Part shown: positions 1 to 64,000 of the stretch, in pieces | Layout of the letters: every line of letters starts with the position of its first letter | How positions within the stretch are numbered: the stretch's first letter is position 1 | Assembly (NCBI GenBank): GCA_020632195.1 | Contig: JACKGA010000002.1 | Coordinates: 2,896-66,895 of the forward strand | Direction of reading: 5' to 3' | DNA: 64,000 bases | Origin: Candidatus Nomurabacteria bacterium | Lineage (GTDB): Bacteria; Patescibacteriota; Minisyncoccia; Phycocordibacterales; UBA1006 | The notes under the pieces: model-generated | Seen by the model: the letters and a program-made list of their open reading frames with translations, nothing else | Told to the model about the DNA's origin: nothing | Databases searched by the model: none | Made by a program: the position numbers and the translations under genes

Positions 1-87
1 TGATGATGTCGTAATACCTTTACCAACACCCGACATAACACCTCCTACGACAAAAATATATTTTGTTGACTTGTTTTTTCTTTTCAT
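1..87 (-). CDS. pyrG: CTP synthase, N-terminal fragment (gene runs off the window)
   Basis: Minus-strand ATG at 85-87. Translation MKRKNKSTKYIFVVGGVMSGVGKGITTSS matches the conserved CTP synthase N-terminus (KYIFVTGGV.S.LGKG). Confidence 0.6.
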   Translation of the reverse strand, partial: MKRKNKSTKYIFVVGGVMSGVGKGITTSS

Positions 88-102
88 ACTCTATACAAAA
101 TT

Positions 103-126
103 AAAGGCGGGAAAAATCCCGCCTTT
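103..126 (-). terminator. Rho-independent terminator downstream of ftsX
   Basis: Hairpin AAAGGCGGG / CCCGCCTTT with a 6-nt loop, followed by a U-rich tract on the minus strand. Confidence 0.6.
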
Positions 127-130
127 GTGA

Positions 131-1051
131 TTACTTATCTAGATACATCCATAATGCCAGTGCACTCGACAGTACTCCTAAAATAATTCCGATGGCCAAA
201 AGCACGACAGCGAGTAAGAGGAAGTTTGAAATGAAGAAATCAAAGATATTGAATCCTCCAAAGAAAACACTAGTCTGCCCCGCCATCCATGACGTCAATG
301 GGTACAAAATGATGATAGAGATGATCGCTGCAAAGACACCATACAACATACCAGCAAAATACAATGGCCCCTGAACGAAGCGGCGGCGTGCCCCCACCAT
401 TTGCATGATCGAAATTTCTTCACGAGAAGCATACATTGCCAAACGTAGTGTGTTGAATGTGATCAAAATTGAAAGTATTCCAAATACAACTGACAAGATC
501 ATGCCGAGTCGGCGCACCGAACCCATGGCATGACGCACACGTTCGATAATGCGTTCGTTTTGGTAATAGTTTACCTTTTCTATCAATGCCTGAGTCGTCG
601 TTGGTAGTGGCCCTGAAAGTGAGAGGAATTCTGCAACATCTTCGTATTGTGACGGTTCATGGGCTCGGATATTCAAAGCTGATCCTAATGGATTTTCACC
701 AAGCTCTTCCAAAGCTTGCAGTGTCAACGAATCGTTGGCGTGGCGTTCTCGGAATGATTCCAACGCAGCGTCACGAGAGACATACTCAACAGAGGCAACT
801 TGTTCAAGATTCAGCAACTGATCTTGCACATCCAACACAACTTCTTCTGGTGCATTTGGTAAAAAATACACATTTACATCCACTTTCTGAGCAACTTGCT
901 CGAGAGAAAAAGAAAGTACTGATTGGGTAAAAATCAGAAGAGCAATGATAAGAAGTGTCACCGTCAAAACAAAAACTGAAGCAAAGGTGACCGTCCCATT
1001 GCGCGTCATGTGTTGCCATGCTGATTTAAAAATACGTTGAGAGTTTTTCAT
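131..1051 (-). CDS. ftsX: Cell division permease FtsX-like
   Basis: 306 aa. N-terminal TM helix, a large extracytoplasmic loop and three C-terminal TM helices. Lies immediately downstream of ftsE. Confidence 0.8.
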   Translation of the reverse strand: MKNSQRIFKSAWQHMTRNGTVTFASVFVLTVTLLIIALLIFTQSVLSFSLEQVAQKVDVNVYFLPNAPEEVVLDVQDQLLNLEQVASVEYVSRDAALESFRERHANDSLTLQALEELGENPLGSALNIRAHEPSQYEDVAEFLSLSGPLPTTTQALIEKVNYYQNERIIERVRHAMGSVRRLGMILSVVFGILSILITFNTLRLAMYASREEISIMQMVGARRRFVQGPLYFAGMLYGVFAAIISIIILYPLTSWMAGQTSVFFGGFNIFDFFISNFLLLAVVLLAIGIILGVLSSALALWMYLDK

Positions 1052-1081
1052 AAATAAAAATAAATTTCTAAAGCTTAACTA

Positions 1082-1813
1082 TTAATCATGAAGTGCTGCT
1101 TTATCAGTATCAATCGAATACGTACCCTTGGTATGATCTGCGACAATCGTACCGCCCTTGAGTGTGATCACACGTTTCTTGATATCATCGACGACGCTTT
1201 TGCTATGAGTAGTCAGAAGGACCGTCGTGCCTAATTCATTGATTTTTTTAAGAATACTTACTACGGTATGAGTTGCTGCTGGATCAAGATTACCCGTCGG
1301 CTCATCCGCAATGAGTACATCTGGCTGATGGACCATGGCGCGGGCAATAGCAACACGCTGCTGCTCTCCATCAGAAAGCTGATGCGGGAAACGATCCATC
1401 AAGTCCCCGAGCCCTACTAAATTCAGAGCGTACGGCACATCGGTGGCAATCACTTCATCGGTCTCACCCATTGCTTCAAGGACAAATGCGACGTTCTCAA
1501 AAGCAGTTTTGGTAGAGAGGAGTCGATAGTCCTGAAACACGACGCCAATGCGACGTCGGTGAAGTGGTAGTTCATAGGTTGGTAAACGATCAACATGATA
1601 GCCATCAAAGACCACCGTCCCTGATGTTGGTTTTTTCTCAGCCCAAAGATGCTTGAGAAGTGAAGACTTCCCTGCGCCTGAGTGACCGATGAATGTCACA
1701 AACTCTCCTGGCATCACTGAAAACGTCACATCATGCAATGCACGGTGTCCCGTATCTGTCACATGCGTGACATGTTGAAAATCAATTAAAGGTGCTTCTT
1801 TTTTATCAGACAT
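1082..1813 (-). CDS. ftsE: Cell division ATP-binding protein FtsE (ABC ATPase)
   Basis: Walker A GHSGAGKSS, ABC signature LSDGEQQRVAIARA, Walker B VLIADEPT. Paired with ftsX. Confidence 0.9.
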   Translation of the reverse strand: MSDKKEAPLIDFQHVTHVTDTGHRALHDVTFSVMPGEFVTFIGHSGAGKSSLLKHLWAEKKPTSGTVVFDGYHVDRLPTYELPLHRRRIGVVFQDYRLLSTKTAFENVAFVLEAMGETDEVIATDVPYALNLVGLGDLMDRFPHQLSDGEQQRVAIARAMVHQPDVLIADEPTGNLDPAATHTVVSILKKINELGTTVLLTTHSKSVVDDIKKRVITLKGGTIVADHTKGTYSIDTDKAALHD

Positions 1814-1849
1814 AGATGTTAGGTATTATAGCGCAGATTATTTTTTTCG

Positions 1850-2272
1850 TCACGAAGAATTTTCTACAGCATAGATAGTCGCGTCTTGCACATGCCGAAA
1901 CCGGTCTGCCTCAAGCTTCACACCCCCATACCAACGAACCACGCATACTGCAGTATTGATCATATTTTTCTTCAAAAGAATACGCAAAATTACATTTCCA
2001 GCACCTGTCTCACCATCATCATTTTTAGATTCATAAATCACACCATCATGAGCAATACGCACTGCCCAGCTATGATGAGTCGCCTTGTCATGTTTTTTCA
2101 TACGCTTAGTACGCTGGAGGAATGTTTTAATCTCAACTCTATTTTTTACCCTACCGATTGCAACCGAATAGACTGACCCGCGATCAATAATGATCTTTTC
2201 AAAGTTTTGAAAATCTTTTATTGGAACATTTCCATCACCAAAATCTATGGGTTGTGTTTTATTCTTTGACAT
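1850..2272 (-). CDS. IMPACT/YigZ (UPF0029) family protein
   Basis: DDGETGAGNVILRIL ... VVRWYGGVKL resembles the YigZ/IMPACT N-terminal core motif. Confidence 0.55.
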   Translation of the reverse strand: MSKNKTQPIDFGDGNVPIKDFQNFEKIIIDRGSVYSVAIGRVKNRVEIKTFLQRTKRMKKHDKATHHSWAVRIAHDGVIYESKNDDGETGAGNVILRILLKKNMINTAVCVVRWYGGVKLEADRFRHVQDATIYAVENSS

Positions 2273-2676
2273 TATTCTGGCAGAAGATTATATGATTGAA
2301 TATGCCCAACACACCTCCCAAGCGTGCCTATGGTAAAGAGCCCAACTGATTCAACAAATAAATCTGGTACGTCAAAATCTTGCATTACTTCAGCAACGAC
2401 GGCTTCGGCTTCTCCCCTATTTGAAAACTTACAAAGAGTAATATGCGGAAATGAGTAGTATGTAAAAGGAAATCCATCAAGCGTGCTCTCAATTTCCTGA
2501 ATATGAGATTCGGGATACTCTGGCGCATAGAGTGTAATGTGAGGAAACGGACCCGTGCTCGAAACAAAGAATTCTGACTCAACACACCGACGCAGTTTTT
2601 CAATAAAAGAAAACGTTTGCATTTGGGTAAACTCATCAGGAACAATGGTAGTATTGAGACGGATATATTTTGACAT
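2272..2676 (-). CDS. 2H phosphoesterase superfamily protein (LigT-like), short form
   Basis: Two H-x-T-x motifs (PHITLYAP and PHITLCKF) with the spacing typical of 2H enzymes. 134 aa. Confidence 0.5.
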   Translation of the reverse strand: MSKYIRLNTTIVPDEFTQMQTFSFIEKLRRCVESEFFVSSTGPFPHITLYAPEYPESHIQEIESTLDGFPFTYYSFPHITLCKFSNRGEAEAVVAEVMQDFDVPDLFVESVGLFTIGTLGRCVGHIQSYNLLPE

Positions 2677-2701
2677 GATTACAGTATAGCATTATGCAAT
2701 C

Positions 2702-3841
2702 TTATTTTTCCTCTGAACTCAATCGCTTGAGATATTGCGAAACACTCAAAATAATACCCATACTTGCGAGTGTAATAGCAAGCGACGTCCCTCCATGAGA
2801 GACGAAAATCAGCGGTAATCCACTTAATGGGAAAAGTCCGATAATCGAGGTGATATTTAAAAATGCTTGAATAATGACCAGCATTACCAACCCCGTGACC
2901 AGCAGTCGTGCAAACATGTTTGGTGCACGTCGTGCGATCCAGAGCCCACGCAAGGCAAAAATCACATAGAGAAGAACGAGGGTAACCGTCCCGACAAAAC
3001 CAAGCTCCTCCCCTGCCACCGCAAAGACGGAGTCTCCCACGGGCTCAGGAAGGTATTGGAATTTTTGGATACTTTGCCCATACCCACGACCAGCAAGCCC
3101 TCCGGAACCCAAAGCAATAAAGCCCTGGCGTACTTGATATGAGGCGCCCTGTGGGTCGTGCCCTGGATTCATGAATGTTTTGACGCGAGCCAGTAGATAT
3201 GGCCGCGCGACTACAAGAATACCTCCTGCTATGATTGCCAATGCAAACATGATTGCTAAATCACGCACCTTAGCACCTGATACGAAATATAAAATAACCC
3301 CCGTCCCAGCAATAACGAGGAATGTCCCAGTATCTGGTTGCAAAAGAAGGACAGCTCCAACAACCATAAACATAATAATCAAAGGCACAACACCATATTT
3401 AAATTGATGTAGTTTACGATGTGCCCATCCGTACCATGCTGATACATACATAACGAAAACGATTTTGAGAATTTCAGCAGGCTGGAATGACAAAGGCCCA
3501 AGTGAAATCCACCGTGTCGCGCCACCATGTGAAAGTGAAATTCCGGGTACAAATACCAATACAGTCAAGATAATTCCAACAATAAGAAGTATGAGTGCAT
3601 AGGTGCGCCAAAATATATAAGGGATTTTAAAGGTAATATATCCAGCAATAGCTCCGCCAACCAAGCCTAGTACCAATTGACTTAAAAGCATGCGACGAAA
3701 AATATCTGGATTTTTAGGGACTACCGATAATGATGCTGAGACAAAAATAAAGAGTCCAACAATCACAAAGATCACGATAATCCAAAAAAAGGGCTTATCG
3801 AAGCGTGCCTCATGCCAGTATTGTCGTAATGTCTGAAACAT
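2702..3841 (-). CDS. SEDS family peptidoglycan polymerase (FtsW/RodA)
   Basis: 379 aa, about 10 TM helices. C-terminal PLSGLPLIFVSHGGTSL is the SEDS signature. Adjacent to mraY. Confidence 0.85.
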   Translation of the reverse strand: MFQTLRQYWHEARFDKPFFWIIVIFVIVGLFIFVSASLSVVPKNPDIFRRMLLSQLVLGLVGGAIAGYITFKIPYIFWRTYALILLIVGIILTVLVFVPGISLSHGGATRWISLGPLSFQPAEILKIVFVMYVSAWYGWAHRKLHQFKYGVVPLIIMFMVVGAVLLLQPDTGTFLVIAGTGVILYFVSGAKVRDLAIMFALAIIAGGILVVARPYLLARVKTFMNPGHDPQGASYQVRQGFIALGSGGLAGRGYGQSIQKFQYLPEPVGDSVFAVAGEELGFVGTVTLVLLYVIFALRGLWIARRAPNMFARLLVTGLVMLVIIQAFLNITSIIGLFPLSGLPLIFVSHGGTSLAITLASMGIILSVSQYLKRLSSEEK

Positions 3842-3856
3842 AGAAAAAATACTTAC

Positions 3857-4915
3857 TTATGAAAGAAGAGCGATAACAACGCCAAGCAAGGAAACCATCA
3901 TAGTAAAAATCCAATAACGCATCACTACTTTCTCGCGACTCCACCCAATCGATTCAAAATAGTGATGGAGAGGTGAAATAGGATAGAGCTTTTTACCAAA
4001 ATATTTCTTAGCAATAATTTGTGAAAACGAGGTAAACGATGTTGCTACCAGTGGAAACCCGATAATAAGAATCCAAAATGACTTATGTAAAAGAAAAGCA
4101 ATGACAGGAAGTGTGAGCGTCAGTGCATACATACCCGTCTCTCCCATATAAAATCGCGCAGGGGCAATGTTGAACCACAGGAATGCAAGCAATCCACTAG
4201 CAATCACGAAGCACAACGCCGCGATATCGAACTGCTGTTGTGCAATGGCAATAAGGCCAAATGCAGCAAAAATAATAGCCAGCACCCCACCCGACAAACC
4301 ATCCATACCATCAATTACCCTACTCGAAAAAGTACCCAACATAACAACAATAAAGTATGGGATAAACAGCCAGCCAATGTGCCATTCGCCAACAAAGGGC
4401 ACGACGATTGATCGATAATCGAGTTTGATAAAAAACCAGGCAGCAAATGAAATAGCAACAACTAACGTTACACTAATAAGTGCCTTTCTACTAAATCCAT
4501 GAATAAATTTTTCAAAACGATCACTATGAGCTTCTAAAATGTCTTCGGCAAGACCGAATACAGCACCAAATACAAAGGTGATAAGCGGTAAAAATGTTTG
4601 TCCTCGCGAAAGATAGTCGAGCTCTAAGAGAATCTCGTTTGGAAGCAAGCGTGACAAAGCAAATAAGACAAACGTCACCACAAGAACACTAGACCAAATA
4701 ATGACCCCACCTACCCGTGGCGTGCTGGTCTCTGTGGTGCCATTATGTATTTTTCTATAAGATTCAGAAAATTCATCAGTATTATCTGTGTGGCGATTGA
4801 CGCGCTTCCACATGCGCCGCGCATACATCCAGCGGGTGAGGCTCGGTGTCAGGACAATCCCTACAAGAAACGTAAGGATAGCTGGAATGCCAATTTTGAG
4901 AATGCTCGCAATCAT
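3857..4915 (-). CDS. mraY: Phospho-N-acetylmuramoyl-pentapeptide transferase
   Basis: Polytopic membrane protein with the IDGMDGLSGG motif of the glycosyltransferase 4/MraY family. Cell-wall gene context. Confidence 0.85.
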   Translation of the reverse strand: MIASILKIGIPAILTFLVGIVLTPSLTRWMYARRMWKRVNRHTDNTDEFSESYRKIHNGTTETSTPRVGGVIIWSSVLVVTFVLFALSRLLPNEILLELDYLSRGQTFLPLITFVFGAVFGLAEDILEAHSDRFEKFIHGFSRKALISVTLVVAISFAAWFFIKLDYRSIVVPFVGEWHIGWLFIPYFIVVMLGTFSSRVIDGMDGLSGGVLAIIFAAFGLIAIAQQQFDIAALCFVIASGLLAFLWFNIAPARFYMGETGMYALTLTLPVIAFLLHKSFWILIIGFPLVATSFTSFSQIIAKKYFGKKLYPISPLHHYFESIGWSREKVVMRYWIFTMMVSLLGVVIALLS

Positions 4916-4927
4916 ATGTTCGAAGAA

Positions 4928-5851
4928 TTATATCTGAATGAGGTCATATGCCAGGTCGACACTGGAAACAATTTTCTCCATATCGGTAAAACGCGATGTA
5001 AATCCTGACTTCATAACAACAACCCCCACCAATACACCAGGTGTCGGTTCTATAATGGCAAGCATATTTCCCCCCGCCAAATTCGTATATCCTGTTTTTA
5101 CAAATCGGGCTCCTGGCAATGTTTCTACCTCCGGATAGGTGTGCTCGAGCATGTGCTGTCTTATTTCATACGTATTTTGTGTTGTGGATTCAGAAATGTT
5201 GGGTGAAGAAAAAAGAAGTTCCATAGCAATAGCGAGAATATCATGTGCAGATCCAGTGGTTGCACGTGCTGGGTCCTGAAAATCGTATCCTGAAGGGTCG
5301 TGCAGCGTAATCCCAAGATCGTGTTCACGAATATATTGCTGCATTGTTTCTACCAAGTCCCCATTTCCATGTCGAGCAAGCGCATCAGCAATATCGTTCG
5401 AGGAACTTACCAATAGCGCACTCAGAGCTTCTGTTACAGAAAAACATTCCCCGTCAGAAAAGCCTTGATCCCCAATAGCTGCAAGCGCCTGAGCATCCAT
5501 ACACACCTCTTGTCCAACAAATAAATCTGCCGATACACGTGCTGTGAGTATTTTTACAAGCGAAGCTAAATTGTAAGGAGTATAAGCATTGCGCTCAAAA
5601 AGAACCTGCTCGTTTTTAAAATCATAAACGTACACACTTGCACCACCGACACCGCTTTGTTGAATAAGTGCCGCCACGAGATCACTACGCAACTGCTGTA
5701 AAGCTTGCTCATGTTGTTCAGTAATGCTGGTGATCTTTTCATTAGCCTCAGCACGGACGCGTCCTTGCTGAGTAGCAGAGACACCCATCACGACGAACAA
5801 AAGTGCACAGCCAACAGCAAGACATATTTTGTATGGTGTCGTATTTTTCAT
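4928..5851 (-). CDS. D-alanyl-D-alanine carboxypeptidase (peptidase S11, PBP5-like)
   Basis: Signal/TM N-terminus, SxxK (ASLVK), SxN-like (SSSND) and KTG (VKTGYT) motifs. Confidence 0.75.
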   Translation of the reverse strand: MKNTTPYKICLAVGCALLFVVMGVSATQQGRVRAEANEKITSITEQHEQALQQLRSDLVAALIQQSGVGGASVYVYDFKNEQVLFERNAYTPYNLASLVKILTARVSADLFVGQEVCMDAQALAAIGDQGFSDGECFSVTEALSALLVSSSNDIADALARHGNGDLVETMQQYIREHDLGITLHDPSGYDFQDPARATTGSAHDILAIAMELLFSSPNISESTTQNTYEIRQHMLEHTYPEVETLPGARFVKTGYTNLAGGNMLAIIEPTPGVLVGVVVMKSGFTSRFTDMEKIVSSVDLAYDLIQI

Positions 5852-5856
5852 AAAAA

Positions 5857-6411
5857 TTATTCTTGAATATCATCTTCGATTCCTTCACGAAGCTCTTCCA
5901 GGCGCGCCATACATGCTTCATATTCTGGTAAGTCTTCGATACGTGAAATACCTAGGAACGTAAACGTATCGTTAGACGCTTGGTACAGTGAACGTCGTTT
6001 ATCATCGGGGTTATCTTTCTTCTCAATCAATCCTCGAACAAGCAAATTACGCAACATGAATTGCGAATTCACGCCACGAATATGATCAATTTCTGTTTTA
6101 AGCAATGGTCCGCTATAAAGGATAATCGCGAGTGTCTCGAGTGCCGCCTTGGAAAGAGGTGTTGTCACTTCACGGGTATAGAGTATTTCGATCAATGTTG
6201 CCATATCGGGATGAGTGGCAAGCATGACATTGTCGTCATGTTCCACAAGAACAATACCCTGCCCTCTCATGTGTTCACGCAGGTCAGCAATACCCGCAAC
6301 AATATCCTGGCGCGGTACCTCGAGTGTCTTGGCAAGCCACGTGATCGAAACGGCGTCGGTACGAACAAATAAAAGACTTTGGATTTGTGCAGCAAGAGAA
6401 AGCGTATTCAT
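5857..6411 (-). CDS. scpB: Segregation and condensation protein B
   Basis: 184 aa with tandem winged-helix-like halves (QIQSLLFV ... TLAIILYSGPL ... IRGVNS). Immediately downstream of scpA. Confidence 0.8.
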   Translation of the reverse strand: MNTLSLAAQIQSLLFVRTDAVSITWLAKTLEVPRQDIVAGIADLREHMRGQGIVLVEHDDNVMLATHPDMATLIEILYTREVTTPLSKAALETLAIILYSGPLLKTEIDHIRGVNSQFMLRNLLVRGLIEKKDNPDDKRRSLYQASNDTFTFLGISRIEDLPEYEACMARLEELREGIEDDIQE

Positions 6412-6420
6412 AGAAAAAAT

Positions 6421-7170
6421 TTACGAAGCGTTAATAATAATATCATCAAAAAGCGTATTTTGCTCGACGGCGATCACACTGTTGCGAACCATTTCCAACA
6501 TCGCAAGAAAACCAACGATAGAATACACTTTTTGTTCGCGAGGGGTTGCGTCTGTCAGTGGAGCTTTTGCAAATTCTTTAAAAGAAATATTCATTGCCTT
6601 CGTCATGCGTTCTTTAAGGTTTTCTACCATGTCATTAATGTGAACACTCGCTGTACGCACGCGTACTTCTGGTAATATCTGTTGTTCTTCCTCGTGGATA
6701 TCATCCAAGCCAAGTATTGCTGATACAAAGTTGCCCGGCTGCATGGCTGCTGCGTCTGGTGAAAACACCGTAATGCGACGCATTTTGAAAGGACGCGTAA
6801 ACATAGACGGTGTGCCAAACAATGGCTTGATCTGCTCTGCCTGATCGCGGAATATCTGGTACAGCTTGAGTCGTCGCTGTAACGCATCGATGCTTTCTTC
6901 TTCCTCATCGGTCAGTTCGAGCGACGGAAGGAGTGAACGTGATTTGATCAAAAGCAACGTCGAAGCAACATACAAAAAATGTGTAATGTAGGAATAGTCG
7001 TGCTGACGATTATTCTTGATATACGCAACATATTCGTCGGTAACTTCTGCCAACGAAACATCATTAATCGGCATTTTGCGATCTTGAATCATGTTCAATA
7101 AGACCTCGATAGGCCCTTCGAATTCCCCGACTGATACCAGTGGGTGTGGCTGTGTGGAAGTGTCTTGCAT
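6421..7170 (-). CDS. scpA: Segregation and condensation protein A
   Basis: FEGPIEVLLNMIQDRKMPINDVSLAEVTDEY is the ScpA N-terminal signature. Start moved to the internal ATG (MQDTST...) at 7170. The track ORF extends to 7254. Confidence 0.8.
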   Translation of the reverse strand: MQDTSTQPHPLVSVGEFEGPIEVLLNMIQDRKMPINDVSLAEVTDEYVAYIKNNRQHDYSYITHFLYVASTLLLIKSRSLLPSLELTDEEEESIDALQRRLKLYQIFRDQAEQIKPLFGTPSMFTRPFKMRRITVFSPDAAAMQPGNFVSAILGLDDIHEEEQQILPEVRVRTASVHINDMVENLKERMTKAMNISFKEFAKAPLTDATPREQKVYSIVGFLAMLEMVRNSVIAVEQNTLFDDIIINAS

Positions 7171-7361
7171 GACAGTATTGTATGCTATAGAGTGAAAGAA
7201 ACCAAATCGAACTAATATGGAAATAATAATTAAAACACGTTTCCAGATGCTCACAGAGCTCGTGGAGGCAAAAAAGATTTCTTGGATCGAGGCAATGTTT
7301 ATGAATCATAATATTCTGATCGACCAATACAAAAAGTTTAAAAATTCTCTTTAAGGATATT

Positions 7362-7387
7362 ACGGGGCTACAGCTAAGTAGTCCCGT
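7362..7387 (+). terminator. 10-bp hairpin (terminator-like) after a 45-codon ORF
   Basis: ACGGGGCTAC agctaa GTAGTCCCGT followed by TTAATGTTT. Follows a small ORF at 7217-7354. Confidence 0.4.
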
Positions 7388-7593
7388 TTAATGTTTAGGC
7401 ATATCTAGAAATTATGTGTTGCTGTGGAAAACTTTTACTTGCAGAGAATTATGGGCGTGTTAGAAAGGAAATATGCAAAAGAGTTATTACAACACATGGT
7501 TCAAGCACATTTGCCGATTTGCCCCGCAATCGAGTGTTTGTCTATGTGTTGGAATATAAGTGTAAAGAATCTCTTTCTTATATCCAAACTATA

Positions 7594-7623
7594 AACAAGC
7601 TCTCGATTCCTCGAGAGCTTGTT
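7594..7623 (+). terminator. Strong 13-bp hairpin, terminator-like
   Basis: AACAAGCTCTCGA ttcc TCGAGAGCTTGTT followed by a T-rich stretch. Lies 90 nt upstream of the 7714 CDS. Confidence 0.55.
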
Positions 7624-7713
7624 TTGTTCAAATAGATTGCCCTTTTATAATTAAATATTAGACAGGAAAATCTATTTTTTATCTTGTATTCTTAAACTAA
7701 AAAATAAAAAACA

Positions 7714-8448
7714 ATGGAAGCAAATCACAATACTTCGACCGCGGCCAATACTGGCGCAAAAATTACTAACTCAAGATTTCCTGAAGGCTACATAGTAAAG
7801 GATTTTCATATCCAATCTATGAACCCTAAAGAATTTTGGGAATTTCTCAAACTCACTCATCCAATTATGGATGAATTTTTGGAGGAACCGATCAATGGGC
7901 ATGCAGACTTCATGCTCTTCAAGTATGACAAGGCAAACATGCACTGCAATGTGCTCTATCACAACGAAACCCCTATTGGACACTCGATGTATTACATCGA
8001 AAAAACACAGTGGGGTACTATTATGTATCGTTGGAATACCAATTTATTGTTTGACTACCAAGGATTAGGCTTATATAAGCCCCTTATTGAACACAGTCTA
8101 GAGCCATTGCGAAGCAAAATTGATTTCTTGGTTTTTAAAACACAAAACCCAAGAGTATTAAGCGGCTTGTCCAAAATAGCAGGTGGGCAAGCGTATCCAG
8201 ACTATTCTAAGCCAGATATGAAAATCTCCGAAGAAATTAGAGATATGGCAAGCTATTATGCTGGGGGTAAGAAATTAAGTAACCACTTAGTGTTACGCCA
8301 TCCAGTATATGCACAACTGAATCCATCAAAAGATTTTCATTCAACTAGCAACGTTGAATTGAAAAATTTTATGGAGTCAGCAATGGGAGCACGAGTAGAT
8401 GTGCTCCATTCAAATTGCTTTCAAGTTATCTGTGAGATAAAGAAATAA
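7714..8448 (+). CDS. Hypothetical protein (possible GNAT-like fold)
   Basis: 244-aa ORF. YQGLGLYKPLIEHSL resembles the GNAT Q/RxxGxG/A CoA-binding motif. No firm family assignment. Confidence 0.45.
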   Translation: MEANHNTSTAANTGAKITNSRFPEGYIVKDFHIQSMNPKEFWEFLKLTHPIMDEFLEEPINGHADFMLFKYDKANMHCNVLYHNETPIGHSMYYIEKTQWGTIMYRWNTNLLFDYQGLGLYKPLIEHSLEPLRSKIDFLVFKTQNPRVLSGLSKIAGGQAYPDYSKPDMKISEEIRDMASYYAGGKKLSNHLVLRHPVYAQLNPSKDFHSTSNVELKNFMESAMGARVDVLHSNCFQVICEIKK

Positions 8449-8502
8449 CTTTCTGCCTAAATTTACCCATCTTATCTTTATTTTTAAGATGGGTTTTTAT
8501 TT

Positions 8503-9549
8503 GTGAAAAAATATTTTCTTATGCTACACTCTCATGTATATATGCTCAAAAATTTTCCTTACATCGAAATATCAGGCGATGCGCACGAACGTGGACTCCA
8601 ACACGGATCACAGTTAAAAGAGCGTATTCATGCGAATATTGCTTTTTATAAAAAAATTATTAAAGCTTCAGAAGAAGACTTGCTGCTAAAGGTAAAGCAT
8701 TTCCAAAAAATTATTCAAGGTTTTAATTATGAATATGCGATTGAGATAGATGCTATCGCCGAAGGTGCGTCAGTAGATCCGGTATGGGTTTATATGATTA
8801 ATGCGCGATCAGAACTCATTGATCATTTTAATGAATGTACTTCTTTTTTCTTTAAAGAAAGCTCTCTTTTGGCACAAAATTGGGATTGGGCAGAAACGAG
8901 TGAGAATCTTGTTGTTGTCATGAGAGTAACTAATGAAAATGGAAATACGTTTATACACCTCACTGAGCCAGGTATGCTAGGCAAAATTGGCTTTAACGAT
9001 AAAGGTATTGGGGTGTGCTTAAATTTCCTTGCGTCGAGCAAGCCTCTCTTGGGGATACCTGTTCACATACTGCTGCGAAGTGTATTGGATTCGCAAACTT
9101 TCGAGGAAGCAAAGGACACGATCAAGACTCATGCTCAAAATACTGCCGGGAACCTCTTGATAGCAGATGCTGAGGGTTCGTATGTAAATTTTGAAATGTC
9201 TGGTGAGCACATCTTTGAATATGATTCCGATACATCTGTAGTCTGTCACACCAACCACTTCCATATGCAAGATAATAAAGATCCTGATAAGTTTGCAAAC
9301 TCAATGCAGCGATTTAAACGCGCTAATTACCTAGCAAGCAATATTCAAAAATTTTCAATCGACGAAGCAAAAAATATACTCGCAGATAAAGAAGACAAGG
9401 CTTCTGCATTGTGTCGTGTCTATCACAAAAACGAAACGATCGGTAATGTTGGTACTATTGTAAGTATTGTTATGGACCTTTCAAATAAGACACTTCACAT
9501 TACTGATGGCAACCCACATGAAAACGATTATGCTATGGTACGACTTTAG
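8503..9549 (+). CDS. Peptidase C45 / acyl-CoA:6-aminopenicillanic-acid acyltransferase family (Ntn hydrolase)
   Basis: IEISGDAHERGLQHGSQLKERI N-terminus and FNECTSFFF (candidate nucleophile Cys) as in the C45/AAT family. GTG start. Confidence 0.65.
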   Translation: MKKYFLMLHSHVYMLKNFPYIEISGDAHERGLQHGSQLKERIHANIAFYKKIIKASEEDLLLKVKHFQKIIQGFNYEYAIEIDAIAEGASVDPVWVYMINARSELIDHFNECTSFFFKESSLLAQNWDWAETSENLVVVMRVTNENGNTFIHLTEPGMLGKIGFNDKGIGVCLNFLASSKPLLGIPVHILLRSVLDSQTFEEAKDTIKTHAQNTAGNLLIADAEGSYVNFEMSGEHIFEYDSDTSVVCHTNHFHMQDNKDPDKFANSMQRFKRANYLASNIQKFSIDEAKNILADKEDKASALCRVYHKNETIGNVGTIVSIVMDLSNKTLHITDGNPHENDYAMVRL

Positions 9550-9566
9550 CTCGCAGATTTTAGAGA

Positions 9567-10895
9567 TTACTTTCCTTCAAAAAACATCCGGCTAAATTTC
9601 AGTGCCTTGTTCAGCAATGAAATACGGAAATTTTCGTGCACACCATGCATATTACAATCATCTCCTGCCATAGATACCGACAATACATTTTTCTTGAGAG
9701 TGTTTTTGAAATCAGTAAAAATAGGGATTGATCCGCCACAGTGATTAAAAGCAACTTCTTTACCATATGCTTTTTTGAGGAGCTTTCGTACGTGTAGCGC
9801 CATGGGTGTATCTATCGGAAATCCGACAGCATCACCATGACCTTCAATTTCTACGACAGCCTCTACGTATGGCGGGGTATTCTTTTTGATATGTTGTGCA
9901 ACCGACTTCATCACAGCGGCTGTTTTTTGCCCCATAACCGTACGAATATTGATACGCGCATCAGCATAATCCGGTACGATATTTTGAAAACCAATACCCG
10001 TATATCCAGTATTGATACCAGAAATTTCCAGGGCTGGGCGCAACCCTGTTTGAGTGAAGAAATCATTTCCCTTTTCACACAAAAGGGTTTTCACTCCGCC
10101 GAGTTTTTTAATGCCTGCGGCACTTCCCAGGCCTTTGTTATTCTTACGCTGAGCATCAGTTATTGTTGGTGCACCTTTGTAAAAACCAGATACACTAACT
10201 TTATTATTCTTATCTTTCAGAGTTGCCAACATTTCCGTCATTGCCTGGGATGCACTTGGCACAGCCCCTCCCCAGATTCCTGAGTGAAATGCGTTTGGTG
10301 CAGTCCGGTAGGTTACTTTTATGTTTCCTCCACCTCGGAATGTTAGATCTATGGTTGGGCGATCATCGATCGTCTCACCATCCGATACCATAATATGGTC
10401 ACATGCCATAAGGCTTGCGTATTCTTTGAGTAAAAGAGGAAGTTCATCGTTGCCTGATTCTTCATTCCCCTCAATCAAAAATTTTACATTATACGCAAGC
10501 TGTCCCTTTTTTATCAAATCAAGCACAGTATAAATATGGACCATGACCTGCCCTTTATTATCTATAGCTCCACGAGCAATTAATTGCGTCTTGGTCTCTG
10601 TGAGTGTGAATGGGTCTAAATCCCAGCCATCAGATTTTTTTGCAGGCTGCACATCATAGTGACCATAGATCAAAATAGTTTCATAAGAAGAATCAGCAAC
10701 ATAACTTGCAAACACAACAGGGTTTGTCGTCTCTCCCTTGAGAAGCTTGGTTTTGAAACCTGATTCTGAAAAAATATCTTTCAGCCACTGTGCTGTTGCT
10801 TTAGACTCTTTTGCAAAAGCTGGGTCAGTTGAAATACTTTTGAAAGAGATAAATTCTTTTAATAATCTTGTGTACTCTTTTGGTAGCGTGCTCAT
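9567..10895 (-). CDS. M20 family dipeptidase
   Basis: ILIYGHYDVQPA and EGNEESG metal-ligand motifs of peptidase M20. Start moved to the ATG at 10895 (MSTLPKEY), which removes the overlap with the upstream gene. Confidence 0.8.
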   Translation of the reverse strand: MSTLPKEYTRLLKEFISFKSISTDPAFAKESKATAQWLKDIFSESGFKTKLLKGETTNPVVFASYVADSSYETILIYGHYDVQPAKKSDGWDLDPFTLTETKTQLIARGAIDNKGQVMVHIYTVLDLIKKGQLAYNVKFLIEGNEESGNDELPLLLKEYASLMACDHIMVSDGETIDDRPTIDLTFRGGGNIKVTYRTAPNAFHSGIWGGAVPSASQAMTEMLATLKDKNNKVSVSGFYKGAPTITDAQRKNNKGLGSAAGIKKLGGVKTLLCEKGNDFFTQTGLRPALEISGINTGYTGIGFQNIVPDYADARINIRTVMGQKTAAVMKSVAQHIKKNTPPYVEAVVEIEGHGDAVGFPIDTPMALHVRKLLKKAYGKEVAFNHCGGSIPIFTDFKNTLKKNVLSVSMAGDDCNMHGVHENFRISLLNKALKFSRMFFEGK

Positions 10896-10911
10896 AAACG
10901 TAAAAATTATA

Positions 10912-12144
10912 TTAAATAGTAAATTCTCCTTTTTGATAAATAATTTTTTCTTTTCCATTTTTCAAATATGCCGTCACGGTCCGATCGGTTGTTGATACCA
11001 TATCTTCATGAAGCGATGAAATATTGAATCCAAGTTTTTCTTTTTGTGTTGGTGTAAGTTTTGATGGATCTTTGCTATACGAATCGGCATAGGCTGCCCC
11101 CAGTGCAATGTGTGTATTACCATATGCTCCTCCTCTATTTTCATCATACAGGGTATTCGCCATATTTTTGGTAATCCGTGATATGCGTCGATCGGTAAGA
11201 GAAAATTCACCAATTTTATTCCCGTTCTTAATCTCTATCATCGCCTGGAGAGTTTTATTATTCTTTTTCGCAGAAGCCTTGCTGAGAAGTCCTTTTTTAA
11301 ATTCGAGATGTATTCCTTCAATTTTTTGTTGATTGTAATACAACGGCTCGCTGAATCGTATCCACCCTTCGGTGCCACGCCAATCAGGACTAATGAACAC
11401 TTCAAAGGTCGGCACATTGTGCCCGCTCCCCGCAAGCCATTTCCGGTCTTGTCCGACCGAGATCCATAAATCAACGTCGTTGCCAAGAATATGAAGTTTT
11501 TCAATATCAAGGCTCGTAAGCTTTCGCCGGACACGCTCTATTTCTTTATAGAGAATTTTATGTTCGGCAATAGGATCTTTTTTGTCGAGATAGCATGCCT
11601 TGATGATTTGCTGCCAATATTCTTTCAATGTTAATCCTGCAGCCTCGGCCATGGCTGGTGTCCCGTAGAGCGCCAATGTCCACGAGAGCTTACCAGCGAG
11701 TTCTTTTGGCGTACGGTAATCGCGATAATACGGCCCCGAGGTCGCCTCCTGATACCATGCCATATGTTGAGCTGGCACGTGTTTCATAGTATCCAAGGAG
11801 GCATAGCTGAGGATAAGAAGCTCATGGTCACTATCGGCGATAATGCCTTTGAAATAATTATGTGGCGTAAACGAAAGTTGCTTTTTTGATCCATGCTGAA
11901 GGAAATACGGCGTTGCTCCATGGCGCACCGATTCATCGGGTAAATAATTGAGAATCGGATATCCGCCAGCGTCAGTCACTGCTTCGACACAGGCCATCAC
12001 CAATGACTTGGCAGATTCCCAGCCGAGGATTCTCACGACGTCGCCTTTTTTCATTCCTTTGCCAGAATTGAGTGCAAAGTTAACCAAAAGCTCCGCGTAT
12101 TTTTTAAGAATTTTTTTAGAAGGTGTGTAGGGTTTTTGTGACAT
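10912..12144 (-). CDS. Aminopeptidase, M29 (AmpS/PepS) family
   Basis: N-terminus KKYAELLVNFALNSGKGMKKGDVV and C-terminal HIALG ... motifs typical of M29 thermophilic metalloprotease. Confidence 0.75.
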   Translation of the reverse strand: MSQKPYTPSKKILKKYAELLVNFALNSGKGMKKGDVVRILGWESAKSLVMACVEAVTDAGGYPILNYLPDESVRHGATPYFLQHGSKKQLSFTPHNYFKGIIADSDHELLILSYASLDTMKHVPAQHMAWYQEATSGPYYRDYRTPKELAGKLSWTLALYGTPAMAEAAGLTLKEYWQQIIKACYLDKKDPIAEHKILYKEIERVRRKLTSLDIEKLHILGNDVDLWISVGQDRKWLAGSGHNVPTFEVFISPDWRGTEGWIRFSEPLYYNQQKIEGIHLEFKKGLLSKASAKKNNKTLQAMIEIKNGNKIGEFSLTDRRISRITKNMANTLYDENRGGAYGNTHIALGAAYADSYSKDPSKLTPTQKEKLGFNISSLHEDMVSTTDRTVTAYLKNGKEKIIYQKGEFTI

Positions 12145-12173
12145 ATACCTCCGAGTATACCATCACACATTAT

Positions 12174-12818
12174 TTATCCAATATGTGTATATTCACCACC
12201 TGCAGACAATGGAACGAACTGGGTTTCGTGTATTGCAAAAGCATGATCGGCAATTCTCATGTGAGTGTCTTGTAGTGCTGGGACAAGGATTGACTCGTGC
12301 ATAGGAATCACTACTCGCGCGCCAAGTGACCCAGCCCAAACAATACTTTTTTTCGCCTGGGTAAAGGGTCCCGCAATACAAAACATTGCAACTTCAGGAG
12401 TAAAATCAAGTGGGTTAAAAGCGTCCCCTGGGAAAAATACTTTTTCATTGATATAAAAACCAATGTTTTTGACCATACCGAATTGATTATAAATTTCTTC
12501 ATGCCATTCCCCTACGGCCCGTATGGTGATTCCCTCATACTCAAGAATATCCCCATCTGTCATGATTTCTGATTCAATATTTTCATCTTGTAAAAGGTCG
12601 TAAACAGATTCATTGGTATAAATTTTTAAATCAGGATTGAGATCGAGAAGTTTTTGTATATTTTCCACCTGGTAGTGATCTCCATGTTCATGCGAAAGCA
12701 ATAACACATCTGCTCGTAGCAAATCAACAGGATCGACAAAACTTCCTGGATCGGTAATGAAAACGATACCGTCAGTAGTAATAGTAAAGCAGCAGTGGTT
12801 GATTTTTTTGATAAGCAT
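12174..12818 (-). CDS. MBL-fold metallo-hydrolase
   Basis: HxHxDH motif (LLLSHEHGDHY). 214 aa. Confidence 0.75.
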   Translation of the reverse strand: MLIKKINHCCFTITTDGIVFITDPGSFVDPVDLLRADVLLLSHEHGDHYQVENIQKLLDLNPDLKIYTNESVYDLLQDENIESEIMTDGDILEYEGITIRAVGEWHEEIYNQFGMVKNIGFYINEKVFFPGDAFNPLDFTPEVAMFCIAGPFTQAKKSIVWAGSLGARVVIPMHESILVPALQDTHMRIADHAFAIHETQFVPLSAGGEYTHIG

Positions 12819-12892
12819 AGCAACTATATTATATCACATGCAAAAACACCCAGACATCAGATGGTGCGGGGTGTTTTCTAAAAAAGTTAAAG

Positions 12893-14320
12893 TTATTTTT
12901 CTTCTTTCACGCTACGCTTGATCATAATTCCTAATTCATCAAGCTGAACATCAGAAACTGGAGCAGGCGCATTCATCAATGGATCGCGTCCTCCTCGTGT
13001 TTTTGGAAATGGAATCACTTCACGAATATTTGGCTCACCTTGGAGGATCATTACCAAACGATCAAACCCCCATGCAATACCTCCATGTGGCGGACATCCC
13101 GAACCAAGAGCTTTTAACATATGTCCAAAATTTGCTTCGATTTTTTCTGGCGCATGTCCAAGAATTTCTAAAATCGAACGCAAAATTGCAGGATCATGTG
13201 CACGGATACTTCCTCCTCCAATCTCATATCCATTGAGCGTTATGTCGTATTGGGCAGCAATAATTTCACCAATATTTTCTTTCTTCTTCAAATTCTCTAC
13301 ATGTTCTGGTTTTGAAAGTGAAAATGGATTGTGAGTAAATGTCCATTCTCCAACCGCCTGTGGATCATCACTATCGGCTGTTTTTTCAAAGAATGGAAAA
13401 TCAACCACCCAACAAAATGCCAGGAGATTCGGATCATCTTTGTCTTCACGAATATCTGGTCGATCGTTTCCATGTTTTTCCATTGCTTCAGCATATGTCA
13501 TGCGTGGAAACGGAATCTGTTGAATACGTTTTTCTGGATACAGTTTTTCAACAATTTTGATAAGAAGTGCTTCATTGAGCTGGAGAATATCCTCCTCGGT
13601 AACAAAACTCATTTCGAGGTCCATTTGCGTAAATTCTGGCTGACGATCACCACGCAAATCTTCGTCGCGCATACAGCGCGCCATTTGGAAATATTTTTCC
13701 ATACCCGACGCCATCAACATTTGCTTGTATTGCTGTGGCGATTGTGGCAATGCATAGAAATTCCCTGGCATCAAACGAGCTGGAACTACATAGTCGCGCG
13801 CGCCCTCGGGGGTTGATTTTGTAAAAATTGGTGTTTCGATCTCAGTAAAACCTTGTCCTGTCAATTCTTCGCGAATCATCTGTGCAACCTTGCCACGCAT
13901 ACGAATATTGTTTTGCATACGTTCAGTACGCAGGTCGATATATCGATTTTCAAGGCGCGTTTCTTCATTAATCTCCATAGTATCTTCTACTATTTCAAAT
14001 GCAGGTGTTTCTGCCTGATTAAGCACTTCAATCCCTGTAATTTCGAGTTCAATGTCGCCGTTTACCACACTCTCTTTACGCATTTTCTCTGGTCGTTCAT
14101 TTACTTTTCCAGTTATGGCTACTACCCATTCTGGACGCAAAGTCTTGGCAATCTCAAGGATTTCTGGTTTACCAAAAACAACCCCCTGGACAAATCCAGT
14201 CATATCACGAAAATCAAAGAAAACCATTTTTCCTTGATCTCGATAGACATGGACCCACCCTTTAATAATTACCTCTTCGCCTTTCTTTGGTGAAAGGTCT
14301 TTAATATATGTTCGTTGCAT
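12893..14320 (-). CDS. aspS: Aspartyl-tRNA synthetase, bacterial-type core without the GAD insertion domain
   Basis: OB-fold N-terminus and class II motifs (FTQMDLEMSF, GGGSIR, GGIAWGFDRLVMIL). Only 475 aa. RMTYAEAMEKHGNDRPDIR is followed directly by motif-3-proximal sequence. Confidence 0.9.
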   Translation of the reverse strand: MQRTYIKDLSPKKGEEVIIKGWVHVYRDQGKMVFFDFRDMTGFVQGVVFGKPEILEIAKTLRPEWVVAITGKVNERPEKMRKESVVNGDIELEITGIEVLNQAETPAFEIVEDTMEINEETRLENRYIDLRTERMQNNIRMRGKVAQMIREELTGQGFTEIETPIFTKSTPEGARDYVVPARLMPGNFYALPQSPQQYKQMLMASGMEKYFQMARCMRDEDLRGDRQPEFTQMDLEMSFVTEEDILQLNEALLIKIVEKLYPEKRIQQIPFPRMTYAEAMEKHGNDRPDIREDKDDPNLLAFCWVVDFPFFEKTADSDDPQAVGEWTFTHNPFSLSKPEHVENLKKKENIGEIIAAQYDITLNGYEIGGGSIRAHDPAILRSILEILGHAPEKIEANFGHMLKALGSGCPPHGGIAWGFDRLVMILQGEPNIREVIPFPKTRGGRDPLMNAPAPVSDVQLDELGIMIKRSVKEEK

Positions 14321-14354
14321 ATATTTGTCTCGGAGTCATTTGTATTTGCAATTT

Positions 14355-14612
14355 CGAAATAAAAAATCGCCTCTACAAACTTACCAAATTATGTCTGATA
14401 AATTTGTAGGGACGATCTTGGTATCCAAGCCCGCGGTGCCACCCCACTTTTCGACCGTATCCAATATATACATATCGAACACTGAACACTTTTTTACAGC
14501 TGTGTCGGGCTTACCCGGGAGATTCTACTGGGCATTATTTCACAATGCTTTTCTTCCTCCGCCTCGGCAGTGTCTGCTGCGTCATTGGCGTCTCTCTACT
14601 ATAGCAGTGTAT
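14355..14612 (-). promoter_or_regulatory. T-box riboswitch leader controlling aspS
   Basis: Minus strand reads AAAGUGGGGUGGCACCGCGGG (plus 14429-14449), which matches the T-box consensus GGGUGGnACCGCG. A terminator follows: CCCUACAAAUUU ... AAGUUUGUAGAGG then AUUUUUUAUUU, 35 nt before the aspS ATG. An AGAGAG element lies near the 5' end. Confidence 0.75.
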
Positions 14613-14648
14613 TCTTATTTTTCAAAATCAAATGATATACTTTGATAT

Positions 14649-15323
14649 ATGGAAAGGTATTTCTCAAGACGAAACACTATTGAAATAATTCTAGGGATTA
14701 TTTTGAGTATCACAGTGGTAGAAGTTATCATGATGCAACCTTCCCTCTCAGAGCTCTCCAGTGGATTTCAGCTACTGATTGCAACAGCATTACAAGCACT
14801 ACTCTGGTTTCTATCCTTGCGCCTATCTTTAGAAGAAAAGTTTTCTTGGAAAAGCATTGGCATGAAAGCCATCTCTTGGAGATGGGTTGCTGTGGCATCT
14901 GGAATCGCCCTTTTGTGGCTCCTACGCATTTTTATTCTTGGACCACTGGCTACACTCCCCTTCTTTCAGAATGGCATTGATGCCCTACAAAGTATCATGA
15001 CTTTCTCGCAAATCCATGAATATATTCTTTTTGGGATCTGTGCAATTATCATAGCGCCGGTTATCGAAGAGATCATTTTCAGGGGGTTTTTCTACCGTAT
15101 CATGCGTGCGCATATGCCAATAGGGTCAGCTATTCTCGGCAGTGCAATGATTTTTGGCATGATGCATATAATTCCCCTCTATGCATTGAACGGTTTTCTT
15201 GTGGGCATTCCTCTCGCGTGGTTATTTGAAAAGACACAATCTCTTATTCCTGGAATACTTATGCACGCTCTCAATAATACTATAATGTTTATACTCATGA
15301 TAATATTGACAGGGATACGATAG
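14649..15323 (+). CDS. CPBP family intramembrane glutamic endopeptidase (CAAX protease/Abi)
   Basis: EExxxR motif (VIEEIIFRGFFY), FGMMH and HALNN motifs in a polytopic membrane protein. Confidence 0.8.
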   Translation: MERYFSRRNTIEIILGIILSITVVEVIMMQPSLSELSSGFQLLIATALQALLWFLSLRLSLEEKFSWKSIGMKAISWRWVAVASGIALLWLLRIFILGPLATLPFFQNGIDALQSIMTFSQIHEYILFGICAIIIAPVIEEIIFRGFFYRIMRAHMPIGSAILGSAMIFGMMHIIPLYALNGFLVGIPLAWLFEKTQSLIPGILMHALNNTIMFILMIILTGIR

Positions 15324-15382
15324 ATAAAAACCTTGCACAATAACCCATAATTTCCTATACTTGCCCACGCATGTATGCATTT

Positions 15383-15456
15383 GTCGGAGTAGCTCAGATG
15401 GTTAGAGCGCAGCACTCATAACGCTGAGGTCGTGAGTTCAATCCTCACCTCCGACA
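15383..15456 (+). tRNA. tRNA with CAU anticodon (elongator Met or Ile2-type), no encoded CCA
   Basis: Hand-folded cloverleaf: acceptor GUCGGAG/CUCCGAC, anticodon loop CUCAUAA, T-loop GUUCAAUCC. 74 nt. Confidence 0.8.
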
Positions 15457-15515
15457 CACGTCTTGTCCATCTAGATTTTTGTGATACAATCGCTGGGTCT
15501 GAAAAGGACATATAT

Positions 15516-15589
15516 GCAGCGGTAGCTCAACTGGTTAGAGCACCCGCCTGTCACGCGGGAGGTTGCGAGTTCGAGTCTCGTCCGTTGCG
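15516..15589 (+). tRNA. tRNA-Asp (GUC), no encoded CCA
   Basis: Acceptor GCAGCGG/CCGUUGC, anticodon stem CCCGC/GCGGG with loop CUGUCAC, T-arm GCGAGUUCGAGUCUCGU. Confidence 0.85.
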
Positions 15590-15598
15590 CATAATAAT

Positions 15599-15630
15599 AA
15601 AATCCTATAGAAAATATAGGATTTTATTAT
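15599..15630 (+). terminator. Rho-independent terminator after tRNA-Asp
   Basis: AAAATCCTATA gaaaa TATAGGATTTT followed by ATTATTT. Confidence 0.6.
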
Positions 15631-15672
15631 TTGCATGAGCACTTCTTTTATGCTACAGTCCTCATCATTCAT

Positions 15673-15743
15673 CGCGGGATAGAGTAATGGTATCTCGTCA
15701 GGCTCATAACCTGAAGACCCTGGTTCGAATCCAGGTCCCGCAA
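15673..15743 (+). tRNA. Initiator tRNA-fMet (CAU), no encoded CCA
   Basis: CGCGGGA...UCCCGCA gives the bacterial-initiator C1:A72 mismatch. Anticodon loop CUCAUAA. Overall close to the E. coli tRNA-fMet pattern. Confidence 0.8.
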
Positions 15744-15752
15744 CAATGAAGA

Positions 15753-15781
15753 AAAACCCACGCAAATGCGTGGGTTTTTCT
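15753..15781 (+). terminator. Rho-independent terminator after tRNA-fMet
   Basis: AAAAACCCACGC aaat GCGTGGGTTTTT. Confidence 0.7.
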
Positions 15782-15812
15782 GTAGCTTGTTTTTTACTGT
15801 ATAATTAACATT

Positions 15813-16583
15813 ATGAAAACACTTGACCAAACATTTAATTTTACCCCAGAAAACAACCCCAAGAAGATTGAGAGAGATATTTCAATTGAGGAAGATCTTG
15901 ATATTGCTGTCACGCTCACAAAAATGGAGGTTGCAGACTTTGAAGTGTATGATCTTTCGTTTATTGAAAAGGATGCTGGTTATGTAATGACGAATAAAGG
16001 ACTTGCTGTATATAATAAAATTGTTGATGCTCTTTTTGATTTTTTGGCAACTACACAGAAAAAGAACAAGATGGATGCTCTTGTCTTTACTGGCTCTACA
16101 AATTCATTAAGTAAAAACGAGCAGTCTTCATTAGACCAAGCGGTAAATAATTTTTTAGAATCTATTGGAAAAAATCCAAATTTACTCGATGGCTTTTACC
16201 ATGAAGAAGATGAGGCATCTGTAAGCATAGAAGGTGCGAATATACTTATTAGTAGAGAAAAAGAAAATTTTAAATGTTCAATTCAGGAATTATTTCCAAC
16301 ATCACCAAGTGAGCCAGAGGACTACCAAGAGTTGAGAGATCGTATTCCAGAATGGTTCGGGCGTGAGATATCTAGATATTTGGACCTTCTCGATGAAGAA
16401 TTATTGATTAAAAACTTTTCAAAAGAAATTGAAGATAAGAAGCGTAAGCAAAGAAATATTCTTTTCAAAAGAACTCTTTCAAAAATGAATATGAATTATG
16501 AAGAAGACAATGCAGATAAAATTGTTGTATATCTTAATGATAATATTGACGCTTTACGGAATGCCCTTATATTAAAAGACTAA
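15813..16583 (+). CDS. Hypothetical acidic protein
   Basis: 256-aa uninterrupted ORF after a terminator. No recognisable motifs. Confidence 0.5.
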   Translation: MKTLDQTFNFTPENNPKKIERDISIEEDLDIAVTLTKMEVADFEVYDLSFIEKDAGYVMTNKGLAVYNKIVDALFDFLATTQKKNKMDALVFTGSTNSLSKNEQSSLDQAVNNFLESIGKNPNLLDGFYHEEDEASVSIEGANILISREKENFKCSIQELFPTSPSEPEDYQELRDRIPEWFGREISRYLDLLDEELLIKNFSKEIEDKKRKQRNILFKRTLSKMNMNYEEDNADKIVVYLNDNIDALRNALILKD

Positions 16584-16601
16584 AATCCTTAAGTGACCTA
16601 T

Positions 16602-17234
16602 TTACCCTATATACCCATACTGCCGAAAAATACTTTCATAGATCTTGAATGCTTGCCATGCTTGAGTCTGGGTAAGTTGGTATGCTAATCCCTCATGAGC
16701 AATACGGTTACGCATGAGGTGTACATGCCATGCTTGTTGGAGCATGGGAAAATGTCCTGGATGAATGTTTTTAAGCCGTTCGCCCAAATTGGCACCAGGG
16801 AAACCAAGGCGTAGCGTCAGATCTTCGAGCATCGTATCAGCTTCGATGATGCCAAGCCGCCAATCTCCTTCGCTTGATGATGAAAATAATTGCTCAACCT
16901 TGCTCCAGCGTGTCTCGTGGACATGCTCAGGGCGAGGGCGTACGAATCGCTCATGTAAAAGCCGATCATCTTCTCGAGCATATTCACGTTCGCGTAGAAT
17001 AATGTAAATAATAAAAACGAGTCCAATAACACCCAGAACAATAAAGAAGAATTGCACTCCCGAAATACGTGTAATAGGTTCTGGATGGAAACTCGTCGGT
17101 ATATGCACCTCGGGTGTACGCGGTGTTCCACCACGCAAAAGAGTTTGTAAGATATTCCCTATACCACGAAAAAGCCCTCCAATTGCTTCGAAGATTCCCG
17201 TAAATAAACGTGTCATAAATGAAAAATACAGCAT
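16602..17234 (-). CDS. Hypothetical membrane-anchored protein
   Basis: 210 aa with one central TM helix (FFFIVLGVIGLVFIIYIIL). The C-terminal domain carries an RNRIAHEG motif. Confidence 0.5.
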   Translation of the reverse strand: MLYFSFMTRLFTGIFEAIGGLFRGIGNILQTLLRGGTPRTPEVHIPTSFHPEPITRISGVQFFFIVLGVIGLVFIIYIILREREYAREDDRLLHERFVRPRPEHVHETRWSKVEQLFSSSSEGDWRLGIIEADTMLEDLTLRLGFPGANLGERLKNIHPGHFPMLQQAWHVHLMRNRIAHEGLAYQLTQTQAWQAFKIYESIFRQYGYIG

Positions 17235-17298
17235 AGATGGTTATGGCTCTTATTATACTATAAAATATTCTATGCGTATTTGTTTTAAAAAGAACTCA

Positions 17299-18729
17299 TT
17301 ATGAGTTCTTTTTTGCAAAGGCTTCTTCAAATTTCTTTCCAATAATGAAAAGATTTTCGTCATGGAAATGAGGTGCCATAAATTGCATCGAAAGAGGCAT
17401 GTCTTCAGGGCTCTTCCCTGTTGGTATCGAAATAGCGGGAGTGCCGGTGATATTCGATGGTACCGTAAAGAGGTCTGCCGCATACATAGCGATCGGATCA
17501 GCTTTTTCTCCAAATTTGAAAGCATCGGTAGGCGATGTCGGTGTCGCGATAATGTCAACCTCTTGGAATGCTTGGCGTAGCTCTTCGGTAATCAGTGTCC
17601 GCACTTTTGTCGCTTTAGTATAATACGCATCACGATATCCAGCAGATAAAACATATGTACCCATAAGGATACGTCGACGCGCCTCGGGGCCGAAGCCTTC
17701 AGCTTTTGTCTCAAAATATGAATCAATGAGATTTTTCCCTGTTTTAGAAAATCCATACCGAATACCATCATATCGGGAAAGATTCGTAGAAACTTCCGCT
17801 GGTAGCACAATGTAATACACTGGCAATGAGAGAGCGATATGTGGTAAGTCAATATCTTTGATCTCATAACCAACTTCACGCAACGCATCAAGTCCTTTTT
17901 CAAAATCTTCCAAAACATAGTCAGTTACCCCATCAGACTGCAAGAAAGCTCGTGGTACACCGATAACTTTTGGCTCATGAGCTGGAATATACTTTTTACG
18001 ATCGTCGTATGGTGCATTAGTAGCATCCATAGGATCGTAACTTGAAAGGACATCATGCACGATACCAGTATCGGCAACGGTGCGTGTCAGTGGTCCAATC
18101 GTATCCAAGCTACTCCCCATAGCCATCAATCCATGGCGCGACACTACTCCGTAGGTAGGCTTGTATCCGACTGTCCCGCAGAATCCTGCGGGCTGGCGAA
18201 TAGAACCAGCCGTATCGGACCCAAGGGTAAAAAGCGCCATATCAGCAGCCACTGCAGCAGCCGAACCACCCGATGTCCCACCAGGGACACGCGATGTATC
18301 ATGTGGATTTTTTGTTGGTCCATAGTATGAAAACTCAGTAGATGAACCCATAGCGAATTCATCCATATTCGCACGCCCGAGTGCAATCGCACCTTGGTCT
18401 TTCAACATCTCTACTACATGAGAATCATATGTTGCCGTATAATTCTGTAGCATCTTTGAGGCAGCGCCGGCAATTTGTCCTTCATAAAGAATATTATCCT
18501 TCAAAAGATATGGGATACCTGTCAGTGCTTTTGCTTTGCCGGCATCGATCATGCTTTGTGCGATTTCAACCTGCTTATCAATATTGGTAAAAAGTCCAAC
18601 AACGGCATTAAGTTCGCCATTTCTCTTTTCAATATTTCCGAGATAATAATCAGCTAATGCACGCACGGTGACTTCTTTGGAGTCAAGAAGTTTTCGAGCT
18701 TTTTCAATTGTAAGATTTTCTAAATTCAT
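17299..18729 (-). CDS. gatA: Glutamyl/aspartyl-tRNA amidotransferase subunit A
   Basis: Amidase signature GGTSGGSAAAVA with Ser-cisSer-Lys context. Directly downstream of gatC. Confidence 0.9.
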   Translation of the reverse strand: MNLENLTIEKARKLLDSKEVTVRALADYYLGNIEKRNGELNAVVGLFTNIDKQVEIAQSMIDAGKAKALTGIPYLLKDNILYEGQIAGAASKMLQNYTATYDSHVVEMLKDQGAIALGRANMDEFAMGSSTEFSYYGPTKNPHDTSRVPGGTSGGSAAAVAADMALFTLGSDTAGSIRQPAGFCGTVGYKPTYGVVSRHGLMAMGSSLDTIGPLTRTVADTGIVHDVLSSYDPMDATNAPYDDRKKYIPAHEPKVIGVPRAFLQSDGVTDYVLEDFEKGLDALREVGYEIKDIDLPHIALSLPVYYIVLPAEVSTNLSRYDGIRYGFSKTGKNLIDSYFETKAEGFGPEARRRILMGTYVLSAGYRDAYYTKATKVRTLITEELRQAFQEVDIIATPTSPTDAFKFGEKADPIAMYAADLFTVPSNITGTPAISIPTGKSPEDMPLSMQFMAPHFHDENLFIIGKKFEEAFAKKNS

Positions 18730-18749
18730 ATCGCTTTTATTCTTTATTT

Positions 18750-19031
18750 CTAAAGCACTTTTTGAACTTTTACAAAATCACCTTCGCGATGTGGCGCCTC
18801 GTCTAGTAATGACTCAGTAAAGGTATGTGCTGGATAGGGATCCATATCCGGACGCATGACATTCTTGACCATATCCATGGATTCGATATGTGCAGGAATT
18901 TCTACATCAGCAACTTGTCCTACATACCCTAGAATATTCTCCAGGTCTTTTTGTAATGCGTCTTTTTCTGCATCAGTTGCACCAATACGTGACAAAGCGC
19001 AGAGGTTGTCGATTTCTTCACGAGTAATCAT
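18750..19031 (-). CDS. gatC: Glutamyl/aspartyl-tRNA amidotransferase subunit C
   Basis: 93 aa. The pattern MITREEIDNLCALSRI ... DALQKDLENIL ... is GatC-like. Upstream of gatA. Confidence 0.8.
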   Translation of the reverse strand: MITREEIDNLCALSRIGATDAEKDALQKDLENILGYVGQVADVEIPAHIESMDMVKNVMRPDMDPYPAHTFTESLLDEAPHREGDFVKVQKVL

Positions 19032-19104
19032 GGTGAATAGTATAGCGGAGTTGTGGTGAGTAAGAAAGTTGACAAAATAAATTCTATTGTCATAGTGTAA
19101 AAAA

Positions 19105-19695
19105 TTGTTACTTATGAAAATGAAAAAAGAATATCACCCACTCCTCTATACACTTATCGGTTTAGAGGAGCTTATAAAAATCTCTAAACGATATGAGAAA
19201 GAATCCTATCCTTTCTGGAAATTTGAATTATTGCCTCATTATCTTATATCCGCACACCAACCCCCAGAGAGACAAAAACTTTTAAAAGTATTCGATTCCT
19301 TAATTCCTGGGTTTTATGGCTGGTGTTATCGATTCGATTTCCCACCATTCAAATCACTACTCAATGATTATGGTATAGCAATCATCAGCAAACCAAATCC
19401 AATTCTAGAAACAACTACTGGATATATTTGGATTTTGAAGAATTTTTCACGCAAAGACTTCCTCGAGGCAGGATTGGACCAAGAAATAGTTTCTCTTATA
19501 AGAAAGGCTACAAAGAATATGTTGGACAAGAAGCCAAACTTTATGAACTATAAAACTGTTGATCATATTATTTTTTCTTTGAATTGTGGAACTTTTCAAC
19601 ATTTTAAAGGAGGGTTGTACTCACATATAGAACCCCTCAGAGACGAATTTATGGGAGAATTTCTTAATGAATTTTCTCCTTTCAGACCCCTCTAG
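19105..19695 (+). CDS. Hypothetical protein
   Basis: 196-aa ORF (TTG start in the track; ATG at 19114 is more likely). No family recognised. Confidence 0.45.
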   Translation: MLLMKMKKEYHPLLYTLIGLEELIKISKRYEKESYPFWKFELLPHYLISAHQPPERQKLLKVFDSLIPGFYGWCYRFDFPPFKSLLNDYGIAIISKPNPILETTTGYIWILKNFSRKDFLEAGLDQEIVSLIRKATKNMLDKKPNFMNYKTVDHIIFSLNCGTFQHFKGGLYSHIEPLRDEFMGEFLNEFSPFRPL

Positions 19696-19737
19696 ATTAG
19701 AGACTAATGGCTCGGTAATATAATCGAGCCATTTGTT

Positions 19738-22327
<2,590 letters not shown>

Positions 22328-22335
22328 AGAAAAAA

Positions 22336-22878
22336 TTATGGGTTGGTCCCTACTTGGAACCAGTTCATCATATTTTTGACAACGGTTACTTCATATTTCA
22401 CGCCTGTACGCTCCCATAGAACGTGCGACGTGACACGTACAGTCTCATCTTCTGGCCTTCCTTCAATCCAGATCGTCCGTATAAAAGGTGTTTGTTGTGC
22501 ACCATTATAGTAGCCATACCCTCGCACCGTATCGAGAGACATTCGATCACAATCCCCACTACATGAAACAGGAGAGCCTGAACTCATATATAACTCATGC
22601 GCTGACATCTGGCATCTCCCCGGGTCAAAACAATTATTTAGTCCGTCCATCCACGAAGCATAGACATCAATGAAATTATCATCACGCAATGCTTCAATGA
22701 TCTCTATTCCCTCTTGGGCAAGAAACTGTGCTGTAGAGCGCTGAGCAGCAACCGTAATGGACTGGATACCACGTGCTGAGATAACCATGAGCGCGACAAG
22801 GGACATGGAGAAAATAAATACAGCAACAAGTGTCTCGATGAGCGTGAGTCCGGATTGTCGTGAAGAAGGAGAAATCAT
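22336..22878 (-). CDS. Type IV minor pilin (prepilin-type N-terminal cleavage/methylation domain)
   Basis: SG|LTLIETLVAVFIF class III signal peptide. Confidence 0.7.
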   Translation of the reverse strand: MISPSSRQSGLTLIETLVAVFIFSMSLVALMVISARGIQSITVAAQRSTAQFLAQEGIEIIEALRDDNFIDVYASWMDGLNNCFDPGRCQMSAHELYMSSGSPVSCSGDCDRMSLDTVRGYGYYNGAQQTPFIRTIWIEGRPEDETVRVTSHVLWERTGVKYEVTVVKNMMNWFQVGTNP

Positions 22879-22889
22879 ATAAGGAAAAT

Positions 22890-23501
22890 TTACTCAATAA
22901 CTACAGGAATATCAAGCAGGCGCTGAGTCACACTACTTTGCAAAGTAATATCAGACACCTTGCCGCTGTTGAGAGTTGTTGCGTGGACTACAAAAGAGAC
23001 AAAAGGCTGTTCGGAGTCAGCAATATCAGCGTCAGCACCGCGAACCATGAAGGTAAGACTCTCGACATCAATAACATCGGGATCGGTGAGGTTGGTAAAA
23101 GTAGTATCTGCACAGGGAGCCATGCGACGACGCTGAATGATACCTTTTCCTGTACTGTCATCGAGGCGGTAGGTAACGGGACAACTTTCTTGGTTATGAA
23201 AAGAAAAAACTGAACCGTGCCCATCATTGCCATTTCCACCTTCGGTATAGTCGCTAGGATTTGAACTTTGGACATATTTTTGACCCGTCCTGATTTCACG
23301 CGCCATGGCATCGATAATAAAATTAAGACTATCGAGCGCTGTGCGCTCAGCTTGAGCTTGCTTGCTGGCTCCTACTGTCGAGAGCAGCGCTCCCATACCA
23401 ATAGTTGTAATGATGGCAAAAATCGCCACCGATGTCATAACCTCGATGAGAGTAAATCCATGTTGCTGCTTGTGAAGATGTCTTTCTTTCATACAGAACA
23501 C
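22890..23501 (-). CDS. Type IV minor pilin
   Basis: HG|FTLIEVMTSVAIFAII class III signal peptide. Confidence 0.7.
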   Translation of the reverse strand: MFCMKERHLHKQQHGFTLIEVMTSVAIFAIITTIGMGALLSTVGASKQAQAERTALDSLNFIIDAMAREIRTGQKYVQSSNPSDYTEGGNGNDGHGSVFSFHNQESCPVTYRLDDSTGKGIIQRRRMAPCADTTFTNLTDPDVIDVESLTFMVRGADADIADSEQPFVSFVVHATTLNSGKVSDITLQSSVTQRLLDIPVVIE

Positions 23502-24163
23502 TATGAATTACGCGTAAAAATATTACCCGTGGGCTCAATAATAATAGTCCTTTTTCGTGTGCCGCTTGTACTTTCTAAATGGATTTCAAGAGTCCCCTGA
23601 CACAGCCGCAGATACTGTATATCTGAACGCAAGTCAGTCACCGAACCAGTACATGATGACGAAGTAATCAAAGGCTCAGTATAAGGTCGACGGAAAGAAA
23701 TGGCTACTTCATCATGAAAATAATCACTAGAAGAACACCCCGAACCGTCATGAATACAGATACCAGTAATACTTCCGCCCATAATATCTGATCTCCTATC
23801 GATAATATCACCTGTATTTATGATACCAAGAATATCCGATACTGCCTGTGGAATCTCACGTACGATAAGTATGCGTGGCAAAAAAGTATTTCCTGTGTCT
23901 GGTTCAAAAATAACACTCATGGCCTGCTTATCTCCAGAAGACGCATCTATCGAAGAGCTCCCGAGTGTCTGCGCACGCTTGATCTCAAGAGCAATATCAA
24001 GTGCTAGATTATTGATATTGGTCGAATCATCAAAGCCTTGAAAATTATACAGAGAAATAGATGCCATAATCGCAAAAATAATCATAATCACGATAAACTC
24101 AATGACGGTAAAGCCTTTTTGTTTATTCTTCTTTTTCAGATTGTGAAACAGATTTTTGAACAT
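23501..24163 (-). CDS. Type IV minor pilin (FimT/GspH-like)
   Basis: KG|FTVIEFIVIMIIFAIM class III signal peptide. Confidence 0.65.
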   Translation of the reverse strand: MFKNLFHNLKKKNKQKGFTVIEFIVIMIIFAIMASISLYNFQGFDDSTNINNLALDIALEIKRAQTLGSSSIDASSGDKQAMSVIFEPDTGNTFLPRILIVREIPQAVSDILGIINTGDIIDRRSDIMGGSITGICIHDGSGCSSSDYFHDEVAISFRRPYTEPLITSSSCTGSVTDLRSDIQYLRLCQGTLEIHLESTSGTRKRTIIIEPTGNIFTRNS

Positions 24164-24192
24164 GAGTGTGTATCGATACTACCTTACATATC

Positions 24193-25017
24193 TTACAATA
24201 GTATACCAAGAAAATGAAAACCTAACACGTAGGCAATATACCCCGTAGCGAGAAAGGGGCCAAATGGAATTTCCGACTGGGCGAGTGTCGCTTTGAGTCG
24301 TGGCGAAGTAATCAGTCCCACGCTCACAGCACCACGCATTGCTAGAATGATCATACCGACGATCCCCCCGACCCAAAACCCCATCACAAGTGCCTCGATA
24401 CCCCCAAAAAGACCCAGCGAAAGACCCATCCACGCCATCATCTTGATATCGCCAAGTCCCATAACCCGCCCCCCTGAGATAACCCATAGAATAAAAAAGG
24501 GTAATGGAATGGCCACCAAAGCGATCAATCGATCCAAAATAAAGTTTCCAAAGATAGGATCATAGATATACCCTGCTGACCAGCCTAGAGACAAAATAGC
24601 TACCAAGGTAACTAAGACAAGCAACCCCACAACCGTATCAGGGATAATCATGTGACGCATGTCATAAAATATAATAAAAATGAGCAAAGCACCTATAATA
24701 AAAAGAAACATAAAGGGCCACCCCCACCCCACCGCGACAAAAAGCGACAAAGCCCATACAAGCATCATGAGCTCCACTATCAAATAGCGTATCCCCATAG
24801 CAACACCACAATATCGACATCGCCCACGCAAGGTAACAAAACTTACCAAAGGTACCAGATCGTACCAGGCAAGCGTGTGATTGCAGGTCATACATTGTGA
24901 GCGCCCATTCCAAGACTTGCCTGTATGGAAACGTGCCAGGGCCATATTGAGGAAACTCCCCACAATCAAAGCCATACCAGCGATATAGATAAGGATAAGT
25001 GTCTGTGGTTCAAACAT
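24193..25017 (-). CDS. pilD: Prepilin peptidase (A24 family)
   Basis: N-terminal CxxC...CxxC zinc motif (CMTCNH ... CRYCG), polytopic membrane protein, GLGDIKMMA aspartyl motif. Confidence 0.88.
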   Translation of the reverse strand: MFEPQTLILIYIAGMALIVGSFLNMALARFHTGKSWNGRSQCMTCNHTLAWYDLVPLVSFVTLRGRCRYCGVAMGIRYLIVELMMLVWALSLFVAVGWGWPFMFLFIIGALLIFIIFYDMRHMIIPDTVVGLLVLVTLVAILSLGWSAGYIYDPIFGNFILDRLIALVAIPLPFFILWVISGGRVMGLGDIKMMAWMGLSLGLFGGIEALVMGFWVGGIVGMIILAMRGAVSVGLITSPRLKATLAQSEIPFGPFLATGYIAYVLGFHFLGILL

Positions 25018-25032
25018 ACGAAGATACTATGA

Positions 25033-25590
25033 CTAAGTCGCCCCTACAACAAGATCATACCAACCCTCGGTATCCTTGTATTCTACGTGGCTCCCCGTAC
25101 TCCAGCTTCCATTCCCGCCAAAATCGCTATCTTCATTGAGAAACCCACTTGGCAAAAGAAGCTGTGTAGATAGGTGATATGCACTATACGCACCCGATGG
25201 GCTCGCATTATTTTGATTATTTTGAAGGGGGGTATATCGAAACTCAAGAGTACTATCATTGAGCTTCTGAGCAGTCTCAGGATCTAAAACCTGACCAAAT
25301 TCTAAAATACATCGTTCATACCCTGCCGATGAAGTCGAGCCTGGGTACGCATTGTTGACACTGCCCTCAAGTTCTTTGGGATACACCTTACACTGTGCAC
25401 GGTATTCCTCCAGAGCAATCTGTACATTACGGAAGTCTGAAATAGATATTTTATTTTGAGTATTTCTACGACTGCGTGTAAAGCTCGTCAATACAATGGA
25501 AAGAAGAATGGTCATAATGAAGAGGATAACCAAGAACTCCAATACCGTAAAACCTTTTGTGTCTTTTTGAAGAAAAGTGAAATATTTCAT
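25033..25590 (-). CDS. Type IV pilin-like protein
   Basis: KG|FTVLEFLVILFIMTILL class III signal peptide. Confidence 0.7.
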   Translation of the reverse strand: MKYFTFLQKDTKGFTVLEFLVILFIMTILLSIVLTSFTRSRRNTQNKISISDFRNVQIALEEYRAQCKVYPKELEGSVNNAYPGSTSSAGYERCILEFGQVLDPETAQKLNDSTLEFRYTPLQNNQNNASPSGAYSAYHLSTQLLLPSGFLNEDSDFGGNGSWSTGSHVEYKDTEGWYDLVVGAT

Positions 25591-25669
25591 GATTCTATTA
25601 TAACAAAAACAAGACCCGTATGTATACGGGTCTTGTACGAATAAGAATCAAAAATAATATAGATTAATA

Positions 25670-26074
25670 TTATTGATACGTACAGGGGTCAGAGAAGATA
25701 ACTGTTCCACTCTCAACCTTTGCCTCACAATTGACTGCCCCAGAAACAGGTCTAATTGGACCGACAGAAAAGACCCCTGATTGATCACCACAGCCAGCAT
25801 TATCAATATTTGAAGCTCCAATAGAATCCCAATCAACATTTTTCGTTGATCCGCCACTAAGCACAGAACTATCTGTAAGGTTAAGCTTATCGTCATCACA
25901 AGAGATAACAAAATCAGCAGCAGCGCTACGTACTTCGGCTTGGAAAGCAGCAACTTTAGCTTTTTTCTGTGCTGGTGCCAATGAGGTAATAACAATCGCT
26001 GAAAGAATCGCAATAATCGCAATCACTACCAACAATTCGATAAGCGTAAAACCTTTTTGTAGTTTATTTTTCAT
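25670..26074 (-). CDS. Type IV major pilin candidate
   Basis: MKNKLQKG|FTLIELLVVIAIIAILSAIV is the canonical prepilin leader. 134 aa with C-terminal Cys residues. First pilin after pilC. Confidence 0.8.
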   Translation of the reverse strand: MKNKLQKGFTLIELLVVIAIIAILSAIVITSLAPAQKKAKVAAFQAEVRSAAADFVISCDDDKLNLTDSSVLSGGSTKNVDWDSIGASNIDNAGCGDQSGVFSVGPIRPVSGAVNCEAKVESGTVIFSDPCTYQ

Positions 26075-26149
26075 ATCTTTAAATTCGAGTTAAATAATAA
26101 TCAGTAATGATTTCATTATATCCTGCTTTGAGAAAGATGCAAAGCCTTT

Positions 26150-27355
26150 TTAAATACTCGTCGCAATATTGTAAATCGGAATCAAGATCGACGTGAGGAG
26201 AAAACCAACTCCGACACCCAGCACAATAATCATGGCCGGCTCGATCATCCCGATCAGGGTATCCACAGCATTGGAAACCTCGCGTTTATAAAAGCGTGCC
26301 AATGTTTTGAGAATTTCTCCAAGTGAACCTGTCTCCTCCCCCACCTTTACCATCTGGACGAGAATTGCTGGCATCTCTTCGTACTGAGCAAAAGTACTCG
26401 AAATAGCATTACCGGCCTTAACCCCTTCGACTGATTGTAAAAGGATATTTTCATAAATTTTACTATCTACCACACTACTCGTGATTTCAAGCGTACGTAC
26501 AACAGGAATCCCTGAGCTCAACATGGTGTTGATATTGTCAGCAATGCGCGAAAGATAAAGTTTTTTGTACAAATCTCCTACATAGGGAATATTGAGTTTG
26601 AGCGAATCGAGTTTTTCTTTTCCGCTCGCGCTACGTGAGAGATACCAAGCTGCTATACCAGCAATAATTACAAAAATAAGTATGAAAATACCGTACTGAA
26701 CAAAGAAATCACTCACCCAGATCACTGCTCGCGTGTAGATAGGGACATCTTGCCCTGATTCAATAATAATCGCCGAGAGTTTCGGGATCACCATTACCAA
26801 CATCAGTATCATTACCGCAACAAACGTAAAGATCACAAAGATAGGATAGACAAGCGCATTGCGTGTCTTTGATGTCAGTTCATATTGTCGCTCGAGATAT
26901 TCAGCAAGATATGTGAATGTGTCAGTTAGTTTTCCAGCCTCTTCTCCGGCTGCCACCATATTGACAAAGAAGTCCGAAAAGACTCGGGGGTGCTTGACCA
27001 TAGCTTGAGCAATCGTAATCCCTCCTTGGATATCTTGTGAGACACTTGATAATACGTCACGCAAAGTGGCATTCTCTGAATTCTCGGCTATAAGCGTAAA
27101 GGCCTGTACTGCTGAAACTTGTGCTTCAAAAAGTGTCGAAAGCTGTCGCGACATAATCACGATTTCTTTCAAGGGGACCTTATCAAAAAATGGAATACTT
27201 TTTTTGAGCGCACCACGATCATCCTTTTTCTCGACACTCACGACGACGAAACGACGCCGTTGCAATGACGAAACCGCCACATCTTTACTGACGGCTTCGA
27301 TACTTCCTGTTTGTGTTTGTCCTTTGTCATCGATGACTTTATAAGTAAATAGCAT
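26150..27355 (-). CDS. pilC: Type IV pilus platform protein (GspF/PilC family)
   Basis: 401 aa with two T2SSF repeats and 3 TM helices. Lies between pilT and the pilins. Confidence 0.88.
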   Translation of the reverse strand: MLFTYKVIDDKGQTQTGSIEAVSKDVAVSSLQRRRFVVVSVEKKDDRGALKKSIPFFDKVPLKEIVIMSRQLSTLFEAQVSAVQAFTLIAENSENATLRDVLSSVSQDIQGGITIAQAMVKHPRVFSDFFVNMVAAGEEAGKLTDTFTYLAEYLERQYELTSKTRNALVYPIFVIFTFVAVMILMLVMVIPKLSAIIIESGQDVPIYTRAVIWVSDFFVQYGIFILIFVIIAGIAAWYLSRSASGKEKLDSLKLNIPYVGDLYKKLYLSRIADNINTMLSSGIPVVRTLEITSSVVDSKIYENILLQSVEGVKAGNAISSTFAQYEEMPAILVQMVKVGEETGSLGEILKTLARFYKREVSNAVDTLIGMIEPAMIIVLGVGVGFLLTSILIPIYNIATSI

Positions 27356-27370
27356 AAGCGTTTAAAAAAA

Positions 27371-28417
27371 TTACATGAGTTGCTGCAGTCCTTTGGGGTT
27401 TAGTGAATAGCGCATTGCATCATCCAGCGTCACATGACCATTACGTACCAATGCAAGCAGAGAATGATTCATATCGATCATACCTTGCGATCGACTTGTC
27501 TCGATCACCGAATCGATTTCATGGGTGCGACCTTCACGGATAAGGTTGGCCACGGCATCATTATTGATCAAAAGTTCATATGCTGGGACACGCCCTCCCT
27601 GCAGGCTCGGAATCAAGCGCTGAGAAAAGATACCCAAAAGTGTATTGGAAAGCTGAACACGAATTTGATCTTGCTGTTCTGCTGGAAAGGAGTCGATAAT
27701 ACGGTCAATCGTCTGCGAAGCATTGTTGGTATGAAGTGTCGAAAAGACCAAGTGCCCTGTCTCGGCAGCCGTAACGGCTGTTTTGATAGTATCGGGACTA
27801 CGCATTTCACCCACCATCATCACATTGACATCTTGGCGGAACATAGCCTTAAGTCCAGATTCAAATGAGTGCGTATCAATACCTACTTCACGCTGATCAA
27901 TAATTGATTGTTTTTCATCAAAAATATATTCGATAGGATTTTCAATCGTTACGATATGCTCCTGCCGATTCTGGTTGATATATTCCAAAAGTGCTGCCAT
28001 CGTCGTCGATTTCCCTTGTCCCACTGGTCCGACGATAATAAAAAAGCCTTGTTCTTTATTGGCAAAATCGAGAAGCTGATCAGGAAGGTTCAATTCATCG
28101 AGAGCGCGGATGCGTTCAATAGCGCGCAAGGTAAAGGTAGGATATCCCGCACGAATATATGCGCTTCCGCGGAAACGTATGTTTTCTGCCGCATATTCAT
28201 AGGCAAAATCAATTTCTTCTTTATTCAAAACGCGACGAGCCCGATCTTCACCTACAAGTTCTACCAGCATGCGCAACAACATATCCTGGTCAACAATGTT
28301 TTCGCTACGTAATGCGATTAGGTCACCATTCACACGTATGTACGGATAACGCCCTACCGATACGTGCAAATCTGATGCGCCTTGGCTTTTGACAATAGAA
28401 AGAAGTTTCTGGATCAT
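27371..28417 (-). CDS. pilT: Twitching-motility retraction ATPase
   Basis: 348 aa. Walker A GPVGQGKST, Asp box, Walker B VMMVGEMR, His box TGHLVFSTLHT. PilT size class. Confidence 0.88.
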   Translation of the reverse strand: MIQKLLSIVKSQGASDLHVSVGRYPYIRVNGDLIALRSENIVDQDMLLRMLVELVGEDRARRVLNKEEIDFAYEYAAENIRFRGSAYIRAGYPTFTLRAIERIRALDELNLPDQLLDFANKEQGFFIIVGPVGQGKSTTMAALLEYINQNRQEHIVTIENPIEYIFDEKQSIIDQREVGIDTHSFESGLKAMFRQDVNVMMVGEMRSPDTIKTAVTAAETGHLVFSTLHTNNASQTIDRIIDSFPAEQQDQIRVQLSNTLLGIFSQRLIPSLQGGRVPAYELLINNDAVANLIREGRTHEIDSVIETSRSQGMIDMNHSLLALVRNGHVTLDDAMRYSLNPKGLQQLM

Positions 28418-28477
28418 ATAAAAATATTATAACGTATAATACAAAATTTAAGAAGTAAGATTGAGAATCGTCATGCT

Positions 28478-29077
28478 CTACTTTTCATCTTCATACACGA
28501 CCCACTGTGTTTCTGGGATCAGTAAATATTGATCGTCAGAATATTCTGGGTGTTCAGATTTGAATGTATCTAAATACTCTCGATAATCTTCATCCCAATG
28601 AACAAATCCGACGCATGGGATAATGCCAAATCCACGCTTCCAAATGGAATTATGGTCGGGGCGACTACGTGCGTATTCACACATGATGGAAAGCCCCGCC
28701 GAAGAGCCAATATAAAGCTTTCCGATAATGCTTTGCGCAAACAGATCCCGCACAGGATCTAGGTAATCGAGTAACATTTGCGTCGTACCGCCGCGCACGT
28801 ATATAACATCGGCTTGTTGTATTTGCTGGATAAAAATATCAAGGTCTTTATCGGCTACGATAAAATTTACTTTTCGATTACCTTCAGTATATCGGTCAAA
28901 ACGCTCTTGGTCCTGGCGAGCAGCTTCTTCCCAACGATCTTGAGTACGAGCGTAATATACAAGCAAAATTGTTGGTACATATTCGGTTTCAAAATCTGCA
29001 ACCCACGCTTGGTAGAATGTTTTGTTGTGCTCACTATCGGGCAATCCTGATTCGCCACCGTGGAAGATATATTTCAT
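28478..29077 (-). CDS. Peptidase S51 / type-1 glutamine-amidotransferase-like protein
   Basis: IYVRGGTTQML and YIGSSAGLSIM (nucleophile Ser) resemble dipeptidase E family motifs. Start moved to the ATG at 29077. Confidence 0.55.
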   Translation of the reverse strand: MKYIFHGGESGLPDSEHNKTFYQAWVADFETEYVPTILLVYYARTQDRWEEAARQDQERFDRYTEGNRKVNFIVADKDLDIFIQQIQQADVIYVRGGTTQMLLDYLDPVRDLFAQSIIGKLYIGSSAGLSIMCEYARSRPDHNSIWKRGFGIIPCVGFVHWDEDYREYLDTFKSEHPEYSDDQYLLIPETQWVVYEDEK

Positions 29078-29081
29078 ACGT

Positions 29082-29528
29082 CTACTGAATATCAAATTCT
29101 TGTACACATGACGCTACATCCCCAGACTCAACGATAATACGTGCTTGATAGGCGCGAGGCTCTTTTCCTTCACCCAATGGATATTCTTGGGCGACAGAAA
29201 TTGCTTCACTGTTTTCTCCTGTGTATTCAACCTGTGTAGTATTGAGATTGAAATTAACCTCGTTATCTATACACGCCTGTGAAAGATTAAGCATGTTCAA
29301 TATATCAATACGGAAGTTTTCAGTAATCTCTTCAACGGCTTCGTTTTCCAGATTTTCATCGCCTGATTGCGTTTCCAGATCAGAGGCGTCTGGTAGAACT
29401 GGTATTTCTTGATTATACAAAGAGCCTTCAGTAGCAATAGAAAAACGCTCTCTGACAAAGTAGATAGCAAACAAAATAATAATCAGCGCGAGTGTTGTGA
29501 ACGAAAGTCCTAAAATAGCTTTTTTCAT
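29082..29528 (-). CDS. Hypothetical membrane-anchored/secreted protein
   Basis: 148 aa with an N-terminal TM/signal (AILGLSFTTLALIIILFAIYF) and an acidic ectodomain. Confidence 0.5.
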   Translation of the reverse strand: MKKAILGLSFTTLALIIILFAIYFVRERFSIATEGSLYNQEIPVLPDASDLETQSGDENLENEAVEEITENFRIDILNMLNLSQACIDNEVNFNLNTTQVEYTGENSEAISVAQEYPLGEGKEPRAYQARIIVESGDVASCVQEFDIQ

Positions 29529-29557
29529 AAAAAAATAAATGATATTAAAACGAATAA

Positions 29558-31342
29558 TTATAGTTTGTTAACTTCACTCCAAGGAATTAATCCTTGCATT
29601 GATTTGAAAATACCATCTTCTTTCATGGTAATAAATCCACGAGAACGGGCAAGCTCGTAAATATCCTGTTCCGTTGGTGAGTTCAGGATCATGCGCTCAA
29701 TTTCATCATCGATTTCCAAAACTTCAAACACCCCCACACGCCCCTTCGTACCCACAGGACACGATGCAGTTGGTTGGGCATCATGAACAGGCTGATTGAG
29801 TGGCAATGCTTCACGGAAGCGCTGAGGAAGGTCTTCAAATTGCTTACTGATGAGCCCCTGCACGCCAGGGTCAGTATTCTGTATGGCGGCATCATCACAG
29901 ATGCGTCGTGCAAGACGTTGCCCCATAGTCATGATCAAAGTCGGCGCAATAAGATACGGATCAATACCCATATCGATCAGACGAGGGACGGCACCGATGG
30001 AGGTATTGGTGTGTAAGGTCGAGAATACCAAGTGTCCTGTCAGCGCAGCCTGGATGGCAAGCTCAGCGGTTTCTTTATCACGGATTTCTCCTACCATGAT
30101 GATATCAGGGTCTTGGCGCAAAATACTACGAAGCCCATTGGCAAACGTATAGCCAATTTCTGGGCGCACTTGAGACTGATTCACACCATTGATATTGTAT
30201 TCAATCGGATCTTCGAGCGATACCACATTGTGCGTCTCTCGATCAAGCTCCTGGAGCATGGAGTACAGTGTTGTCGATTTACCCGAACCGGTCGGCCCTG
30301 TGATAAGGATCATTCCGTACGGGCGCTTGATCATTTTGCGTACTGTTTCGAGATTAAATGCTGTCATTCCCGTTTCATCAAGCGTACCAATTCCCCGTCC
30401 TGGATCAAGAATACGAATCACTACCTTTTCTCCAAAAGCAGTCGGCATAGTCGAAACACGAAAATCGACTTTACGCCCATGAACTTTAGCAAAAAATCGA
30501 CCATCTTGTGGTTTGCGACGTTCATCAAGTTTGAGGTTTGCAAGAATCTTAACACGAGCAACGACCATATTGCGTACTTCTTTGGGGAGTGTATAACTCG
30601 TATGCAATTCCCCATCGACCCGCACCCGCACCCGCACATTATCAGAGGTGTGTTCGATGTGGATATCAGAAGCGCCTCCATCGATAGCATTGATCAAAAT
30701 AACCCCCACACGCTTAGCAATAGGAGCGTCTTCAACAATCATATTTTTATCTATTGATTGGTCTGCAGCATCAGCATCTTCGAGGATAGTTTCGAGATCT
30801 TTCAATTGATCTTCGGCGATGGAGTCAAGCGGTCCACCAATACTCTCTTCGCTATCACCCGAGAGACTTGTGGGTGATTGTACGTATGTCTGCATGATAT
30901 CCTTGAAGTCTTTGTAGGAAATAACGAAAAGTTCATACGGTGTCTGATTTTTAGAAAAAATAAATTGCAAAGCATTGATGACTTGACTATTCCCTGGATC
31001 CACAAGACCAACCTTGACGACTCCCTCTGGAGTAACGTCAAAAGCAATGGCCTGATATAGGCGTGCCGAGGCTTCAGGGATAAATCGTAATGATTCATAG
31101 CGAATAGCATCTGGGTCGATTACCGCTTCTGGGATATTAAAAAACTCACTTTTTGCAGCACGCACGATATCGGGATCAATCTCTTGAGCATCGAGGACCT
31201 CATCGATACTCATATCAGTTTCAGCGACCTTCTCAAGAACATCGTCGATAGCATAACGATCAAGGGCTCCTTTGTTTGCAAGAATATCAAGAAAAGACAT
31301 AGGTATGAGATGGTGCTCGTGAGATAATTCCGCTATCAGCAA
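29558..31342 (-). CDS. pilB: Type IV pilus assembly ATPase (GspE/PilB family)
   Basis: T2SSE_N-like N-terminus, Walker A GPTGSGKST, Walker B IIMVGEIRD, His box TGHLVFSTLHT. The start may be the internal ATG at 31300. Confidence 0.88.
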   Translation of the reverse strand: MLIAELSHEHHLIPMSFLDILANKGALDRYAIDDVLEKVAETDMSIDEVLDAQEIDPDIVRAAKSEFFNIPEAVIDPDAIRYESLRFIPEASARLYQAIAFDVTPEGVVKVGLVDPGNSQVINALQFIFSKNQTPYELFVISYKDFKDIMQTYVQSPTSLSGDSEESIGGPLDSIAEDQLKDLETILEDADAADQSIDKNMIVEDAPIAKRVGVILINAIDGGASDIHIEHTSDNVRVRVRVDGELHTSYTLPKEVRNMVVARVKILANLKLDERRKPQDGRFFAKVHGRKVDFRVSTMPTAFGEKVVIRILDPGRGIGTLDETGMTAFNLETVRKMIKRPYGMILITGPTGSGKSTTLYSMLQELDRETHNVVSLEDPIEYNINGVNQSQVRPEIGYTFANGLRSILRQDPDIIMVGEIRDKETAELAIQAALTGHLVFSTLHTNTSIGAVPRLIDMGIDPYLIAPTLIMTMGQRLARRICDDAAIQNTDPGVQGLISKQFEDLPQRFREALPLNQPVHDAQPTASCPVGTKGRVGVFEVLEIDDEIERMILNSPTEQDIYELARSRGFITMKEDGIFKSMQGLIPWSEVNKL

Positions 31343-31346
31343 TTTT

Positions 31347-31889
31347 TTACTGAATTACTTCGCTGCTATTACTCTCGGAATTACTTATAAAATCTTGAAG
31401 TGCTGATTCTCCCGTAGCCACAGGCGTGGTGTCAGAAGATTCTTCGGTTGTCGTAGTTGTGCTTGATGGAGTGGTTGTTGATGTCGTGCTGAAGACAGTA
31501 GTATCGAGAGCTGAATCCTGACCAATGGGCAAGAAAGGGTTTTCACGCCCTGGATTGCGATCATTGGCAAGTGTCGAGTTGATATCGCGTAAAAGATTGA
31601 AGGTAGGATTTCGGAAGATGCTATCATCAAGATCAATGGAAGACACACTTTGCAAAAGTGCGACAAGTTCGTCGGAGCGTCGTCCTGTAGATGTCGTATC
31701 GGCAAGAGAACCCGCAGAAACTTGACCACTTGATGATTGTGTTACGAGTCCCGTTGCAGGTGTCTGATTTTTACCTCCTGAGCGACCAATAATCATGACG
31801 ACAACAAACACCAAAACAGCTGCCCCGAGTATGATGAGAAGTGTCTTGAGTGAAGAGCGTTTTTTTGTTGAAGGATTTGAAGAAGGCAT
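31347..31889 (-). CDS. Hypothetical single-pass membrane protein with a Ser/Thr-rich tail (pilus-locus accessory)
   Basis: TM helix LLIILGAAVLVFVVVMII and a T/S-rich C-terminus. Lies between pilO-like and pilB. Confidence 0.45.
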   Translation of the reverse strand: MPSSNPSTKKRSSLKTLLIILGAAVLVFVVVMIIGRSGGKNQTPATGLVTQSSSGQVSAGSLADTTSTGRRSDELVALLQSVSSIDLDDSIFRNPTFNLLRDINSTLANDRNPGRENPFLPIGQDSALDTTVFSTTSTTTPSSTTTTTEESSDTTPVATGESALQDFISNSESNSSEVIQ

Positions 31890-31911
31890 ACAATAAAATA
31901 AAAGAGATGAA

Positions 31912-32508
31912 CTACTCAGTAATCGCGACCCCTCGACGGAGCCAGTAGGTCGCCATCGTTACTTGGAACTCGTAATAATCAGGAACTTCGACATTTCCCT
32001 CTCGATCACGGCGAGGTTGCTGAGAAAAATCAACTGATTGTATATCAATAATACGTAGACTCTTCTCTAGAGCATCAAGAAAATCGATGAAAGCGTCATA
32101 TGACCCAAGAGTGGAGAAATCAATCAGGATAGTTCCGAGTGGATTTGATACTTGCGCAGGGTCTGCAACTGCGTCTTGGGCTTCTTCCACTGATACGTCT
32201 TTGAGAATAAGGCCGTGCTCTGAGGCGAGTTGCTCAATATCAATAGAAACGAGCTTTACATTATCGACGTGCGATGGGAGCATCGTCTCAAGATTGGCAA
32301 GATCAGCCTGAGTAAATGCATTGTATCGGGCGAGTAACTGCTCACGCGCAGCACGCAACTCAGCAGCCTTTTGGAGTGCTTCTTCAAGTTCAGCGATATT
32401 TTCACGCAAGAGTTTGGTTTCTTGGTATCCAGGAGCAGCATACACCGCAATACCAACAGCAGATGCAACAATAAAGATAATTGAAACAATAGTTCTAAAC
32501 ATAGGCAT
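31912..32508 (-). CDS. pilO: PilO-like pilus assembly protein
   Basis: N-terminal TM helix, then a coiled coil (LRENIAELEEALQKAAELRAAREQLL), then an alpha/beta domain. Position after the pilM/pilN-like genes. Confidence 0.6.
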   Translation of the reverse strand: MPMFRTIVSIIFIVASAVGIAVYAAPGYQETKLLRENIAELEEALQKAAELRAAREQLLARYNAFTQADLANLETMLPSHVDNVKLVSIDIEQLASEHGLILKDVSVEEAQDAVADPAQVSNPLGTILIDFSTLGSYDAFIDFLDALEKSLRIIDIQSVDFSQQPRRDREGNVEVPDYYEFQVTMATYWLRRGVAITE

Positions 32509-33212
32509 TATTGAGTAACGAAAGGATTATCTGATAATGAGGAAGCAGTACTCGTTCCACCTGTCTGAGCGCCCGTATTTTCAGATGCTGGTATGCTTTG
32601 TTGAGTATTCTTCTCAAAGAGCAATCCTTCCGGAGAGAGGATAATAAGTAAGCCAAACTTCACACGACCGGTGTCCTGTAATTCAAATTCTGAAAAAATG
32701 TGATCCTGTATCATGCGACTATCAGCAAATTTAACCGATTGTTGAGCAATAGCCTGATATGAGCGAGCCTGCCCCTCTATCGCCACGGTCCCCAGTCCTT
32801 CATCAGTAAATTCAAAATCAATAGAGTCGTATTGGATGCTCTTTAGCGTCATGTCATTCAACGAGTGGAAAAAGGGAGCAATAGAGCGGTGTGAGCGCAA
32901 AACTCCTGAAGCCTGATTCAAGCGCTCATCGAGCTGTTTGAGTGTAGCAATCAGCGATGGTTCGAATTGTTTTTCAGCAGTCTCAAGTTGACTTTCCATA
33001 TGTACAATGCGTTGTTCGAGGCTTTTTCGTAAAATAAACACCCCTGCAATAGAAACAAGAGCAACGAGCACACACAGTGTGGCGATAACTGTCAGTATGC
33101 TGACAGTCTGACGGACCTTTACACTGCCAGCGGCAGCAGGCGTGGTCGACCCTTTGGGGGCTCCAGCTGGAGCACCTTGTGGAATAAAAGTTGTTTGAAA
33201 GTTCTGTGGCAT
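32508..33212 (-). CDS. PilN-like pilus assembly protein
   Basis: Single TM helix (ILTVIATLCVLVALVSIAGVFIL) followed by a coiled coil. Start set at the ATG at 33212 (MPQNFQ). Position after pilM. Confidence 0.5.
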   Translation of the reverse strand: MPQNFQTTFIPQGAPAGAPKGSTTPAAAGSVKVRQTVSILTVIATLCVLVALVSIAGVFILRKSLEQRIVHMESQLETAEKQFEPSLIATLKQLDERLNQASGVLRSHRSIAPFFHSLNDMTLKSIQYDSIDFEFTDEGLGTVAIEGQARSYQAIAQQSVKFADSRMIQDHIFSEFELQDTGRVKFGLLIILSPEGLLFEKNTQQSIPASENTGAQTGGTSTASSLSDNPFVTQ

Positions 33213-33330
33213 AACAAATGAAAGTGTATTTATATTATACGCATGGATGAGTAAAGACACAAGGAGACATGTGTGTGATACGCTGCTCACTCATCTGTGA
33301 AATTGCTTCTCCTTCATAGAAGCTCAATGC

Positions 33331-34470
33331 CTACCCATTAAAACCTTTCAAAGCCGCACCAACAGCACAGGCAAATTCAGGTCCTACTGATTCAAGCACA
33401 GGACCAAGAAAGCCGGGCACGTCCACCATTTCAAATGGTTCGGCCTGCTGAATCGCAACATCAAATTGACTTTTCATGTGCTCAAGAAGTCCCGGCATAC
33501 GTGCTCCACCGCCAGAAAGTATTATATGATCAACAACTACATGATGTGTTTGCTCATATTTCTGTATTGAAGTGCGAATATCTTGAAGTAATCGACTCAC
33601 TCCTACCTGGAGTGTATTGACGACGTCAGACATGGTACCAGAAAGACCCACGGTGCGCTTGAGTTCTTCCGCCTTGGTAAATGAAATATCAAGAGAGCGC
33701 ATCAATGATTGTGTCCAGCTCTCGCTTCCTCGCACAGCAACATCGTATTGCATAACCATCCCATAATGCACGATAGCAATACGTACACCAGACGCACCAA
33801 TATCTACAATAGCAAAAGGCGTCAGCTCATGATGGTAGAGTGATCGCAAAATGCTAAAAATCTCAATCTCCATACCCTGTACCGTAAGCCCGGCTTGCGC
33901 GATAATGTTTCGATATCCAGATAAAGCATCATTACGTATTGCCGCAACTAAAATATCGCGCTCATTTGAAGGAGAAAGATGAGTGGAAGTATTTTCTTGT
34001 GCTTCTAATTCATATCGGTGCTGAATGTGATCAGGGACCACATTCCAATTCAAAGATACTTCTGATAAAGGAACGGGGATATATTTTCTCGCTTCATTGG
34101 GAACAACCGAATCGAGTGAAGAGAGCGCTTGCATGGGTAACTGAATAACAAACACCAAACTTGCAGACGACTGAATACTGATAATAGCGTGGGTCGCCGT
34201 GCTATGAGATTCTTTCAAAACATCGATCAGTGCTTGAGCAATAATATCAGGATCGGACTGCACGAGTACTCCTACTTCTTTTTGAGCATATGGACCAAGT
34301 GCTACTTCTCCATAGGTACCGAGTGTCAAAACTCCCTTGTCTTTCTTGAGTTCCACCAACTTGATAGAAGATGCCCCAATATCAATCCCAAGAATTGCTT
34401 GAGGTTTTTTTGTAAAGAGTGTCCCGAGCGAGCTGGATGCGCTCGAAAATAAATCAGTGATTGAAGACAT
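33331..34470 (-). CDS. pilM: Type IV pilus assembly protein PilM (actin-like ATPase)
   Basis: GIDIGASSIKLVELKK and VDIGASGVRIAIV phosphate motifs. ILSGGGARMPGL. Confidence 0.85.
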   Translation of the reverse strand: MSSITDLFSSASSSLGTLFTKKPQAILGIDIGASSIKLVELKKDKGVLTLGTYGEVALGPYAQKEVGVLVQSDPDIIAQALIDVLKESHSTATHAIISIQSSASLVFVIQLPMQALSSLDSVVPNEARKYIPVPLSEVSLNWNVVPDHIQHRYELEAQENTSTHLSPSNERDILVAAIRNDALSGYRNIIAQAGLTVQGMEIEIFSILRSLYHHELTPFAIVDIGASGVRIAIVHYGMVMQYDVAVRGSESWTQSLMRSLDISFTKAEELKRTVGLSGTMSDVVNTLQVGVSRLLQDIRTSIQKYEQTHHVVVDHIILSGGGARMPGLLEHMKSQFDVAIQQAEPFEMVDVPGFLGPVLESVGPEFACAVGAALKGFNG

Positions 34471-34562
34471 GAGAAGATTATAGCACAATCTGTTGTCTAG
34501 TTTCTAGGTATCCAGAATCCTACTGTCTTGAAAAATCAGAATGACCATCCTATACTAGGGTC

Positions 34563-35195
34563 ATGTTTTTGAAGACTGTGTCGCGCCTCATCCGTGCTCT
34601 CTTTTTTACTGAGCGTTGTATCGTCTGTCAGCATGAGGGCACGATCCTTCATGCTGCCTGTCTGTCACAGTTTCCCCCAAGCGATACTCACGCGTATTCC
34701 TGGATTTATAGCGCATGGAAATATCAATCTCCTGCGACCAAAAGACTTATTGCTCATATCAAAAAGCATGATTGTCCTGATCTTATAGAAAAATGTTTAC
34801 AAGCCTGCCCACTTCCCCACTCTGCAAAACAGACTCAACCCCTCATTATTCCCATACCTGCATCTGAAGAGCGCATGAAAAAATATGGATATAATCAAGC
34901 CAAAGCTATTGCTCACATATTTTCACACTATTATCAAGGAAGCATCGTATGTGATGTTCTCATGCATTCGGAAAAGATACGAGAGAAACAATCTCACATC
35001 TCTAACCGAAACAAACGCCTCGCGAATAAAAAGGGGGCGTATCTCCTAAAGAACACTACCCAAGACACAATATCTCATCGCCATATTATTCTTATCGATG
35101 ATGTAAGCACCACTGGAGCAACCCTTTTAGAAGCGCGACGTGTACTCATGGATCATGGAGCACTATCAGTTATAGGGTGGACCATTGCTCATTAA
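34563..35195 (+). CDS. comF: ComF family protein (phosphoribosyltransferase domain)
   Basis: N-terminal Cys-rich finger (CIVCQHEG...HAAC) and PRTase motif ILIDDVSTTGATL. Confidence 0.8.
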   Translation: MFLKTVSRLIRALFFTERCIVCQHEGTILHAACLSQFPPSDTHAYSWIYSAWKYQSPATKRLIAHIKKHDCPDLIEKCLQACPLPHSAKQTQPLIIPIPASEERMKKYGYNQAKAIAHIFSHYYQGSIVCDVLMHSEKIREKQSHISNRNKRLANKKGAYLLKNTTQDTISHRHIILIDDVSTTGATLLEARRVLMDHGALSVIGWTIAH

Positions 35196-35275
35196 AACGT
35201 GGTATACTAAATACCATTAATACACACTTATAAGTTGTCTCTTGTGAGTGCCTTAGATTTATTATTATCATTTGT

Positions 35276-36319
35276 ATGAAAAAAAGTATCACAATAATTA
35301 TTGTACTTATCGTCCTCGCGCTTATCGCCTGGTTTATTATTGCCACAGCAACAAAGATGCCAAAGAATCAGGTATCAGAACCCGTCGCTGGCTATGCCTT
35401 TACTACAACAGACGGAACTTCAGGAGCATTCACATTTACCTCGCCAGATAATACCTCTATGGCTCTCATGTTGGGCGGAGTATCCTACGACCTCAATCAA
35501 ACCCCATCAGCATCAGGGACGCGCTATGCAAACGCTGATGAAAGCGTCGTCTATTGGGAACACCAAGGCGAAGCAACTATCGAAATAGGAGGAACAACCT
35601 ATAGTACTCCAGCCTTGAATCAGGCTGAACTCCTTTCGTTCACTATTGCTCCCAACACTGTAGACTGCGTTGGCGTGGGACCTATGAAATGTCTTGTGGT
35701 AAATGGTGAGTATTTCTATGATCATATCAATGGATTTGATTTTGTCGAAGGAAATGAATATGAGATTATCGTAGCTCGTACTGAGCGTGAAGATGCTCCT
35801 GCAGATGCAAGCATTTATGAGTATCAACTGGTAGAAGTTATTTCTGTAAACGGCTCAAAGACTGATGGATATATGACCCCAGATAATACCCTACCCGTTA
35901 TCAATCCTTCAGAGTATCCAGCACTACAAGACGATGATGTCGAAACAGTAGAACATACCACGCCAGAGGGTAGTCTCGATGAGGCCACCGAAGACGAGGT
36001 AGAAGCAGAAGCAGAAACCCCACTCTTGCGATATAGCCCAGAAGGGACCTCATGGTCATACAATGGCGGAACGCTTACATTCCAAGACGGTCGCTACATG
36101 GCAGATTTTGGATGTAACTCTATAAGTGGATCATTCTCAGTAGAACGGACAGAACTTACTTTTGATATGCCGATAAGTACAAAAATGGCATGCGAAGAAG
36201 ATATCATGACAAAAGAACAATCGTTTGCAGAGATGATTGTTCAGATGGATACATTTTCAGAGACAGAAACAGGCGCCCTTCTCTCGGGCGATGGAGTCGA
36301 AATGGCGTTGGAGAAATAA
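35276..36319 (+). CDS. Membrane-anchored fusion protein: MliC-like + DUF4377-like + META domain
   Basis: N-terminal TM helix. SASGTRYANADESVVYWEHQGEATI is MliC-like. DCVGVGPMKCLVVNGEYFYDHINGFDFVEGNEYEI is DUF4377-like. GCNSISGSFSVERTELTFDMPISTKMACEED is META/HslJ-like. Confidence 0.6.
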   Translation: MKKSITIIIVLIVLALIAWFIIATATKMPKNQVSEPVAGYAFTTTDGTSGAFTFTSPDNTSMALMLGGVSYDLNQTPSASGTRYANADESVVYWEHQGEATIEIGGTTYSTPALNQAELLSFTIAPNTVDCVGVGPMKCLVVNGEYFYDHINGFDFVEGNEYEIIVARTEREDAPADASIYEYQLVEVISVNGSKTDGYMTPDNTLPVINPSEYPALQDDDVETVEHTTPEGSLDEATEDEVEAEAETPLLRYSPEGTSWSYNGGTLTFQDGRYMADFGCNSISGSFSVERTELTFDMPISTKMACEEDIMTKEQSFAEMIVQMDTFSETETGALLSGDGVEMALEK

Positions 36320-36349
36320 CACTTCAGTACTTTATTCATCAGAAGATAC

Positions 36350-36380
36350 AAGCGTTTGGATATACTCCAAACGCTTTTTC
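36350..36380 (+). terminator. Rho-independent terminator
   Basis: AAGCGTTTGGA tatac TCCAAACGCTT followed by TTTTC. Confidence 0.75.
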
Positions 36381-36463
36381 TTTAGGTGCTTAACTCCAAA
36401 ACGCTAGAGAAGACCCAACGTAACTACGCGTGGTGGTCATTTGATAGTTCAACAAAACCCAAC

Positions 36464-37060
36464 CTAAAGAGGGATACTTATATCGAGTCCTTGGAGTAGC
36501 CATGTATACAAAATAAGTGTAACTCCAAAAATAAATAATGTAACAATTATTTTATATATTAAACGATGCTTATGGTATTCTTTACGTTCTGAGTGCTTCA
36601 CCACATCGATGAGCTCATCTCCAAAATAAATAGAAAAAAGGGTCCCTATGATAGAAAGTAAGATAATCCCCCAGAAAGGAAATGGTTGAGAGAGAATCTG
36701 GTGGAAGAGTTTAAGAATAACCGTTTTGTTATATATTTCTGGCGTGAAAAAAAATGCATAGAGATTCAACAGAAGAGCCAGAAGAAATGATACTAATTGT
36801 GTATACATCATCTTAATTTTAAATAATAGTCTGATTGGAAAAGCTAAGATGAATCCAGCATCTGCAATAGGAGTAGAAAAGACAAAAAACGACCACGTAA
36901 GGAGCGTAACAAAAAACCCATCTTTGACACCAAACTTCAAGGACATGTAGGCCAGGTAGAAAAGAATGAGGATAACTAAAAAGATAAACTTAAGAAGAGT
37001 TTCCTTCTTTGTTTCGTGTTTGATCCAGGAGTGTCTAGATATGGAAGTCATTTCATTCAT
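36464..37060 (-). CDS. Hypothetical polytopic membrane protein
   Basis: 198 aa with 5-6 predicted TM helices. No family recognised. Confidence 0.55.
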   Translation of the reverse strand: MNEMTSISRHSWIKHETKKETLLKFIFLVILILFYLAYMSLKFGVKDGFFVTLLTWSFFVFSTPIADAGFILAFPIRLLFKIKMMYTQLVSFLLALLLNLYAFFFTPEIYNKTVILKLFHQILSQPFPFWGIILLSIIGTLFSIYFGDELIDVVKHSERKEYHKHRLIYKIIVTLFIFGVTLILYTWLLQGLDISIPL

Positions 37061-37221
37061 AGATAGTAAATAATATTATCAAAATATGCAGCCTATGTGA
37101 ATTCTGTGCTTTATATTTTAAATGAACAAAGAAGTGATGCATTACTATATACAAAAACCACCTCTTTAGTCAGTTTCTATTTTGTATAAGGTATCTGAGT
37201 CTATCCGATACTTTATAGTGT

Positions 37222-37326
37222 TGGCGGAGGGAGTGGGATTCACTGCACCGCATTATTTCAATACTCACTTCGTTCGTGTGAAATATATGCTCCCAGCACC
37301 TTGCTTCTCATCTCGCCAACCTCACA
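37222..37326 (-). pseudogene. Degenerate tRNA-Ser-like remnant (old attachment-site scar?)
   Basis: TTGGCGGAGGGAGTGGGATTC parallels the real tRNA-Ser 3' end TTGGCGGAGAGTAAGGGATTC (43297-43317). ACTTCGTT and GCCAAC(C/T)TC blocks are also shared. No cloverleaf can be folded. Confidence 0.5.
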
Positions 37327-37330
37327 ACAA

Positions 37331-37373
37331 ACTAAAATTTCCCAATACATATAGCATTGGGAAATTTTAGTTT
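37331..37373. repeat. Perfect 16-bp palindromic hairpin
   Basis: ACTAAAATTTCCCAAT ... ATTGGGAAATTTTAGT with a loop of about 11 nt. No flanking U-run on either strand. Confidence 0.7.
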
Positions 37374-37374
37374 G

Positions 37375-37427
37375 TGCGGGCCACGTGAGTTAAGTGCCCA
37401 CACTTCCAAGCACCACAAGGGTTTCTA
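37375..37427. repeat. Junction module copy R1 (53 nt identical to 38688-38740)
   Basis: TGCGGGCCACGTGAGTTAAGTGCCCACACTTCCAAGCACCACAAGGGTTTCTA is identical in both copies. A diverged third copy lies at 38159-38210. Confidence 0.85.
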
Positions 37428-37510
37428 AGCGGTTTTATTCTATCAAAATTAGGGCACGTGGGTCAGGGTGTATAATTTGTTTTACAAATTAAATAATATC
37501 CTTAAGTACA

Positions 37511-38095
37511 TTAATCCTTAAAAGAAATTTGTTTCTCAAATGGCTTTGTTCCATCAACAACAAGGCTTGCTTTGTTTTTTGGGTTATAGTTGTTTAAGTA
37601 GATATCTTCTTCAGCGAGCCATTTTTTCCACAGTATTGTAAGTTCCTCTCTGTCTTTTCCATCACCCACGTCTCTTTCTACTCCACGAATAAGACAAATA
37701 TCTTTTGGCGTATCTACGAAAATATTGAAAGAGATATAATCTTGAAATTCTTTCCGTGAAGAACTTAAGCCTTCTAGTATTATTATATTTGAAACAGGTT
37801 GATTTGTTATCGGCTTGGGGTGATGGTCTTTCCACCAGCTCGTTGGTTGGTAAGAAAGTGATTTTGAGCCATTGATAATTGGTTGGAATATTTTTTCAAT
37901 GATGCTTGGCCACCAATCCAAAGTATTATCCCAGCTGGCAAAATCATCGGTGCGAATAATCTCAGCATTTAATTTTTTTGATAATAGTTTTGCTAATGTA
38001 GATTTACCAGACCCTCCACGTCCATCTATTGCAATAAACTTTACATCTCTAACCTTCGGTTTGGCTGAGGAAATTTTTTCTAAAAGTTTAAACAT
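37511..38095 (-). CDS. P-loop nucleoside/nucleotide kinase-like protein (uridine kinase-like fold)
   Basis: Walker A IAIDGRGGSGKSTLAK, IIILEG, and FVDTPKDICLIRGVERD lid-like segment. Cassette gene 1. Confidence 0.6.
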   Translation of the reverse strand: MFKLLEKISSAKPKVRDVKFIAIDGRGGSGKSTLAKLLSKKLNAEIIRTDDFASWDNTLDWWPSIIEKIFQPIINGSKSLSYQPTSWWKDHHPKPITNQPVSNIIILEGLSSSRKEFQDYISFNIFVDTPKDICLIRGVERDVGDGKDREELTILWKKWLAEEDIYLNNYNPKNKASLVVDGTKPFEKQISFKD

Positions 38096-38140
38096 AAATT
38101 TATTTTAACTTAATTAAAATAAAAAAAGTACTCGGGTCAT

Positions 38141-38210
38141 CCGATACTTTTTTCTTAATGCGGGCCACTCGGGTTAAGTACCCACAACTCCAAACACCAT
38201 AAGGGTTCCT
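38141..38210. repeat. Junction module copy R2
   Basis: CCGATACTTTTTTCTTAA-TGCGG-GCCACTCGGGTTAAGTACCCACAACTCCAAACACCATAAGGGTTCCT. This is a diverged copy of R1/R3 plus the hairpin/T-run shared with R3 and R4. Confidence 0.8.
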
Positions 38211-38255
38211 GGGAAAAGTTTAGACATAAAAAATAAGGTACATGGGTTTAGATTA

Positions 38256-38627
38256 CTATTCAATGTCAACGGAATAGGTACTTCCAAATTCTTTTTGTAA
38301 CATTTTCTGTAATTGATTTCTGGGGATTTGAAGTGGCCCTAATTTTAATGAATAAGAATCACCTATCACAATTTCTTTTTCAAAAAATTTTAAAAAACCA
38401 CCACCTTGATTAGTGAGATCATTCTCGAATCTATCTTCTAATTGTTGTCGTATTTGTAAATGTTCATGAAAAGGCATCGTAGCAAAAAGAAAACCTTTTT
38501 GATTTTTTAGGAGTACATACTTCTGTACCCCACCAAATTTCTTTATATCATCATCTATTTCTATTATTGATCCAACTAAGTTAAGTGGGTTATTTTCTTT
38601 TGTTTCCTTAAAAGGGTTTGATTCCAT
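38256..38627 (-). CDS. Hypothetical protein (cassette gene 2)
   Basis: 123-aa ORF bounded by junction modules. No family recognised. Confidence 0.5.
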   Translation of the reverse strand: MESNPFKETKENNPLNLVGSIIEIDDDIKKFGGVQKYVLLKNQKGFLFATMPFHEHLQIRQQLEDRFENDLTNQGGGFLKFFEKEIVIGDSYSLKLGPLQIPRNQLQKMLQKEFGSTYSVDIE

Positions 38628-38669
38628 ACTTTCATTATAATTTATTTAAATAAATATCTCTAGATCACA

Positions 38670-38740
38670 TCGATACTTTTTTCTTAATGCGGGCCACGTG
38701 AGTTAAGTGCCCACACTTCCAAGCACCACAAGGGTTTCTA
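38670..38740. repeat. Junction module copy R3
   Basis: TCGATACTTTTTTCTTAA-TGCGG-GCCACGTGAGTTAAG... The 53-nt right part is identical to R1. Confidence 0.85.
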
Positions 38741-38781
38741 GAGGTATATTCTGAAATAGGAATAAGGAGTGCGGGTCAACA

Positions 38782-39477
38782 TTATTTATCTAATAGATTT
38801 ACAGATTCAGCAATTTGCTTAATTTCGGGGAAACTATCTGAGTAGCCACTAAATGCAAGTCCACCAAATTTTTCAAAAGGGAGCTTAACTAAAATATCAA
38901 TCAAATGCAGGTCATCCCTACTTCCTGACAGTATCTCATTACAATATCCCGCATCTGACCCTGGTTGTTTATAGAAATCCTCACAAGAAAATGGATTTCG
39001 TTCAACTGCCCAGCTGTCTAGGTTAGCTCTTTCTAGTTGAGAGATGTTAAGAGCTGTTTCAGTTCCGTTCGTACTGTAAGCAACATACTCAGGAACTACA
39101 AAACCATCTGCATCTGAAAAGCCAATAACAAACTTATTAAGATATCCACTTCCTTCGCTATATCGGTAATCTTTTGAAGATGCAAAGAAGTGCATCTCAT
39201 CACTTTTATGGTTAATTAGCTTTCCAATAAAAATCTTCCCCTGGGCTATCTTGTGACCACCTAGACTATCACACGGCATATTTTCTACACAGATTTCAGA
39301 AAAAATTTTGTATTCTTTTGGGTAATAAAAACTAATACCTAGAGTTTCATTACGATACTCTAAAAGATTAGTGTTTCTTTGGATCTCATTGTGTGACAAA
39401 TCTTTTTCACGAGAAGTAAAAATGAACAATACTAACAATAAAGCTATTAATAAAAAGGGTAAGATATATTTTTTCAT
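38782..39477 (-). CDS. Hypothetical secreted protein (cassette gene 3)
   Basis: 231 aa with an N-terminal signal/TM (YILPFLLIALLLVLFIF). No family recognised. Confidence 0.55.
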   Translation of the reverse strand: MKKYILPFLLIALLLVLFIFTSREKDLSHNEIQRNTNLLEYRNETLGISFYYPKEYKIFSEICVENMPCDSLGGHKIAQGKIFIGKLINHKSDEMHFFASSKDYRYSEGSGYLNKFVIGFSDADGFVVPEYVAYSTNGTETALNISQLERANLDSWAVERNPFSCEDFYKQPGSDAGYCNEILSGSRDDLHLIDILVKLPFEKFGGLAFSGYSDSFPEIKQIAESVNLLDK

Positions 39478-39540
39478 ATATTTTAATTATAACACAAAAA
39501 CCACCTTCCTAGGTGGCTTCTGTTTTACAGACTATCTGGG

Positions 39541-39584
39541 TCTATCCGATACTTTTTTCTTACTGCGGAGAGTAAGGGATTCGG
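39541..39584. repeat. Junction module copy R4 carrying a 19-nt tRNA-Ser 3' fragment
   Basis: TCTATCCGATACTTTTTTCTTAC-TGCGG-AGAGTAAGGGATTCG. GCGGAGAGTAAGGGATTCG equals 43300-43318 of the intact tRNA-Ser. The left 80 nt parallels 37151-37220. Confidence 0.8.
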
Positions 39585-39684
39585 TCACCACTGTGGATCC
39601 TCGCTAAAATCTTTCAGATTTTACTGCGGTCTCACAGTCTCGACCCCGATTTTTCTCACCCTATACTCTCTCGCTCGCAAACAA

Positions 39685-39709
39685 AAACAAACGCTATTCG
39701 CGTTTGTTT
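39685..39709 (-). terminator. Probable native terminator of tRNA-Ser, now separated from it by the inserted element
   Basis: AAACAAACGC tattc GCGTTTGTTT. On the minus strand it is followed by UUGUUUG. It lies 8 nt outside the element boundary core at 39718-39721. Confidence 0.5.
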
Positions 39710-39717
39710 TCTAGCTC

Positions 39718-39943
39718 GCGGTGTTTGTTGGACAAAGTTCGAAACTATTTCGAGCAAAATCCAAATGATTAAAACTACTAAAAAGGACTCGGCAGGGCGA
39801 AACAATTTGTCTGGGGTTTCGGATTCGCCCTGCCTCGGCTGATTTCCCGCCCGCAGGAGGGGTCTGGGGAGGAATGCGGGCGGGTTTCGGAACCCTTTTT
39901 CCAAAAACGAATTTTGAATTTTGTTTTTCAAAATGCGTCGCCT
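39718..39943 (-). repeat. Inverted repeat X, left copy (226 bp; partner 41443-41668)
   Basis: The reverse complement matches 41443-41668 with one substitution seen (TTTTTGGAAAAAGGG vs TTTTTGAAAAAAGGG). Confidence 0.9.
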
Positions 39944-39954
39944 AAACCTTAAAA

Positions 39955-40323
39955 CTACAAATTCACTTTATCTTTATCAACCTCTTTCTTAAATTTTACC
40001 CTATCCAAATTTTCCAATTGCCTTTCCGTTAATTTTACATCAATAATTTTTCCGATACCAACTTTTAGCCCAGTAGCATTTAATAATCTAATTAAAGCCA
40101 ATTGATTCATAAGCTGATTTCGCATTTTTTCATTTTGATTTAAAATTTCTGAATTTTCCTCTAACGCTCCCATGGCTTCTTCCATTACCTGTTTATTTTC
40201 ACCTTTAACAACGCTACCGAGTTTAAATGTCCACTTGCCGTCTTGTTGATGAAATAAAACATTTTCCTGCCCAACTAAATCAATAAATTTCCCTGATGCT
40301 TCAAAATATTCCTTGAATCTCAA
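39955..40323 (-). CDS. Hypothetical protein (element cargo; start uncertain, TTG)
   Basis: 122-aa ORF in the same frame as the upstream 98-aa ORF, separated from it by three stop codons. No ATG start. Confidence 0.35.
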   Translation of the reverse strand: MRFKEYFEASGKFIDLVGQENVLFHQQDGKWTFKLGSVVKGENKQVMEEAMGALEENSEILNQNEKMRNQLMNQLALIRLLNATGLKVGIGKIIDVKLTERQLENLDRVKFKKEVDKDKVNL

Positions 40324-40398
40324 TAAAAATTCTCTCGCACAATCTGCAAATTCTTTTTGTCTTTATCCGTTAGCTCAAAAATTGATTTTAATTTTTCG

Positions 40399-40695
40399 TT
40401 AAATTTCAAAAAGTCTTTTTTCATCAAATTCGCCACCACCTAAAAGTGCTTTATTCATTTTGTCATAAGCTTCTCTATTTTCCTCAACAGACGGGTCTTG
40501 CTCAGTATAGCCAGTAATAAAATCTTTTTTGTTCGGGTCTTTAAAAATATCACTCGCTTCCTGTATTGAAATTACACCCTCAATATTTTGCGAAATACCG
40601 TCTTGTTCAACACTTATTTTTGCACCAATACTTTTCACGCAAACAGTGTTCCTGCCCAAAATGTTTGTATAACTGTTCATTTTTACTATTTTCAC
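40399..40695 (-). CDS. Hypothetical protein (element cargo)
   Basis: 98-aa ORF whose ATG overlaps the stop of the upstream frameshifted gene (ATGA). Confidence 0.4.
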   Translation of the reverse strand: MKIVKMNSYTNILGRNTVCVKSIGAKISVEQDGISQNIEGVISIQEASDIFKDPNKKDFITGYTEQDPSVEENREAYDKMNKALLGGGEFDEKRLFEI

Positions 40696-41136
40696 CCCTC
40701 TACATATTCGTCTGCTATTTTTCGCACTTCGGGTGGCAATTCCGCTTGTCCTATACTGCGTGCTTTTTCTAAAGCACCACGATTTAATTTAATAACAAAT
40801 GTTGGTTTTTGGGGATAGATAAAAAACATCATGAGTGCCACCATGTCCGACTCTTTGCAGCTGACTGAAATCAATAAATCCTTCCTTGTTTGGCAATTCA
40901 CTTATAAAGGATTGAATTTTTGTATCTTCACTTTCTATGCCGAGCCGTTCTCTAATCTCCTCAATCTTATTTTGATCATCAATTTTTCTTTGGATAGTTT
41001 CTATTTGCTTTGCGTTATCTGTGCCCACCTCTTGTTGTGACTGACCTGAAACTATTTCGGCTTGCGGTATTTCCGTGGCTTTCTTTTCTTCTTCCGGATT
41101 TTTTGGTTGCATAAATTTTGCTTCAAAATTTTTCAT
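40692..41136 (-). pseudogene. Frameshifted hypothetical gene (two overlapping ORFs joined at a T6 run)
   Basis: ORFs 40789-41136 and 40692-40901 become one reading frame (...VGHGGTHDVF|IYPQKPTFVIKLNRGAL...) if one T is removed from the T6 run (plus-strand A6 at 40821-40826). Confidence 0.5.
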
Positions 41137-41355
41137 AAAAAATATTTCATTAAATCATCAATTGAAACATCTAACCCTTTGGCAATTTTTGCCATAGTTT
41201 CAATAAGTCGGGTTAGGTGTTGCCCCGGACTCAACTTTGATAATCACATTGTAAGCAATATCGGCAAGCTTAGAGAGTTTATCCTGCGAAATACCGAGTT
41301 TTTCTCTGTATTTCTTTATATTCTTTGCAATTGTTGGTAATTCTTTTGACTTCAT
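41133..41355 (-). pseudogene. XRE-family helix-turn-helix regulator, frameshifted
   Basis: MKSKELPTIAKNIKKYREKLGISQDKLSKLADIAYNVIIKVESGATPNPT then a premature TGA (41200-41202). A shift of one base restores IETMAKIAKGLDVSIDDLMKYFL, ending in an ATGA overlap with the next gene. The span is 223 nt, which is 3n+1. Confidence 0.6.
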
Positions 41356-41442
41356 AGTATAATTATACTAGTATAGATAGTGGGATAAGTTTTACTACTA
41401 TAACTTTACCAAATAAAATGAATTTAATCAAACAAAATTTGG

Positions 41443-41784
41443 AGGCGACGCATTTTGAAAAACAAAATTCAAAATTCGTTTTTGAAAAAAGGGTTCCGAA
41501 ACCCGCCCGCATTCCTCCCCAGACCCCTCCTGCGGGCGGGAAATCAGCCGAGGCAGGGCGAATCCGAAACCCCAGACAAATTGTTTCGCCCTGCCGAGTC
41601 CTTTTTAGTAGTTTTAATCATTTGGATTTTGCTCGAAATAGTTTCGAACTTTGTCCAACAAACACCGCCAAAATTGAAAATCGGAATCGGAAGCAAAAAT
41701 GCGGTCGGCGCGAAGCGCCGTCTGTTCTGAATTCCCCCCAAAAAATCCTGAATCTGAAAGGGTTCGCCACGCTCCGCGTGGCTC
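41443..41784 (+). repeat. Central uninterrupted X+Y module (attP-like), 342 bp, immediately upstream of the recombinase ATG
   Basis: 41443-41668 is the inverted copy of 39718-39943. 41665-41784 is the inverted copy of 43184-43303. The two overlap on CCGC at 41665-41668. Confidence 0.9.
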
Positions 41785-41803
41785 CTCGTTTGTCAATACA
41801 ATT

Positions 41804-43327
41804 ATGAATAATCAAACCAAAAAGTTTTTCATATATACTCGCAAGTCAACGGACGACAAAGACAGACAAGTCCGCAGTATTTCTGACCAACTAGCGGAAT
41901 TGAAAAGTTTAGCATTGAAAGAACAACTGGAAGTAGTGGATGTCTTTGTCGAAAAGCAGACCGCCAAAATACCAGGTCGTCCGGTGTTTGGTGAAATGAT
42001 AGAGCGAATGGAGAAAGGCGAAGCGTCTGGTATTTTGGCGTGGCATCCCGATAGACTTGCGAGAAATAGCGTTGATGGTGGAAAAATTATTTATCTTGTT
42101 GATACTGGCGTAATTTCAGAAATGAAATTTCCAACTTTTTGGTTTGATCCGACACCGCAAGGCAAATTCATGCTCTCAATCGCTTTTTCGCAATCCAAGT
42201 ATTATGTAGACAATTTGAGCGAGAATATTAAGCGCGGACATAGGAACAAAGTGAAGGAAGGAATATGGCCTCAAATGGCTCCGCTTGGATATGTGAACAA
42301 AAATAGACGAATTGTGCCTGATGAAAATATCGCACCTTTAATCAAGAAAGCATTTGAGGCATATTCGTCTGGGTCTTTCACTTTGCGCCAACTCCGCGAC
42401 AAATTTAATGTACTTGGATTGAAGCGAAAAAGCGGCAGAGAGCTTGCGGTGTCGAATTATCAAAAACTTCTCAAAAATCCCATTTACACAGGTTTAATGC
42501 TTTACAATGGTGAGATTTTTGAGGGTAAGCACGAACCGATTATTTCAAAGAAACTTTTTGATTCCGTTCAAGAAGTGATGATGAGGAAATCTAAACCAAA
42601 GTCGCGAGGATTGAAACCATTTTTGTATAGAGGATTTTTCCGTTGTGGCGAGTGTGGGTGCTTCATCACCACCGAAACACAAAAAGGTCATAATTATCTC
42701 CGCTGTACCAAACGGAAAAATCCTTGTTCGCAAAAATATACTCGTGAGGAAATCATCACTTCCGAAATTCAAAAGGAAATCAAAAAAGTTTCTTTGCCAG
42801 ACGACTGGGCTTCTTGGATGTTGTCGGAAAATGAAAAAGATAAAATGGTGGAAGCCCAATCGTCTACGCTTTTTGCAGACAAAACAAAAGCCGATATTTC
42901 TCTCTTGAATTCTAAAATTGAGAAGCTGATGAATGCTTATCTCGAAAGTGCTCTCTCGCTAGACGAGTATCGAGATATGAAAAACAAACTTGTGAACGAA
43001 AAACAGCTTCTCAAAGAGAAATTATCGGCTTTTGAGCAAAAAGCGAATAATCGGTTCGAACTTACCGAAAAGTTTTTGAAAGACAATATAGAATTGGCAA
43101 ACGAGGGAATAAATGAAGAGAAACTTCATTTATTCAAAAAAGTCGGTTCGAACTTTCAAATTAAGGATCGAACCGTACTTTTTGAGCCACGCGGAGCGTG
43201 GCGAACCCTTTCAGATTCAGGATTTTTTGGGGGGAATTCAGAACAGACGGCGCTTCGCGCCGACCGCATTTTTGCTTCCGATTCCGATTTTCAATTTTGG
43301 CGGAGAGTAAGGGATTCGAACCCTTGA
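41804..43327 (+). CDS. Large serine recombinase (resolvase/invertase catalytic domain + recombinase domain + zinc-ribbon + coiled coil)
   Basis: FFIYTRKSTDDKDRQVRSISDQ (catalytic Ser context), AWHPDRLARN, GECGCFITTETQKGHNYLRCTKRK zinc ribbon, and a long coiled-coil C-terminus. The ATG at 41804 is chosen. The track ORF start at 41699 lies in the repeat. Confidence 0.88.
   Translation: MNNQTKKFFIYTRKSTDDKDRQVRSISDQLAELKSLALKEQLEVVDVFVEKQTAKIPGRPVFGEMIERMEKGEASGILAWHPDRLARNSVDGGKIIYLVDTGVISEMKFPTFWFDPTPQGKFMLSIAFSQSKYYVDNLSENIKRGHRNKVKEGIWPQMAPLGYVNKNRRIVPDENIAPLIKKAFEAYSSGSFTLRQLRDKFNVLGLKRKSGRELAVSNYQKLLKNPIYTGLMLYNGEIFEGKHEPIISKKLFDSVQEVMMRKSKPKSRGLKPFLYRGFFRCGECGCFITTETQKGHNYLRCTKRKNPCSQKYTREEIITSEIQKEIKKVSLPDDWASWMLSENEKDKMVEAQSSTLFADKTKADISLLNSKIEKLMNAYLESALSLDEYRDMKNKLVNEKQLLKEKLSAFEQKANNRFELTEKFLKDNIELANEGINEEKLHLFKKVGSNFQIKDRTVLFEPRGAWRTLSDSGFFGGNSEQTALRADRIFASDSDFQFWRRVRDSNP
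43184..43303 (-). repeat. Inverted repeat Y, right copy (120 bp; partner 41665-41784)
   Basis: The reverse complement is identical by eye to 41665-41784. It forms the last ~40 codons of the recombinase ORF and ends in the tRNA-Ser CCA/discriminator. Confidence 0.9.
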
Positions 43328-43387
43328 AGCTTTTTACAGCTTACTTCGTTAGCAGTGAAGCGCTTTCGACCACTCAGCCAACTCTCC
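43298..43387 (-). tRNA. tRNA-Ser (GCU), long variable arm, CCA present
   Basis: Minus strand GGAGAGUUGGCUGAGUGGUCGAAAGCGCUUCACUGCUAACGAAGUAAGCUGUAAAAAGCUUCAAGGGUUCGAAUCCCUUACUCUCCGCCA. Acceptor GGAGAGU/ACUCUCC, anticodon loop CUGCUAA. Confidence 0.88.
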
Positions 43388-43415
43388 GATGCAATGGAGC
43401 ATACTATAAAAATTC

Positions 43416-44162
43416 TTATTTTTCCAGGGGGAGCTGAATAGTAATGGTTGTTCCTTCTTTTGAGGTACTGGTAAAGGCAACTACCCCTTGGTGATCCTCG
43501 ACAATCTTCCTTACTGTAAAAAGACCCATTCCCGTACCAGGGGTTTGTGATGTCCGCGCAAGAGATCCGCGGGTATATTTTTCAAAAATAATCTCATGGT
43601 CGCCAGGACCCAGGGTAGTACCAGGATTATGTACTCGTACGACGATATATTTGTCTGTAAGTTCAAGAGCAACACTAATCATCTCTCCTTCGGGAGTATA
43701 TTTGATGGCATTTTCAATCATATGCTCCAAGACAATGGTCATTTTATTTTTATCTATCCTGATATGAGGCACTGTGCTTTTGGGGCGTTGAAATTTGATA
43801 GTCAAATTGCGTGCACGAGCCGCTGATAAAAATTGAGTCATCGTCTCTTCGATAAGCTCTTCTACATCACTCTCTTCAAAAGTATATTGAAACGTCCACA
43901 CTTGAGCTTTATTGGCACGAGAGAGTTCTTCGAGCAGGTCAACCATACGCTCATTACTCCGATACCCTTCACGCAAGATATGAAGCTGTTCTTCAGAAAA
44001 ATGTGCTAGGTCGCCATCGAGCAACATTTTGAGAGTCCACTTGGTGCCTGATAGTGGCGTGCGCAATTCGTGCACAATCATCGAGATAAACTCTTGCTGC
44101 TGCTTTTGGGCTTCTTCCAATTCTTTGAGCTGACTTTGTGTTGAGCGGTTATGATTCGTCAT
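43416..44162 (-). CDS. Cytoplasmic sensor histidine kinase (HisKA + HATPase_c only)
   Basis: H-box FISMIVHELRTPLSG, N-box IENAIKYT, G-boxes GTGMGL. No TM or sensor domain. Start set at the ATG at 44162. Confidence 0.8.
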   Translation of the reverse strand: MTNHNRSTQSQLKELEEAQKQQQEFISMIVHELRTPLSGTKWTLKMLLDGDLAHFSEEQLHILREGYRSNERMVDLLEELSRANKAQVWTFQYTFEESDVEELIEETMTQFLSAARARNLTIKFQRPKSTVPHIRIDKNKMTIVLEHMIENAIKYTPEGEMISVALELTDKYIVVRVHNPGTTLGPGDHEIIFEKYTRGSLARTSQTPGTGMGLFTVRKIVEDHQGVVAFTSTSKEGTTITIQLPLEK

Positions 44163-44272
44163 GTGTACAGTATACGCCCCAGGTGAAAGAAATACAAAAT
44201 AGGTGCTCACTCCAGAAGAAATACTGACTTCTTCTATTTACTGATGGAAGTATTCGATATATAATACCCCTT

Positions 44273-44647
44273 ATGAATACAGACCAAACAATTCTTATTA
44301 TCGAAGACGATGATTTTCTACGTAGCCTTGCGGTAACCAAATTAGAGAAAGAAGGCCTCACCGTTGATATTGCAATTGATGGTGTTGAGGGTTTGCGTAA
44401 AATCAATGAAACGCAACCTGCACTAATCTTGCTTGATCTGATGCTTCCCAATCTTGATGGCTTCGAGTTGATGCAGCGCCTCCAAGAAGCAGGAACACTC
44501 GGTCAATATAAAATTATTATTTTTTCAAACCTTGGATCAGAAGAAGATATCCGCCGGGCTCAGCAATACGGCGTTGAGGATTATCTGGTAAAATCAAGTT
44601 TTACCCTTGATGAACTTGTCGAAAAAATTAAAGAGTCTCTTTCATAA
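44273..44647 (+). CDS. Single-domain response regulator (CheY-like receiver)
   Basis: ILIIEDDD ... LILLDLMLPNLDG ... IIIFSNLG ... KS. 124 aa with no output domain. Divergent from the kinase. Confidence 0.85.
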   Translation: MNTDQTILIIEDDDFLRSLAVTKLEKEGLTVDIAIDGVEGLRKINETQPALILLDLMLPNLDGFELMQRLQEAGTLGQYKIIIFSNLGSEEDIRRAQQYGVEDYLVKSSFTLDELVEKIKESLS

Positions 44648-44662
44648 TCACGCTGTTGTTTT

Positions 44663-46882
44663 ATGACAGATCGTGGGCAAAACCTACTGGATCAACCGCT
44701 CTCGAGCGTGGTGCGTTGTGATGTAAAGAAAAAAACTGCGCTGAAACGCATCGGTATTATAACGGTGCGTGATCTTCTCTATTACTTCCCTGTTCGATAT
44801 ACGCATATCGGTACAACCAAGCTTATCAGTGAAGTAGAACACAATGAGCATGTCACCATCTATGGGCACATCACCAATCTCTCAATCAAAAAATCTTTCA
44901 AAAGTCGTGTCCCCATGAGCGAGGCAAAGCTTACTGACGTAGCCGGTACGAGTATCAAGGTGCTATGGTTTCATCAGCCCTATATTGCCAAAATGATTGA
45001 AAATGACTCGCTAGTGAAATTATCTGGGACTGTAAGTATAAAAAACGGGCGCAAAAGCTTGATGAATCCAGAAATTGAAAAAGTGGCTGATTTACCCATT
45101 GATGCTCATGATTCTCTTTTTCAAAATGAACAGGACAATGCAGCCGAAGTAGGCATGCCTCTCTATCGCGAGACACGTGGTGTGACAAGTAAGTGGATGT
45201 ATCATACGATTGCAAAAATTTTGAGCCATGCAGACTTTGAACGACTCGAAGATCCATTACCACAGTATATTCGCAACACCTATTCCCTCCCTGATATCAA
45301 AACTGCTCTTGTATGGATCCATATGCCACGCAAGCAATCCGATGCCGAAGCTGCAAAAAAACGCTTTGCTTTTGAAGAAATTTTTTTTGTGCAATTACAA
45401 GCACAACAATACCGTGCTACCTACGAACACATGTATAGCCACCAGATTCGGATCAATCACAACAAATTGGATGAATTTATTGGACGCTTTCCTTTTACTC
45501 TTACCGACAGCCAATCTGATGCTATTCAAAATATCGTGAATGATATCGAATCTGATAAGCCTATGTCCCGTCTGATCGAGGGTGATGTCGGTTCGGGGAA
45601 AACAGCTGTTGCTGCATCTGTCGCCTATGCGGTAGCCAGCCAATCGCCGGAGAAAAAGTCATTCGGGAATTTCCAGGTTGCCTATATGGCACCCACAGAG
45701 GTTCTCGCAACACAATTGTTCGAAAACTTCATCCAATACTTTGGACATACAGGAATGAGTGTGGCGCTCATGACAGGGTCGGGCTGTAGGAAGTACCCGA
45801 GCAAAGTAAATCCAAGCGGCTGGACTGATATCTCTAAAAATCAATTGAAGAAATGGATCGCCAATGGTGAGATCCCCATGGTTATCGGTACTCATGCTCT
45901 GATTTCAAAAAACCTCGCATTCAAAAATCTCGGGTTAGTTATTGTCGACGAACAGCACCGTTTTGGAACCAAACAACGCATGGAGCTTGCCCGCAAAGCT
46001 GGACACGCGCCACACTACCTCTCGATGACAGCGACGCCTATCCCACGCACGCTCGCACTCACGATCTATGGCGATCTGGATCTCACCATCATCGACCAGA
46101 TGCCATCGGGTCGTAAGCCAGTAATTACCAATGTGATTGACCCAATCAAACGTAAAAATGTATACGCCGATATCCGAGCCGAGCTCGAAAATGGCCGGCA
46201 ATTATATGTGATCTGTCCACGTATCTATTCGCCCAATGCCACACAACCATTAACCGAGGAATCCTGGCGCGAGCTCTCCCCTGCTAAACGAAAAGCGCTT
46301 CGATTAAAGTCAGTCGAAGACGAAGTAGAAAGATTACAAAAAGATATTTTTCCTGAATACCATATTGGGTCATTGCATAGTAAATTGAAAAAAGATGAAA
46401 AAGAAAAAGTCATGGAGCAATTTTCCAACCATGAGCTCGACATCTTGGTCGCGACCTCAGTGATCGAGGTGGGGGTCAACGTCCCCAATGCTACCATGAT
46501 TATTATCGAGGGAGCCGAACGATATGGACTGGCCCAGCTCCACCAATTGCGCGGCCGCGTGATCCGTGGGACGCACCAAGCATATTGCTATCTCTTTACC
46601 ACGGGCGACATGGCAGAAAGCACGAGCGAACGCCTAAGCGCATTCCTCAAAGCAAAAAATGGTTTTGAGTTGGCGGAATACGATCTGGCCTTGCGTGGCG
46701 CAGGGAGCCTGATTGGCAACAAGCAATGGGGTATCAGTGACCTCGCTATGGAGGCGCTCAAGAATCCAAAACTGGTCGAGTTCGCCCGCACTGAAGCAAA
46801 GAAAATTATCACCGAGGATCCAACACTGGAATCGTGGCCAGATCTGGAAACATATCTAAAACAAGGGGTGCATTTTGAATAG
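44663..46882 (+). CDS. recG: ATP-dependent DNA helicase RecG
   Basis: Wedge/OB N-terminus, helicase motif I GDVGSGKT, DEQHRFG, TATPIPRTL, QLHQLRGRVIRG. Confidence 0.9.
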   Translation: MTDRGQNLLDQPLSSVVRCDVKKKTALKRIGIITVRDLLYYFPVRYTHIGTTKLISEVEHNEHVTIYGHITNLSIKKSFKSRVPMSEAKLTDVAGTSIKVLWFHQPYIAKMIENDSLVKLSGTVSIKNGRKSLMNPEIEKVADLPIDAHDSLFQNEQDNAAEVGMPLYRETRGVTSKWMYHTIAKILSHADFERLEDPLPQYIRNTYSLPDIKTALVWIHMPRKQSDAEAAKKRFAFEEIFFVQLQAQQYRATYEHMYSHQIRINHNKLDEFIGRFPFTLTDSQSDAIQNIVNDIESDKPMSRLIEGDVGSGKTAVAASVAYAVASQSPEKKSFGNFQVAYMAPTEVLATQLFENFIQYFGHTGMSVALMTGSGCRKYPSKVNPSGWTDISKNQLKKWIANGEIPMVIGTHALISKNLAFKNLGLVIVDEQHRFGTKQRMELARKAGHAPHYLSMTATPIPRTLALTIYGDLDLTIIDQMPSGRKPVITNVIDPIKRKNVYADIRAELENGRQLYVICPRIYSPNATQPLTEESWRELSPAKRKALRLKSVEDEVERLQKDIFPEYHIGSLHSKLKKDEKEKVMEQFSNHELDILVATSVIEVGVNVPNATMIIIEGAERYGLAQLHQLRGRVIRGTHQAYCYLFTTGDMAESTSERLSAFLKAKNGFELAEYDLALRGAGSLIGNKQWGISDLAMEALKNPKLVEFARTEAKKIITEDPTLESWPDLETYLKQGVHFE

Positions 46883-46921
46883 TATTTCTTTGATATGTCC
46901 TACTCTATGAAAGAGAGTGAG

Positions 46922-46958
46922 AAAACCACCCCGAACCAAAAAGGTTTGGGGTGGTTTT
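46922..46958. terminator. Bidirectional terminator between convergent recG and a surface-protein gene
   Basis: AAAACCACCCCGAACC aaaaa GGTTTGGGGTGGTTTT. A near-identical hairpin recurs at 57877-57916. Confidence 0.75.
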
Positions 46959-46963
46959 AAAGA

Positions 46964-47830
46964 CTAAAATTGAACCCATGTGGTTCCATTATAGTATTCC
47001 ATCTGACTGAGGTCGGTGTTGTATCCTATTACACCCCCCGATACTGATGGCCGGCTTGGCGTGTCCCATCTAGGCATTTGAATCCCCTCTGGAGCAGATA
47101 TTACTACTTGACTACCAGAAAATGTTACACCATCAGATTGATCAGAATATCCAAAGAAGACCCCCTTGGAATCAAAAATATTAAAAGTCCCAAGAGTATT
47201 AACATATTTAGTGATTACTGTAGACCCATCATCATAAATAACATGATCCAAATACCCAACTGCAATTTCCATTGGTTCGTTAATATAATCAAAACACCCA
47301 AAGCCTTGTGTTGAGCTGGGGCCATCTGTCACAAGCCATTCTGTGTACGCACAATCACCACCATCCTGAAACTCAACCTCCCCCGTACTTGCATCGACGA
47401 GCGTGAGGACTTGACCGTTGTTGGCCCCTCCAGCTACCACGTCTGGGGTTGCAAAATTCAATGAAGAGTCTGATATTTCGATCCTCCCACCATCAGAAGC
47501 CATACCGACAAATCCTTCTGAGATATTAAATGTAGCAATTCCTTGTGAATCTTCCACTGTTAGAGATCCGCCATTTAAAAAAATTGATGTTGGATCAAAT
47601 AATATTCCCCCCAACTTCACATCACCACTCGTCCCGTCGATAGAGAGACCATTAGACGCAGAGACCCCGATATCTACATAACAATTACTATCTCCATGAT
47701 TACATGAAGGATCGAGTTCATCACCTGGTGCATAGGGTGTTGCTGGGTAGGCTGCAAATACCGTCATAGCTATAGTGAGGAGAGTGGTGATGGTAGCTAC
47801 GAGGATGTATTTGATGGATTGGGTTTTCAT
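46964..47830 (-). CDS. Secreted/surface protein, paralog of 57939-59396
   Basis: The N-terminus ...TTLLTIAMTVFAAYPATPYAPGDELDPSCNHGDSNCYV parallels ...TALLTTAMTVFAAPFTPGQTLDPGCNPGDVDCYV. Both share NGLS.DG.SGDV.LGG. Confidence 0.6.
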   Translation of the reverse strand: MKTQSIKYILVATITTLLTIAMTVFAAYPATPYAPGDELDPSCNHGDSNCYVDIGVSASNGLSIDGTSGDVKLGGILFDPTSIFLNGGSLTVEDSQGIATFNISEGFVGMASDGGRIEISDSSLNFATPDVVAGGANNGQVLTLVDASTGEVEFQDGGDCAYTEWLVTDGPSSTQGFGCFDYINEPMEIAVGYLDHVIYDDGSTVITKYVNTLGTFNIFDSKGVFFGYSDQSDGVTFSGSQVVISAPEGIQMPRWDTPSRPSVSGGVIGYNTDLSQMEYYNGTTWVQF

Positions 47831-47965
47831 AGAATGATGAAATGATGATTAGTTAAATGAGTGGTGTAATGGGATTATTATATCAATTGTGTGGGGGGGG
47901 TGGCAAGGGGTGATCTTCAAAAAGTGTTTGCATATTATAATATCATATGATAATGTCATACACAT

Positions 47966-48190
47966 ATGAGCACTATATCTGTACCCCTCACTCCCGAACT
48001 CGAAGAGTTTATCGAACAGCAATTACGCGAAAATAGGTTTAGCAACAAGGCTGAGCTGGTTCGTCGTGCATTATATGAGTTTTCTGAACAATTAGCGATT
48101 CGTGATGTGATCGAGGCTCAACAAGAAGCTCGATCAGGCGGTGGTATTGCCGGCGATCTCGAAACAATTATTGAAAGTATGATAGACTAA
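47966..48190 (+). CDS. parD: Type II antitoxin, ParD/RHH family
   Basis: 74 aa. ISVPLTPELEEFIEQQL...FSNKAELVRRAL is a ribbon-helix-helix ParD-like pattern. 10 nt upstream of the toxin gene. Confidence 0.7.
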   Translation: MSTISVPLTPELEEFIEQQLRENRFSNKAELVRRALYEFSEQLAIRDVIEAQQEARSGGGIAGDLETIIESMID

Positions 48191-48200
48191 AGAAGTATAT

Positions 48201-48464
48201 ATGTTGAAGATTGTATATATGTCCAAATTTTTACGTCGACTCAAAAAATTAGATCCACAATTACGCCAAGAAATCTATGAAAAAGTAGGGCTTTTTAAAG
48301 ATCCTGCAAATCATGATCGCCTGCGTGTGCATGTGCTAAGAGGAAATCTATCAGGTTTTTGGAGTTTTTCAGTAAATTATAAAATACGGATTGTATTCGA
48401 ATATCGAGATAATGAAACAGTCAATCTGCTCTCTGTTGGAGGTCACGATGTGTACAAACACTAA
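48201..48464 (+). CDS. Type II toxin, RelE/ParE superfamily
   Basis: 87 aa. LRGNLSGFWSFSVNYKIRIVFEYRDNETVNLLSVGGHDVY is a typical RelE/ParE-fold C-terminus. Confidence 0.7.
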   Translation: MLKIVYMSKFLRRLKKLDPQLRQEIYEKVGLFKDPANHDRLRVHVLRGNLSGFWSFSVNYKIRIVFEYRDNETVNLLSVGGHDVYKH

Positions 48465-48624
48465 ACTCGAAGCTTTGTCATCACCCGATCAAGTCAGATG
48501 TAGGCTCTGCATTTTACTCTCGCTACACTGAGGCATACTAATTCCAGGATCCATAAAACTACTTGGGATATGGATTCTGATAGAAGCATGTGCTCGCGAA
48601 AGCGAGTATCAGACAAGCTGAGAG

Positions 48625-51411
48625 TTATTTTTTTTTCTTCAAAACCTTCTTCAAATACCTTCCTGTATGCGATCCAGTTTCCTGTGCCACTTCTTCAGGT
48701 GTCCCTGTGGCAATTATCTTCCCACCACCTTCTCCACCCTCGGGACCAAAGTCAATAATATAGTCAGCAGACTTAACCACATCCAGATTGTGCTCGATGA
48801 CAATCACTGAATTACCCCGATCGACAAGGCGATTCAAGATTTCGATCAATTTTTTGACATCTTCAAAGTGTAGACCTACCGTTGGCTCATCGAGCAAGTA
48901 GACCGTCTTTTGTGTCATGGGGCGATAGAGTTCCGAGGCGATTTTGACGCGTTGTGATTCCCCTCCAGAAAGTGTGTTGGCTGGCTGCCCGAGTTTGAGA
49001 TACCCAAGCCCCACATCCATAAGGGTACTCATGCGATCGTGAATCGCTGGTACATCATGGAAAAATTCTGTTGCTTCTTCGACAGTCATATCCAAAACCT
49101 CATCAACATTTTTCTTTTTATACTTGACTTGAAGTGTTTCTTTTTCAAATCGCTTTCCATTACACACATCACATTCCACATAGACCGTCGGAAGGAAGTG
49201 CATTTCTACGGCAATCTCTCCGCGCCCTTGGCAGTTTTCACACCGACCTCCTTTCACATTAAAGGAAAATCGTCCTGCTTTCCAACCACGAATACGTGAT
49301 TCTTCCACCTCGGCAAAGAGTTCACGGATAAATGTCCATGCGCCAGTGTACGTCGCTGGATTTGATCGGGGGGTGCGCCCAATCGGCGATTGATCAACCA
49401 GGATCACCCGAGAAATTTCTTTTCCACCTTCGAATTTTCCAGCATTATATACCTTGGCACTACGATACTTGCGATCGTACTTTGCACGCAAATTGGTATG
49501 GAGAATGCCGTAAAGGAAAGAAGATTTCCCAGATCCAGAAACACCCGTAATAGTAACCAGTCGGCCCAGAGGCACCTCTGCCGATAGATCTTCGATATTA
49601 TGTAGTCGCCCACCTTGGACCTTGATCAGTCCCTTGTCGCGTGTTCGACGCACCTCGGGGACTTCGATAGCCTTGTCGCCACGCAAGTAGTCAAGCGTGA
49701 GCGAGCGTGCCTGAGTATCAGCCATAAGCGTATCGAGAAATCCATCAGCCACGAGGTGTCCCCCATGGACGCCAGCCCCTGGACCAATATCGACAAGATA
49801 GTCAGAGGCGCGAATGACTTCTTCATCATGCTCGACGACAATGATCGTATTCCCTGCATCACGCAGTTGGGTCAGTGTCTTGATGAGGCGCTCATTGTCT
49901 CGCTCATGCAAGCCAATCGTTGGCTCATCGAGGACATACAGTGCTCCTACCAGCTTGGAGCCGAGCTGGGAAGCTAGACGGATACGCTGCGCCTCTCCAC
50001 CACTGATGGTGTTGGCACGACGATTGAGAGTCAGGTAGTTGAGCCCAACATTGAGCATAAATTGTAGTCGCGATTCGATTTCATTGAGCAACACACCTGC
50101 AACTTCCATATCTTTTGCTGAAAGATCAAGCTCGAGAATGAAATCATGTGCGTCGCTAATCGAGAGCTGTGAAAACTCATAAATCGAAAGACCCTGGCGT
50201 TCGAAGCCTGATTTTTTCTTAAGATTACCTTTTTCATCAAGATACACTTCAGGGATTGAATGATGTGACTCGATGAGCTTTTTCTCGTATTTTTGTGCTT
50301 GAGCCGGCGACCCAAAAAGCACAAAGGATGCTTCCCTACGCAAGCGCGACCCCTGACAAACGCGACATTGATCATCTTGCTCATTGCCAAAAAGGTGTCG
50401 CGTCCCCAATCCTTTACATTCTTCACACGCACCATACGGACTATTGAAAGAAAATATGCGTGGCTCGATTTCAGGGAATGAAAATCCATCTTCTGGGCAC
50501 ACCCATTGTGCCGACATGAGAAACTCTTCTGTTGTACTATCTTTTGGCTGCTTTTCACCAGCAGGCACTCCCCCGACCACGACACGCACCAAGCCATCGG
50601 ATTCTTCGATGGCGCGTTCTACGGCTTCGGCAAGACGCATACGAAAATCATCTGGATCGCTGGCGCGTTCTACTGCTGAAAATTCATCAACCAGAAAATC
50701 AATATCGTGCTTTTTATTTTTTGAGAGAATAATTTGATCTCGTAAATTTTTGACGACACCATCCACACGAGCATAGAGAAAGCCATTATTCAATGCATCA
50801 TAGAGCATCTGATAATACTCCCCCTTACGTCCACGTACTACAGGGGCATAAATTTGAATAACTGACTCATTCCAGGTGATTCCCATGAGTTCTTTTTTCT
50901 TGCCTGTCGAGTGTTTTTCAAGTTCTTCGATTTTTCCCTCGACAAAATGGATAATCTCATCATTCGACATTTTTTTGATCCGCGCTCCTGAGATTGGCGA
51001 ATACGCACGACCCACACGGGCGAACAACACACGCAGGTAATCATAAATTTCAGTCATTGTTGCAATCGTCGAGCGTGGATTGCGAGATCCTGATTTTTGA
51101 TCAATAGAAATAGCTGGAGATAATCCAGTAATCTCATCTACATCAGGCTTCGGCATTTGAGAAAGAAACTGTCGTGCATAGGCTGACAATGATTCGACAT
51201 AACGTCGTTGCCCCTCGGCAAAAATAGTATCGAAAGCAAGAGATGACTTACCCGAACCAGAGAGTCCTGTAATCGCCACCATATTATTACGAGGGATCGC
51301 AACATCAAAGTTTTTGAGATTATGGGTGCGTGCGCCCTTTACCACAATTTTTTCTGCCCCCGGGCGAAAGTGTTCTTGGTATTGATCTTTTTTAGAATTT
51401 TTTGCTGACAT
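48625..51411 (-). CDS. uvrA: Excinuclease ABC subunit A
   Basis: Two ABC modules ([18 protein letters not shown]; [24 protein letters not shown]) and zinc fingers (CxxC). 928 aa. Confidence 0.93.
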
Positions 51412-51530
51412 AATTCATGAGTATAGCGTATTACCTATCTATGGGCTAGGGGTGGAACAACACCTTGACGAATGCTTGTAATGAGCGTACTTTAAATATA
51501 ATTGTTTAATAATTTAAAAAGGAGGAAAAA

Positions 51531-51824
51531 ATGGAAACGCTAGAGATAATGTTCTGGCTCGCAGTCCCCGTGGCTCCCGTGATAAGTTTTTGCCTTATTG
51601 GCTTGACCTTATACAGGAGGAGATATTTTTCTAGATTGCTGTATCTGCTCTCTGCAACACTGGGTATTATACTCATAGCCGCAGTAGCAACCCATTGGCA
51701 ATTGCCTACGTGGGTTATCATGGGATACTTATTCCCAAGTTGCGTACTGATATTTTTTATCATACGTTCCACCTATCATAAAAAACCATGGAAATGGTGG
51801 AAAATTGTAAAAGAGAAAAAATAG
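51531..51824 (+). CDS. Small hypothetical membrane protein
   Basis: 97 aa with 3 TM helices. Strong SD AAGGAGG 7 nt upstream of the ATG. Confidence 0.6.
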   Translation: METLEIMFWLAVPVAPVISFCLIGLTLYRRRYFSRLLYLLSATLGIILIAAVATHWQLPTWVIMGYLFPSCVLIFFIIRSTYHKKPWKWWKIVKEKK

Positions 51825-51991
51825 AAGAAAGGAGACCAGTCAATGAAAAAAGGGGGAGAATTTCTTGCCCTTTTTATTTTTCATAACTCTTGATGCACAA
51901 TGCAAAAATATACAGTGTGTTTTGTATTGATATCTTTTTCCTATCTATGAGCGAATGTATTCTTAGTTTCCTTCTCCAAATACCCCCACCA

Positions 51992-52015
51992 AAAAACCAC
52001 CTCCCGGTGGTTTTT
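51992..52015. terminator. Bidirectional terminator
   Basis: AAAAACCACC tccc GGTGGTTTTT, immediately downstream of the 52031 stop on the minus strand. Confidence 0.7.
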
Positions 52016-52030
52016 GTGTTAAGAAGAGTA

Positions 52031-54647
52031 TTAGTTTGTTCCACAGCTGTTGTTGATAGCTGCTTTGGTAAAGGGTCCTACAATACCATCTGCTCCTGCT
52101 GGTCCCAGGTCTGCATTGAGGGTGGTAGCAAGGGCTTGTTGGAGTCGTTGTACGCCTTGTTTGGTAAGAGGTCCATAGATACCGTCTACTGGTCCTGCTG
52201 CTTGGTTGTATTGTGAAGCAAGGATGCGGTTGATGTGTTGTTGTACGAGATGTACTTGGGTTACGGTTGCTTTGTTGTAGGTACCATAGGTATTGTCTCT
52301 GTCTCCTTGTTTCATGTTGTTAGTGATGAGGAGGTTGGTACTACATTGTCCTGAGTTGAGGATGTCTGATACGTCTGTAGGTGGGGTTAGTGGTTGTGGC
52401 GTATCAGTGGTATAGGTACAGAGTGATGGTTTGTGACGTACGAACTGTGAATCATTGTAGTTTGTTGCGGTAGGGTCAGTACAGGCGTAGTTGATGGAGG
52501 ATCCGCTTCGTGGGGAGGGAATAGCATAAGTACCTATACTTGTGTTCCCAGCTAAGTCAGTTGCAGTTGCAGTAAGAGTTTGCCCCGCTGAAGGCGATGG
52601 TTGTGGATTGATACATTCCCATGTTCCACCTGATACCGTGATGGGGTCATTATCACAAGCAATACCCGCAAGCGTGACCATAGTGCCATCTTCTCCTGTC
52701 CCAGTAATAGTAGTTGCTCCTGGAGTTACGGGATTGATAAGAGGAGTCGTTGGCGCAGTGGTGTCGATACCTCCCGGCGCGGTAGTGGCTGATGTATTAC
52801 CAAAGTCATCAGTTGCGGTTGCGGTAATGTCTTCTCCATCAAGAGGTGCTGGGGCAAGAGTACAGCTGTAGTTTCCCCCACTATCTGCCGTGGTTGTACA
52901 GGTAGCGCCTGATGGTGTCGTGATAGTCACCGAGCTAAGAGGCTCGGCTGTGCCTGATACTGGCGCACCTGTCGTTGGTGTATTGAGTATAGTGTGTTGG
53001 ATAGTTGTATCAAGAGTAATGACCAACTGATCTGAATAATCTGATACATTACCAAAATCATCCGTTTCTGTAGCGATGACACTATAAACACCATTCGTCC
53101 ATGGACCTAGGGTTGCACTGACGGTACCTGGCGCTGTACAAGCGATCGTATCGACGTGGAAACCATCGACAAAAATAGTCATGACCGAATCAGATTCGGT
53201 ACATACAAAATCAACGATAGGTGATGCTTGATTGGTCATATCATCAATTGATGAAGAGCCCGTATCGGATCCTGTTTGAAGATCTGGTGTTGCTGGTGTT
53301 GCTGGCGGCGTCACATCGATTTCATAACCTGTCTCTGTAGCAGTATTCGTGTTCCCCGCTACATCAGTAACATTGATCTGGATATCTCCGGTACCTGTAT
53401 GGTCATCAATCTGCAGTGTACAGTCAACGCGAGACGTATTGGTTTGTGTACAGGAGACATTTGAGATTGAAAATGATCCCACGGTATTGGTTGCCACGAC
53501 AGATACGTCACCTGCGTTGATAGCCGTATCATCCTGAACCGTGATGGTAGTGTTCGTAATAGCAGCATTGTCTGCTTTGGTTGGTGCCGTAACGGTAATA
53601 GTCGGCAGAATAGTTTCAATAATAAATGATTGATTATTTTTTCCTATAGCACCATTTCCTGCATCTGTTGCAGTAACCGTGATCGTCCCCGTGGTGGTAA
53701 GAGCACCAATCGTACAGGTAACTGGTTGGACATAGGGAGCAGTTGTATTGCTATTGGTATCTGTACAAGTGCCAAGAGTCGCCCCTGTCCCGCCGTCGAA
53801 TACATTAATGGCACTAATATTATTACCCGATGGAGTCGTCACGGTAAAAGTAGCATCAGTAATCGTGGTATTGCTAATAGGTGTTGGCGTCGAGAATGTA
53901 ATAAGAGGGACAAAACGTACTTCTGATTCACTACTATTCCCTGCCGTGTCAAAAACACGAACCGTAATCTCATGATAAAAAGGCGCCGTCATTAATTCAT
54001 TTGGATCAAGAGATAACGTTACGGGAGACGTTGCAGGAGAGAGCGTTTGTGGATTACCCGAACTATCGACGTAGTCAATCTCATAATAATCTACCGCAAC
54101 ATTATCAAGAGAAGAAAAAGTGATGATGGGATTATTGGGGTCATTGGTCGTCACATCGATAGATGTGGATGGTATCTGTGGTAGTACGGTGTCTATAATA
54201 TAGTTTGATTCTATGCCATAACCTCCTTCGGTGGTGGTGATGACAAGATTCCCTGTACTATCAATATCAATAGTACAGTCTACTTGTGTGATCGAGATTT
54301 GAGTACAGCTCAGGTTTGAATAGGTTGCGGTGGTGTCGGGGTGTATTTGTACATCGGTAGCAAGGATGCTCGTTGGGTGCGTAATAGTGATAGTAGTATC
54401 AGTAATACTGGCATTGTCGAGTTTGGTTGGTGCGGTGATGGAGATATCAGTAGCCCAGGCGATGCGGGCGAGGCGGTTGCGAGACACTCCTCTATAAGTA
54501 GTAAATCTACCACCAACGACAATCTTTCCATCGGGTTGAATGAGGTGTGCGTATGCAATGTCATTGAAACCCGATGAAGAAACACCAAAAGATGTATCTG
54601 GAGAGCCATCAGAGTTCAGGCGAATGATGCGATTCCGTAATGTCCCA
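52031..54647 (-). CDS. C-terminal part of a giant surface protein: Ig-like repeat region + two PG_binding_1-like repeats (frame continues upstream of the annotated Met)
   Basis: Repeated T/N/D-rich beta-type modules (ITVTAPTKADNAAITNTTITV ...). C-terminus GPVDGIYGPLTKQGVQRLQQAL and GADGIVGPFTKAAI is peptidoglycan-binding-like. The same frame stays open to about 54647 and encodes one more delta-60-type repeat. Confidence 0.7.
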
Positions 54648-55640
54648 TTATATATATGCAGTAAACCAGCCGGTCACAATAATCTTACCATCTGACTGGA
54701 CATTGCTCATAAATACGTGACTATTAAACCCAGCTCCGATACTAAATGTCGTATCACGACTACCGTCGGGATTGAGGCGAATGATACGATTAGCAGAAAC
54801 CCCTTGAAATGTAGTAAATTGTCCGACTACAAGTATTTTGCCGTCTGTTTGGACAGTTATATTATACAGGATATTGTTAAACCCAGAGCCAATAGTGAAT
54901 GTGGTGTCAAGTGATCCATCGGGATTCAGGCGGGCGAGGCGCACACGAGAAACACCATTGTATGCAGTAAAAGTACCGCCAACGAGAATCTTCCCATCCG
55001 TCTGTAAAGTGACGCCATTAACGTAATTGTTAAACCCAGAGCCAATAGTGAATGTGGTGTCAAGTGATCCATCGGGATTCAGGCGGGCGAGGCGCACACG
55101 AGAAACACCGTTGTATGCAGTAAAATAACCACCAACGACAATCTTTCCATCGGGTTGAACAACGACATTTCGAGTAATATTGTTAAACCCAGTGCCAACA
55201 TTAAACGTCGTATCAAGTGATCCATCAGAATTGATGCGGGCAATGCGATTGATTGCAGTGCCGTTATATGAGGTAAATTGCCCCACGACAAGAATCTTAC
55301 CATCTGTTTGTATTGCAAGACCACGAACTTGATTATTAAACCCAGTGCCAACATTAAACGTCGTATCAAGTGATCCATCAGAATTGATGCGGGCAATGCG
55401 ATTGATTGCAGTGCCGTTATATGAGGTAAACATACCTCCTGCAATGACTTTCCCATCTGGTTGCTGCTCGAGCGCAATAACATAGTCGTTAAACCCCGTC
55501 CCAACATTAAATGTGGTATCTAGGGTGCCGTCTGAGGCAAATACCGAAAATACACCCACAGCAAAAAATGCAATAAAGATAACAAAGAGGCTGATAATGT
55601 TTTTGAGTGAAAATAATTTGGTCATGGTAAATATATACAA
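54648..55640 (-). CDS. N-terminal part of the same surface protein: signal peptide + six delta-60-type repeats
   Basis: Signal/TM FSLKNIISLFVIFIAFFAVGVFSVFA. A ~50-aa repeat DGSLDTTF.(V/I)G.GFNN......Q.DGKI(L/V)VGG.FT.YNG......R(I/L)N occurs 6 times. The ORF ends at a TAA inside a (TA)n run. Confidence 0.7.
   Translation of the reverse strand: MYIFTMTKLFSLKNIISLFVIFIAFFAVGVFSVFASDGTLDTTFNVGTGFNDYVIALEQQPDGKVIAGGMFTSYNGTAINRIARINSDGSLDTTFNVGTGFNNQVRGLAIQTDGKILVVGQFTSYNGTAINRIARINSDGSLDTTFNVGTGFNNITRNVVVQPDGKIVVGGYFTAYNGVSRVRLARLNPDGSLDTTFTIGSGFNNYVNGVTLQTDGKILVGGTFTAYNGVSRVRLARLNPDGSLDTTFTIGSGFNNILYNITVQTDGKILVVGQFTTFQGVSANRIIRLNPDGSRDTTFSIGAGFNSHVFMSNVQSDGKIIVTGWFTAYI
54876..55430 (-). repeat. 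Near-identical 150/153-bp tandem coding repeats
   Basis: About 97 nt at 54876 recurs at 55029 with one mismatch seen. A second pair lies near 55184 and 55334. Confidence 0.75.
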
Positions 55641-55774
55641 AATAACGCGTAACTAATGCTCATAGTATAGCATACTTGGATAAGAAAAAGTTTCATATGT
55701 AAAATACAATATGATCAAGATGCTACAAACAAGTGTAAGCAAAATATAGGCCTTCTCTTCAATCTATTATAGAC

Positions 55775-57847
55775 TTAATCGCCCTGCTCTTTCTTCTCCA
55801 ATAAAATAATCTCATCCCTGATAATAGCTGCCGATTCGAAATCGAGTCGTTCTACGGCATCTTCCATTTGTTCGCGTTTACGCTTGATGACTTTTTTGAC
55901 ATCACCACCATACGCTGCAAGATCTATCTTGAGCTGTTGATGGACCGTCTTGGCATGGCTTGATTCGAGTTGTTCGGTGATATCTTTAATTTTTTTCTTC
56001 ACCGTCTGTGGTGTGATATTGTGTTTTTTGTTATATGCCAGCTGGATTTCTCGACGACGTGCTGTTTCATCGATGGCGTACTGCATGGCGGGTGTTATCG
56101 TATCTGCATACAGCGTCACGCGCCCGCCGACATTACGTGCTGCGCGACCAATCGTCTGCACGAGCGAGGTTTCGCTACGCAAAAACCCAGATTTATCCGC
56201 ATCGAGAATTGCTACCAAAGTAACCTCAGGCAGGTCGAGCCCTTCGCGCAGCAAGTTTACCCCGATCAAACAATCGAATTCACCCTTGCGTAGGCTCGTA
56301 AGGATTTTGATACGGTCAAGTGTTTCGACATCACTATGTAAATATTCGGCCTTAATCTTGCGCTCAGTCAGGTATTCTGCCAAGTCTTCTGCCATTTTTT
56401 TTGTCAAGGTTGTCGCCAATACACGTCCACCTTTTTCAATTTCGGCGACGGCGTCGTTAATGAAATCTTGTATTTGACCAGGATATTGAGTGGCCTGACC
56501 CAGCGAGATTCCTGCTTTCGCAGGAATGACAGTCGATGTTGGTGTTACTGGGCGGACATCGATTTCTGGGTCAACCAAACCAGTCGGGCGAATAATCTGC
56601 TCGACGATCTGGCTACTCATTTCTTTGTTCGCATCTGATGGTGTCGCTGAGACAAAAATAGTCTGCCCCACCCGATCCCAAAATTCATTCATCTGCAACG
56701 GACGATTATCTTTGGCACTCGGCAAACGAAAACCAAACTCAACCAAATTTTCTTTGCGGGAACGATCAGCAGCATACATACCACCGATCTGCGGAGTGGT
56801 GACATGTGATTCATCAATCACGGTCAAAAAATCAGGCTTGCCATTTGCATCATGTGGAAAATATGACAAGAGTGTATCTGGCGCTTCCCCTTCTGCTTTG
56901 CCCGACATATGGCGCGAATAGTTTTCGATACCACGACAATATCCGATTTCACGCAACAATGCCAGATCATACCGTGTGCGGCGCTTGATACGCTCGAGCT
57001 CAAGAAGTTTTCCTTCTTTTTCAAATTTTTTGATCTGAGCGGCTAATTCTTTTTCGATCAAATCAATAGCGCGTAGGCGCTGATCTTCTGGCGTCATGAA
57101 GTGTTTCGCTGGGAAAATAAAGACTGCTTCATGTTCCTGAGTAATCGTCATCGAAATAGGATCAAGCTCGAGAATATTCACCACCCGTGATCCCATCATC
57201 TGAATCTGGAAAATAACCTCGCGCGAAGCTGGCATAATATCGATCACATTCCCTGTCGAGCGGTAGGTCCCTGGCTTGAGATCAGCCGTGGTGCGTTCGT
57301 ATTGCATACGCGAGAGATCTTTGAACAAATCACGCTTGATAACACTCTCCCCTGCCGCCAGAACAAGATGTTTTTTCTTGTATTCTTCGGGTGAACCCAA
57401 TCCATAAATACACGATACCGATGCTACAATAATTACATCATCTCGTGTCAGCAATGACTGAGTCGTTGCATGGCGCAAACGATCAATTTCGTCATTGATC
57501 TGTGCTTCTTTTTCTATATAGGTGTCGCTGGCTGCGAGATAGGCTTCTGGCTGATAGTAATCATAGTAACTCACAAAATAGTGCACCGCAGCATCGGGGA
57601 AAAATTCTTGGAATTCTTGTGCTAGCTGTGCGGCGAGTGTTTTGTTGTGAGCGATCACGAGAGTGGGTTTTTGGATTTCTTGGATGACATTGGCAATCGT
57701 GAATGTTTTACCCGAACCCGTCACGCCAAGCAGTGTTTGTTTTTCGTCGCCGCGACGAAGGCCCTCGACGAGTTGCTCAATGGCTTTTGGTTGATCGCCT
57801 GCTGGGGTGTAGTCGCTTTTTAATTGAAATGGTTGGTCTGACTTCAC
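55775..57847 (-). CDS. uvrB: Excinuclease ABC subunit B
   Basis: FQLKSDYTPAGDQPKAI N-terminus, GVTGSGKT, DESH, beta-hairpin region, C-terminal UVR domain (AAIIRDEI). GTG at 57845-57847 is proposed as the start, because the track ORF start runs through a terminator hairpin. Confidence 0.88.
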   Translation of the reverse strand: MKSDQPFQLKSDYTPAGDQPKAIEQLVEGLRRGDEKQTLLGVTGSGKTFTIANVIQEIQKPTLVIAHNKTLAAQLAQEFQEFFPDAAVHYFVSYYDYYQPEAYLAASDTYIEKEAQINDEIDRLRHATTQSLLTRDDVIIVASVSCIYGLGSPEEYKKKHLVLAAGESVIKRDLFKDLSRMQYERTTADLKPGTYRSTGNVIDIMPASREVIFQIQMMGSRVVNILELDPISMTITQEHEAVFIFPAKHFMTPEDQRLRAIDLIEKELAAQIKKFEKEGKLLELERIKRRTRYDLALLREIGYCRGIENYSRHMSGKAEGEAPDTLLSYFPHDANGKPDFLTVIDESHVTTPQIGGMYAADRSRKENLVEFGFRLPSAKDNRPLQMNEFWDRVGQTIFVSATPSDANKEMSSQIVEQIIRPTGLVDPEIDVRPVTPTSTVIPAKAGISLGQATQYPGQIQDFINDAVAEIEKGGRVLATTLTKKMAEDLAEYLTERKIKAEYLHSDVETLDRIKILTSLRKGEFDCLIGVNLLREGLDLPEVTLVAILDADKSGFLRSETSLVQTIGRAARNVGGRVTLYADTITPAMQYAIDETARRREIQLAYNKKHNITPQTVKKKIKDITEQLESSHAKTVHQQLKIDLAAYGGDVKKVIKRKREQMEDAVERLDFESAAIIRDEIILLEKKEQGD

Positions 57848-57876
57848 AGCGTAACGATACCACGAAAGCAAAAATG

Positions 57877-57916
57877 AAAAAACCACCCCGAACCAAAAAG
57901 GTTCGGGGTGGTTTTT
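57877..57916 (-). terminator. Rho-independent terminator of the 57939 gene (copy of 46922-46958)
   Basis: AAAAACCACCCCGAACC aaaaa GGTTCGGGGTGGTTTTT. Confidence 0.75.
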
Positions 57917-57938
57917 AATTGCTGAAGCTATCAAAACC

Positions 57939-59396
57939 TTAGAGCTTAATCCTTACTTCGCCAGTTGGTGTTTTATAAAGATCATTTTGCTGCAAGCCCC
58001 CGGCCCCAGCTGCTGTATCGTCAGCATAGGTTGGCATAGGCATATTGATAATCCCCTGAGTATCAATATGAAGTCGCTGATTATTCTGTGTTCTAACGGT
58101 AAATCCGTCACTATTTATGTTCCATCCGTTCTCATATCTGTTGCCTGTATCATAAATAAACATAGCATCTGCGCCGCCATCCGTAGACTCAACACGCGAA
58201 ATGTCAGTGATAATATTGTTCGAATCTAGAATTCCATAATAAATATTTGAATATGTCTTGCCTGGGGAATCAATAGCTGCATACCCTACTGCATACTCCT
58301 GATTTTTCTGCATCTCCCAAACGGCACCAGGTAATGCGTTGTAGGGGTTCATACTAAAATTAACCCTATAGTCCCCCGCAACATTGGTTCCATTGTTTAC
58401 ATCGACGCCCCCATACCAGTTACCTCGAGAACTGATAAATAAATCTTCTGCGGTATTTATATATGTATTTTCACTCGCAGACAAACTGATCTCATTACCG
58501 GCTGCTGCAAAGCCACTTAGATTGTTGAGGTTGAGGTAATAAGTTGAGGCACCATCAATATCAGTATTCTGAGTAAGTGAACCGCCTAATTCCACATCGC
58601 CACTAACCCCATCAGTAGAAAGCCCATTGGAAACAGTAACACCTCCAGCGCCTATAGATGCCCAGTTAAGATTCCCTGAGCCATCAGTCACTAGTGTCTG
58701 TCCCGAAGTACCATCAGAAAGAGGGAGGGTATACTGACCAACACCCATACTTCCTAACTGAAGACCATTAGAATTAAAGTTAAGAAAAGAACCTGTAAAT
58801 AAGCCTGCTGGGTCTTTGAAAAGAGAAACTGAAAAACCCTCATCATCAACAGAGAGAAAGCTTACATCTTGGGTTGATTCATCAATAAATAGCATGGTTG
58901 GCGAGACAATATCGTCTCCTGCTACAATGCCCCACTGTGAATTATCAAACACACCAATGGCACCCATTGCATCACCCTCTGTTTTATATGCACCTGCAAT
59001 ACTCATAGGCCCTGAGAATGCGTTAGGCGCCCCGAAAAGAGCGTCATATGCAGGAAGGTTGGTGGTTATAGTATCTTGTGAATTAACAAGGTATTGCTGT
59101 CCACTTGTTGATGATTGTTGGGTTACAACATCTCCTTGTACTTCTAGATCAAAAGAAGGATTATTGGTGCCAATACCAATATTGTCACTATCATTCCATA
59201 CTCCTGCACCGTTTTGGGTCCAGTCGGTATCTGATCCTCCTGCTGATACATAACAATCAACATCACCAGGATTACATCCTGGGTCTAGTGTTTGTCCTGG
59301 GGTAAAGGGTGCTGCGAATACCGTCATTGCTGTGGTCAAGAGTGCTGTGGTGAGAGCGATGAAGGTGTATTTGAGGGGTTGGGTGGTTGTTTTCAT
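57939..59396 (-). CDS. Secreted/surface protein, paralog of 46964-47830
   Basis: Shares the signal peptide and the N-terminal Cys-containing motif with the 288-aa paralog. 485 aa, Gly/Asn/Ser/Thr-rich. Confidence 0.6.
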   Translation of the reverse strand: MKTTTQPLKYTFIALTTALLTTAMTVFAAPFTPGQTLDPGCNPGDVDCYVSAGGSDTDWTQNGAGVWNDSDNIGIGTNNPSFDLEVQGDVVTQQSSTSGQQYLVNSQDTITTNLPAYDALFGAPNAFSGPMSIAGAYKTEGDAMGAIGVFDNSQWGIVAGDDIVSPTMLFIDESTQDVSFLSVDDEGFSVSLFKDPAGLFTGSFLNFNSNGLQLGSMGVGQYTLPLSDGTSGQTLVTDGSGNLNWASIGAGGVTVSNGLSTDGVSGDVELGGSLTQNTDIDGASTYYLNLNNLSGFAAAGNEISLSASENTYINTAEDLFISSRGNWYGGVDVNNGTNVAGDYRVNFSMNPYNALPGAVWEMQKNQEYAVGYAAIDSPGKTYSNIYYGILDSNNIITDISRVESTDGGADAMFIYDTGNRYENGWNINSDGFTVRTQNNQRLHIDTQGIINMPMPTYADDTAAGAGGLQQNDLYKTPTGEVRIKL

Positions 59397-59450
59397 GTTG
59401 TTGTTAAAATAATGTTAATGGGTAAATGATATGTGGTAGTATAGCAAAAT

Positions 59451-60638
59451 TTACATCTTATAGGAATTAAAAAACTCCTCCTTCAATTCCTCAAACCTAT
59501 CCTCGAGAATCGCTTGTCGAATTTCTTTTACGAGATTCACAATGAAATAGATATTATGAATGGAACCGAGTGTACCGGCCAACATTTCATTGGATCGATA
59601 GAGGTGGGCGAGGTATGCTCGTGTGTAATTTTTTGACGTATATGATGGGGTGGCGGTATCGATCGGTGAAAAGTCAGTTTTGTATTGTGATTTACGCAGG
59701 TTGATAACTCCATTACGAGTATAGACATGTCCATGTCGCGCGAGGCGTGTGGGTGTCACACAGTCAAAGGTATCGCACCCAGCCTCCACTCCAAGAAAAA
59801 TATCTATCGGATCGCCGATACCCAAAAGATGCCGAGGTTTTTCTTCTGGTAAAATTTCATTCACCCACCCGACGGCCGTTGCCATATCTTCTTTGTTGAA
59901 ACTCCCTCCAATACCGAACCCATCAAAATTCATAGCGGCTAATGTTTCGGCAGATTCTTTACGTAAGTCTTCGTGGCGACCGCCCTGCACCACGCCGAAG
60001 AGAGCCTGTATATTCTCAGAGTCGAGTTTTTCATGCTCATCAATACACCGCTTGGCCCAGCGATGAGTACGATCCATAGCGGCACGCTGATACTCATGGT
60101 CTGCCAACGGTGACGTACACTCATCAAAAGCAAAGATAATATCGGCTCCCAAGTTCCATTGGATCTGCATAGAACGTTCTGGAGTAATACGGTGGAGTTG
60201 TCCATTGAGGTGTGATTTGAACGTAACTCCCTCTTCATCGATAGTAGCGAGCTTGTTCTTTGGGCCTTTTTTCTCAGAAACCATCTGGTCATCACCGTTG
60301 GCGACTTTACTTACTTTCGTACCAAAAGCCTCTCCAAGCGAGAACACTTGAAAACCACCACTGTCAGTAAATGTCGGACCATTCCAATTCATAAACTCTG
60401 AAATGCCCCCACCTTGCGCAACAATATCATCACCTGGCTGTAAATAGAGATGATAGGTATTTCCGAGCACCGCCTGCCCGCCACATTCTCGGACCATTTC
60501 GGGTGTCATAGCTTTGACGGTAGCCTTGGTCCCCACGACAATAAATGCTGGAGTCTGGATATCCCCATGCGGTGTGTGAATGACTCCCGCGCGCCCGAGT
60601 TTGCCAGGTATTTTTTTGTTGATTTCAAAACTAAACAT
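59451..60638 (-). CDS. tgt: tRNA-guanine transglycosylase (queuine tRNA-ribosyltransferase)
   Basis: TPHGDIQTPAFIVVGT, FTDSGGFQVFSL, VQGG, GFGIGG, and a zinc-site region CDTFDCVTPTR...H. Start set at the ATG at 60638 (MFSFEINKK). Confidence 0.9.
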   Translation of the reverse strand: MFSFEINKKIPGKLGRAGVIHTPHGDIQTPAFIVVGTKATVKAMTPEMVRECGGQAVLGNTYHLYLQPGDDIVAQGGGISEFMNWNGPTFTDSGGFQVFSLGEAFGTKVSKVANGDDQMVSEKKGPKNKLATIDEEGVTFKSHLNGQLHRITPERSMQIQWNLGADIIFAFDECTSPLADHEYQRAAMDRTHRWAKRCIDEHEKLDSENIQALFGVVQGGRHEDLRKESAETLAAMNFDGFGIGGSFNKEDMATAVGWVNEILPEEKPRHLLGIGDPIDIFLGVEAGCDTFDCVTPTRLARHGHVYTRNGVINLRKSQYKTDFSPIDTATPSYTSKNYTRAYLAHLYRSNEMLAGTLGSIHNIYFIVNLVKEIRQAILEDRFEELKEEFFNSYKM

Positions 60639-60645
60639 AGGGTAC

Positions 60646-60687
60646 GTGACAAGTGACAAGTGACAAGTGACAAGTGACAAGTGACAA
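60646..60687. repeat. Perfect heptanucleotide tandem repeat (GTGACAA)x6
   Basis: Six uninterrupted 7-nt units read directly from the sequence. They lie 7 nt upstream of the tgt ATG (minus-strand TTGTCAC x6) and 12 nt downstream of the mreC stop. Confidence 0.95.
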
Positions 60688-60699
60688 GTGACAAGGAGA

Positions 60700-61443
60700 T
60701 TATAATGTGCTTTCCGTCTCAATTTCTACCCACTGTATTGTCTTTGGGTTCATCGGTAGAGCAATAAAAACTTGCTGTAGAGCATCGCGATCATCAAAAA
60801 GAATACTTTCAACATAACCCAAAAGTGTCACTTCGCGAGTCCCCTGCCAAACAATAGGATCACCGAGAGCAATTTCAAAATCTCGTGGTAGCTTGGCAAG
60901 ATACACCCCCTGCCCGCGCCCTGTAATTTCCAAACTCATTGACGAAAGGTACTGCACCGCCTGAACCAACCGACCATGGGTAAAAAATGGTTCTACAGTT
61001 GAGAAGGTATCAGAAACTTCGGCGAGAGTGCCGATTGCATTGTCACCATAATACACCACAGACCCTGGTACGAGGCCATCTTTTGCCCCAGCATCGACTG
61101 TCCATACAGCGCCACGCTTGATGACATGAGCCATAACTACATCAGTACGACTATCGCTCGTAAACCTATCGGCGTGATCAAAGCGCAACAGCTTATTTTG
61201 TTCTTCCAGAAATCGTACACGTTCCTGCAAAAAATCATTTTCTTGTATAAGCATTTTCGATGAGGATGTCATGCCACGAGCACTCTCAGACCAACCTTCC
61301 GCTGCGCGCCATACTCGAATACTCAGACGAGATACCATCGGCTTCATGATGAAAAAAAAGAGACCAAGAACGATCAAAATGACCAGAGCGGCAAGAGAAC
61401 GCATCACGGAAGACGGTTTGTTATCGTGGTGGTAATTCATCAT
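60700..61443 (-). CDS. mreC: Rod shape-determining protein MreC
   Basis: N-terminal TM helix, coiled coil (LQERVRFLEEQNKLL), beta-rich C-terminal domain. Overlaps the 3' end of mreB. Confidence 0.75.
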   Translation of the reverse strand: MMNYHHDNKPSSVMRSLAALVILIVLGLFFFIMKPMVSRLSIRVWRAAEGWSESARGMTSSSKMLIQENDFLQERVRFLEEQNKLLRFDHADRFTSDSRTDVVMAHVIKRGAVWTVDAGAKDGLVPGSVVYYGDNAIGTLAEVSDTFSTVEPFFTHGRLVQAVQYLSSMSLEITGRGQGVYLAKLPRDFEIALGDPIVWQGTREVTLLGYVESILFDDRDALQQVFIALPMNPKTIQWVEIETESTL

Positions 61444-62494
61444 GTTCGTGTACTAATACCTGACGATACGCATGCAAATCAGAAAGGATCATACCCGCAC
61501 CACGTGCAACGGCTGACAGCGGGTCATCAGATACATACACGGGCACTCCAAGCTCATTACTAATCAAAGTATCAAGATGACGAATCAATGCTCCCCCACC
61601 GGTAAGAAACACGCCACGCTTCATCACATCTGAGACAATTTCTGGCGGAGTAATCTCAAGCACTTCTTTGACAGAGTCCACAAGGTCGGCAATAGATTCG
61701 GCCAATGCCTCACGGATGTCGGCATCAGTTACGATAATCTCGCGGGGCAAGCCCGTCACCAGATCACGACCGCGGATATTCATTTCAAGAGCCTCATCAG
61801 GCAAGACTGAGCTCACTCCAATTTTGATCTCTTCTGCAGTTTTTTCACCAATCAAAATCTTGAATTCATTACGAATAAAATTCACAATCTGACGATTCAG
61901 ATGATCCCCAGCGATTTTTGTATTTTTTGACTGTACAATTCCCCCGAGTGAGATGACGGCAATATCGGTCGTACCGCCACCCATATCGATCACCATTGAT
62001 CCTACAGGATCATTCACGGGTAATCCGATGCCGATCGCAGCAGCCATAGGCTCTTCGACAATAAAGACTTCACGTGCACCTGCAGATTTAGAAGCATCGA
62101 CAACAGCACGTGTCTCTACATTGGTAATACCCGAAGGCACTCCTACCACGACACGTGGCGGAAAACGAAATCCTTTACGTCCGGTGCGCTCTGCTTTTGA
62201 AATCAAATAACGCAGCATCTCCTCGGTCACTTCAAAATCAGAAATAACCCCATCCACAAGTGGACGGACGACATCGATATGCCCAGGATTGCGACCGAGC
62301 ATTTTTTTTGCTTCATTTCCTACAGCGACGACTCGTCCTGTCTTTTTATTCAGCGCCACAATTGATGGCTCATCGATCACGATCCCCTGCCCCTGAAGAT
62401 ACACAAGAGTATTGGCCGTCCCGAGGTCAATACCGATATCATGTGAAAAACGCTTGTACAGAGAGTCAAGAAATCCCATATAACTAAAGCGCAC
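61421..62494 (-). CDS. mreB: Rod shape-determining protein MreB
   Basis: Actin-fold motifs IGIDLGTANTLVY, VIDMGGGTTDIAVISLGG, GVFLTGGGALI. Confidence 0.92.
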   Translation of the reverse strand: MRFSYMGFLDSLYKRFSHDIGIDLGTANTLVYLQGQGIVIDEPSIVALNKKTGRVVAVGNEAKKMLGRNPGHIDVVRPLVDGVISDFEVTEEMLRYLISKAERTGRKGFRFPPRVVVGVPSGITNVETRAVVDASKSAGAREVFIVEEPMAAAIGIGLPVNDPVGSMVIDMGGGTTDIAVISLGGIVQSKNTKIAGDHLNRQIVNFIRNEFKILIGEKTAEEIKIGVSSVLPDEALEMNIRGRDLVTGLPREIIVTDADIREALAESIADLVDSVKEVLEITPPEIVSDVMKRGVFLTGGGALIRHLDTLISNELGVPVYVSDDPLSAVARGAGMILSDLHAYRQVLVHEHDELPPR

Positions 62495-62524
62495 TATACT
62501 GAAAAAGAAAATAAGAGCAATACT

Positions 62525-63778
62525 CTAATTCTGAAGTATTGATGTAATTTTTTCAAATAATGCAGGCAGTGCGATAATTTTACTCTCATCACTACCTCTC
62601 CTTTTTACCTCTACTCCACCATTCTCCAATGATCGTTCGGATATGACAACACGCCACGGAATACCAATAAGGTCTGCATCGGCAAATTTTTCGCCCGCAC
62701 GCACATCGCGATCGTCATACAATACCTCTACGCCAGCATCTTGGAGCTGTTGATAGAGGTCTTGTGCTTTTTCATTCATATTCATAGAAATCAGATGAAC
62801 ACGAAATGGCGCAATCGATTCTGGCCAGATGAGTCCGTTGTCATCAGACATATTTTCGGCAATGACTGCCATTACACGCGTGATCCCGATTCCATATGAG
62901 CCGAGATGTACATAGGACTGTTCACCATTTTCATCAGTTACTTTCAAATCCATCTTTTCGCATTTTTCAGTACCAAAGGTAAAAATATTCCCTACCTCGG
63001 CGGTCACGTGACGCTCGAGCTCGCTCATGGTCACATCCATTTTTGCAAGGAGGGTATCATTGATCACTTCTTCGTTGAGTGCAATATTCTTTTCGCGATT
63101 GATATACACTATATCTTCACCCGCTGCACAAATTGTCTGGAATTCGTGACTATAGTTATCGGTAAACGCGCCTCCTTCGGCATATGTAATGAACGTGCTC
63201 TCACCCAAGCCAAGACGATCGTATACACGAGTATATGCATCCATTACTGATTGATAGAATGCCTCATGTGCGGTAGCATCCATAGTATACGAATACATGT
63301 CTTTCATGATAAATTCACGCCCACGCAAAAGCCCACTTTTAGCACGCAATTCATTACGCATTTTTACCTGGAATTGGTATACATATGCAGGAAGATCACG
63401 GAAACTCGCCAGATGGTTTTTCATCATATTGGTAATCGGTTCTTCATGCGACCACCCAAAACCGATTTCGCCACCAGCATGCAGCTGAGACTTGAACCAC
63501 ACATCTACCTTTTCATCATCCCAACGATCAGTCGCAATCCAAGTGTCCTTGGGTTGAATCGACGTCATGATCATTTCCTGTCCGCCAATAGCATCCATTT
63601 CTTCGCGGACAATCTGTTTGATCTTCTCTACGACACGCAAACCTAGTGGTAATAAATCATACGCCCCTGCCATTTCTTTGTGAATAAATCCTGCACGAAT
63701 CAACAGCTGGGCATTTTTTGCCTGTTCATCGGCGGGGGTTTCTTTGCGTGTTTTGGTAAAAAGATGTGATTGTTTCAT
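62525..63778 (-). CDS. proS: Prolyl-tRNA synthetase, short form without the INS editing domain
   Basis: LLIRAGFIHKEMAGAYDLLPLGLRV and class II motifs. About 417 aa from the ATG at 63778 (MKQSHLF). The upstream extension in the track covers a terminator hairpin. Confidence 0.88.
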   Translation of the reverse strand: MKQSHLFTKTRKETPADEQAKNAQLLIRAGFIHKEMAGAYDLLPLGLRVVEKIKQIVREEMDAIGGQEMIMTSIQPKDTWIATDRWDDEKVDVWFKSQLHAGGEIGFGWSHEEPITNMMKNHLASFRDLPAYVYQFQVKMRNELRAKSGLLRGREFIMKDMYSYTMDATAHEAFYQSVMDAYTRVYDRLGLGESTFITYAEGGAFTDNYSHEFQTICAAGEDIVYINREKNIALNEEVINDTLLAKMDVTMSELERHVTAEVGNIFTFGTEKCEKMDLKVTDENGEQSYVHLGSYGIGITRVMAVIAENMSDDNGLIWPESIAPFRVHLISMNMNEKAQDLYQQLQDAGVEVLYDDRDVRAGEKFADADLIGIPWRVVISERSLENGGVEVKRRGSDESKIIALPALFEKITSILQN

Positions 63779-63817
63779 ATGGTGCACATAGTACCCTAAA
63801 ATAAAATTGGGTAAAGA

Positions 63818-63843
63818 AAAAGCCCTGCAAAACGAGGGCTTTT
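63818..63843 (-). terminator. Rho-independent terminator of the upstream (minus-strand) gene
   Basis: AAAAGCCCT gcaaaacg AGGGCTTTT, followed by a U-run on the minus strand. Confidence 0.7.
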
Positions 63844-63865
63844 CTTGAAACAAACCGTTTAAAAT

Positions 63866-64000
63866 TTAGAACGGTTGATATATTTTGATTCTTTTTTCCA
63901 AAAAATCTATTTCTTCTTTTTCTAGTATAAATTCTTCATTTTGAGTTTCAAAATTGAGAAAATAAACCAATGCTTTATAAATAAAGATTTTTCTCAAGTG
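63866..64000 (-). CDS. C-terminal fragment of a hypothetical protein (gene begins beyond the window)
   Basis: Open minus-strand frame ...KALVYFLNFETQNEEFILEKEEIDFLEKRIKIYQPF* ending at 63866, followed by a terminator. Confidence 0.3.
   Translation of the reverse strand, partial: HLRKIFIYKALVYFLNFETQNEEFILEKEEIDFLEKRIKIYQPF

Follow-up and report, generated by a model that had tools for sequence, protein, structure and literature searches.

Large serine recombinases (LSRs) such as the phiC31, Bxb1 and A118 integrases are known to combine Resolvase, Recombinase and zinc-ribbon domains, to leave hybrid attL and attR sites with a very short attP core and no long target duplication, and to act with strict site polarity. 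The locus described here has the same domains, the same type of hybrid sites and, in the junctions that we surveyed, the same polarity. It differs from these systems in its target, which is not a protein-coding gene but the last bases of a tRNA gene, in having a second attP in inverted orientation, and in being built of segments flanked by perfect inverted repeats of 120-226 nt; moreover, its recombinase has no close relative in viral contigs. In the staphylococcal SCC elements, the LSR Ccr likewise places cargo at the 3' end of a conserved housekeeping gene and leaves that gene active, and SCC elements form tandem arrays at one site, much as one related locus (L006) carries two elements in a row. 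However, the target here is tRNA-Ser and not rlmH, the long inverted repeats contrast with the short direct repeats of SCC, and the recombinase is not a Ccr orthologue.

Tyrosine-integrase islands and phages of the P4, HP1 and SSV1 type also enter the 3' part of a tRNA gene and restore what they displace from their own sequence, leaving the tRNA intact; in those elements the duplicated segment is usually 15-50 nt, whereas only 2-6 nt are replaced here, the recombinase is of the serine type, and a nearby 19-nt repeat is a feature of the host. Two unique segments between inverted repeats that hold the crossover site, with the recombinase gene in one of the segments, are found in the yeast 2-micron plasmid (FLP) and the phage P1 C segment (Cin). 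Unlike those systems, which use a tyrosine recombinase or a small invertase, the present element has an LSR and is integrated in the chromosome via one of the two copies, and the comparison concerns its repeat architecture as read from the sequence.

We consider it highly probable that the locus is an attL/attR pair, produced when an LSR integrated the element into a Patescibacteria chromosome at the very 3' end of tRNA-Ser(GCT). By analogy, its mechanism would be that of the known large serine integrases and its preserved tRNA that of classical tRNA-targeting islands. What appears distinct is the targeting of all tRNA-Ser isoacceptors, the very short replaced segment, the internal inverted attP, the long inverted arms and the phylum-wide conservation of the recombinase. 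The specific claim is mostly ordinary mobile-element biology, and the family-level architecture is of more interest.

Anatomy of the element and its recombinase

The inserted DNA comprises 3,582 bp, with the core counted once, and sits in the last few bases of the tRNA-Ser gene (Table 1; positions refer to the window, the whole 64,000-nt stretch analysed). Our repeat search returned two perfect inverted repeats. The first, I1, pairs 39718-39943 with 41443-41668 (226 nt including the core, 100% identity) and flanks the cargo; the second, I2, pairs 41665-41784 with 43184-43303 (120 nt including the core, 100% identity) and flanks the recombinase gene. The two repeats have the four bases CCGC at 41665-41668 in common, and the outer end of each is GCGG. 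This 4-nt core (GCGG/CCGC) is common to three sites, at 39718-39721, 41665-41668 (complement) and 43300-43303, and nothing longer is common to them. Comparison of the three sequences therefore identified the left site as attL, the right site as attR and the internal site as a complete, inverted attP, whose reverse complement is the b'-core-a joint expected from excision. GCGG is the longest sequence that attL, attR and the internal attP have in common, which places the crossover inside it. The cargo between attL and the internal attP occupies 1,499 nt, and 1,399 nt containing the recombinase gene separate the internal attP from attR. The element boundaries agreed with those of an earlier reading of this DNA (the original prediction), from which the internal inverted attP and the second tRNA-like target described below were missing.

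Table 1. Positions of the element, its attachment sites and the flanking features in the window
Feature	Position	Strand	Description and basis
tRNA-like piece	39565-39668	-	Direct repeat D6; kept in the empty contig L003; unoccupied here
Displaced native 3' flank of the tRNA	39676-39717	-	Spacer GAGCUAG (39711-39717), hairpin (39683-39711), U-rich tail
attL core GCGG	39718-39721		Start of I1; three-site comparison; on one strand, ...TCTAGCTC-GCGG-TGTTTGTTGG...
a arm, left copy (P' side of attP)	39722-39943		Inverted repeat I1
Cargo segment	39944-41442	-	51-aa HTH_3/control-protein-like ORF (41200-41355) and small ORFs
Intact attP, inverted orientation	41443-41784		a' arm 41443-41664, core CCGC 41665-41668, b arm 41669-41784; reverse complement, ...CAATTTTG-GCGG-TGTTTGTTGG...
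Large serine recombinase gene	41804-43327	+	Pfam Resolvase, Recombinase, Zn_ribbon_recom; ORF list
b' arm, right copy (P side of attP)	43184-43299		I2, 100%; begins CAAAATTG on the tRNA strand
G+C-rich hairpin CGGCGCGAAGCGCCG in the b' arm	43248-43262	-	Terminator-like site in scan; starts 37 nt after A76 (43298 to 43262)
tRNA-Ser(GCT)	43298-43387	-	ARAGORN; body through discriminator G73, 43301-43387; C74, 43300
attR core GCGG (tRNA C74, G73, C72, C71)	43300-43303		End of I2; three-site comparison; on one strand, ...CAATTTTG-GCGG-AGAGTAAGGG...

The 100% identity of both repeat pairs, together with the tendency of contigs of this recombinase family to break at the arms, might raise the suspicion that the inverted repeats and the three-site layout were created during assembly, either from a mixture of integrated and circular forms or from an amplification chimera. 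We regard this as exceedingly improbable. A simple mixture of integrated element and circle cannot produce both 39943/39944 and 41442/41443 as joints of one arm; moreover, the arms in some loci have diverged (85%, 97% and 99%), unlike those of a fold-back artefact, and the layout recurs in dozens of independent assemblies, and these last two observations effectively rule out an artefact. The attL joint was also found, by a look-up of the flanking protein, in Logan unitig L001 from SRR12358676, which stops 30 nt into the a arm; a second unitig from that run (L002) starts inside the tRNA and so falls short of attR.

The recombinase carries an N-terminal catalytic domain (PF00239, E = 6e-19, residues 9-154) followed by PF07508 (Recombinase, E = 5e-14) and PF13408 (zinc beta-ribbon, E = 4e-7), and this combination of domains identifies it as an LSR. 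Its translation contains the motif YTRKS(15)TDD...Q, in which the serine of YTRKS would be the nucleophile. The ORF has no stop codon inside the element; it continues across the b' arm to a stop codon at 43325-43327, where it is antisense to the tRNA. The best NCBIfam matches were CcrB (95.7 bits against a cut-off of 900) and XisF (95.3 against 375), and membership in either orthologue group was rejected because the scores were far under the curated cut-offs. Exact-protein look-ups of both possible recombinase ORFs gave no match. Recombinases in viral contigs were only 25-26% identical, and a phage origin was thus unsupported. More than 7,500 homologues were found, and the best 120 of these were 84-95% identical, with sources named from several Patescibacteria classes; the recombinase family is very common in this phylum.

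The small ORFs of the cargo look fragmented and have no family match; annotation with Pfam, PADLOC and NCBIfam returned only the HTH protein. No candidate for a recombination directionality factor was found among the cargo ORFs, which lack a family match apart from the HTH.

The empty site and the displaced hairpin

When the outer flanks of the element are joined, the predicted sequence is tRNA...CUCUCCGC/GAGCUAG-hairpin, and the rebuilt attB reads ...CCCTTACTCTCCGC/GAGCTAGAAAAC.... An exact search for the joint GAATCCCTTACTCTCCGC/GAGC in 185,579 species genomes matched one contig, JAGQME010000008.1 from a Candidatus Kaiserbacteria MAG (L003); the exact search of metagenome contigs for the empty joint gave no match. 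In L003, tRNA-Ser(GCT) at 7215-7302 is followed directly by GAGCACC-AAAAACAAUGC-GAGUA-GCAUUGUUUUU-GUUUGUGCGAGCGAGAGAG: GAGC opens a 7-nt spacer directly after the tRNA, then come a homologous hairpin and GUUUGUG, and no element is present. The tRNA ends G73-C74-G-A, without CCA. The rebuilt site of the window (39478-39717 joined to 43300-43420) is colinear with L003, with 75% identity over 315 nt, and only about five positions differ in the tRNA itself. The two contigs share the tRNA, the hairpin and the tRNA-like piece; their flanking protein genes differ, so L003 is not near-isogenic with the window.

The original prediction had described the empty site as a CCA-less tRNA with a close terminator, to be looked for in related genomes, and L003 preserves this arrangement intact, with a spacer of 7 nt before the hairpin. 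The tRNA of L003 runs into GAGC and not into CCAAAATTG, a native continuation that would be at variance with the prediction. These data fix, to the base, the ends of an element integrated in an uncultured lineage and set a natural empty site beside the occupied one; this pair allows one to ask how an essential tRNA is matured in a minimal genome when CCA encoding and terminator position change together.

In the rebuilt site, a stable stem-loop lies 7 nt after C74. Its stem (39684-39694 with 39700-39710) comprises 11 bp (12 if a G-U pair is counted) around a 5-nt loop, and the minus strand reads GAGCUAG-AAAACAAACGC-GAAUA-GCGUUUGUUUU-UGUUUG. The fold has an energy of -17.2 kcal/mol (z = -3.1), and one of 200 shuffled sequences folded as well. 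Between the window (AAAACAAACGC/GCGUUUGUUUU) and L003 (AAAAACAAUGC/GCAUUGUUUUU), the two sequences compared, three pairs are changed on both sides (C-G to A-U, A-U to C-G and C-G to U-A), while position and length are kept; this conservation looks like that of a structure under selection. A simple consensus terminator scan did not call the hairpin, since only four of its 11-12 pairs are G-C and much of the U-run is paired with the A-run in the stem, the tail UUUUUGUUUG lying partly inside the stem. Of the claims made for this hairpin in the original prediction, its presence stands, with a stem somewhat longer than the 10 bp given there; the terminator role was put forward there as plausible, and the A/U-rich sequence and the negative scan weigh against it. 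We still consider that the hairpin is probably the intrinsic terminator of tRNA-Ser.

The weak G+C content, the interrupted U-run and the failure of the consensus scan would also suit a hairpin that is no terminator at all, serving instead as a recognition feature of attB or belonging to a downstream tRNA-like gene. In many hosts the terminator-side half-site shares with the b arm an A-run a few nucleotides from the core, which the recombinase may read. We nevertheless judge a non-terminator role improbable: the stem is kept by compensatory changes in L003, and in other hosts a non-homologous but equally placed hairpin with a U-run follows tRNA-Ser, as expected of a terminator. At least eight further loci indeed have a stable hairpin (-16 to -23 kcal/mol) that begins 0-8 nt after CCGC, on the outer side of attL. 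Recognition and termination are, in addition, compatible roles for the probable terminator.

Beyond the hairpin lies a tRNA-like piece. Its last 19 nt (39565-39583) repeat the 3' end of tRNA-Ser exactly, and its 5' end resembles an acceptor strand linked directly to the T-stem strand. ARAGORN did not call it, and a search of 39000-44000 with Rfam at E <= 1 returned only the tRNA, with no match to this piece or to the arms. A perfect direct repeat (D6) of this kind is the classical signature of tRNA-targeting islands, and the element could accordingly be taken to extend from 39565-39583 to 43300-43318 in the manner of a tyrosine integrase, with the hairpin and spacer being element DNA. However, the arms end exactly at GCGG, the recombinase is of the serine type with no tyrosine integrase present, and the empty L003 contig retains both the hairpin and the second tRNA-like copy, so the repeat predates the insertion. 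This makes the longer boundaries highly improbable, and the 19-nt repeat at 39565-39583, lying outside attL and present in empty L003, was rejected as a tyrosine-integrase direct repeat. Since L003 has the tRNA-like piece too, the piece did not arise from the insertion in the window. In loci L006-L013, an element is located exactly at CCGC of the homologous piece and is followed by a hairpin and a second complete element; the tRNA-like piece therefore works as a second target.

The 3' end of tRNA-Ser before and after insertion

ARAGORN detected four tRNAs in the window. The Rfam tRNA model matched 43301-43387 over its whole length (57.7 bits; gathering score, 29) and ended at the discriminator, so that the two finders placed the 3' end of tRNA-Ser where the original prediction had it. 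The minus strand of the gene ends ...CCCUUACUCUCC-G-CCA, the plus-strand positions 43303, 43302, 43301, 43300, 43299 and 43298 corresponding to C71, C72, G73, C74, C75 and A76, respectively; the predicted identity of the right core (43300-43303) with C71, C72, G73 and C74 was confirmed from this sequence. The element is thus inserted inside the tRNA gene, with the crossover in C71-C74 and with at least C75 and A76 regenerated by the element. Read as an inverted repeat, 43299-43184 matches the internal copy at 41669-41784 at every position (100%), and consequently CAAAATTG..., including C75 (43299) and A76 (43298), is element sequence. This identity and the CCA-less empty site establish that the final CA derives from the element, as had been proposed, and the score of the occupied gene bears out the further proposal that the tRNA remains functional-looking after the insertion. 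Depending on which two nucleotides of CCGC are exchanged, G73 and C74 may also be supplied by the element. That the element supplies the CCA is a fact of sequence; any function of it would be putative.

In the three other tRNAs of the window (15383-15744), the discriminator is followed by CAC, CAU and CAA, so none of the three encodes CCA, in line with the original prediction. The host must therefore add CCA enzymatically, and the CA is not needed for function. A motif search of the 64-kb window for GGxVRD, the motif of the CCA-adding enzyme, found no match. One protein with an HxHxDH motif (12177-12833, 219 aa) was present and is at most a candidate RNase Z. Encoded CCA inhibits RNase Z in Bacillus subtilis, and a switch of the tRNA maturation route on insertion is conceivable.

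Before the insertion, the tRNA gene would have ended ...CUCUCC-G73-C74 without an encoded CCA, followed by the 7-nt spacer and its own terminator hairpin. The element would then have entered by recombination of attP (b arm-GCGG-a arm) with attB (terminator side-GCGG-tRNA side), and the crossover would have fallen within C71-C74. Large serine integrases bind attP and attB as dimers, which exchange strands at a 2-bp stagger. From these known LSRs we infer a 2-bp staggered exchange between the attP and attB dimers inside C71-C74. The crossover is confined to 4 nt, and the dyad symmetry in attP, as judged by eye, is too weak to locate the central dinucleotide. The strict polarity of the surveyed junctions favours the only non-palindromic dinucleotide, CC/GG (C71-C72), although selection against broken tRNAs could mimic such polarity. 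If the exchange took place at C71-C72, G73 and C74 would come from the element as well; in either case the gene would now read ...G73-C74-C75-A76 and the mature tRNA sequence would be unchanged.

On the same model, the insertion would leave the terminator 3.6 kb away, outside attL, and fuse the tRNA to a b arm beginning with CA, converting a CCA-less gene with a terminator 7 nt away into a CCA-encoding gene with a long trailer. Transcripts reading through the tRNA would enter the b arm and meet the G+C-rich hairpin approximately 40 nt downstream. This hairpin is conserved with covarying pairs in 99 distinct b arms and is a plausible candidate for a replacement terminator or an insulator against tRNA read-through. 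The free form of the element would be a circle in which two inverted copies of attP part the cargo from the recombinase gene. Integration via one of the two copies would account for the complete attP kept by the integrated element.

Recurrence of the layout across the recombinase family

We surveyed the contexts of three recombinase homologues and 80 metagenome loci. The recombinase gene is flanked by inverted arms of 120-131 nt that are 85-100% complementary, and the distance between the b arms was 1,399 nt in all four loci tested for repeats, the same as in the window. Unique segments between inverted repeats ending at the core were also found in L004-L007. The cargo segments of related elements have their own arms of approximately 200 nt and usually contain an HTH gene and restriction-modification genes, which suggests one route for the movement of defence genes in Patescibacteria. 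The layout (terminator side/a) cargo (a/b) LSR (b/tRNA-Ser) recurs in many of the 80 metagenome loci and in L005, where a 742-kb contig has the order of the window at the same tRNA-Ser(GCT), adjoining recG.

The outer b arm abuts the 3' end of tRNA-Ser in 57 distinct tRNA-like flanks, and the joint is always ...CCGC; the anticodons at these junctions are GCT, GGA, CGA, TGA and one called 'ACT'. The only half-site combinations in the surveyed junctions are terminator side/tRNA, b/a, terminator side/a and b/tRNA, which correspond to canonical attB, attP, attL and attR, respectively. Combinations of the types a/a, b/b, a/tRNA and terminator/b were never seen, and the idea that the modules move singly as circles with a palindromic site was set aside. 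On the attL side, the native bases after CCGC are GA, AG, AA, AT or CA, depending on the host. Separation of tRNA-Ser from its own terminator is the rule for this recombinase family, and the supply of CA is the usual but not the sole outcome.

The two bases following CCGC are CA in 55 of the 57 distinct junctions and AA in the other two, and CA also occurs in the internal attP copies. Such constancy might reflect selection for correct maturation of tRNA-Ser after the loss of its close terminator, with the encoded end either making the 3' end independent of RNase Z and CCA addition or marking the point at which exonuclease trimming of a long trailer stops. The exception in the L006 group sits at the tRNA-like piece that ARAGORN does not call, which fits a relaxed constraint there, and about half of the free tRNA genes in the surveyed contigs encode CCA; both maturation routes probably exist in the phylum. 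Against this, the CA belongs to an arm bound by the recombinase, and the whole of this arm is conserved; the copies therefore count as a single observation, and two given bases match by chance about once in 16. Moreover, variant b arms with CCGC/AT (L027, L030 and L060) and CCGC/AA (L024) adjoin called tRNA-Ser genes, and the host of the window manages at least three CCA-less tRNAs. We therefore consider maintenance of the CA by selection rather unlikely. The CA, though not obligatory, is conserved as part of attP, and it is probably not required but tolerated or of mild use; to judge from the sequence, the CCGCCA of attP appears to copy the mature 3' end of tRNA-Ser.

One half of attB is a universally conserved segment of tRNA-Ser, which could explain the spread of the family across Patescibacteria classes and may be of interest to those seeking integrases with portable target sites. 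We found no published description of this recombinase family, a result that, given the incomplete coverage of the literature, is not proof of novelty. A broader reading, which we put forward tentatively as somewhat less likely than not, is that this is an apparently undescribed and extremely successful family in which a near-identical LSR (84-95% at the amino acid level, in several classes) targets the universal ...CCGC terminus of every tRNA-Ser isoacceptor. In this broader reading, the recombinase gene and every restriction-modification or other cargo cassette would be modules carried in long inverted arms, which would leave an intact inverted attP in the integrated element; the internal attP would join further tRNA-Ser genes or tRNA-like decoys to produce cassette arrays and rearrangements of the host chromosome, and CCGCCA would deliberately copy the 3' end of mature tRNA-Ser.

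Across the loci, 55 distinct junctions have the tRNA 3' of the recombinase gene and two have it 5'. In L010, the recombinase gene lies between the 3' end of tRNA-Ser(CGA) and a tRNA-like 3' end, a layout that would be the expected product of recombination between the internal attP and a second attB. L006 and L010 are suggestive of cassette arrays and chromosome rearrangement.

Inverted arms and the recombinase gene

A repeat search of the window revealed perfect inverted repeats of 226 nt around the cargo and 120 nt around the recombinase gene, and a complete attP lies inverted within the integrated element. The same inverted-arm design was found in other loci, where arm identity ranged from 85 to 100%; in the four loci on which a repeat search was run, exactly 1399 nt separated the arms around the recombinase gene. 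The G+C-rich hairpins of the a arms (flanking the cargo), for example CCCGCCCGCA...TGCGGGCGGG and CGGCAGGGCGAA...TTCGCCCTGCC, are kept in both the window and L006, a locus with a related recombinase. These hairpins had no match in Rfam; they may act as binding sites for proteins, as terminators, or as an RNA.

Coordinates of features in the window and in related loci (unprefixed positions refer to the window)
Feature	Position	Strand	Remarks
Recombinase ORF	41804-43327	+	Stop codon at 43325-43327, antisense to the tRNA
Complete attP, inverted orientation	41443-41784		Inside the integrated element (39718-43303)
G+C-rich hairpins in a arms	39770-39890 and 41495-41615; L006 1-100, 4400-4500		In an A+T-rich genome
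tRNA-like piece	39565-39668; L003 7037-7178; L006 4154-4292	minus (window)	Downstream of the tRNA-Ser terminator
Second terminator-like hairpin	39494-39523	both	Separates the tRNA-like piece from the beginning of the gene for a 231-aa secreted protein

An independent sign that the arm is duplicated came from L001, a Logan unitig from SRR12358676 that corresponds to window positions 38711-39747 and stops exactly 30 nt inside the a arm. If the arm is present in two contexts, a k=31 graph must branch 30 nt into it; the end point of L001 suggests that attL and a second arm copy coexist in that sample.

The stop codon of the recombinase ORF lies outside the element, and the reading frame crosses the b' arm (the right copy of the arms flanking this gene) before reaching it. 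Homologues are approximately 494-647 aa long, a variation that presumably reflects a tail set by whatever DNA flanks the element. The family is very abundant, with more than 7,500 matches, and the best 120 of these were 84-95% identical and came from several Patescibacteria classes; such identity across classes suggests that the family has spread horizontally and recently. No close relative of the recombinase was found among the viral contigs searched.

Cargo of the window element and its relatives

The cargo in the window (39944-41442) looks degraded: its 51-aa HTH protein does not cover the full domain, and after it come small ORFs of 69-122 aa that overlap in different frames and for which no family match was found. 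The cargo of the relatives (L004-L093) typically comprises an HTH control-like gene and restriction-modification genes, the latter including DpnII, EcoRI, D12 and N6_N4 methyltransferases, Type IIG, and Methylase_S.

The tRNA-like piece and possibly rearranged loci

The 5' end of the tRNA-like piece mimics an acceptor strand joined to a T-stem strand, and its 3' end in the window is identical to that of tRNA-Ser over 19 nt. Its interior is variable and contains many hairpins, and neither Rfam nor ARAGORN gave a match. The second terminator-like hairpin suggests that the piece may be a transcription unit of its own. It carries no element in the window or in L003, the Ca. Kaiserbacteria contig with the empty site, and is the insertion target in L006-L013. 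In L003, two extra partial tRNA-Ser 5' ends (CCACTCAGCCAACTCTCC), not called as tRNAs by ARAGORN, were observed at 7380-7405 and 7540-7565, upstream of the real tRNA.

In L010 (277-2026), the order is tRNA-Ser(CGA), b arm, recombinase gene, b arm, and tRNA-like piece, with tRNA-type ends on both sides of the recombinase gene. This layout is as expected if the internal attP had recombined with a second attB, an event that would rearrange the chromosome. L006 (1-10186) contains two complete elements in tandem whose arm variants differ. A second, related recombinase begins there at 9812.

Follow-up and report, generated by a model that had tools for sequence, protein, structure and literature searches.

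Large serine integrases such as those of A118/LI, Bxb1, phiC31 and TP901-1 combine Resolvase, Recombinase and zinc-ribbon domains, integrate site-specifically at a short common core, have a small HTH gene adjoining them and use a donor half-site whose motif lies 5 bp farther from the crossover (PMC3783163). The same features are found in a 3.6-kb insertion at the 3' end of a tRNA-Ser gene (39718-43303) in the window, the whole 64,000-nucleotide stretch of Candidatus Nomurabacteria DNA analysed here. In contrast to those systems, however, this element has a complete attP-like joint in its middle, inverted relative to both ends; its half-sites lie at the ends of near-identical inverted repeats of 120 bp and ~200 bp; its recombinase ORF passes through one repeat into the tRNA; and a covarying hairpin cassette sits beside the P arm. 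To our knowledge, an internal attP joint, paired repeats, an ORF running into the tRNA and a hairpin cassette are all absent from described serine-integrase sites.

The insertion is organized as X'-cargo-X followed directly by Y-large serine recombinase (LSR)-Y', and a common 4-bp core, CCGC/GCGG, occurs at all three junctions, that is, at both ends and, inverted, at the internal X-Y joint (Table 1). X and X' form an inverted-repeat pair matching at 225 of 226 bases, the sole mismatch being 41485 (A) versus 39901, which bears out the initial annotation in its statement that the module is present twice. Inverted repeats on two tiers make up the conserved architecture of this small tRNA-Ser-targeting element of Patescibacteria, and X is one of their arms. 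The LSR matches PF00239 (6e-19), PF07508 (5e-14) and PF13408 (4e-7) as well as PHROG 95 'integrase' (1e-79), and its final ~47 codons lie inside Y'; these domains and the tRNA-Ser junction agree with the earlier placement of the module in a tRNA-Ser-integrating serine-recombinase element. An exact-protein look-up of the recombinase returned no record, and no convincing promoter was found for its gene. The cargo ORFs are pieces of a 392-aa protein that is whole at a related locus and therefore represent a pseudogene, and the HTH protein, which has 51 aa here and 64-70 aa elsewhere, is therefore probably truncated. When the cargo ORFs and a 91-aa ORF that spans X were compared with Pfam and PHROGs, the HTH was the single match. 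Just outside X', a displaced hairpin is probably what once terminated the tRNA-Ser gene, from which 3.6 kb now separate it. In other loci the sequence beyond X' is variable host DNA that often includes an equivalent terminator hairpin, which fits an old tRNA trailer.

Table 1. Features of the element and its surroundings (window coordinates).
Feature	Position	Strand	Basis or remark
Displaced hairpin CAAACGC-TATTC-GCGTTTG, T-runs on both strands	39688-39714		Direct sequence reading
X' (outer arm, cargo-side inverted repeat)	39718-39943	-	Reverse complement of X, repeat comparison
Left junction core GCGG	39718-39721		Within X'
Hairpin 2 copy in X'	~39791-39834		Covariance model R1 matches 39788-39837, - strand, 68.6 bits
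Hairpin 1 copy in X'	~39846-39884		Within 39718-39943
Variable cargo, three or four ORF fragments	39955-41136	-	392-aa protein intact in L027
Small XRE-type HTH gene, 51 aa	41200-41355	-	Adjoins inner X; divergent from recombinase
X (inner arm, cargo-side inverted repeat; module under study)	41443-41668	+	Repeat comparison
H0, AT-rich hairpin GCATTTTG-AAAAA-CAAAAT	41450-41470 (about)	+	Folding and homologue comparison
T-arm-like GGGTTCCGAAACCC	41491-41504		Sequence present
Hairpin 1 stem, CCCGCCCGCA / TGCGGGCGGG	41502-41511 / 41531-41540	+	10-bp GC stem, 19-nt loop TTCCTCCCCAGACCCCTCC
Loop word CCCCAGAC, common to both hairpins	41517-41524 and 41570-41577
Hairpin 2 stem, GGCAGGGCGAA / TTCGCCCTGCC	41552-41562 / 41585-41595	+	11-bp stem, 22-nt loop
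X-end, ~53 nt conserved, ending in ATTCGAACTTYGTYCAAYAMACA then CCGC	41616-41668	+	Putative attP-type (P-arm) half-site
TCGAAAtagTTTCGA	41633-41647		Inside X-end
TTCGAAC	41643-41649		Sub-feature of X-end
Core CCGC	41665-41668		Sub-feature of X-end
Y (inner arm, recombinase-side inverted repeat)	41665-41784	+	120/120 bases identical to Y'
Terminator-like hairpin in Y, CGGCGCGAAGCGCCG + TCTGTTCTG	41706-41720
Large serine recombinase (LSR), 507 aa	41804-43327	+	Domains Resolvase, Recombinase, Zn_ribbon_recom
Y' (outer arm, recombinase-side inverted repeat, 120 bp)	43184-43303	-	Repeat comparison
tRNA-Ser(GCT), integration target	43298-43387	-	3' end, ...CTCTCCGCCA, completed by element
Right junction core GCGG	43300-43303		In Y', overlapping tRNA-Ser 3' end

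The 3' ~50 nt of X probably form an attP-type half-site that mimics the T-arm/acceptor end of tRNA-Ser. Across loci, TTCGAA lies 22 nt from CCGC in the X-end and 17 nt from it in tRNA-Ser; in serine integrase systems, the zinc-ribbon-domain motif is 5 bp nearer the centre in attB than in attP (Rutherford et al. 2013, PMC3783163). The X-end thus has serine-integrase attP geometry, which suggests that X-Y is an intact attP kept inside the integrated element, with the LSR as the predicted catalyst of attP x attB recombination. The motif shift is clear on the X/tRNA side only, and no consistent motif could be assigned to the Y-side half-site across loci. Four loci carry a tRNA-Ser in place of the X-end beside Y, as expected if X-Y recombines with other tRNA-Ser genes; we found no X-ends joined directly to a tRNA, the sign of solo cargo cassettes. 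The element has the three-domain recombinase, the specific target with an identical short core at both junctions and the shifted half-site of LSR elements. Such elements should keep only hybrid attL and attR, with neither an attP nor long terminal inverted repeats, whereas here the internal X-Y joint and the 226-bp and 120-bp repeats are retained; it is therefore a variant rather than a textbook LSR element.

This architecture recurs widely. X'/X pairs of 189-273 nt, 1.5-5.4 kb apart, occur at at least 20 other loci in Patescibacteria genomes, including the chromosome-level OZ246398.1 and OY969413.1. In ~78 of 80 genome loci the LSR gene lies between Y and Y', and in ~65 of the 80 Y' abuts the 3' end of a tRNA-Ser gene, whatever its anticodon. 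Of the cargo genes, only that for the HTH protein is conserved (42 of 56 loci). Both unique segments occur in either orientation among related loci: the HTH end of the cargo lies at the inner X in L002 but at the outer X' in L037, and the orientation of the LSR gene with respect to X is reversed in L187, L114 and L086. The arms are 95-100% identical within loci and differ by 70-90% between them, and LSRs 89-93% identical to that of the window, with the same tRNA-Ser target, are accompanied by inner X cassettes of three kinds (classes 1, 2 and 3). A protein search of a word-filtered candidate set returned more than 7,500 recombinase-related proteins at E<=1e-20; among the best-matching relatives, proteins of 84-95% identity come from genomes labelled as many different Patescibacteria lineages. 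A viral collection yielded no close relative, only matches of 25-26% identity. Many related contigs end at the repeats, within a few hundred bases of the recombinase gene. Look-ups of two neighbouring host genes yielded nothing beyond short Logan contigs, which stop ~30 nt into X' or shortly before the tRNA, and no empty tRNA-Ser site (expected form ...CTCTCCGC followed directly by the terminator) was recovered among them. The near-perfect inverted repeats are a plausible explanation for these breaks in Patescibacteria assemblies.

X itself has two parts, the 3' ~50 nt half-site and an inner tandem-hairpin cassette of ~120-170 nt comprising H0, hairpin 1 and hairpin 2. The initial annotation had described a GC-rich, hairpin-dense island in an AT-rich locus, holding far more than an att half-site needs, and this description stands. 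GC content is 0.46-0.49 in X and 0.26-0.38 in the cargo alongside, folding-energy z-scores for X are -3.9 (+ strand) and -3.0 (- strand), both hairpins can be read in the sequence where they had been placed, their loops do share the 8-mer, and the reported TCGAAA/TTTCGA tag is present. The loop of hairpin 1 holds a 17-nt mirror repeat, and that of hairpin 2 has the consensus (A)TCC-WWWW-CCCCAGA-MAAAT-WGT. Other matches to CCCCAGAM in the window lie in coding sequence and none within hairpins; the hairpin 2 model (R1) matches only X and X' in the window. Two further proposals fared less well. An AT-rich trio said to form alternative hairpins is present, and its H0 hairpin recurs in part of the homologues with other complementary stems (GCATTTTGC/GCAAAATGC, GCCAGT/ACTGGC), but the remainder is unconserved. 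The supposed T-arm mimic is a local accident, being replaced by AGTCCGAAA, GTTCAAAAA and similar sequences in homologues. Rfam 15 gave no family match in X at the gathering threshold, nor any at E up to 5 over 37000-43500. We also found no description of this element or hairpin motif when searching the literature.

Hairpins 1 and 2 are a real, widely conserved folded motif. Comparison of more than 100 distinct metagenomic copies, among the matches listed, strongly supports both hairpins and bears out the idea that the module has genuinely selected secondary structure. For hairpin 1 (46 distinct homologues among the matches listed), 90.7% of cells are paired and all 11 of 11 pairs have changed on both sides, and none of 500 shuffles does as well. 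For hairpin 2 (65 distinct homologues among the matches listed), 92.6% are paired and 9 of 12 pairs have changed on both sides. In none of 500 shuffles does the share of paired cells, the number of cells with double changes or the covariation score come up to the value observed for hairpin 2, although 15 of the 500 equal its count of pairs changed on both sides and its further pair types are no higher than in shuffles; sliding the stem positions as a control brings pairing down to 34-58%. Hairpin 1 stems exist in several clearly different complementary versions (for example, CCCGCCCGCA, CCCGCGCGGA, AAGCGGAGGA and CAGGGCGACA), and hairpin 2 has ~30 different complementary stem sequences. While the stems vary yet remain complementary, the C-rich loops of 19-22 nt (TCC...CCCCAGA) are kept, and the loop words are the most conserved portion of the cassette. 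The single-stranded linkers AGTCCGAAA, AAATCAGCCGAG and GAGTCC are also conserved in homologues. Loop 1 occurs in at least 120 metagenome contigs, many of which carry it as inverted pairs.

The pairs themselves bear on which strand folds. Across hairpins 1 and 2 we counted 2453 Watson-Crick, 12 G-U and 24 A-C pairs; this test for a folded strand thus showed no asymmetry and no excess of G-U over A-C, and stems that are near-purely Watson-Crick on both strands are as expected if both senses must fold. Additionally, the apex hairpin of class-2 and class-3 X modules occurs in both orientations relative to the X-end, which argues against a one-sense, sequence-specific RNA. As regards a selected fold, the earlier suggestion of a structured RNA holds, and X may encode such an RNA, but an excess of G-U pairs is lacking and the apex hairpin is flipped in sister elements. 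A DNA platform for a directionality factor, also suggested at the outset, is a further candidate role.

Our preferred reading, which we put forward tentatively, is that the cassette may act in cis as a folded boundary signal, terminating or insulating transcription, and may in addition bind some factor. If the element were excised through its two end sites, topology dictates that it would form a circle resembling the 2-micron plasmid, in which X+Y is present as two inverted 342-bp repeats. Owing to the inverted orientation of the arms, transcripts leaving the cargo all read the cassette in one sense and those entering it read the other. In the entering sense, a short U tract would follow hairpin 1, which, like the terminator-like hairpin of Y, could keep read-through, such as that starting at the tRNA-Ser promoter, from reaching the recombinase gene and the HTH/cargo operon; a putative factor would bind to the conserved loops as well. 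Terminator-like hairpins were called by a scan in both Y and Y', as was GGGTTTCGGAACCC+T6 on the - (entering) strand of X. The 8 nt 5' of hairpin 1 hold a mean of 3.6 A (at least 4 A in 55 of 113 copies) and the 8 nt 3' of it a mean of 1.1 T; this A-rich tract is, on the opposite strand, a short T/U tract after the stem, with 3-5 T in about half of the homologue copies. Some observations point the other way. Most homologues lack a canonical U tract, having TTTCGG or TTCGGC rather than T5-8 behind the hairpin 1 stem on the opposite strand, and in place of Ts it is the conserved GAGTCC that follows hairpin 2. An intrinsic terminator consists of a GC-rich stem, a short loop of 3-8 nt and a U tract directly after; hairpins 1 and 2 have loops that exceed this length and were not called by the scan. 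Loops of 19-22 nt are atypical of terminators, and termination alone leaves their conservation unexplained.

The main rival is that the cassette acts as folded DNA, either single-stranded at replication forks, on entry or during transfer, or extruded from a small supercoiled circle, and serves the element's recombination or replication, for example as accessory or synapsis sites, as priming signals or as a promoter of arm-to-arm conversion and inversion. We regard this as somewhat unlikely, although much fits it: the absence of a strand preference in the stems, the two orientations of the apex hairpin in sister elements, the constant position of the cassette within an inverted repeat and beside an att half-site, and the similarity of arms within loci combined with their divergence between loci, which implies that the arms often exchange sequence. 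Loop 1, like the class-2 apex, is also a C-rich mirror repeat, and some variants have a G-quadruplex-like loop. However, cruciform extrusion from duplex would be costly with loops of 19-22 nt, serine recombinases work on duplex sites, and the conserved core consists of the HTH protein and the LSR only, with no Rep, relaxase or HUH gene and no single-stranded stage. The asymmetry of A and T tracts at hairpin 1 also reads more easily as a transcription signal. Conserved loops and linkers between variable stems would also suit tandem stem-loops of a small regulatory RNA, or of a sense/antisense kissing-loop pair like ColE1 RNA I/II or CopA/CopT, that controls the recombinase, the HTH/cargo operon or how many copies there are of the excised circle. 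Covariation restricted to Watson-Crick pairs fits RNAs made from both strands, and inverted arms would yield complementary RNAs automatically from same-direction transcripts. We nonetheless consider an RNA of this kind distinctly unlikely. A promoter-like TTTACT-17-TAAAAT lies just upstream of X (41391-41419), but this AT-rich region has no more of such matches than chance would give (8 found versus 9.0 expected) and no conserved promoter was identified; target complementarity is absent by eye, and near-identical recombinases and HTH contexts come with different cassettes. Shine-Dalgarno sequences are almost absent from the host (2 of 53 ORFs), which makes pairing with them moot and led us to abandon an anti-Shine-Dalgarno role for the CCUCC loops.

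A structured non-coding region directly upstream of a recombinase and at an att site, with loops that stay conserved although the recombinases of the elements share only 27-97% identity with that of the window, also invites comparison with guide or bridge RNAs, and an RNA-guided recombinase had been raised speculatively at the outset. That X encodes such an RNA, or an RNA cofactor for target or donor recognition, is highly improbable. Unrelated inner cassettes of classes 1, 2 and 3 accompany the LSRs of 89-93% identity that share the tRNA-Ser target, the hairpin 2 model was found in only 20 of 80 related LSR loci, and the loops have no complementarity by eye to the tRNA-Ser 3' end, the X-end or the start of Y. 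Moreover, target and donor carry the protein-read attB/attP motif shift typical of LSRs, and a terminator-like hairpin separates X from the recombinase gene. A bolder proposal, which we see as a long shot, is a new class of serine-recombinase element with a live internal attP and 2-micron-like excision, in which the cassette would be a landing pad of folded RNA or single-stranded DNA. The recombinase, its HTH partner or a host factor would read the pad through its TCC...CCCCAGA loops, and the pad would decide among the three att-type joints and hence among integration, inversion and excision. If true, this would be the first case of a serine recombinase with a structured nucleic-acid cofactor. 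Near-perfect inverted repeats are classic for chimeric assemblies, many related contigs break at them, and a 91-aa ORF crosses X, so that the duplication might be an assembly or amplification artefact (a chimeric inverted duplication) and the hairpins chance palindromes or part of a coding ORF. These ideas are refuted and carry a negligible probability: the two copies differ by one base, the layout recurs with different sequences in at least 20 independent genomes, chromosome-level ones among them, and in many metagenomes, the covariation statistics exclude chance, loop-length changes that are not multiples of three combined with compensatory stem changes exclude coding, and Pfam gives no match.

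The boundary-signal reading and the element that carries it have several broader implications. First, we know of few mobile elements in Patescibacteria, and the abundance and lineage spread of this recombinase family point to a main vehicle of gene flow there. Second, the layout, with its two repeat brackets, retained internal attP and built-in target mimic, is unlike that of described serine integrase elements and predicts chromosome inversions from one tRNA-Ser gene to another as well as a flip-flopping excised circle. Third, the hairpin cassette is well suited to experiment, being abundant, with unambiguous covariation and conserved loops that some factor must read. Finally, serine integrases are genome-engineering tools, and a natural accessory structure able to modulate them, or a family with a well-defined tRNA-Ser attB/attP pair, would be of practical interest.

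Comparisons beyond the serine integrases help to place the element. As in the yeast 2-micron plasmid (Flp/FRT, 599-bp inverted repeats), two unique segments are split by near-identical repeats that hold recombination sites and, as in the flip-flop of 2-micron and plastid inverted repeats, both orientations of the unique segments are seen. The enzyme here, however, is a serine rather than a tyrosine recombinase, the host is bacterial, no replication function was identified, and the element is seen integrated, with a circular form that is only deduced. The invertible segments of phage P1 (C segment/Cin), Mu (G/Gin) and Hin likewise place a recombinase gene beside a segment bracketed by inverted repeats, ~0.6 kb long in the P1 C segment, with crossover sites at the repeat ends. 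They differ in using small invertases rather than a large integrase-type recombinase, and no Fis-type enhancer is known here; in the present element repeats also bracket the recombinase gene itself, the unit as a whole is mobile and targets a tRNA gene, and the cargo consists of defence-type or unknown genes rather than tail fibres. Integron attC sites and the folded attP of CTX phage also conserve structure while leaving stem sequences free to vary. Those, though, are themselves recombination sites, folded single strands for tyrosine recombinases, whereas here the crossover lies ~70-160 nt away, at CCGC, the loops rather than extrahelical bases are conserved, and no single-stranded stage is known. 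The bridge (seek) RNAs of IS110/IS1111 likewise correspond to structured non-coding sequence that lies at the element end and precedes the recombinase gene, but belong with another enzyme family; in our element the loops are without target or donor complementarity by eye and the cassette is exchangeable among near-identical recombinases. Finally, intrinsic terminators and REP-type palindromes are, like the cassette, GC-rich palindromes at operon or element boundaries, and hairpin 1 with its A tract on one side and the small hairpin with T6 that matched the scan resemble the former. The cassette departs from both in its conserved loops of 19-22 nt, its weak or absent U tracts in most copies and its tandem arrangement with conserved linkers.

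A repeat search of the window placed two inverted-repeat pairs side by side: a cargo-side pair (outer arm X', inner arm X) around 1,499 bp of cargo, and a recombinase-side pair (inner Y, outer Y') bracketing a gene for a large serine recombinase. In the arm comparison, X and X' differ at a single base (41485 versus 39901) and Y and Y' at none. The recombinase ORF has its final ~47 codons within Y' and then runs into the tRNA-Ser(GCT) gene. GCGG forms both the start of X' (39718) and the end of Y' (43300-43303), and X and Y overlap by 4 bp, at 41665-41668, in its complement CCGC. A displaced hairpin with T-runs just outside X', together with the locus-specific flanks seen beyond X' in related loci, indicates that the whole of 39718-43303 is one insertion, which would have separated tRNA-Ser from its former trailer. 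An initial annotation had described X as a GC-rich, hairpin-dense island present twice, and every feature it listed was found in place. The region is richer in GC than its surroundings, recurs as X' with a single base changed and folds better than shuffled sequence on both strands (z = −3.9 and −3.0).

Features of the element and types of inner X module
Feature	Coordinates	Length	Description
Displaced hairpin CAAACGC-TATTC-GCGTTTG with T-runs	39688-39714		sequence read directly
X'	39718-39943	226 nt	inverted-repeat partner of X
X	41443-41668	226 nt	inverted-repeat partner of X'
H0	~41450-41470		hairpin of the X cassette, present in window
Hairpin 1	41502-41540		cassette, within X
Hairpin 2	41552-41595		cassette, within X
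Y	41665-41784	120 nt	inverted-repeat partner of Y'
Y'	43184-43303	120 nt	inverted-repeat partner of Y
Recombinase ORF	41804-43327	507 aa	Resolvase, Recombinase and zinc-ribbon domains
tRNA-Ser(GCT)	43298-43387		strand opposite to recombinase ORF
Class 1 X module			window's type
Class 2 X module			long AT-rich stem, CTCCCCCCACACCCCCCG apex
Class 3 X module			class-2 hairpin turned round

This architecture recurs widely, which rules out an artefact. A protein search returned more than 7,500 relatives of the recombinase at E ≤ 1e-20, the best of them (84-95% identity) labelled as many Patescibacteria lineages. Among 80 genome loci chosen by recombinase protein alone, ~78 carry Y upstream of the recombinase gene and an inverted Y' over its 3' end, and in ~65 the 3' end of a tRNA-Ser gene, whatever its anticodon, lies directly against Y'. 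Where upstream DNA suffices, at least 20 loci, two chromosome-level assemblies included, show an X'/X pair of 189-273 nt around cargo of 1.5-5.4 kb; the flank beyond X' differs from locus to locus and often holds a terminator hairpin. Arm identity inside one locus is usually 97-100%, and Y identity between loci only 71-100%. Among element genes, conservation is limited to the recombinase gene and one for a small HTH protein of the XRE type; this HTH gene adjoins inner X, divergent from the recombinase, in 42 of 56 loci. The remaining cargo varies (a DUF262-like gene, methylase or helicase) and in the window is a frameshifted copy, in three or four pieces, of a 392-aa protein that is intact in locus L027. 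The window copy (39955-41355) is decaying, with an HTH ORF of 51 aa versus 64-70 aa in homologues; its recombinase ORF and repeats are still intact.

In two loci (L019, 7632-10994; L044, 907-8279) further elements with this architecture, a second and a third, follow the first directly in tandem, with additional X-type and Y-type repeat pairs, which suggests serial accretion at one site. Beside the window's tRNA-Ser, 37100-39700 holds three single-gene units on the minus strand (37511-38095, 38256-38627 and 38782-39477), a repeated ~70-110-nt element between them (37358-37426, 38142-38210 and 38671-38739; 74-87% identical) and two degenerate look-alikes of the tRNA-Ser 3' end (37221-37241 and 39560-39582). 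The stretch has the look of either a cassette array or a trail left by older insertions. Beside the first copy of the repeated element lies an inverted repeat (ACAAACTAAAATTTCCCAAT / ATTGGGAAATTTTAGTTTGT, 37327-37375) whose 20-nt arms match perfectly across a 9-nt spacer.

The two hairpins of X proved to be real structure, as the initial annotation had proposed. When metagenomes were scanned for the 19-nt loop of hairpin 1, at least 120 contigs carried it, and among the matches listed many contigs carry two inverted copies 1.6-8 kb apart. The 127 distinct copies among these matches have complementary hairpin-1 stems of several clearly different sequences (CCCGCCCGCA, CCCGCGCGGA, AAGCGGAGGA, CAGGGCGACA and others). 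In the 46 distinct homologues scored, hairpin 1 has 90.7% of positions paired and double changes in 11 of 11 pairs, and none of 500 shuffles did as well. A second hairpin follows downstream in 109 of the 127 copies, built from ~30 different complementary stems around a conserved loop, (A)TCC-WWWW-CCCCAGA-MAAAT-WGT, that played no part in the query. Scored in 65 distinct homologues, hairpin 2 is 92.6% paired, with double changes in 9 of 12 pairs and a covariation of 0.50 versus 0.13; no shuffle of 500 reached its observed pairing, double-change cells or covariation score, and slid controls fell to 34-58% paired. Within the 64-kb window its covariance model had no matches besides X and X'; in the protein-selected set it matched 20 of 80 loci, every time at the X position. 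Conservation extends to the linkers AGTCCGAAA, AAATCAGCCGAG and GAGTCC; GGGTTCCGAAACCC, which had been taken for a T-arm mimic, is not conserved in homologues. On either strand, stem pairing is Watson-Crick with few exceptions (2453 Watson-Crick pairs, 12 G-U and 24 A-C). No Rfam family matched X, and a 91-aa ORF across it has no Pfam match; loop-length changes and compensatory stem changes rule out a coding role.

Longer X variants have two extra hairpins upstream: H0 and one with a G-quadruplex-like loop. The latter, GTTGCCC-GCGAATGGGTTGGGTGGGTCAA-GGGCAAC, lies ~100-200 nt upstream of hairpin 1 (L018, L081, L082, L103, L137, L152, L156 and L176); its loop has four G3 tracts and, by eye, could pair with loop 1 (GACCCCUCC) at 8 of 9 positions. 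In loop 1, CCTCCCCAGACCCCTCC (41514-41530) is a perfect 17-nt mirror repeat, as is the class-2 apex CCCCCCACACCCCCC (L006, L012 and L015), and such repeats could point to a potential for triplex, i-motif or G-quadruplex formation.

The suggestion that X might guide the recombinase did not survive comparison. Three different inner X modules (see table) accompany recombinases that are 89-93% identical to the window's and all sit at tRNA-Ser, and such near-identical enzymes with different cassettes rule out a guide or obligatory cofactor. By eye, the loops showed no complementarity to the tRNA-Ser 3' end, the X-end or the start of Y. Since the class-1 cassette also accompanies recombinases only 27-97% identical to the window's, and in one family lies within a Y-type repeat, it is an accessory of the repeat arms that can be exchanged. 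The CCUCC words of loop 1 are not anti-Shine-Dalgarno decoys, as only 2 of 53 window ORFs of at least 150 aa have a Shine-Dalgarno sequence; a TATAAT box 6-10 nt ahead of the ATG is common among window ORFs, suggesting that host mRNAs are mostly leaderless.

Recombination geometry is carried by the final ~53 nt of X, kept in all X classes and ending in ...GGATTTTGYYCGAAATAMWTTCGAACTTYGTYCAAYAMACA and then CCGC. The TCGAAAtagTTTCGA that the initial annotation had singled out is present and forms part of this conserved att arm. The tRNA-Ser 3' end reads ...GGTTCGAATCYCTTACYCT and then CCGC; both contain TTCGAA, 22 nt from CCGC in X versus 17 nt in the tRNA. In serine integrases, the zinc-ribbon-domain motif of attB lies 5 bp nearer the crossover than that of attP (PMC3783163). 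Counted from a crossover inside CCGC, TTCGAAC spans positions ~18-24 of X, where that study has 16-24, and ~13-19 of the tRNA, where it has 11-19; the agreement is close. We therefore read the X-end as a probable P-type arm and the tRNA end as B-type, the X/Y junction as a putative intact attP and the two outer ends as likely hybrid sites. In four loci (L029, L030, L051 and L077; ~5778-7600 each) a second tRNA-Ser stands in place of the X-end, so that Y-recombinase-Y' lies between two facing tRNA-Ser genes; this is the product expected if the internal attP recombined with a second tRNA-Ser, inverting the chromosome. The Y arms of these four loci share only 79-96% identity. The element's end sites lie in direct orientation, and recombination between them would release a circle joining Y' to X', with two inverted 342-bp repeats and an attP in each, the arrangement of the yeast 2-micron plasmid. 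The circle itself was not found. HTH-proximal cargo lies beside inner X in L002 and, inverted, beside outer X' in L037, and L187, L114 and L086 have the recombinase gene in the opposite orientation relative to X, in keeping with a flip-flop of segments.

What the cassette does is far less certain than its anatomy. Because the arms are inverted, X would be read in one sense by transcripts leaving the cargo segment and as the complement by those entering. The Y hairpin (CGGCGCGAAGCGCCG+TCTGTTCTG) is clearly terminator-like and faces transcripts entering the recombinase segment, which would include read-through from tRNA-Ser, whose own terminator is displaced. A terminator scan called GGGTTTCGGAACCC+T6 on the entering strand of X. 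In homologues an A-rich tract precedes hairpin 1 (mean 3.6 A per 8 nt; at least 4 A in 55 of 113) and hardly any T follows it (mean 1.1), so a short U tract lies 3' of the stem only in the entering sense. Together these signals suggest that the entering sense matters, and Watson-Crick-only stems would fit a structure needing to fold in both. We therefore favour, at somewhat under even odds, a cis-acting boundary element, its loops recognised by a putative factor, that would limit read-through towards the att site and into the cargo/HTH operon. The absence of a canonical U tract from most copies counts against this reading, which also leaves unaccounted for the fact that conservation is highest in the 19-22-nt loops.

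The same facts fit equally well the main rival, a role at the DNA level in which hairpins, arising on single-stranded DNA or within a small supercoiled circle, would serve recombination, arm conversion or replication. Watson-Crick-only stems, C-rich mirror-repeat loops, the flipped hairpin orientation between classes 2 and 3 and the constant placement of the cassette inside arms kept identical would all suit such a role, but the loops are large, genes for a single-stranded stage are absent and the A/T tracts are asymmetric, all of which speaks against it. A trans-acting or antisense RNA from X is a third possibility.

We found no description of the element or its cassette in the literature searched, nor an Rfam match, and both should interest those studying mobile elements, structured nucleic acids and Patescibacteria. 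By its recombinase and the geometry of its X and tRNA sites, the element is best placed as a serine-integrase element. It departs from the textbook form in that attP appears to persist in the integrated copy; further additions are a hairpin cassette that covaries and inverted repeats that are long and homogenised.

What the first reader, a model, noticed from the sequence alone, without database searches (positions are those of the whole stretch)
54641..54665. A (TA)n run splits a >1100-aa surface protein: pseudogene or contingency (phase-variable) locus
The 330-aa ORF (signal peptide + six delta-60-type repeats) ends at a TAA formed inside TTATATATATG (run at 54649-54657). The 818-aa downstream ORF's frame is open right up to this point. 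There it encodes the expected continuation of the repeat: YNGTLRNRIIRLNSDGSPDTSF...GKIVVGGRFTTYRGVSRNRLARI.

The repeat consensus is FT(A/S)YNG. Removing TATA (two TA units) gives exactly FTAYNGTLRNRIIRLN in frame. Adding one TA unit also restores the frame (FTAYIYNG). The two ORFs are therefore one gene of about 1190 codons, carrying Ig-like modules and a peptidoglycan-binding C-terminus. It is currently out of frame by a dinucleotide-repeat length change, the classic slipped-strand switch for surface antigens. The tract is short (4 units), so a fixed pseudogene or an assembly error are equally possible.
Basis: partly seen in the sequence, partly recalled or inferred. Interest (0 to 1): 0.55.

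Follow-up and report, generated by a model that had tools for sequence, protein, structure and literature searches.

The report
Frameshift-split surface protein gene, Nomurabacteria
One large cell-surface protein gene of an uncultured Nomurabacteria bacterium is cut in two by four extra bases in a short TATATATA run. This looks like an ordinary recent knock-out mutation, or possibly an assembly slip, rather than a proven on/off switch.

Summary
On the minus strand, a 325/330-codon ORF (55625/55640..54648) ends at a TAA inside cATATATATAAtggg. The +1 frame is open from 54673 to 52031. Removing TATA gives one 1196-aa protein. It aligns without a gap at the junction with intact 1156-1220-aa homologues, including an intact paralogue reported on a contig of the same length. 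The architecture is a signal peptide, seven delta-60 (DUF5122) blades, Ig-like domains and a weak PG-binding C-terminus. An AlphaFold model (pLDDT 92) shows a seven-unit beta-propeller. The stop removes the end of blade 6, all of blade 7 and about 870 further residues.

The phase-variation reading is not supported:
- The tract has 4 units, against a usual cut-off of 6 or more.
- It occurs as often as chance predicts (1 found, 1.2 expected).
- It is absent at the homologous codons of relatives.
- No other allele was found in the protein and contig collections searched.

Assembly error is less likely but still possible. Twenty neighbouring genes are unbroken, and I saw no gene broken at any of the 38 long homopolymer runs.

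Best reading: a recent, single 4-bp tandem duplication (ATAT) inactivated one of two paralogous surface-protein genes. Only read-level data can settle it. Interest is low.

The parts
54648..55640 (-). Upstream fragment. The ORF runs from TTG 55640, or from ATG 55625 (NCBI's 325-aa CDS, P0182), to TAA 54650-54648. It carries a Sec-type signal peptide (MTKLF...SVFA|SDG) and delta-60 repeats 1-5 plus most of repeat 6.
54649..54657 (-). The (TA)4.5 run (minus strand ATATATATA) that contains the frameshift. The four surplus bases are any ATAT/TATA within it, e.g. 54653-54656.
54648..54650 (-). Premature TAA stop created by the shifted frame.
54460..54652 (-). Rest of repeat 6 and the seventh delta-60 repeat, in the +1 frame (YNGTLRNRIIRLNSDGSPDTSF...GGRFTTYRGVSRNRLARI). 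Not covered by any annotated CDS until GTG 54487.
52031..54487 (-). Downstream fragment, annotated as the 818-aa 'hypothetical protein H6776_01135' (P0002, 100% identical). It starts at an internal GTG and has no signal peptide.
53006..53293 (-). Best Big_13 Ig-like domain (residues 782-877 of the repaired protein). A second, weaker copy also matches.
52781..52975 (-). Best Big_6 Ig-like domain (residues 888-952).
52058..52255 (-). C-terminal PG_binding_1-like region (21.2 bits, just under Pfam's cut-off of 23). The homologues P0005 and P0012 carry a precomputed PF01471 match.
54871..55520 (-). 153-bp tandem DNA repeats (82-95% identical) that encode the delta-60 blades. The frameshift lies outside this highly similar stretch.

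Best explanation
A single gene for a secreted, probably wall-anchored surface protein carries one frameshifting lesion. Its domains are a signal peptide, a seven-bladed delta-60/DUF5122 beta-propeller, a spacer region conserved in this family, Big_13/Big_6 Ig-like domains and a PG-binding-like tail.

The Tyr-Asn codon pair of blade 6 was ancestrally GCA TAT AAT. It now reads GCA TAT ATA TAA T. This is a 4-bp tandem duplication (ATAT/TATA) of the kind replication slippage produces at any mini-repeat.

Consequences:
- Translation stops after 325 residues.
- The secreted product would be an unclosed propeller lacking the last strand of blade 6, blade 7 and everything downstream.
- The remaining 870 codons have no signal peptide. 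Their only start is an internal GTG.
- So the locus is a young, non-programmed loss-of-function allele (a nascent pseudogene), tolerated because an intact paralogue with the same architecture appears to lie on the same contig.

Shown: one gene, one lesion, its position, and its effect on the fold. Inferred: that the lesion is real in the cells and not in the assembly, that it is a +4 event, and that it is not a rapidly reversible switch.
For: - The repaired protein aligns end to end (1196 aa) with intact homologues: P0005 (1220 aa, 59% identity, 97% coverage, reported on a contig of the same 131,795-nt length), P0012 and P0087. There is no gap at the junction; P0087 reads RFTAYNGSYRIRIARIN.
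- Seven DUF5122 units are found. The AF2 model of residues 31-414 has pLDDT 92.4 and pTM 0.88 and shows seven repeated blade units. The stop falls after model residue Y294, before strand 302-305 of blade 6 and before blade 7 at 326-358. PDB matches are all beta-propellers.
- There is only one lesion. The 880 codons downstream stay open, and the C-terminus is colinear with the homologues. This points to a recent event.
- Other blades of the same gene encode Y-N as TATAAC, TACAAC or TACAAT. Only blade 6 uses TAT AAT, which gives the ATAT seed for a duplication.
- The window is otherwise clean. Twenty neighbouring genes cover their Pfam profiles fully, e.g. M29 2-406/406, TGT 3-356/357, MreB 2-324/327, PilM 1-340/340. 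None of the long ORFs I inspected breaks at any of the 38 homopolymer runs of 6-9 nt.
- A relative from an Illumina/MEGAHIT assembly (L014, 63-65% identity) carries an independent single frameshift at a different place, a C7 run. Genes of this family do get knocked out.
Against: - No reads are available, so a consensus or assembly error cannot be excluded.
- A lesion that sits exactly in a dinucleotide run of a surface-protein gene, with the rest of a 3.6-kb gene untouched, is also what a reversible switch would look like.
- A +4 change (two units at once) is a less common slippage event than a one-unit change.
- The loop at this position tolerates length change: P0005 has a 3-residue deletion there. 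An in-frame (TA)5 allele reading AYIYNG is therefore conceivable.
Confidence: 0.55

Rival explanations
1. Assembly or consensus error. The real genome has an in-frame tract (TATAAT or (TA)5), and the extra bases were introduced by basecalling or polishing.
For: - The gene is otherwise perfect over 3.6 kb.
- MAG assemblies can carry such errors. In the related locus L012 the homologous gene is shifted at a C6 run and recG at a T7 run, typical of uncorrected long-read errors.
- The gene contains 153-bp repeats that could disturb read mapping during polishing.
Against: - I saw no gene broken at any of the 38 homopolymer runs of 6-9 nt in the window, and all 20 neighbouring genes tested are full length. 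The error type that dominates noisy assemblies is therefore absent here.
- A 9-nt TA run is trivial for short reads.
- A +4 error is unusual.
- The tract lies outside the near-identical part of the repeat array.
Confidence: 0.2
2. Contingency locus. The TA run changes length by slipped-strand mispairing fast enough to switch the adhesin-like protein on ((TA)5 or (TA)2) and off ((TA)4) within the population.
For: - The frame toggles with tract length, and one added unit restores it.
- The target is a secreted multi-domain surface protein.
- There are no secondary lesions.
- The junction loop tolerates indels.
- A relative is shifted at a C7 run, which does reach the poly-C cut-off.
- A C8 run sits in the promoter spacer of another secreted-protein gene in the window.
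Against: - Four units is below the cut-off of 6 or more units.
- One tract was found against 1.21 expected by chance. The C8 and C7 runs are also within chance.
- The tract is absent from the homologous codons in L012 and L013 and from the other six blades.
- The family-consistent ON state, TATAAT, has no tract.
- No alternative allele was found among 5.8 billion protein clusters.
Confidence: 0.15
3. Recoding. Ribosomes reach the downstream frame either by a -2 slip of tRNA-Ile from ATA to the overlapping ATA while TAA waits in the A site (giving AYIYNG), or by a +4 hop of tRNA-Tyr from TAT to TAT (giving AYNG).
For: Read directly from the sequence: identical codons are available for re-pairing at -2 (ATA) and at +4 (TAT), and a stop codon follows immediately. 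A stop at that position is known to stimulate shifting.
Against: - There is no Shine-Dalgarno-like stimulator upstream.
- There is no stable structure downstream (-22 kcal/mol, z = -0.43).
- The site is not conserved in any homologue, and all of them are simply in frame.
- Such events are normally under 1% efficient without stimulators (general knowledge).
Confidence: 0.03
4. Two separate functional genes, as annotated: a 325-aa delta-60 protein and an 818-aa Ig-like protein.
For: NCBI annotates two CDSs (P0182 and P0002).
Against: - The 62 codons upstream of the annotated GTG continue the repeat in the same frame.
- Blade 7 is split from blades 1-6.
- The downstream CDS lacks a signal peptide.
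- Homologues are single polypeptides.
Confidence: 0.02

Closest known systems
Delta-60 repeat (TIGR02608 / Pfam DUF5122) beta-propeller proteins; specifically the 1150-1220-aa 'peptidoglycan-binding protein' architecture of Patescibacteria (P0005, P0012, P0087)
   Same: Same domain order and colinear alignment over the full length at 47-59% identity. Seven blade repeats, Big_13/Big_6 domains and a PG-binding-like tail.
   Different: This copy is interrupted by a frameshift. The function of the family is untested, and the term 'delta-60 repeat' occurs in no paper of the library searched.
Frameshift pseudogenes created by short tandem duplications or deletions at mini-repeats
   Same: A single out-of-frame indel at a short repeat, an intact paralogue available, and an independent knock-out in a relative (L014).
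   Different: There are no secondary lesions yet, so pseudogene status rests on one mutation whose reality is not verified by reads.
SSR-mediated phase-variable surface genes (e.g. Haemophilus, Neisseria and Campylobacter contingency loci)
   Same: A repeat tract inside the ORF of a surface protein whose length sets the reading frame.
   Different: The tract has 4 units rather than 6 or more. It is not conserved, not enriched, and no length variants are known. No phase variation has been described for Patescibacteria in the papers found (one search listed none that mention them).
Programmed frameshifting or hopping (prfB +1, dnaX -1, -2 shifts in some phage tail genes, T4 gene 60 bypass)
   Same: Re-pairing codons and an adjacent stop are present.
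   Different: There are no stimulatory elements and no conservation.

Membership tests
DUF5122 / delta-60 repeat proteins | Tandem ~51-55-aa repeats scoring above the curated cut-offs | tested here: met
   Pfam PF17164 355 bits (cut-off 27), 7 stretches. TIGR02608 243 bits (cut-off 76.5).
DUF5122 / delta-60 repeat proteins | Repeats fold as blades of a closed beta-propeller | tested here: met
   The AF2 model (pLDDT 92.4, pTM 0.88) has 7 repeated blade units. Foldseek hits are all propellers.
Patescibacterial delta-60 / Ig-like / PG-binding surface proteins (P0005-like) | Colinear full-length similarity and the same domain order | tested here: met
   59%, 57% and 47% identity over 92-99% of the repaired protein, aligning without a gap at the junction.
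Patescibacterial delta-60 / Ig-like / PG-binding surface proteins (P0005-like) | C-terminal peptidoglycan-binding domain | tested here: inconclusive
   PG_binding_1 scores 21.2 bits against a cut-off of 23. The homologues carry the precomputed domain.
SSR contingency (phase-variable) locus | A repeat tract whose unit changes shift the reading frame or the promoter spacing | tested here: met
   +1 unit or -2 units restores the frame.
SSR contingency (phase-variable) locus | Tract long enough to be hypermutable (6 or more dinucleotide units in PhasomeIt's cut-offs) | tested here: not met
   4 full units (9 nt). Cut-off taken from PMC6321876.
SSR contingency (phase-variable) locus | Tract over-represented or conserved at the locus in relatives | tested here: not met
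   1 found against 1.21 expected. Relatives read GCG TAC AAC and GCT AAT at the site.
SSR contingency (phase-variable) locus | Tract-length polymorphism within or between populations | not testable with these tools
   There is no read data. No allele at 90% identity or more exists in the protein collection. The source genome is absent from the contig collections.
Pseudogene | ORF disrupted relative to intact homologues | tested here: met
Pseudogene | Lesion real in the organism and not repaired or expressed | not testable with these tools
   Needs reads, transcripts and peptides.
Programmed ribosomal frameshift | Slippery site plus a stimulatory element, conserved among homologues | tested here: not met
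   No Shine-Dalgarno-like element, downstream fold z = -0.43, and the site is absent in homologues.

The most novel reading that the evidence does not exclude
Short simple-sequence tracts may act as low-grade contingency switches for surface proteins in Patescibacteria (CPR), a group for which phase variation has not been described. Three observations fit this: the (TA)4-5 run in this adhesin-like gene, the C7 run that splits its closest relative in an Illumina assembly, and the C8 run in the promoter spacer of a neighbouring secreted-protein gene. If these reduced genomes lack mismatch repair, even short tracts could switch at useful rates.
Probability: 0.12. Interest if true: 0.6.

Novelty: new member of a known kind. 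Interest (0 to 1): 0.2.

Why it matters
As it stands this is mainly an annotation correction. H6776_01135 and the upstream 325-aa CDS are two halves of one frameshifted surface-protein gene and should be flagged as a pseudogene or frameshift. It also defines the intact architecture (seven-bladed delta-60 propeller, Ig-like stalk, wall-binding tail) of a surface-protein family in Nomurabacteria and its relatives. That family is a plausible host- or particle-attachment factor in organisms thought to live as episymbionts. Only if read data showed tract-length heterogeneity would it become a first case of SSR phase variation in this radiation.

Tried and rejected
- Looked for the same locus in other assemblies. 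Exact-protein look-ups of P0002 and P0005 found nothing on record. Scans of genome contigs and metagenome contigs with a family profile returned only relatives at 47% identity or less, and the source genome was not among them. A second protein search centred on the junction returned only proteins of 673 aa or less and no near-identical allele. No independent tract-length evidence was obtained.
- First took the frameshift in the P0012 locus (C6 run just after the signal peptide) as a possible third SSR-linked switch. I rejected this because recG in the same locus is also broken at a T7 run, so that assembly is simply error-prone.
- Tested for enrichment of TA, C8 and C7 tracts. All are within chance.
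- Tested for frameshift-stimulating RNA structure downstream. None was found.
- The promoter and terminator scan around the gene gave fewer hits than shuffles and nothing informative.
- A literature search for 'delta-60 repeat' returned no papers. No paper found links Patescibacteria with phase variation.
- I could not establish which sequencing platform produced the source MAG.
Full report
**What is in the sequence.**
- The feature lies on the minus strand. The + strand reads TATATATAT at 54649-54657.
- On the coding strand the text is GGC TGG TTT ACT GCA TAT ATA TAA TGG GAC.
- Frame 0 carries an ORF from TTG 55640, or from ATG 55625 (the start NCBI uses, giving the 325-aa protein P0182). It ends ...GWFTAYI-stop, with the TAA at 54650-54648.
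- The +1 frame is open from 54673 to the stop at 52031, 880 codons in all. From the tract onward it reads YNGTLRNRIIRLNSDGSPDTSF...GGRFTTYRGVSRNRLARI, the missing end of repeat 6 plus a seventh repeat.
- The mechanically listed 818-aa ORF (GTG 54487..52031) is 100% identical to NCBI's 'hypothetical protein H6776_01135 [Candidatus Nomurabacteria bacterium]', which lies on a 131,795-nt contig (P0002).
- Deleting TATA gives a single ORF of 1201 codons from the TTG (1196 from the ATG). Adding TA, or deleting one base, also restores the frame but adds residues (FTAYIYNG, FTAYING).

**It is one gene.**
- The repaired protein has seven DUF5122/delta-60 units (355 bits), two Big_13 and two Big_6 Ig-like domains, and a PG_binding_1-like C-terminus just under threshold.
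- It aligns colinearly over its whole length with three uninterrupted proteins of the same architecture:
  - P0005: 1220 aa, 59% identity, 97% coverage, 'peptidoglycan-binding protein', reported on a contig of the same 131,795-nt length. It is most likely a paralogue in the same genome, lying outside the window.
  - P0012: 1156 aa, 57% identity.
  - P0087: 1209 aa, 47% identity.
- At the junction the TATA-deleted version needs no gap: WFTAYNGTLRNRIIRLN aligns with P0087 RFTAYNGSYRIRIARIN. P0005 has a three-residue deletion exactly there, so this turn tolerates length change.
- An AlphaFold2 model of residues 31-414 of the repaired protein is confident (pLDDT 92.4, pTM 0.88) and shows seven repeated blade units. 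Its PDB neighbours are all beta-propellers.
- The premature stop falls after model residue Y294. That is before the last strand of blade 6 (302-305) and before all of blade 7 (326-358).
- The 325-aa product would therefore be an unclosed propeller without its stalk and anchor.
- The downstream piece has no signal peptide, and the frame holds no start codon before the internal GTG. Reading the locus as two functional genes is not tenable.

**Is the tract special?** No.
- TATATATA occurs once in the window, against 1.21 expected from dinucleotide-preserving shuffles. Only six dinucleotide runs of four or more units exist in 64 kb.
- The other six blades encode the Tyr-Asn (or equivalent) pair as TATAAC, TACAAC, TACAAT, TTTCAA or TATAGA. 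Only blade 6 uses TAT AAT after GCA, which gives an ATAT seed.
- At the homologous codons, relatives read GCG TAC AAC GGT (L013) and GCT AAT GGG (L012).
- So there is no conserved or expanded tract. The family-consistent in-frame state, TATAAT, is not a repeat tract at all.
- Four units is below the cut-off of six or more dinucleotide units used to call phase-variable loci. The same authors note that even tracts at their cut-offs may switch too slowly (PMC6321876).
- No RNA structure follows the stop (z = -0.43). No Shine-Dalgarno-like element precedes it. Programmed frameshifting has no support beyond the trivial availability of re-pairing codons.

**Real mutation or assembly error?** I could not reach reads or another assembly of this organism.
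- Exact look-ups of P0002 and P0005 failed.
- The source genome is not in the genome or metagenome contig collections.
- No allele at 90% identity or more, intact or fragmentary, appears among the protein clusters.
- Indirect evidence favours a real lesion:
  - I saw no gene broken at any of the 38 homopolymer runs of 6-9 nt in the window.
  - Twenty neighbouring genes cover their Pfam models from end to end.
  - Long ORFs cover 89% of the window. None of the gaps over 250 nt that I looked at held a broken gene; the ones examined contain tRNA genes, a toxin-antitoxin pair or small island ORFs.
- Contrast this with locus L012, which carries P0012. There the homologous gene is shifted at a C6 run just after the signal peptide and recG is shifted at a T7 run, the signature of an error-prone assembly. 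The window shows nothing of that kind.
- The tract also lies outside the 82-95% identical 153-bp repeat array (54871-55520), where mis-mapping during polishing would be a concern.

**Relatives.**
- The closest relative with DNA is L014, an ENA MEGAHIT contig at 63-65% identity with only three blades. It is also split by one frameshift, but at a different place and tract: GTT GCC CCC CCA, a C7 run where the window gene and L012 read ..PQ.P at that spot.
- This shows that genes of this family are independently knocked out in nature. It does not show a shared switch: the C7 run is within chance (0.33 expected in 8.7 kb) and is absent from the window gene and from L012.

**Verdict.**
- The most economical account is a recent 4-bp tandem duplication that inactivated one of two paralogous surface-protein genes (confidence about 0.55).
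- Recency is inferred from the absence of any second lesion in 3.6 kb.
- Rivals are assembly error (about 0.2), a genuine but weak contingency switch (about 0.15), recoding (about 0.03), and two real genes (about 0.02).
- Counting TA units in the original reads would decide between the first three.
- The finding is a sound catch and a useful annotation correction, but biologically ordinary unless heterogeneity is demonstrated.

Noticed in passing
window 47893-47900 (G8 on +, C8 on the minus strand), upstream of ORF 46964..47830(-): A C8 run lies between a TTGCCA (-35-like) and a TATAAT (-10-like) hexamer, giving an 18-nt spacer. It sits about 45 nt upstream of the ATG of a 288-aa secreted protein with no Pfam match. 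This is the classic promoter-spacer layout for phase variation. It is the only G/C run of 8 or more in the window, but that is within chance (0.63 expected). Two further G6 runs lie inside the same gene (47034, 47607).
   Followed up: partly
window 36400-43400: A low-GC island (0.36 against 0.42-0.46) ends at tRNA-Ser(gct) 43298-43387(-). It holds a large serine recombinase (41699..43327, Resolvase + Recombinase + Zn_ribbon_recom). There are two perfect inverted repeats: 226 nt (39718-39943 / 41443-41668) and 120 nt (41665-41784 / 43184-43303), the latter enclosing the recombinase gene. There are also 69-nt direct repeats x3 and fragments resembling tRNA 3' ends. It could be an integrated element with invertible segments, or an assembly palindrome.
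   Followed up: partly
L014 3157-3163 (ENA ERZ27301260 k141_381600): The closest relative of the gene (63-65% aa identity, only 3 delta-60 blades) is split into 292-aa and 643-aa ORFs by one frameshift at a C7 run. It is flanked by integrase and transposase fragments and an Abi_2 gene.
   Followed up: yes
L012 ~9985-10030 and ~19140-19175 (JGI 3300056999 Ga0558716_03411): The P0012 gene has lost its signal peptide in the gene call because of a frameshift at a C6 run. recG in the same locus is split at a T7 run. This contig appears to carry homopolymer indel errors, so the 1156-aa length of P0012 is an artefact.
   Followed up: yes
window 54871-55520: The delta-60 blades are encoded by 153-bp tandem DNA repeats up to 95% identical (blades 4/5 and 2/3 are nearly identical). 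This indicates recent intragenic duplication or gene conversion. In-frame changes in blade number are a second possible route of variation: relatives have 3 to 7 blades.
   Followed up: partly
window 46964..47830(-) and 57939..59396(-): Two paralogous secreted proteins (288 and 485 aa, no Pfam match) share an N-terminus (MK..TTLLT.AMTVFAA..PG..LDP.CN.GD..CYV). They bracket the uvrB / surface gene / uvrA block. A ParE/RelE-like toxin-antitoxin pair (47966..48190, 48201..48464) sits between uvrA and the 288-aa gene.
   Followed up: partly
window 19700-34500: A type IV pilus gene cluster: PilM 33331..34488, PilO-like 31912..32508, and at least five prepilin-type N-methyl proteins at 22336-26074. 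Three of the window's ten G/C runs of 6 or more fall in these pilin genes (24364, 24469, 25227).
   Followed up: no
L013 7681-13630 (JGI 3300056827 Ga0558118_00083): In this 636-kb contig the family occurs as two adjacent paralogues (737 aa and 1209 aa), just upstream of infA and the rpsM-rpsK-rpsD-rpoA ribosomal protein cluster.
   Followed up: no
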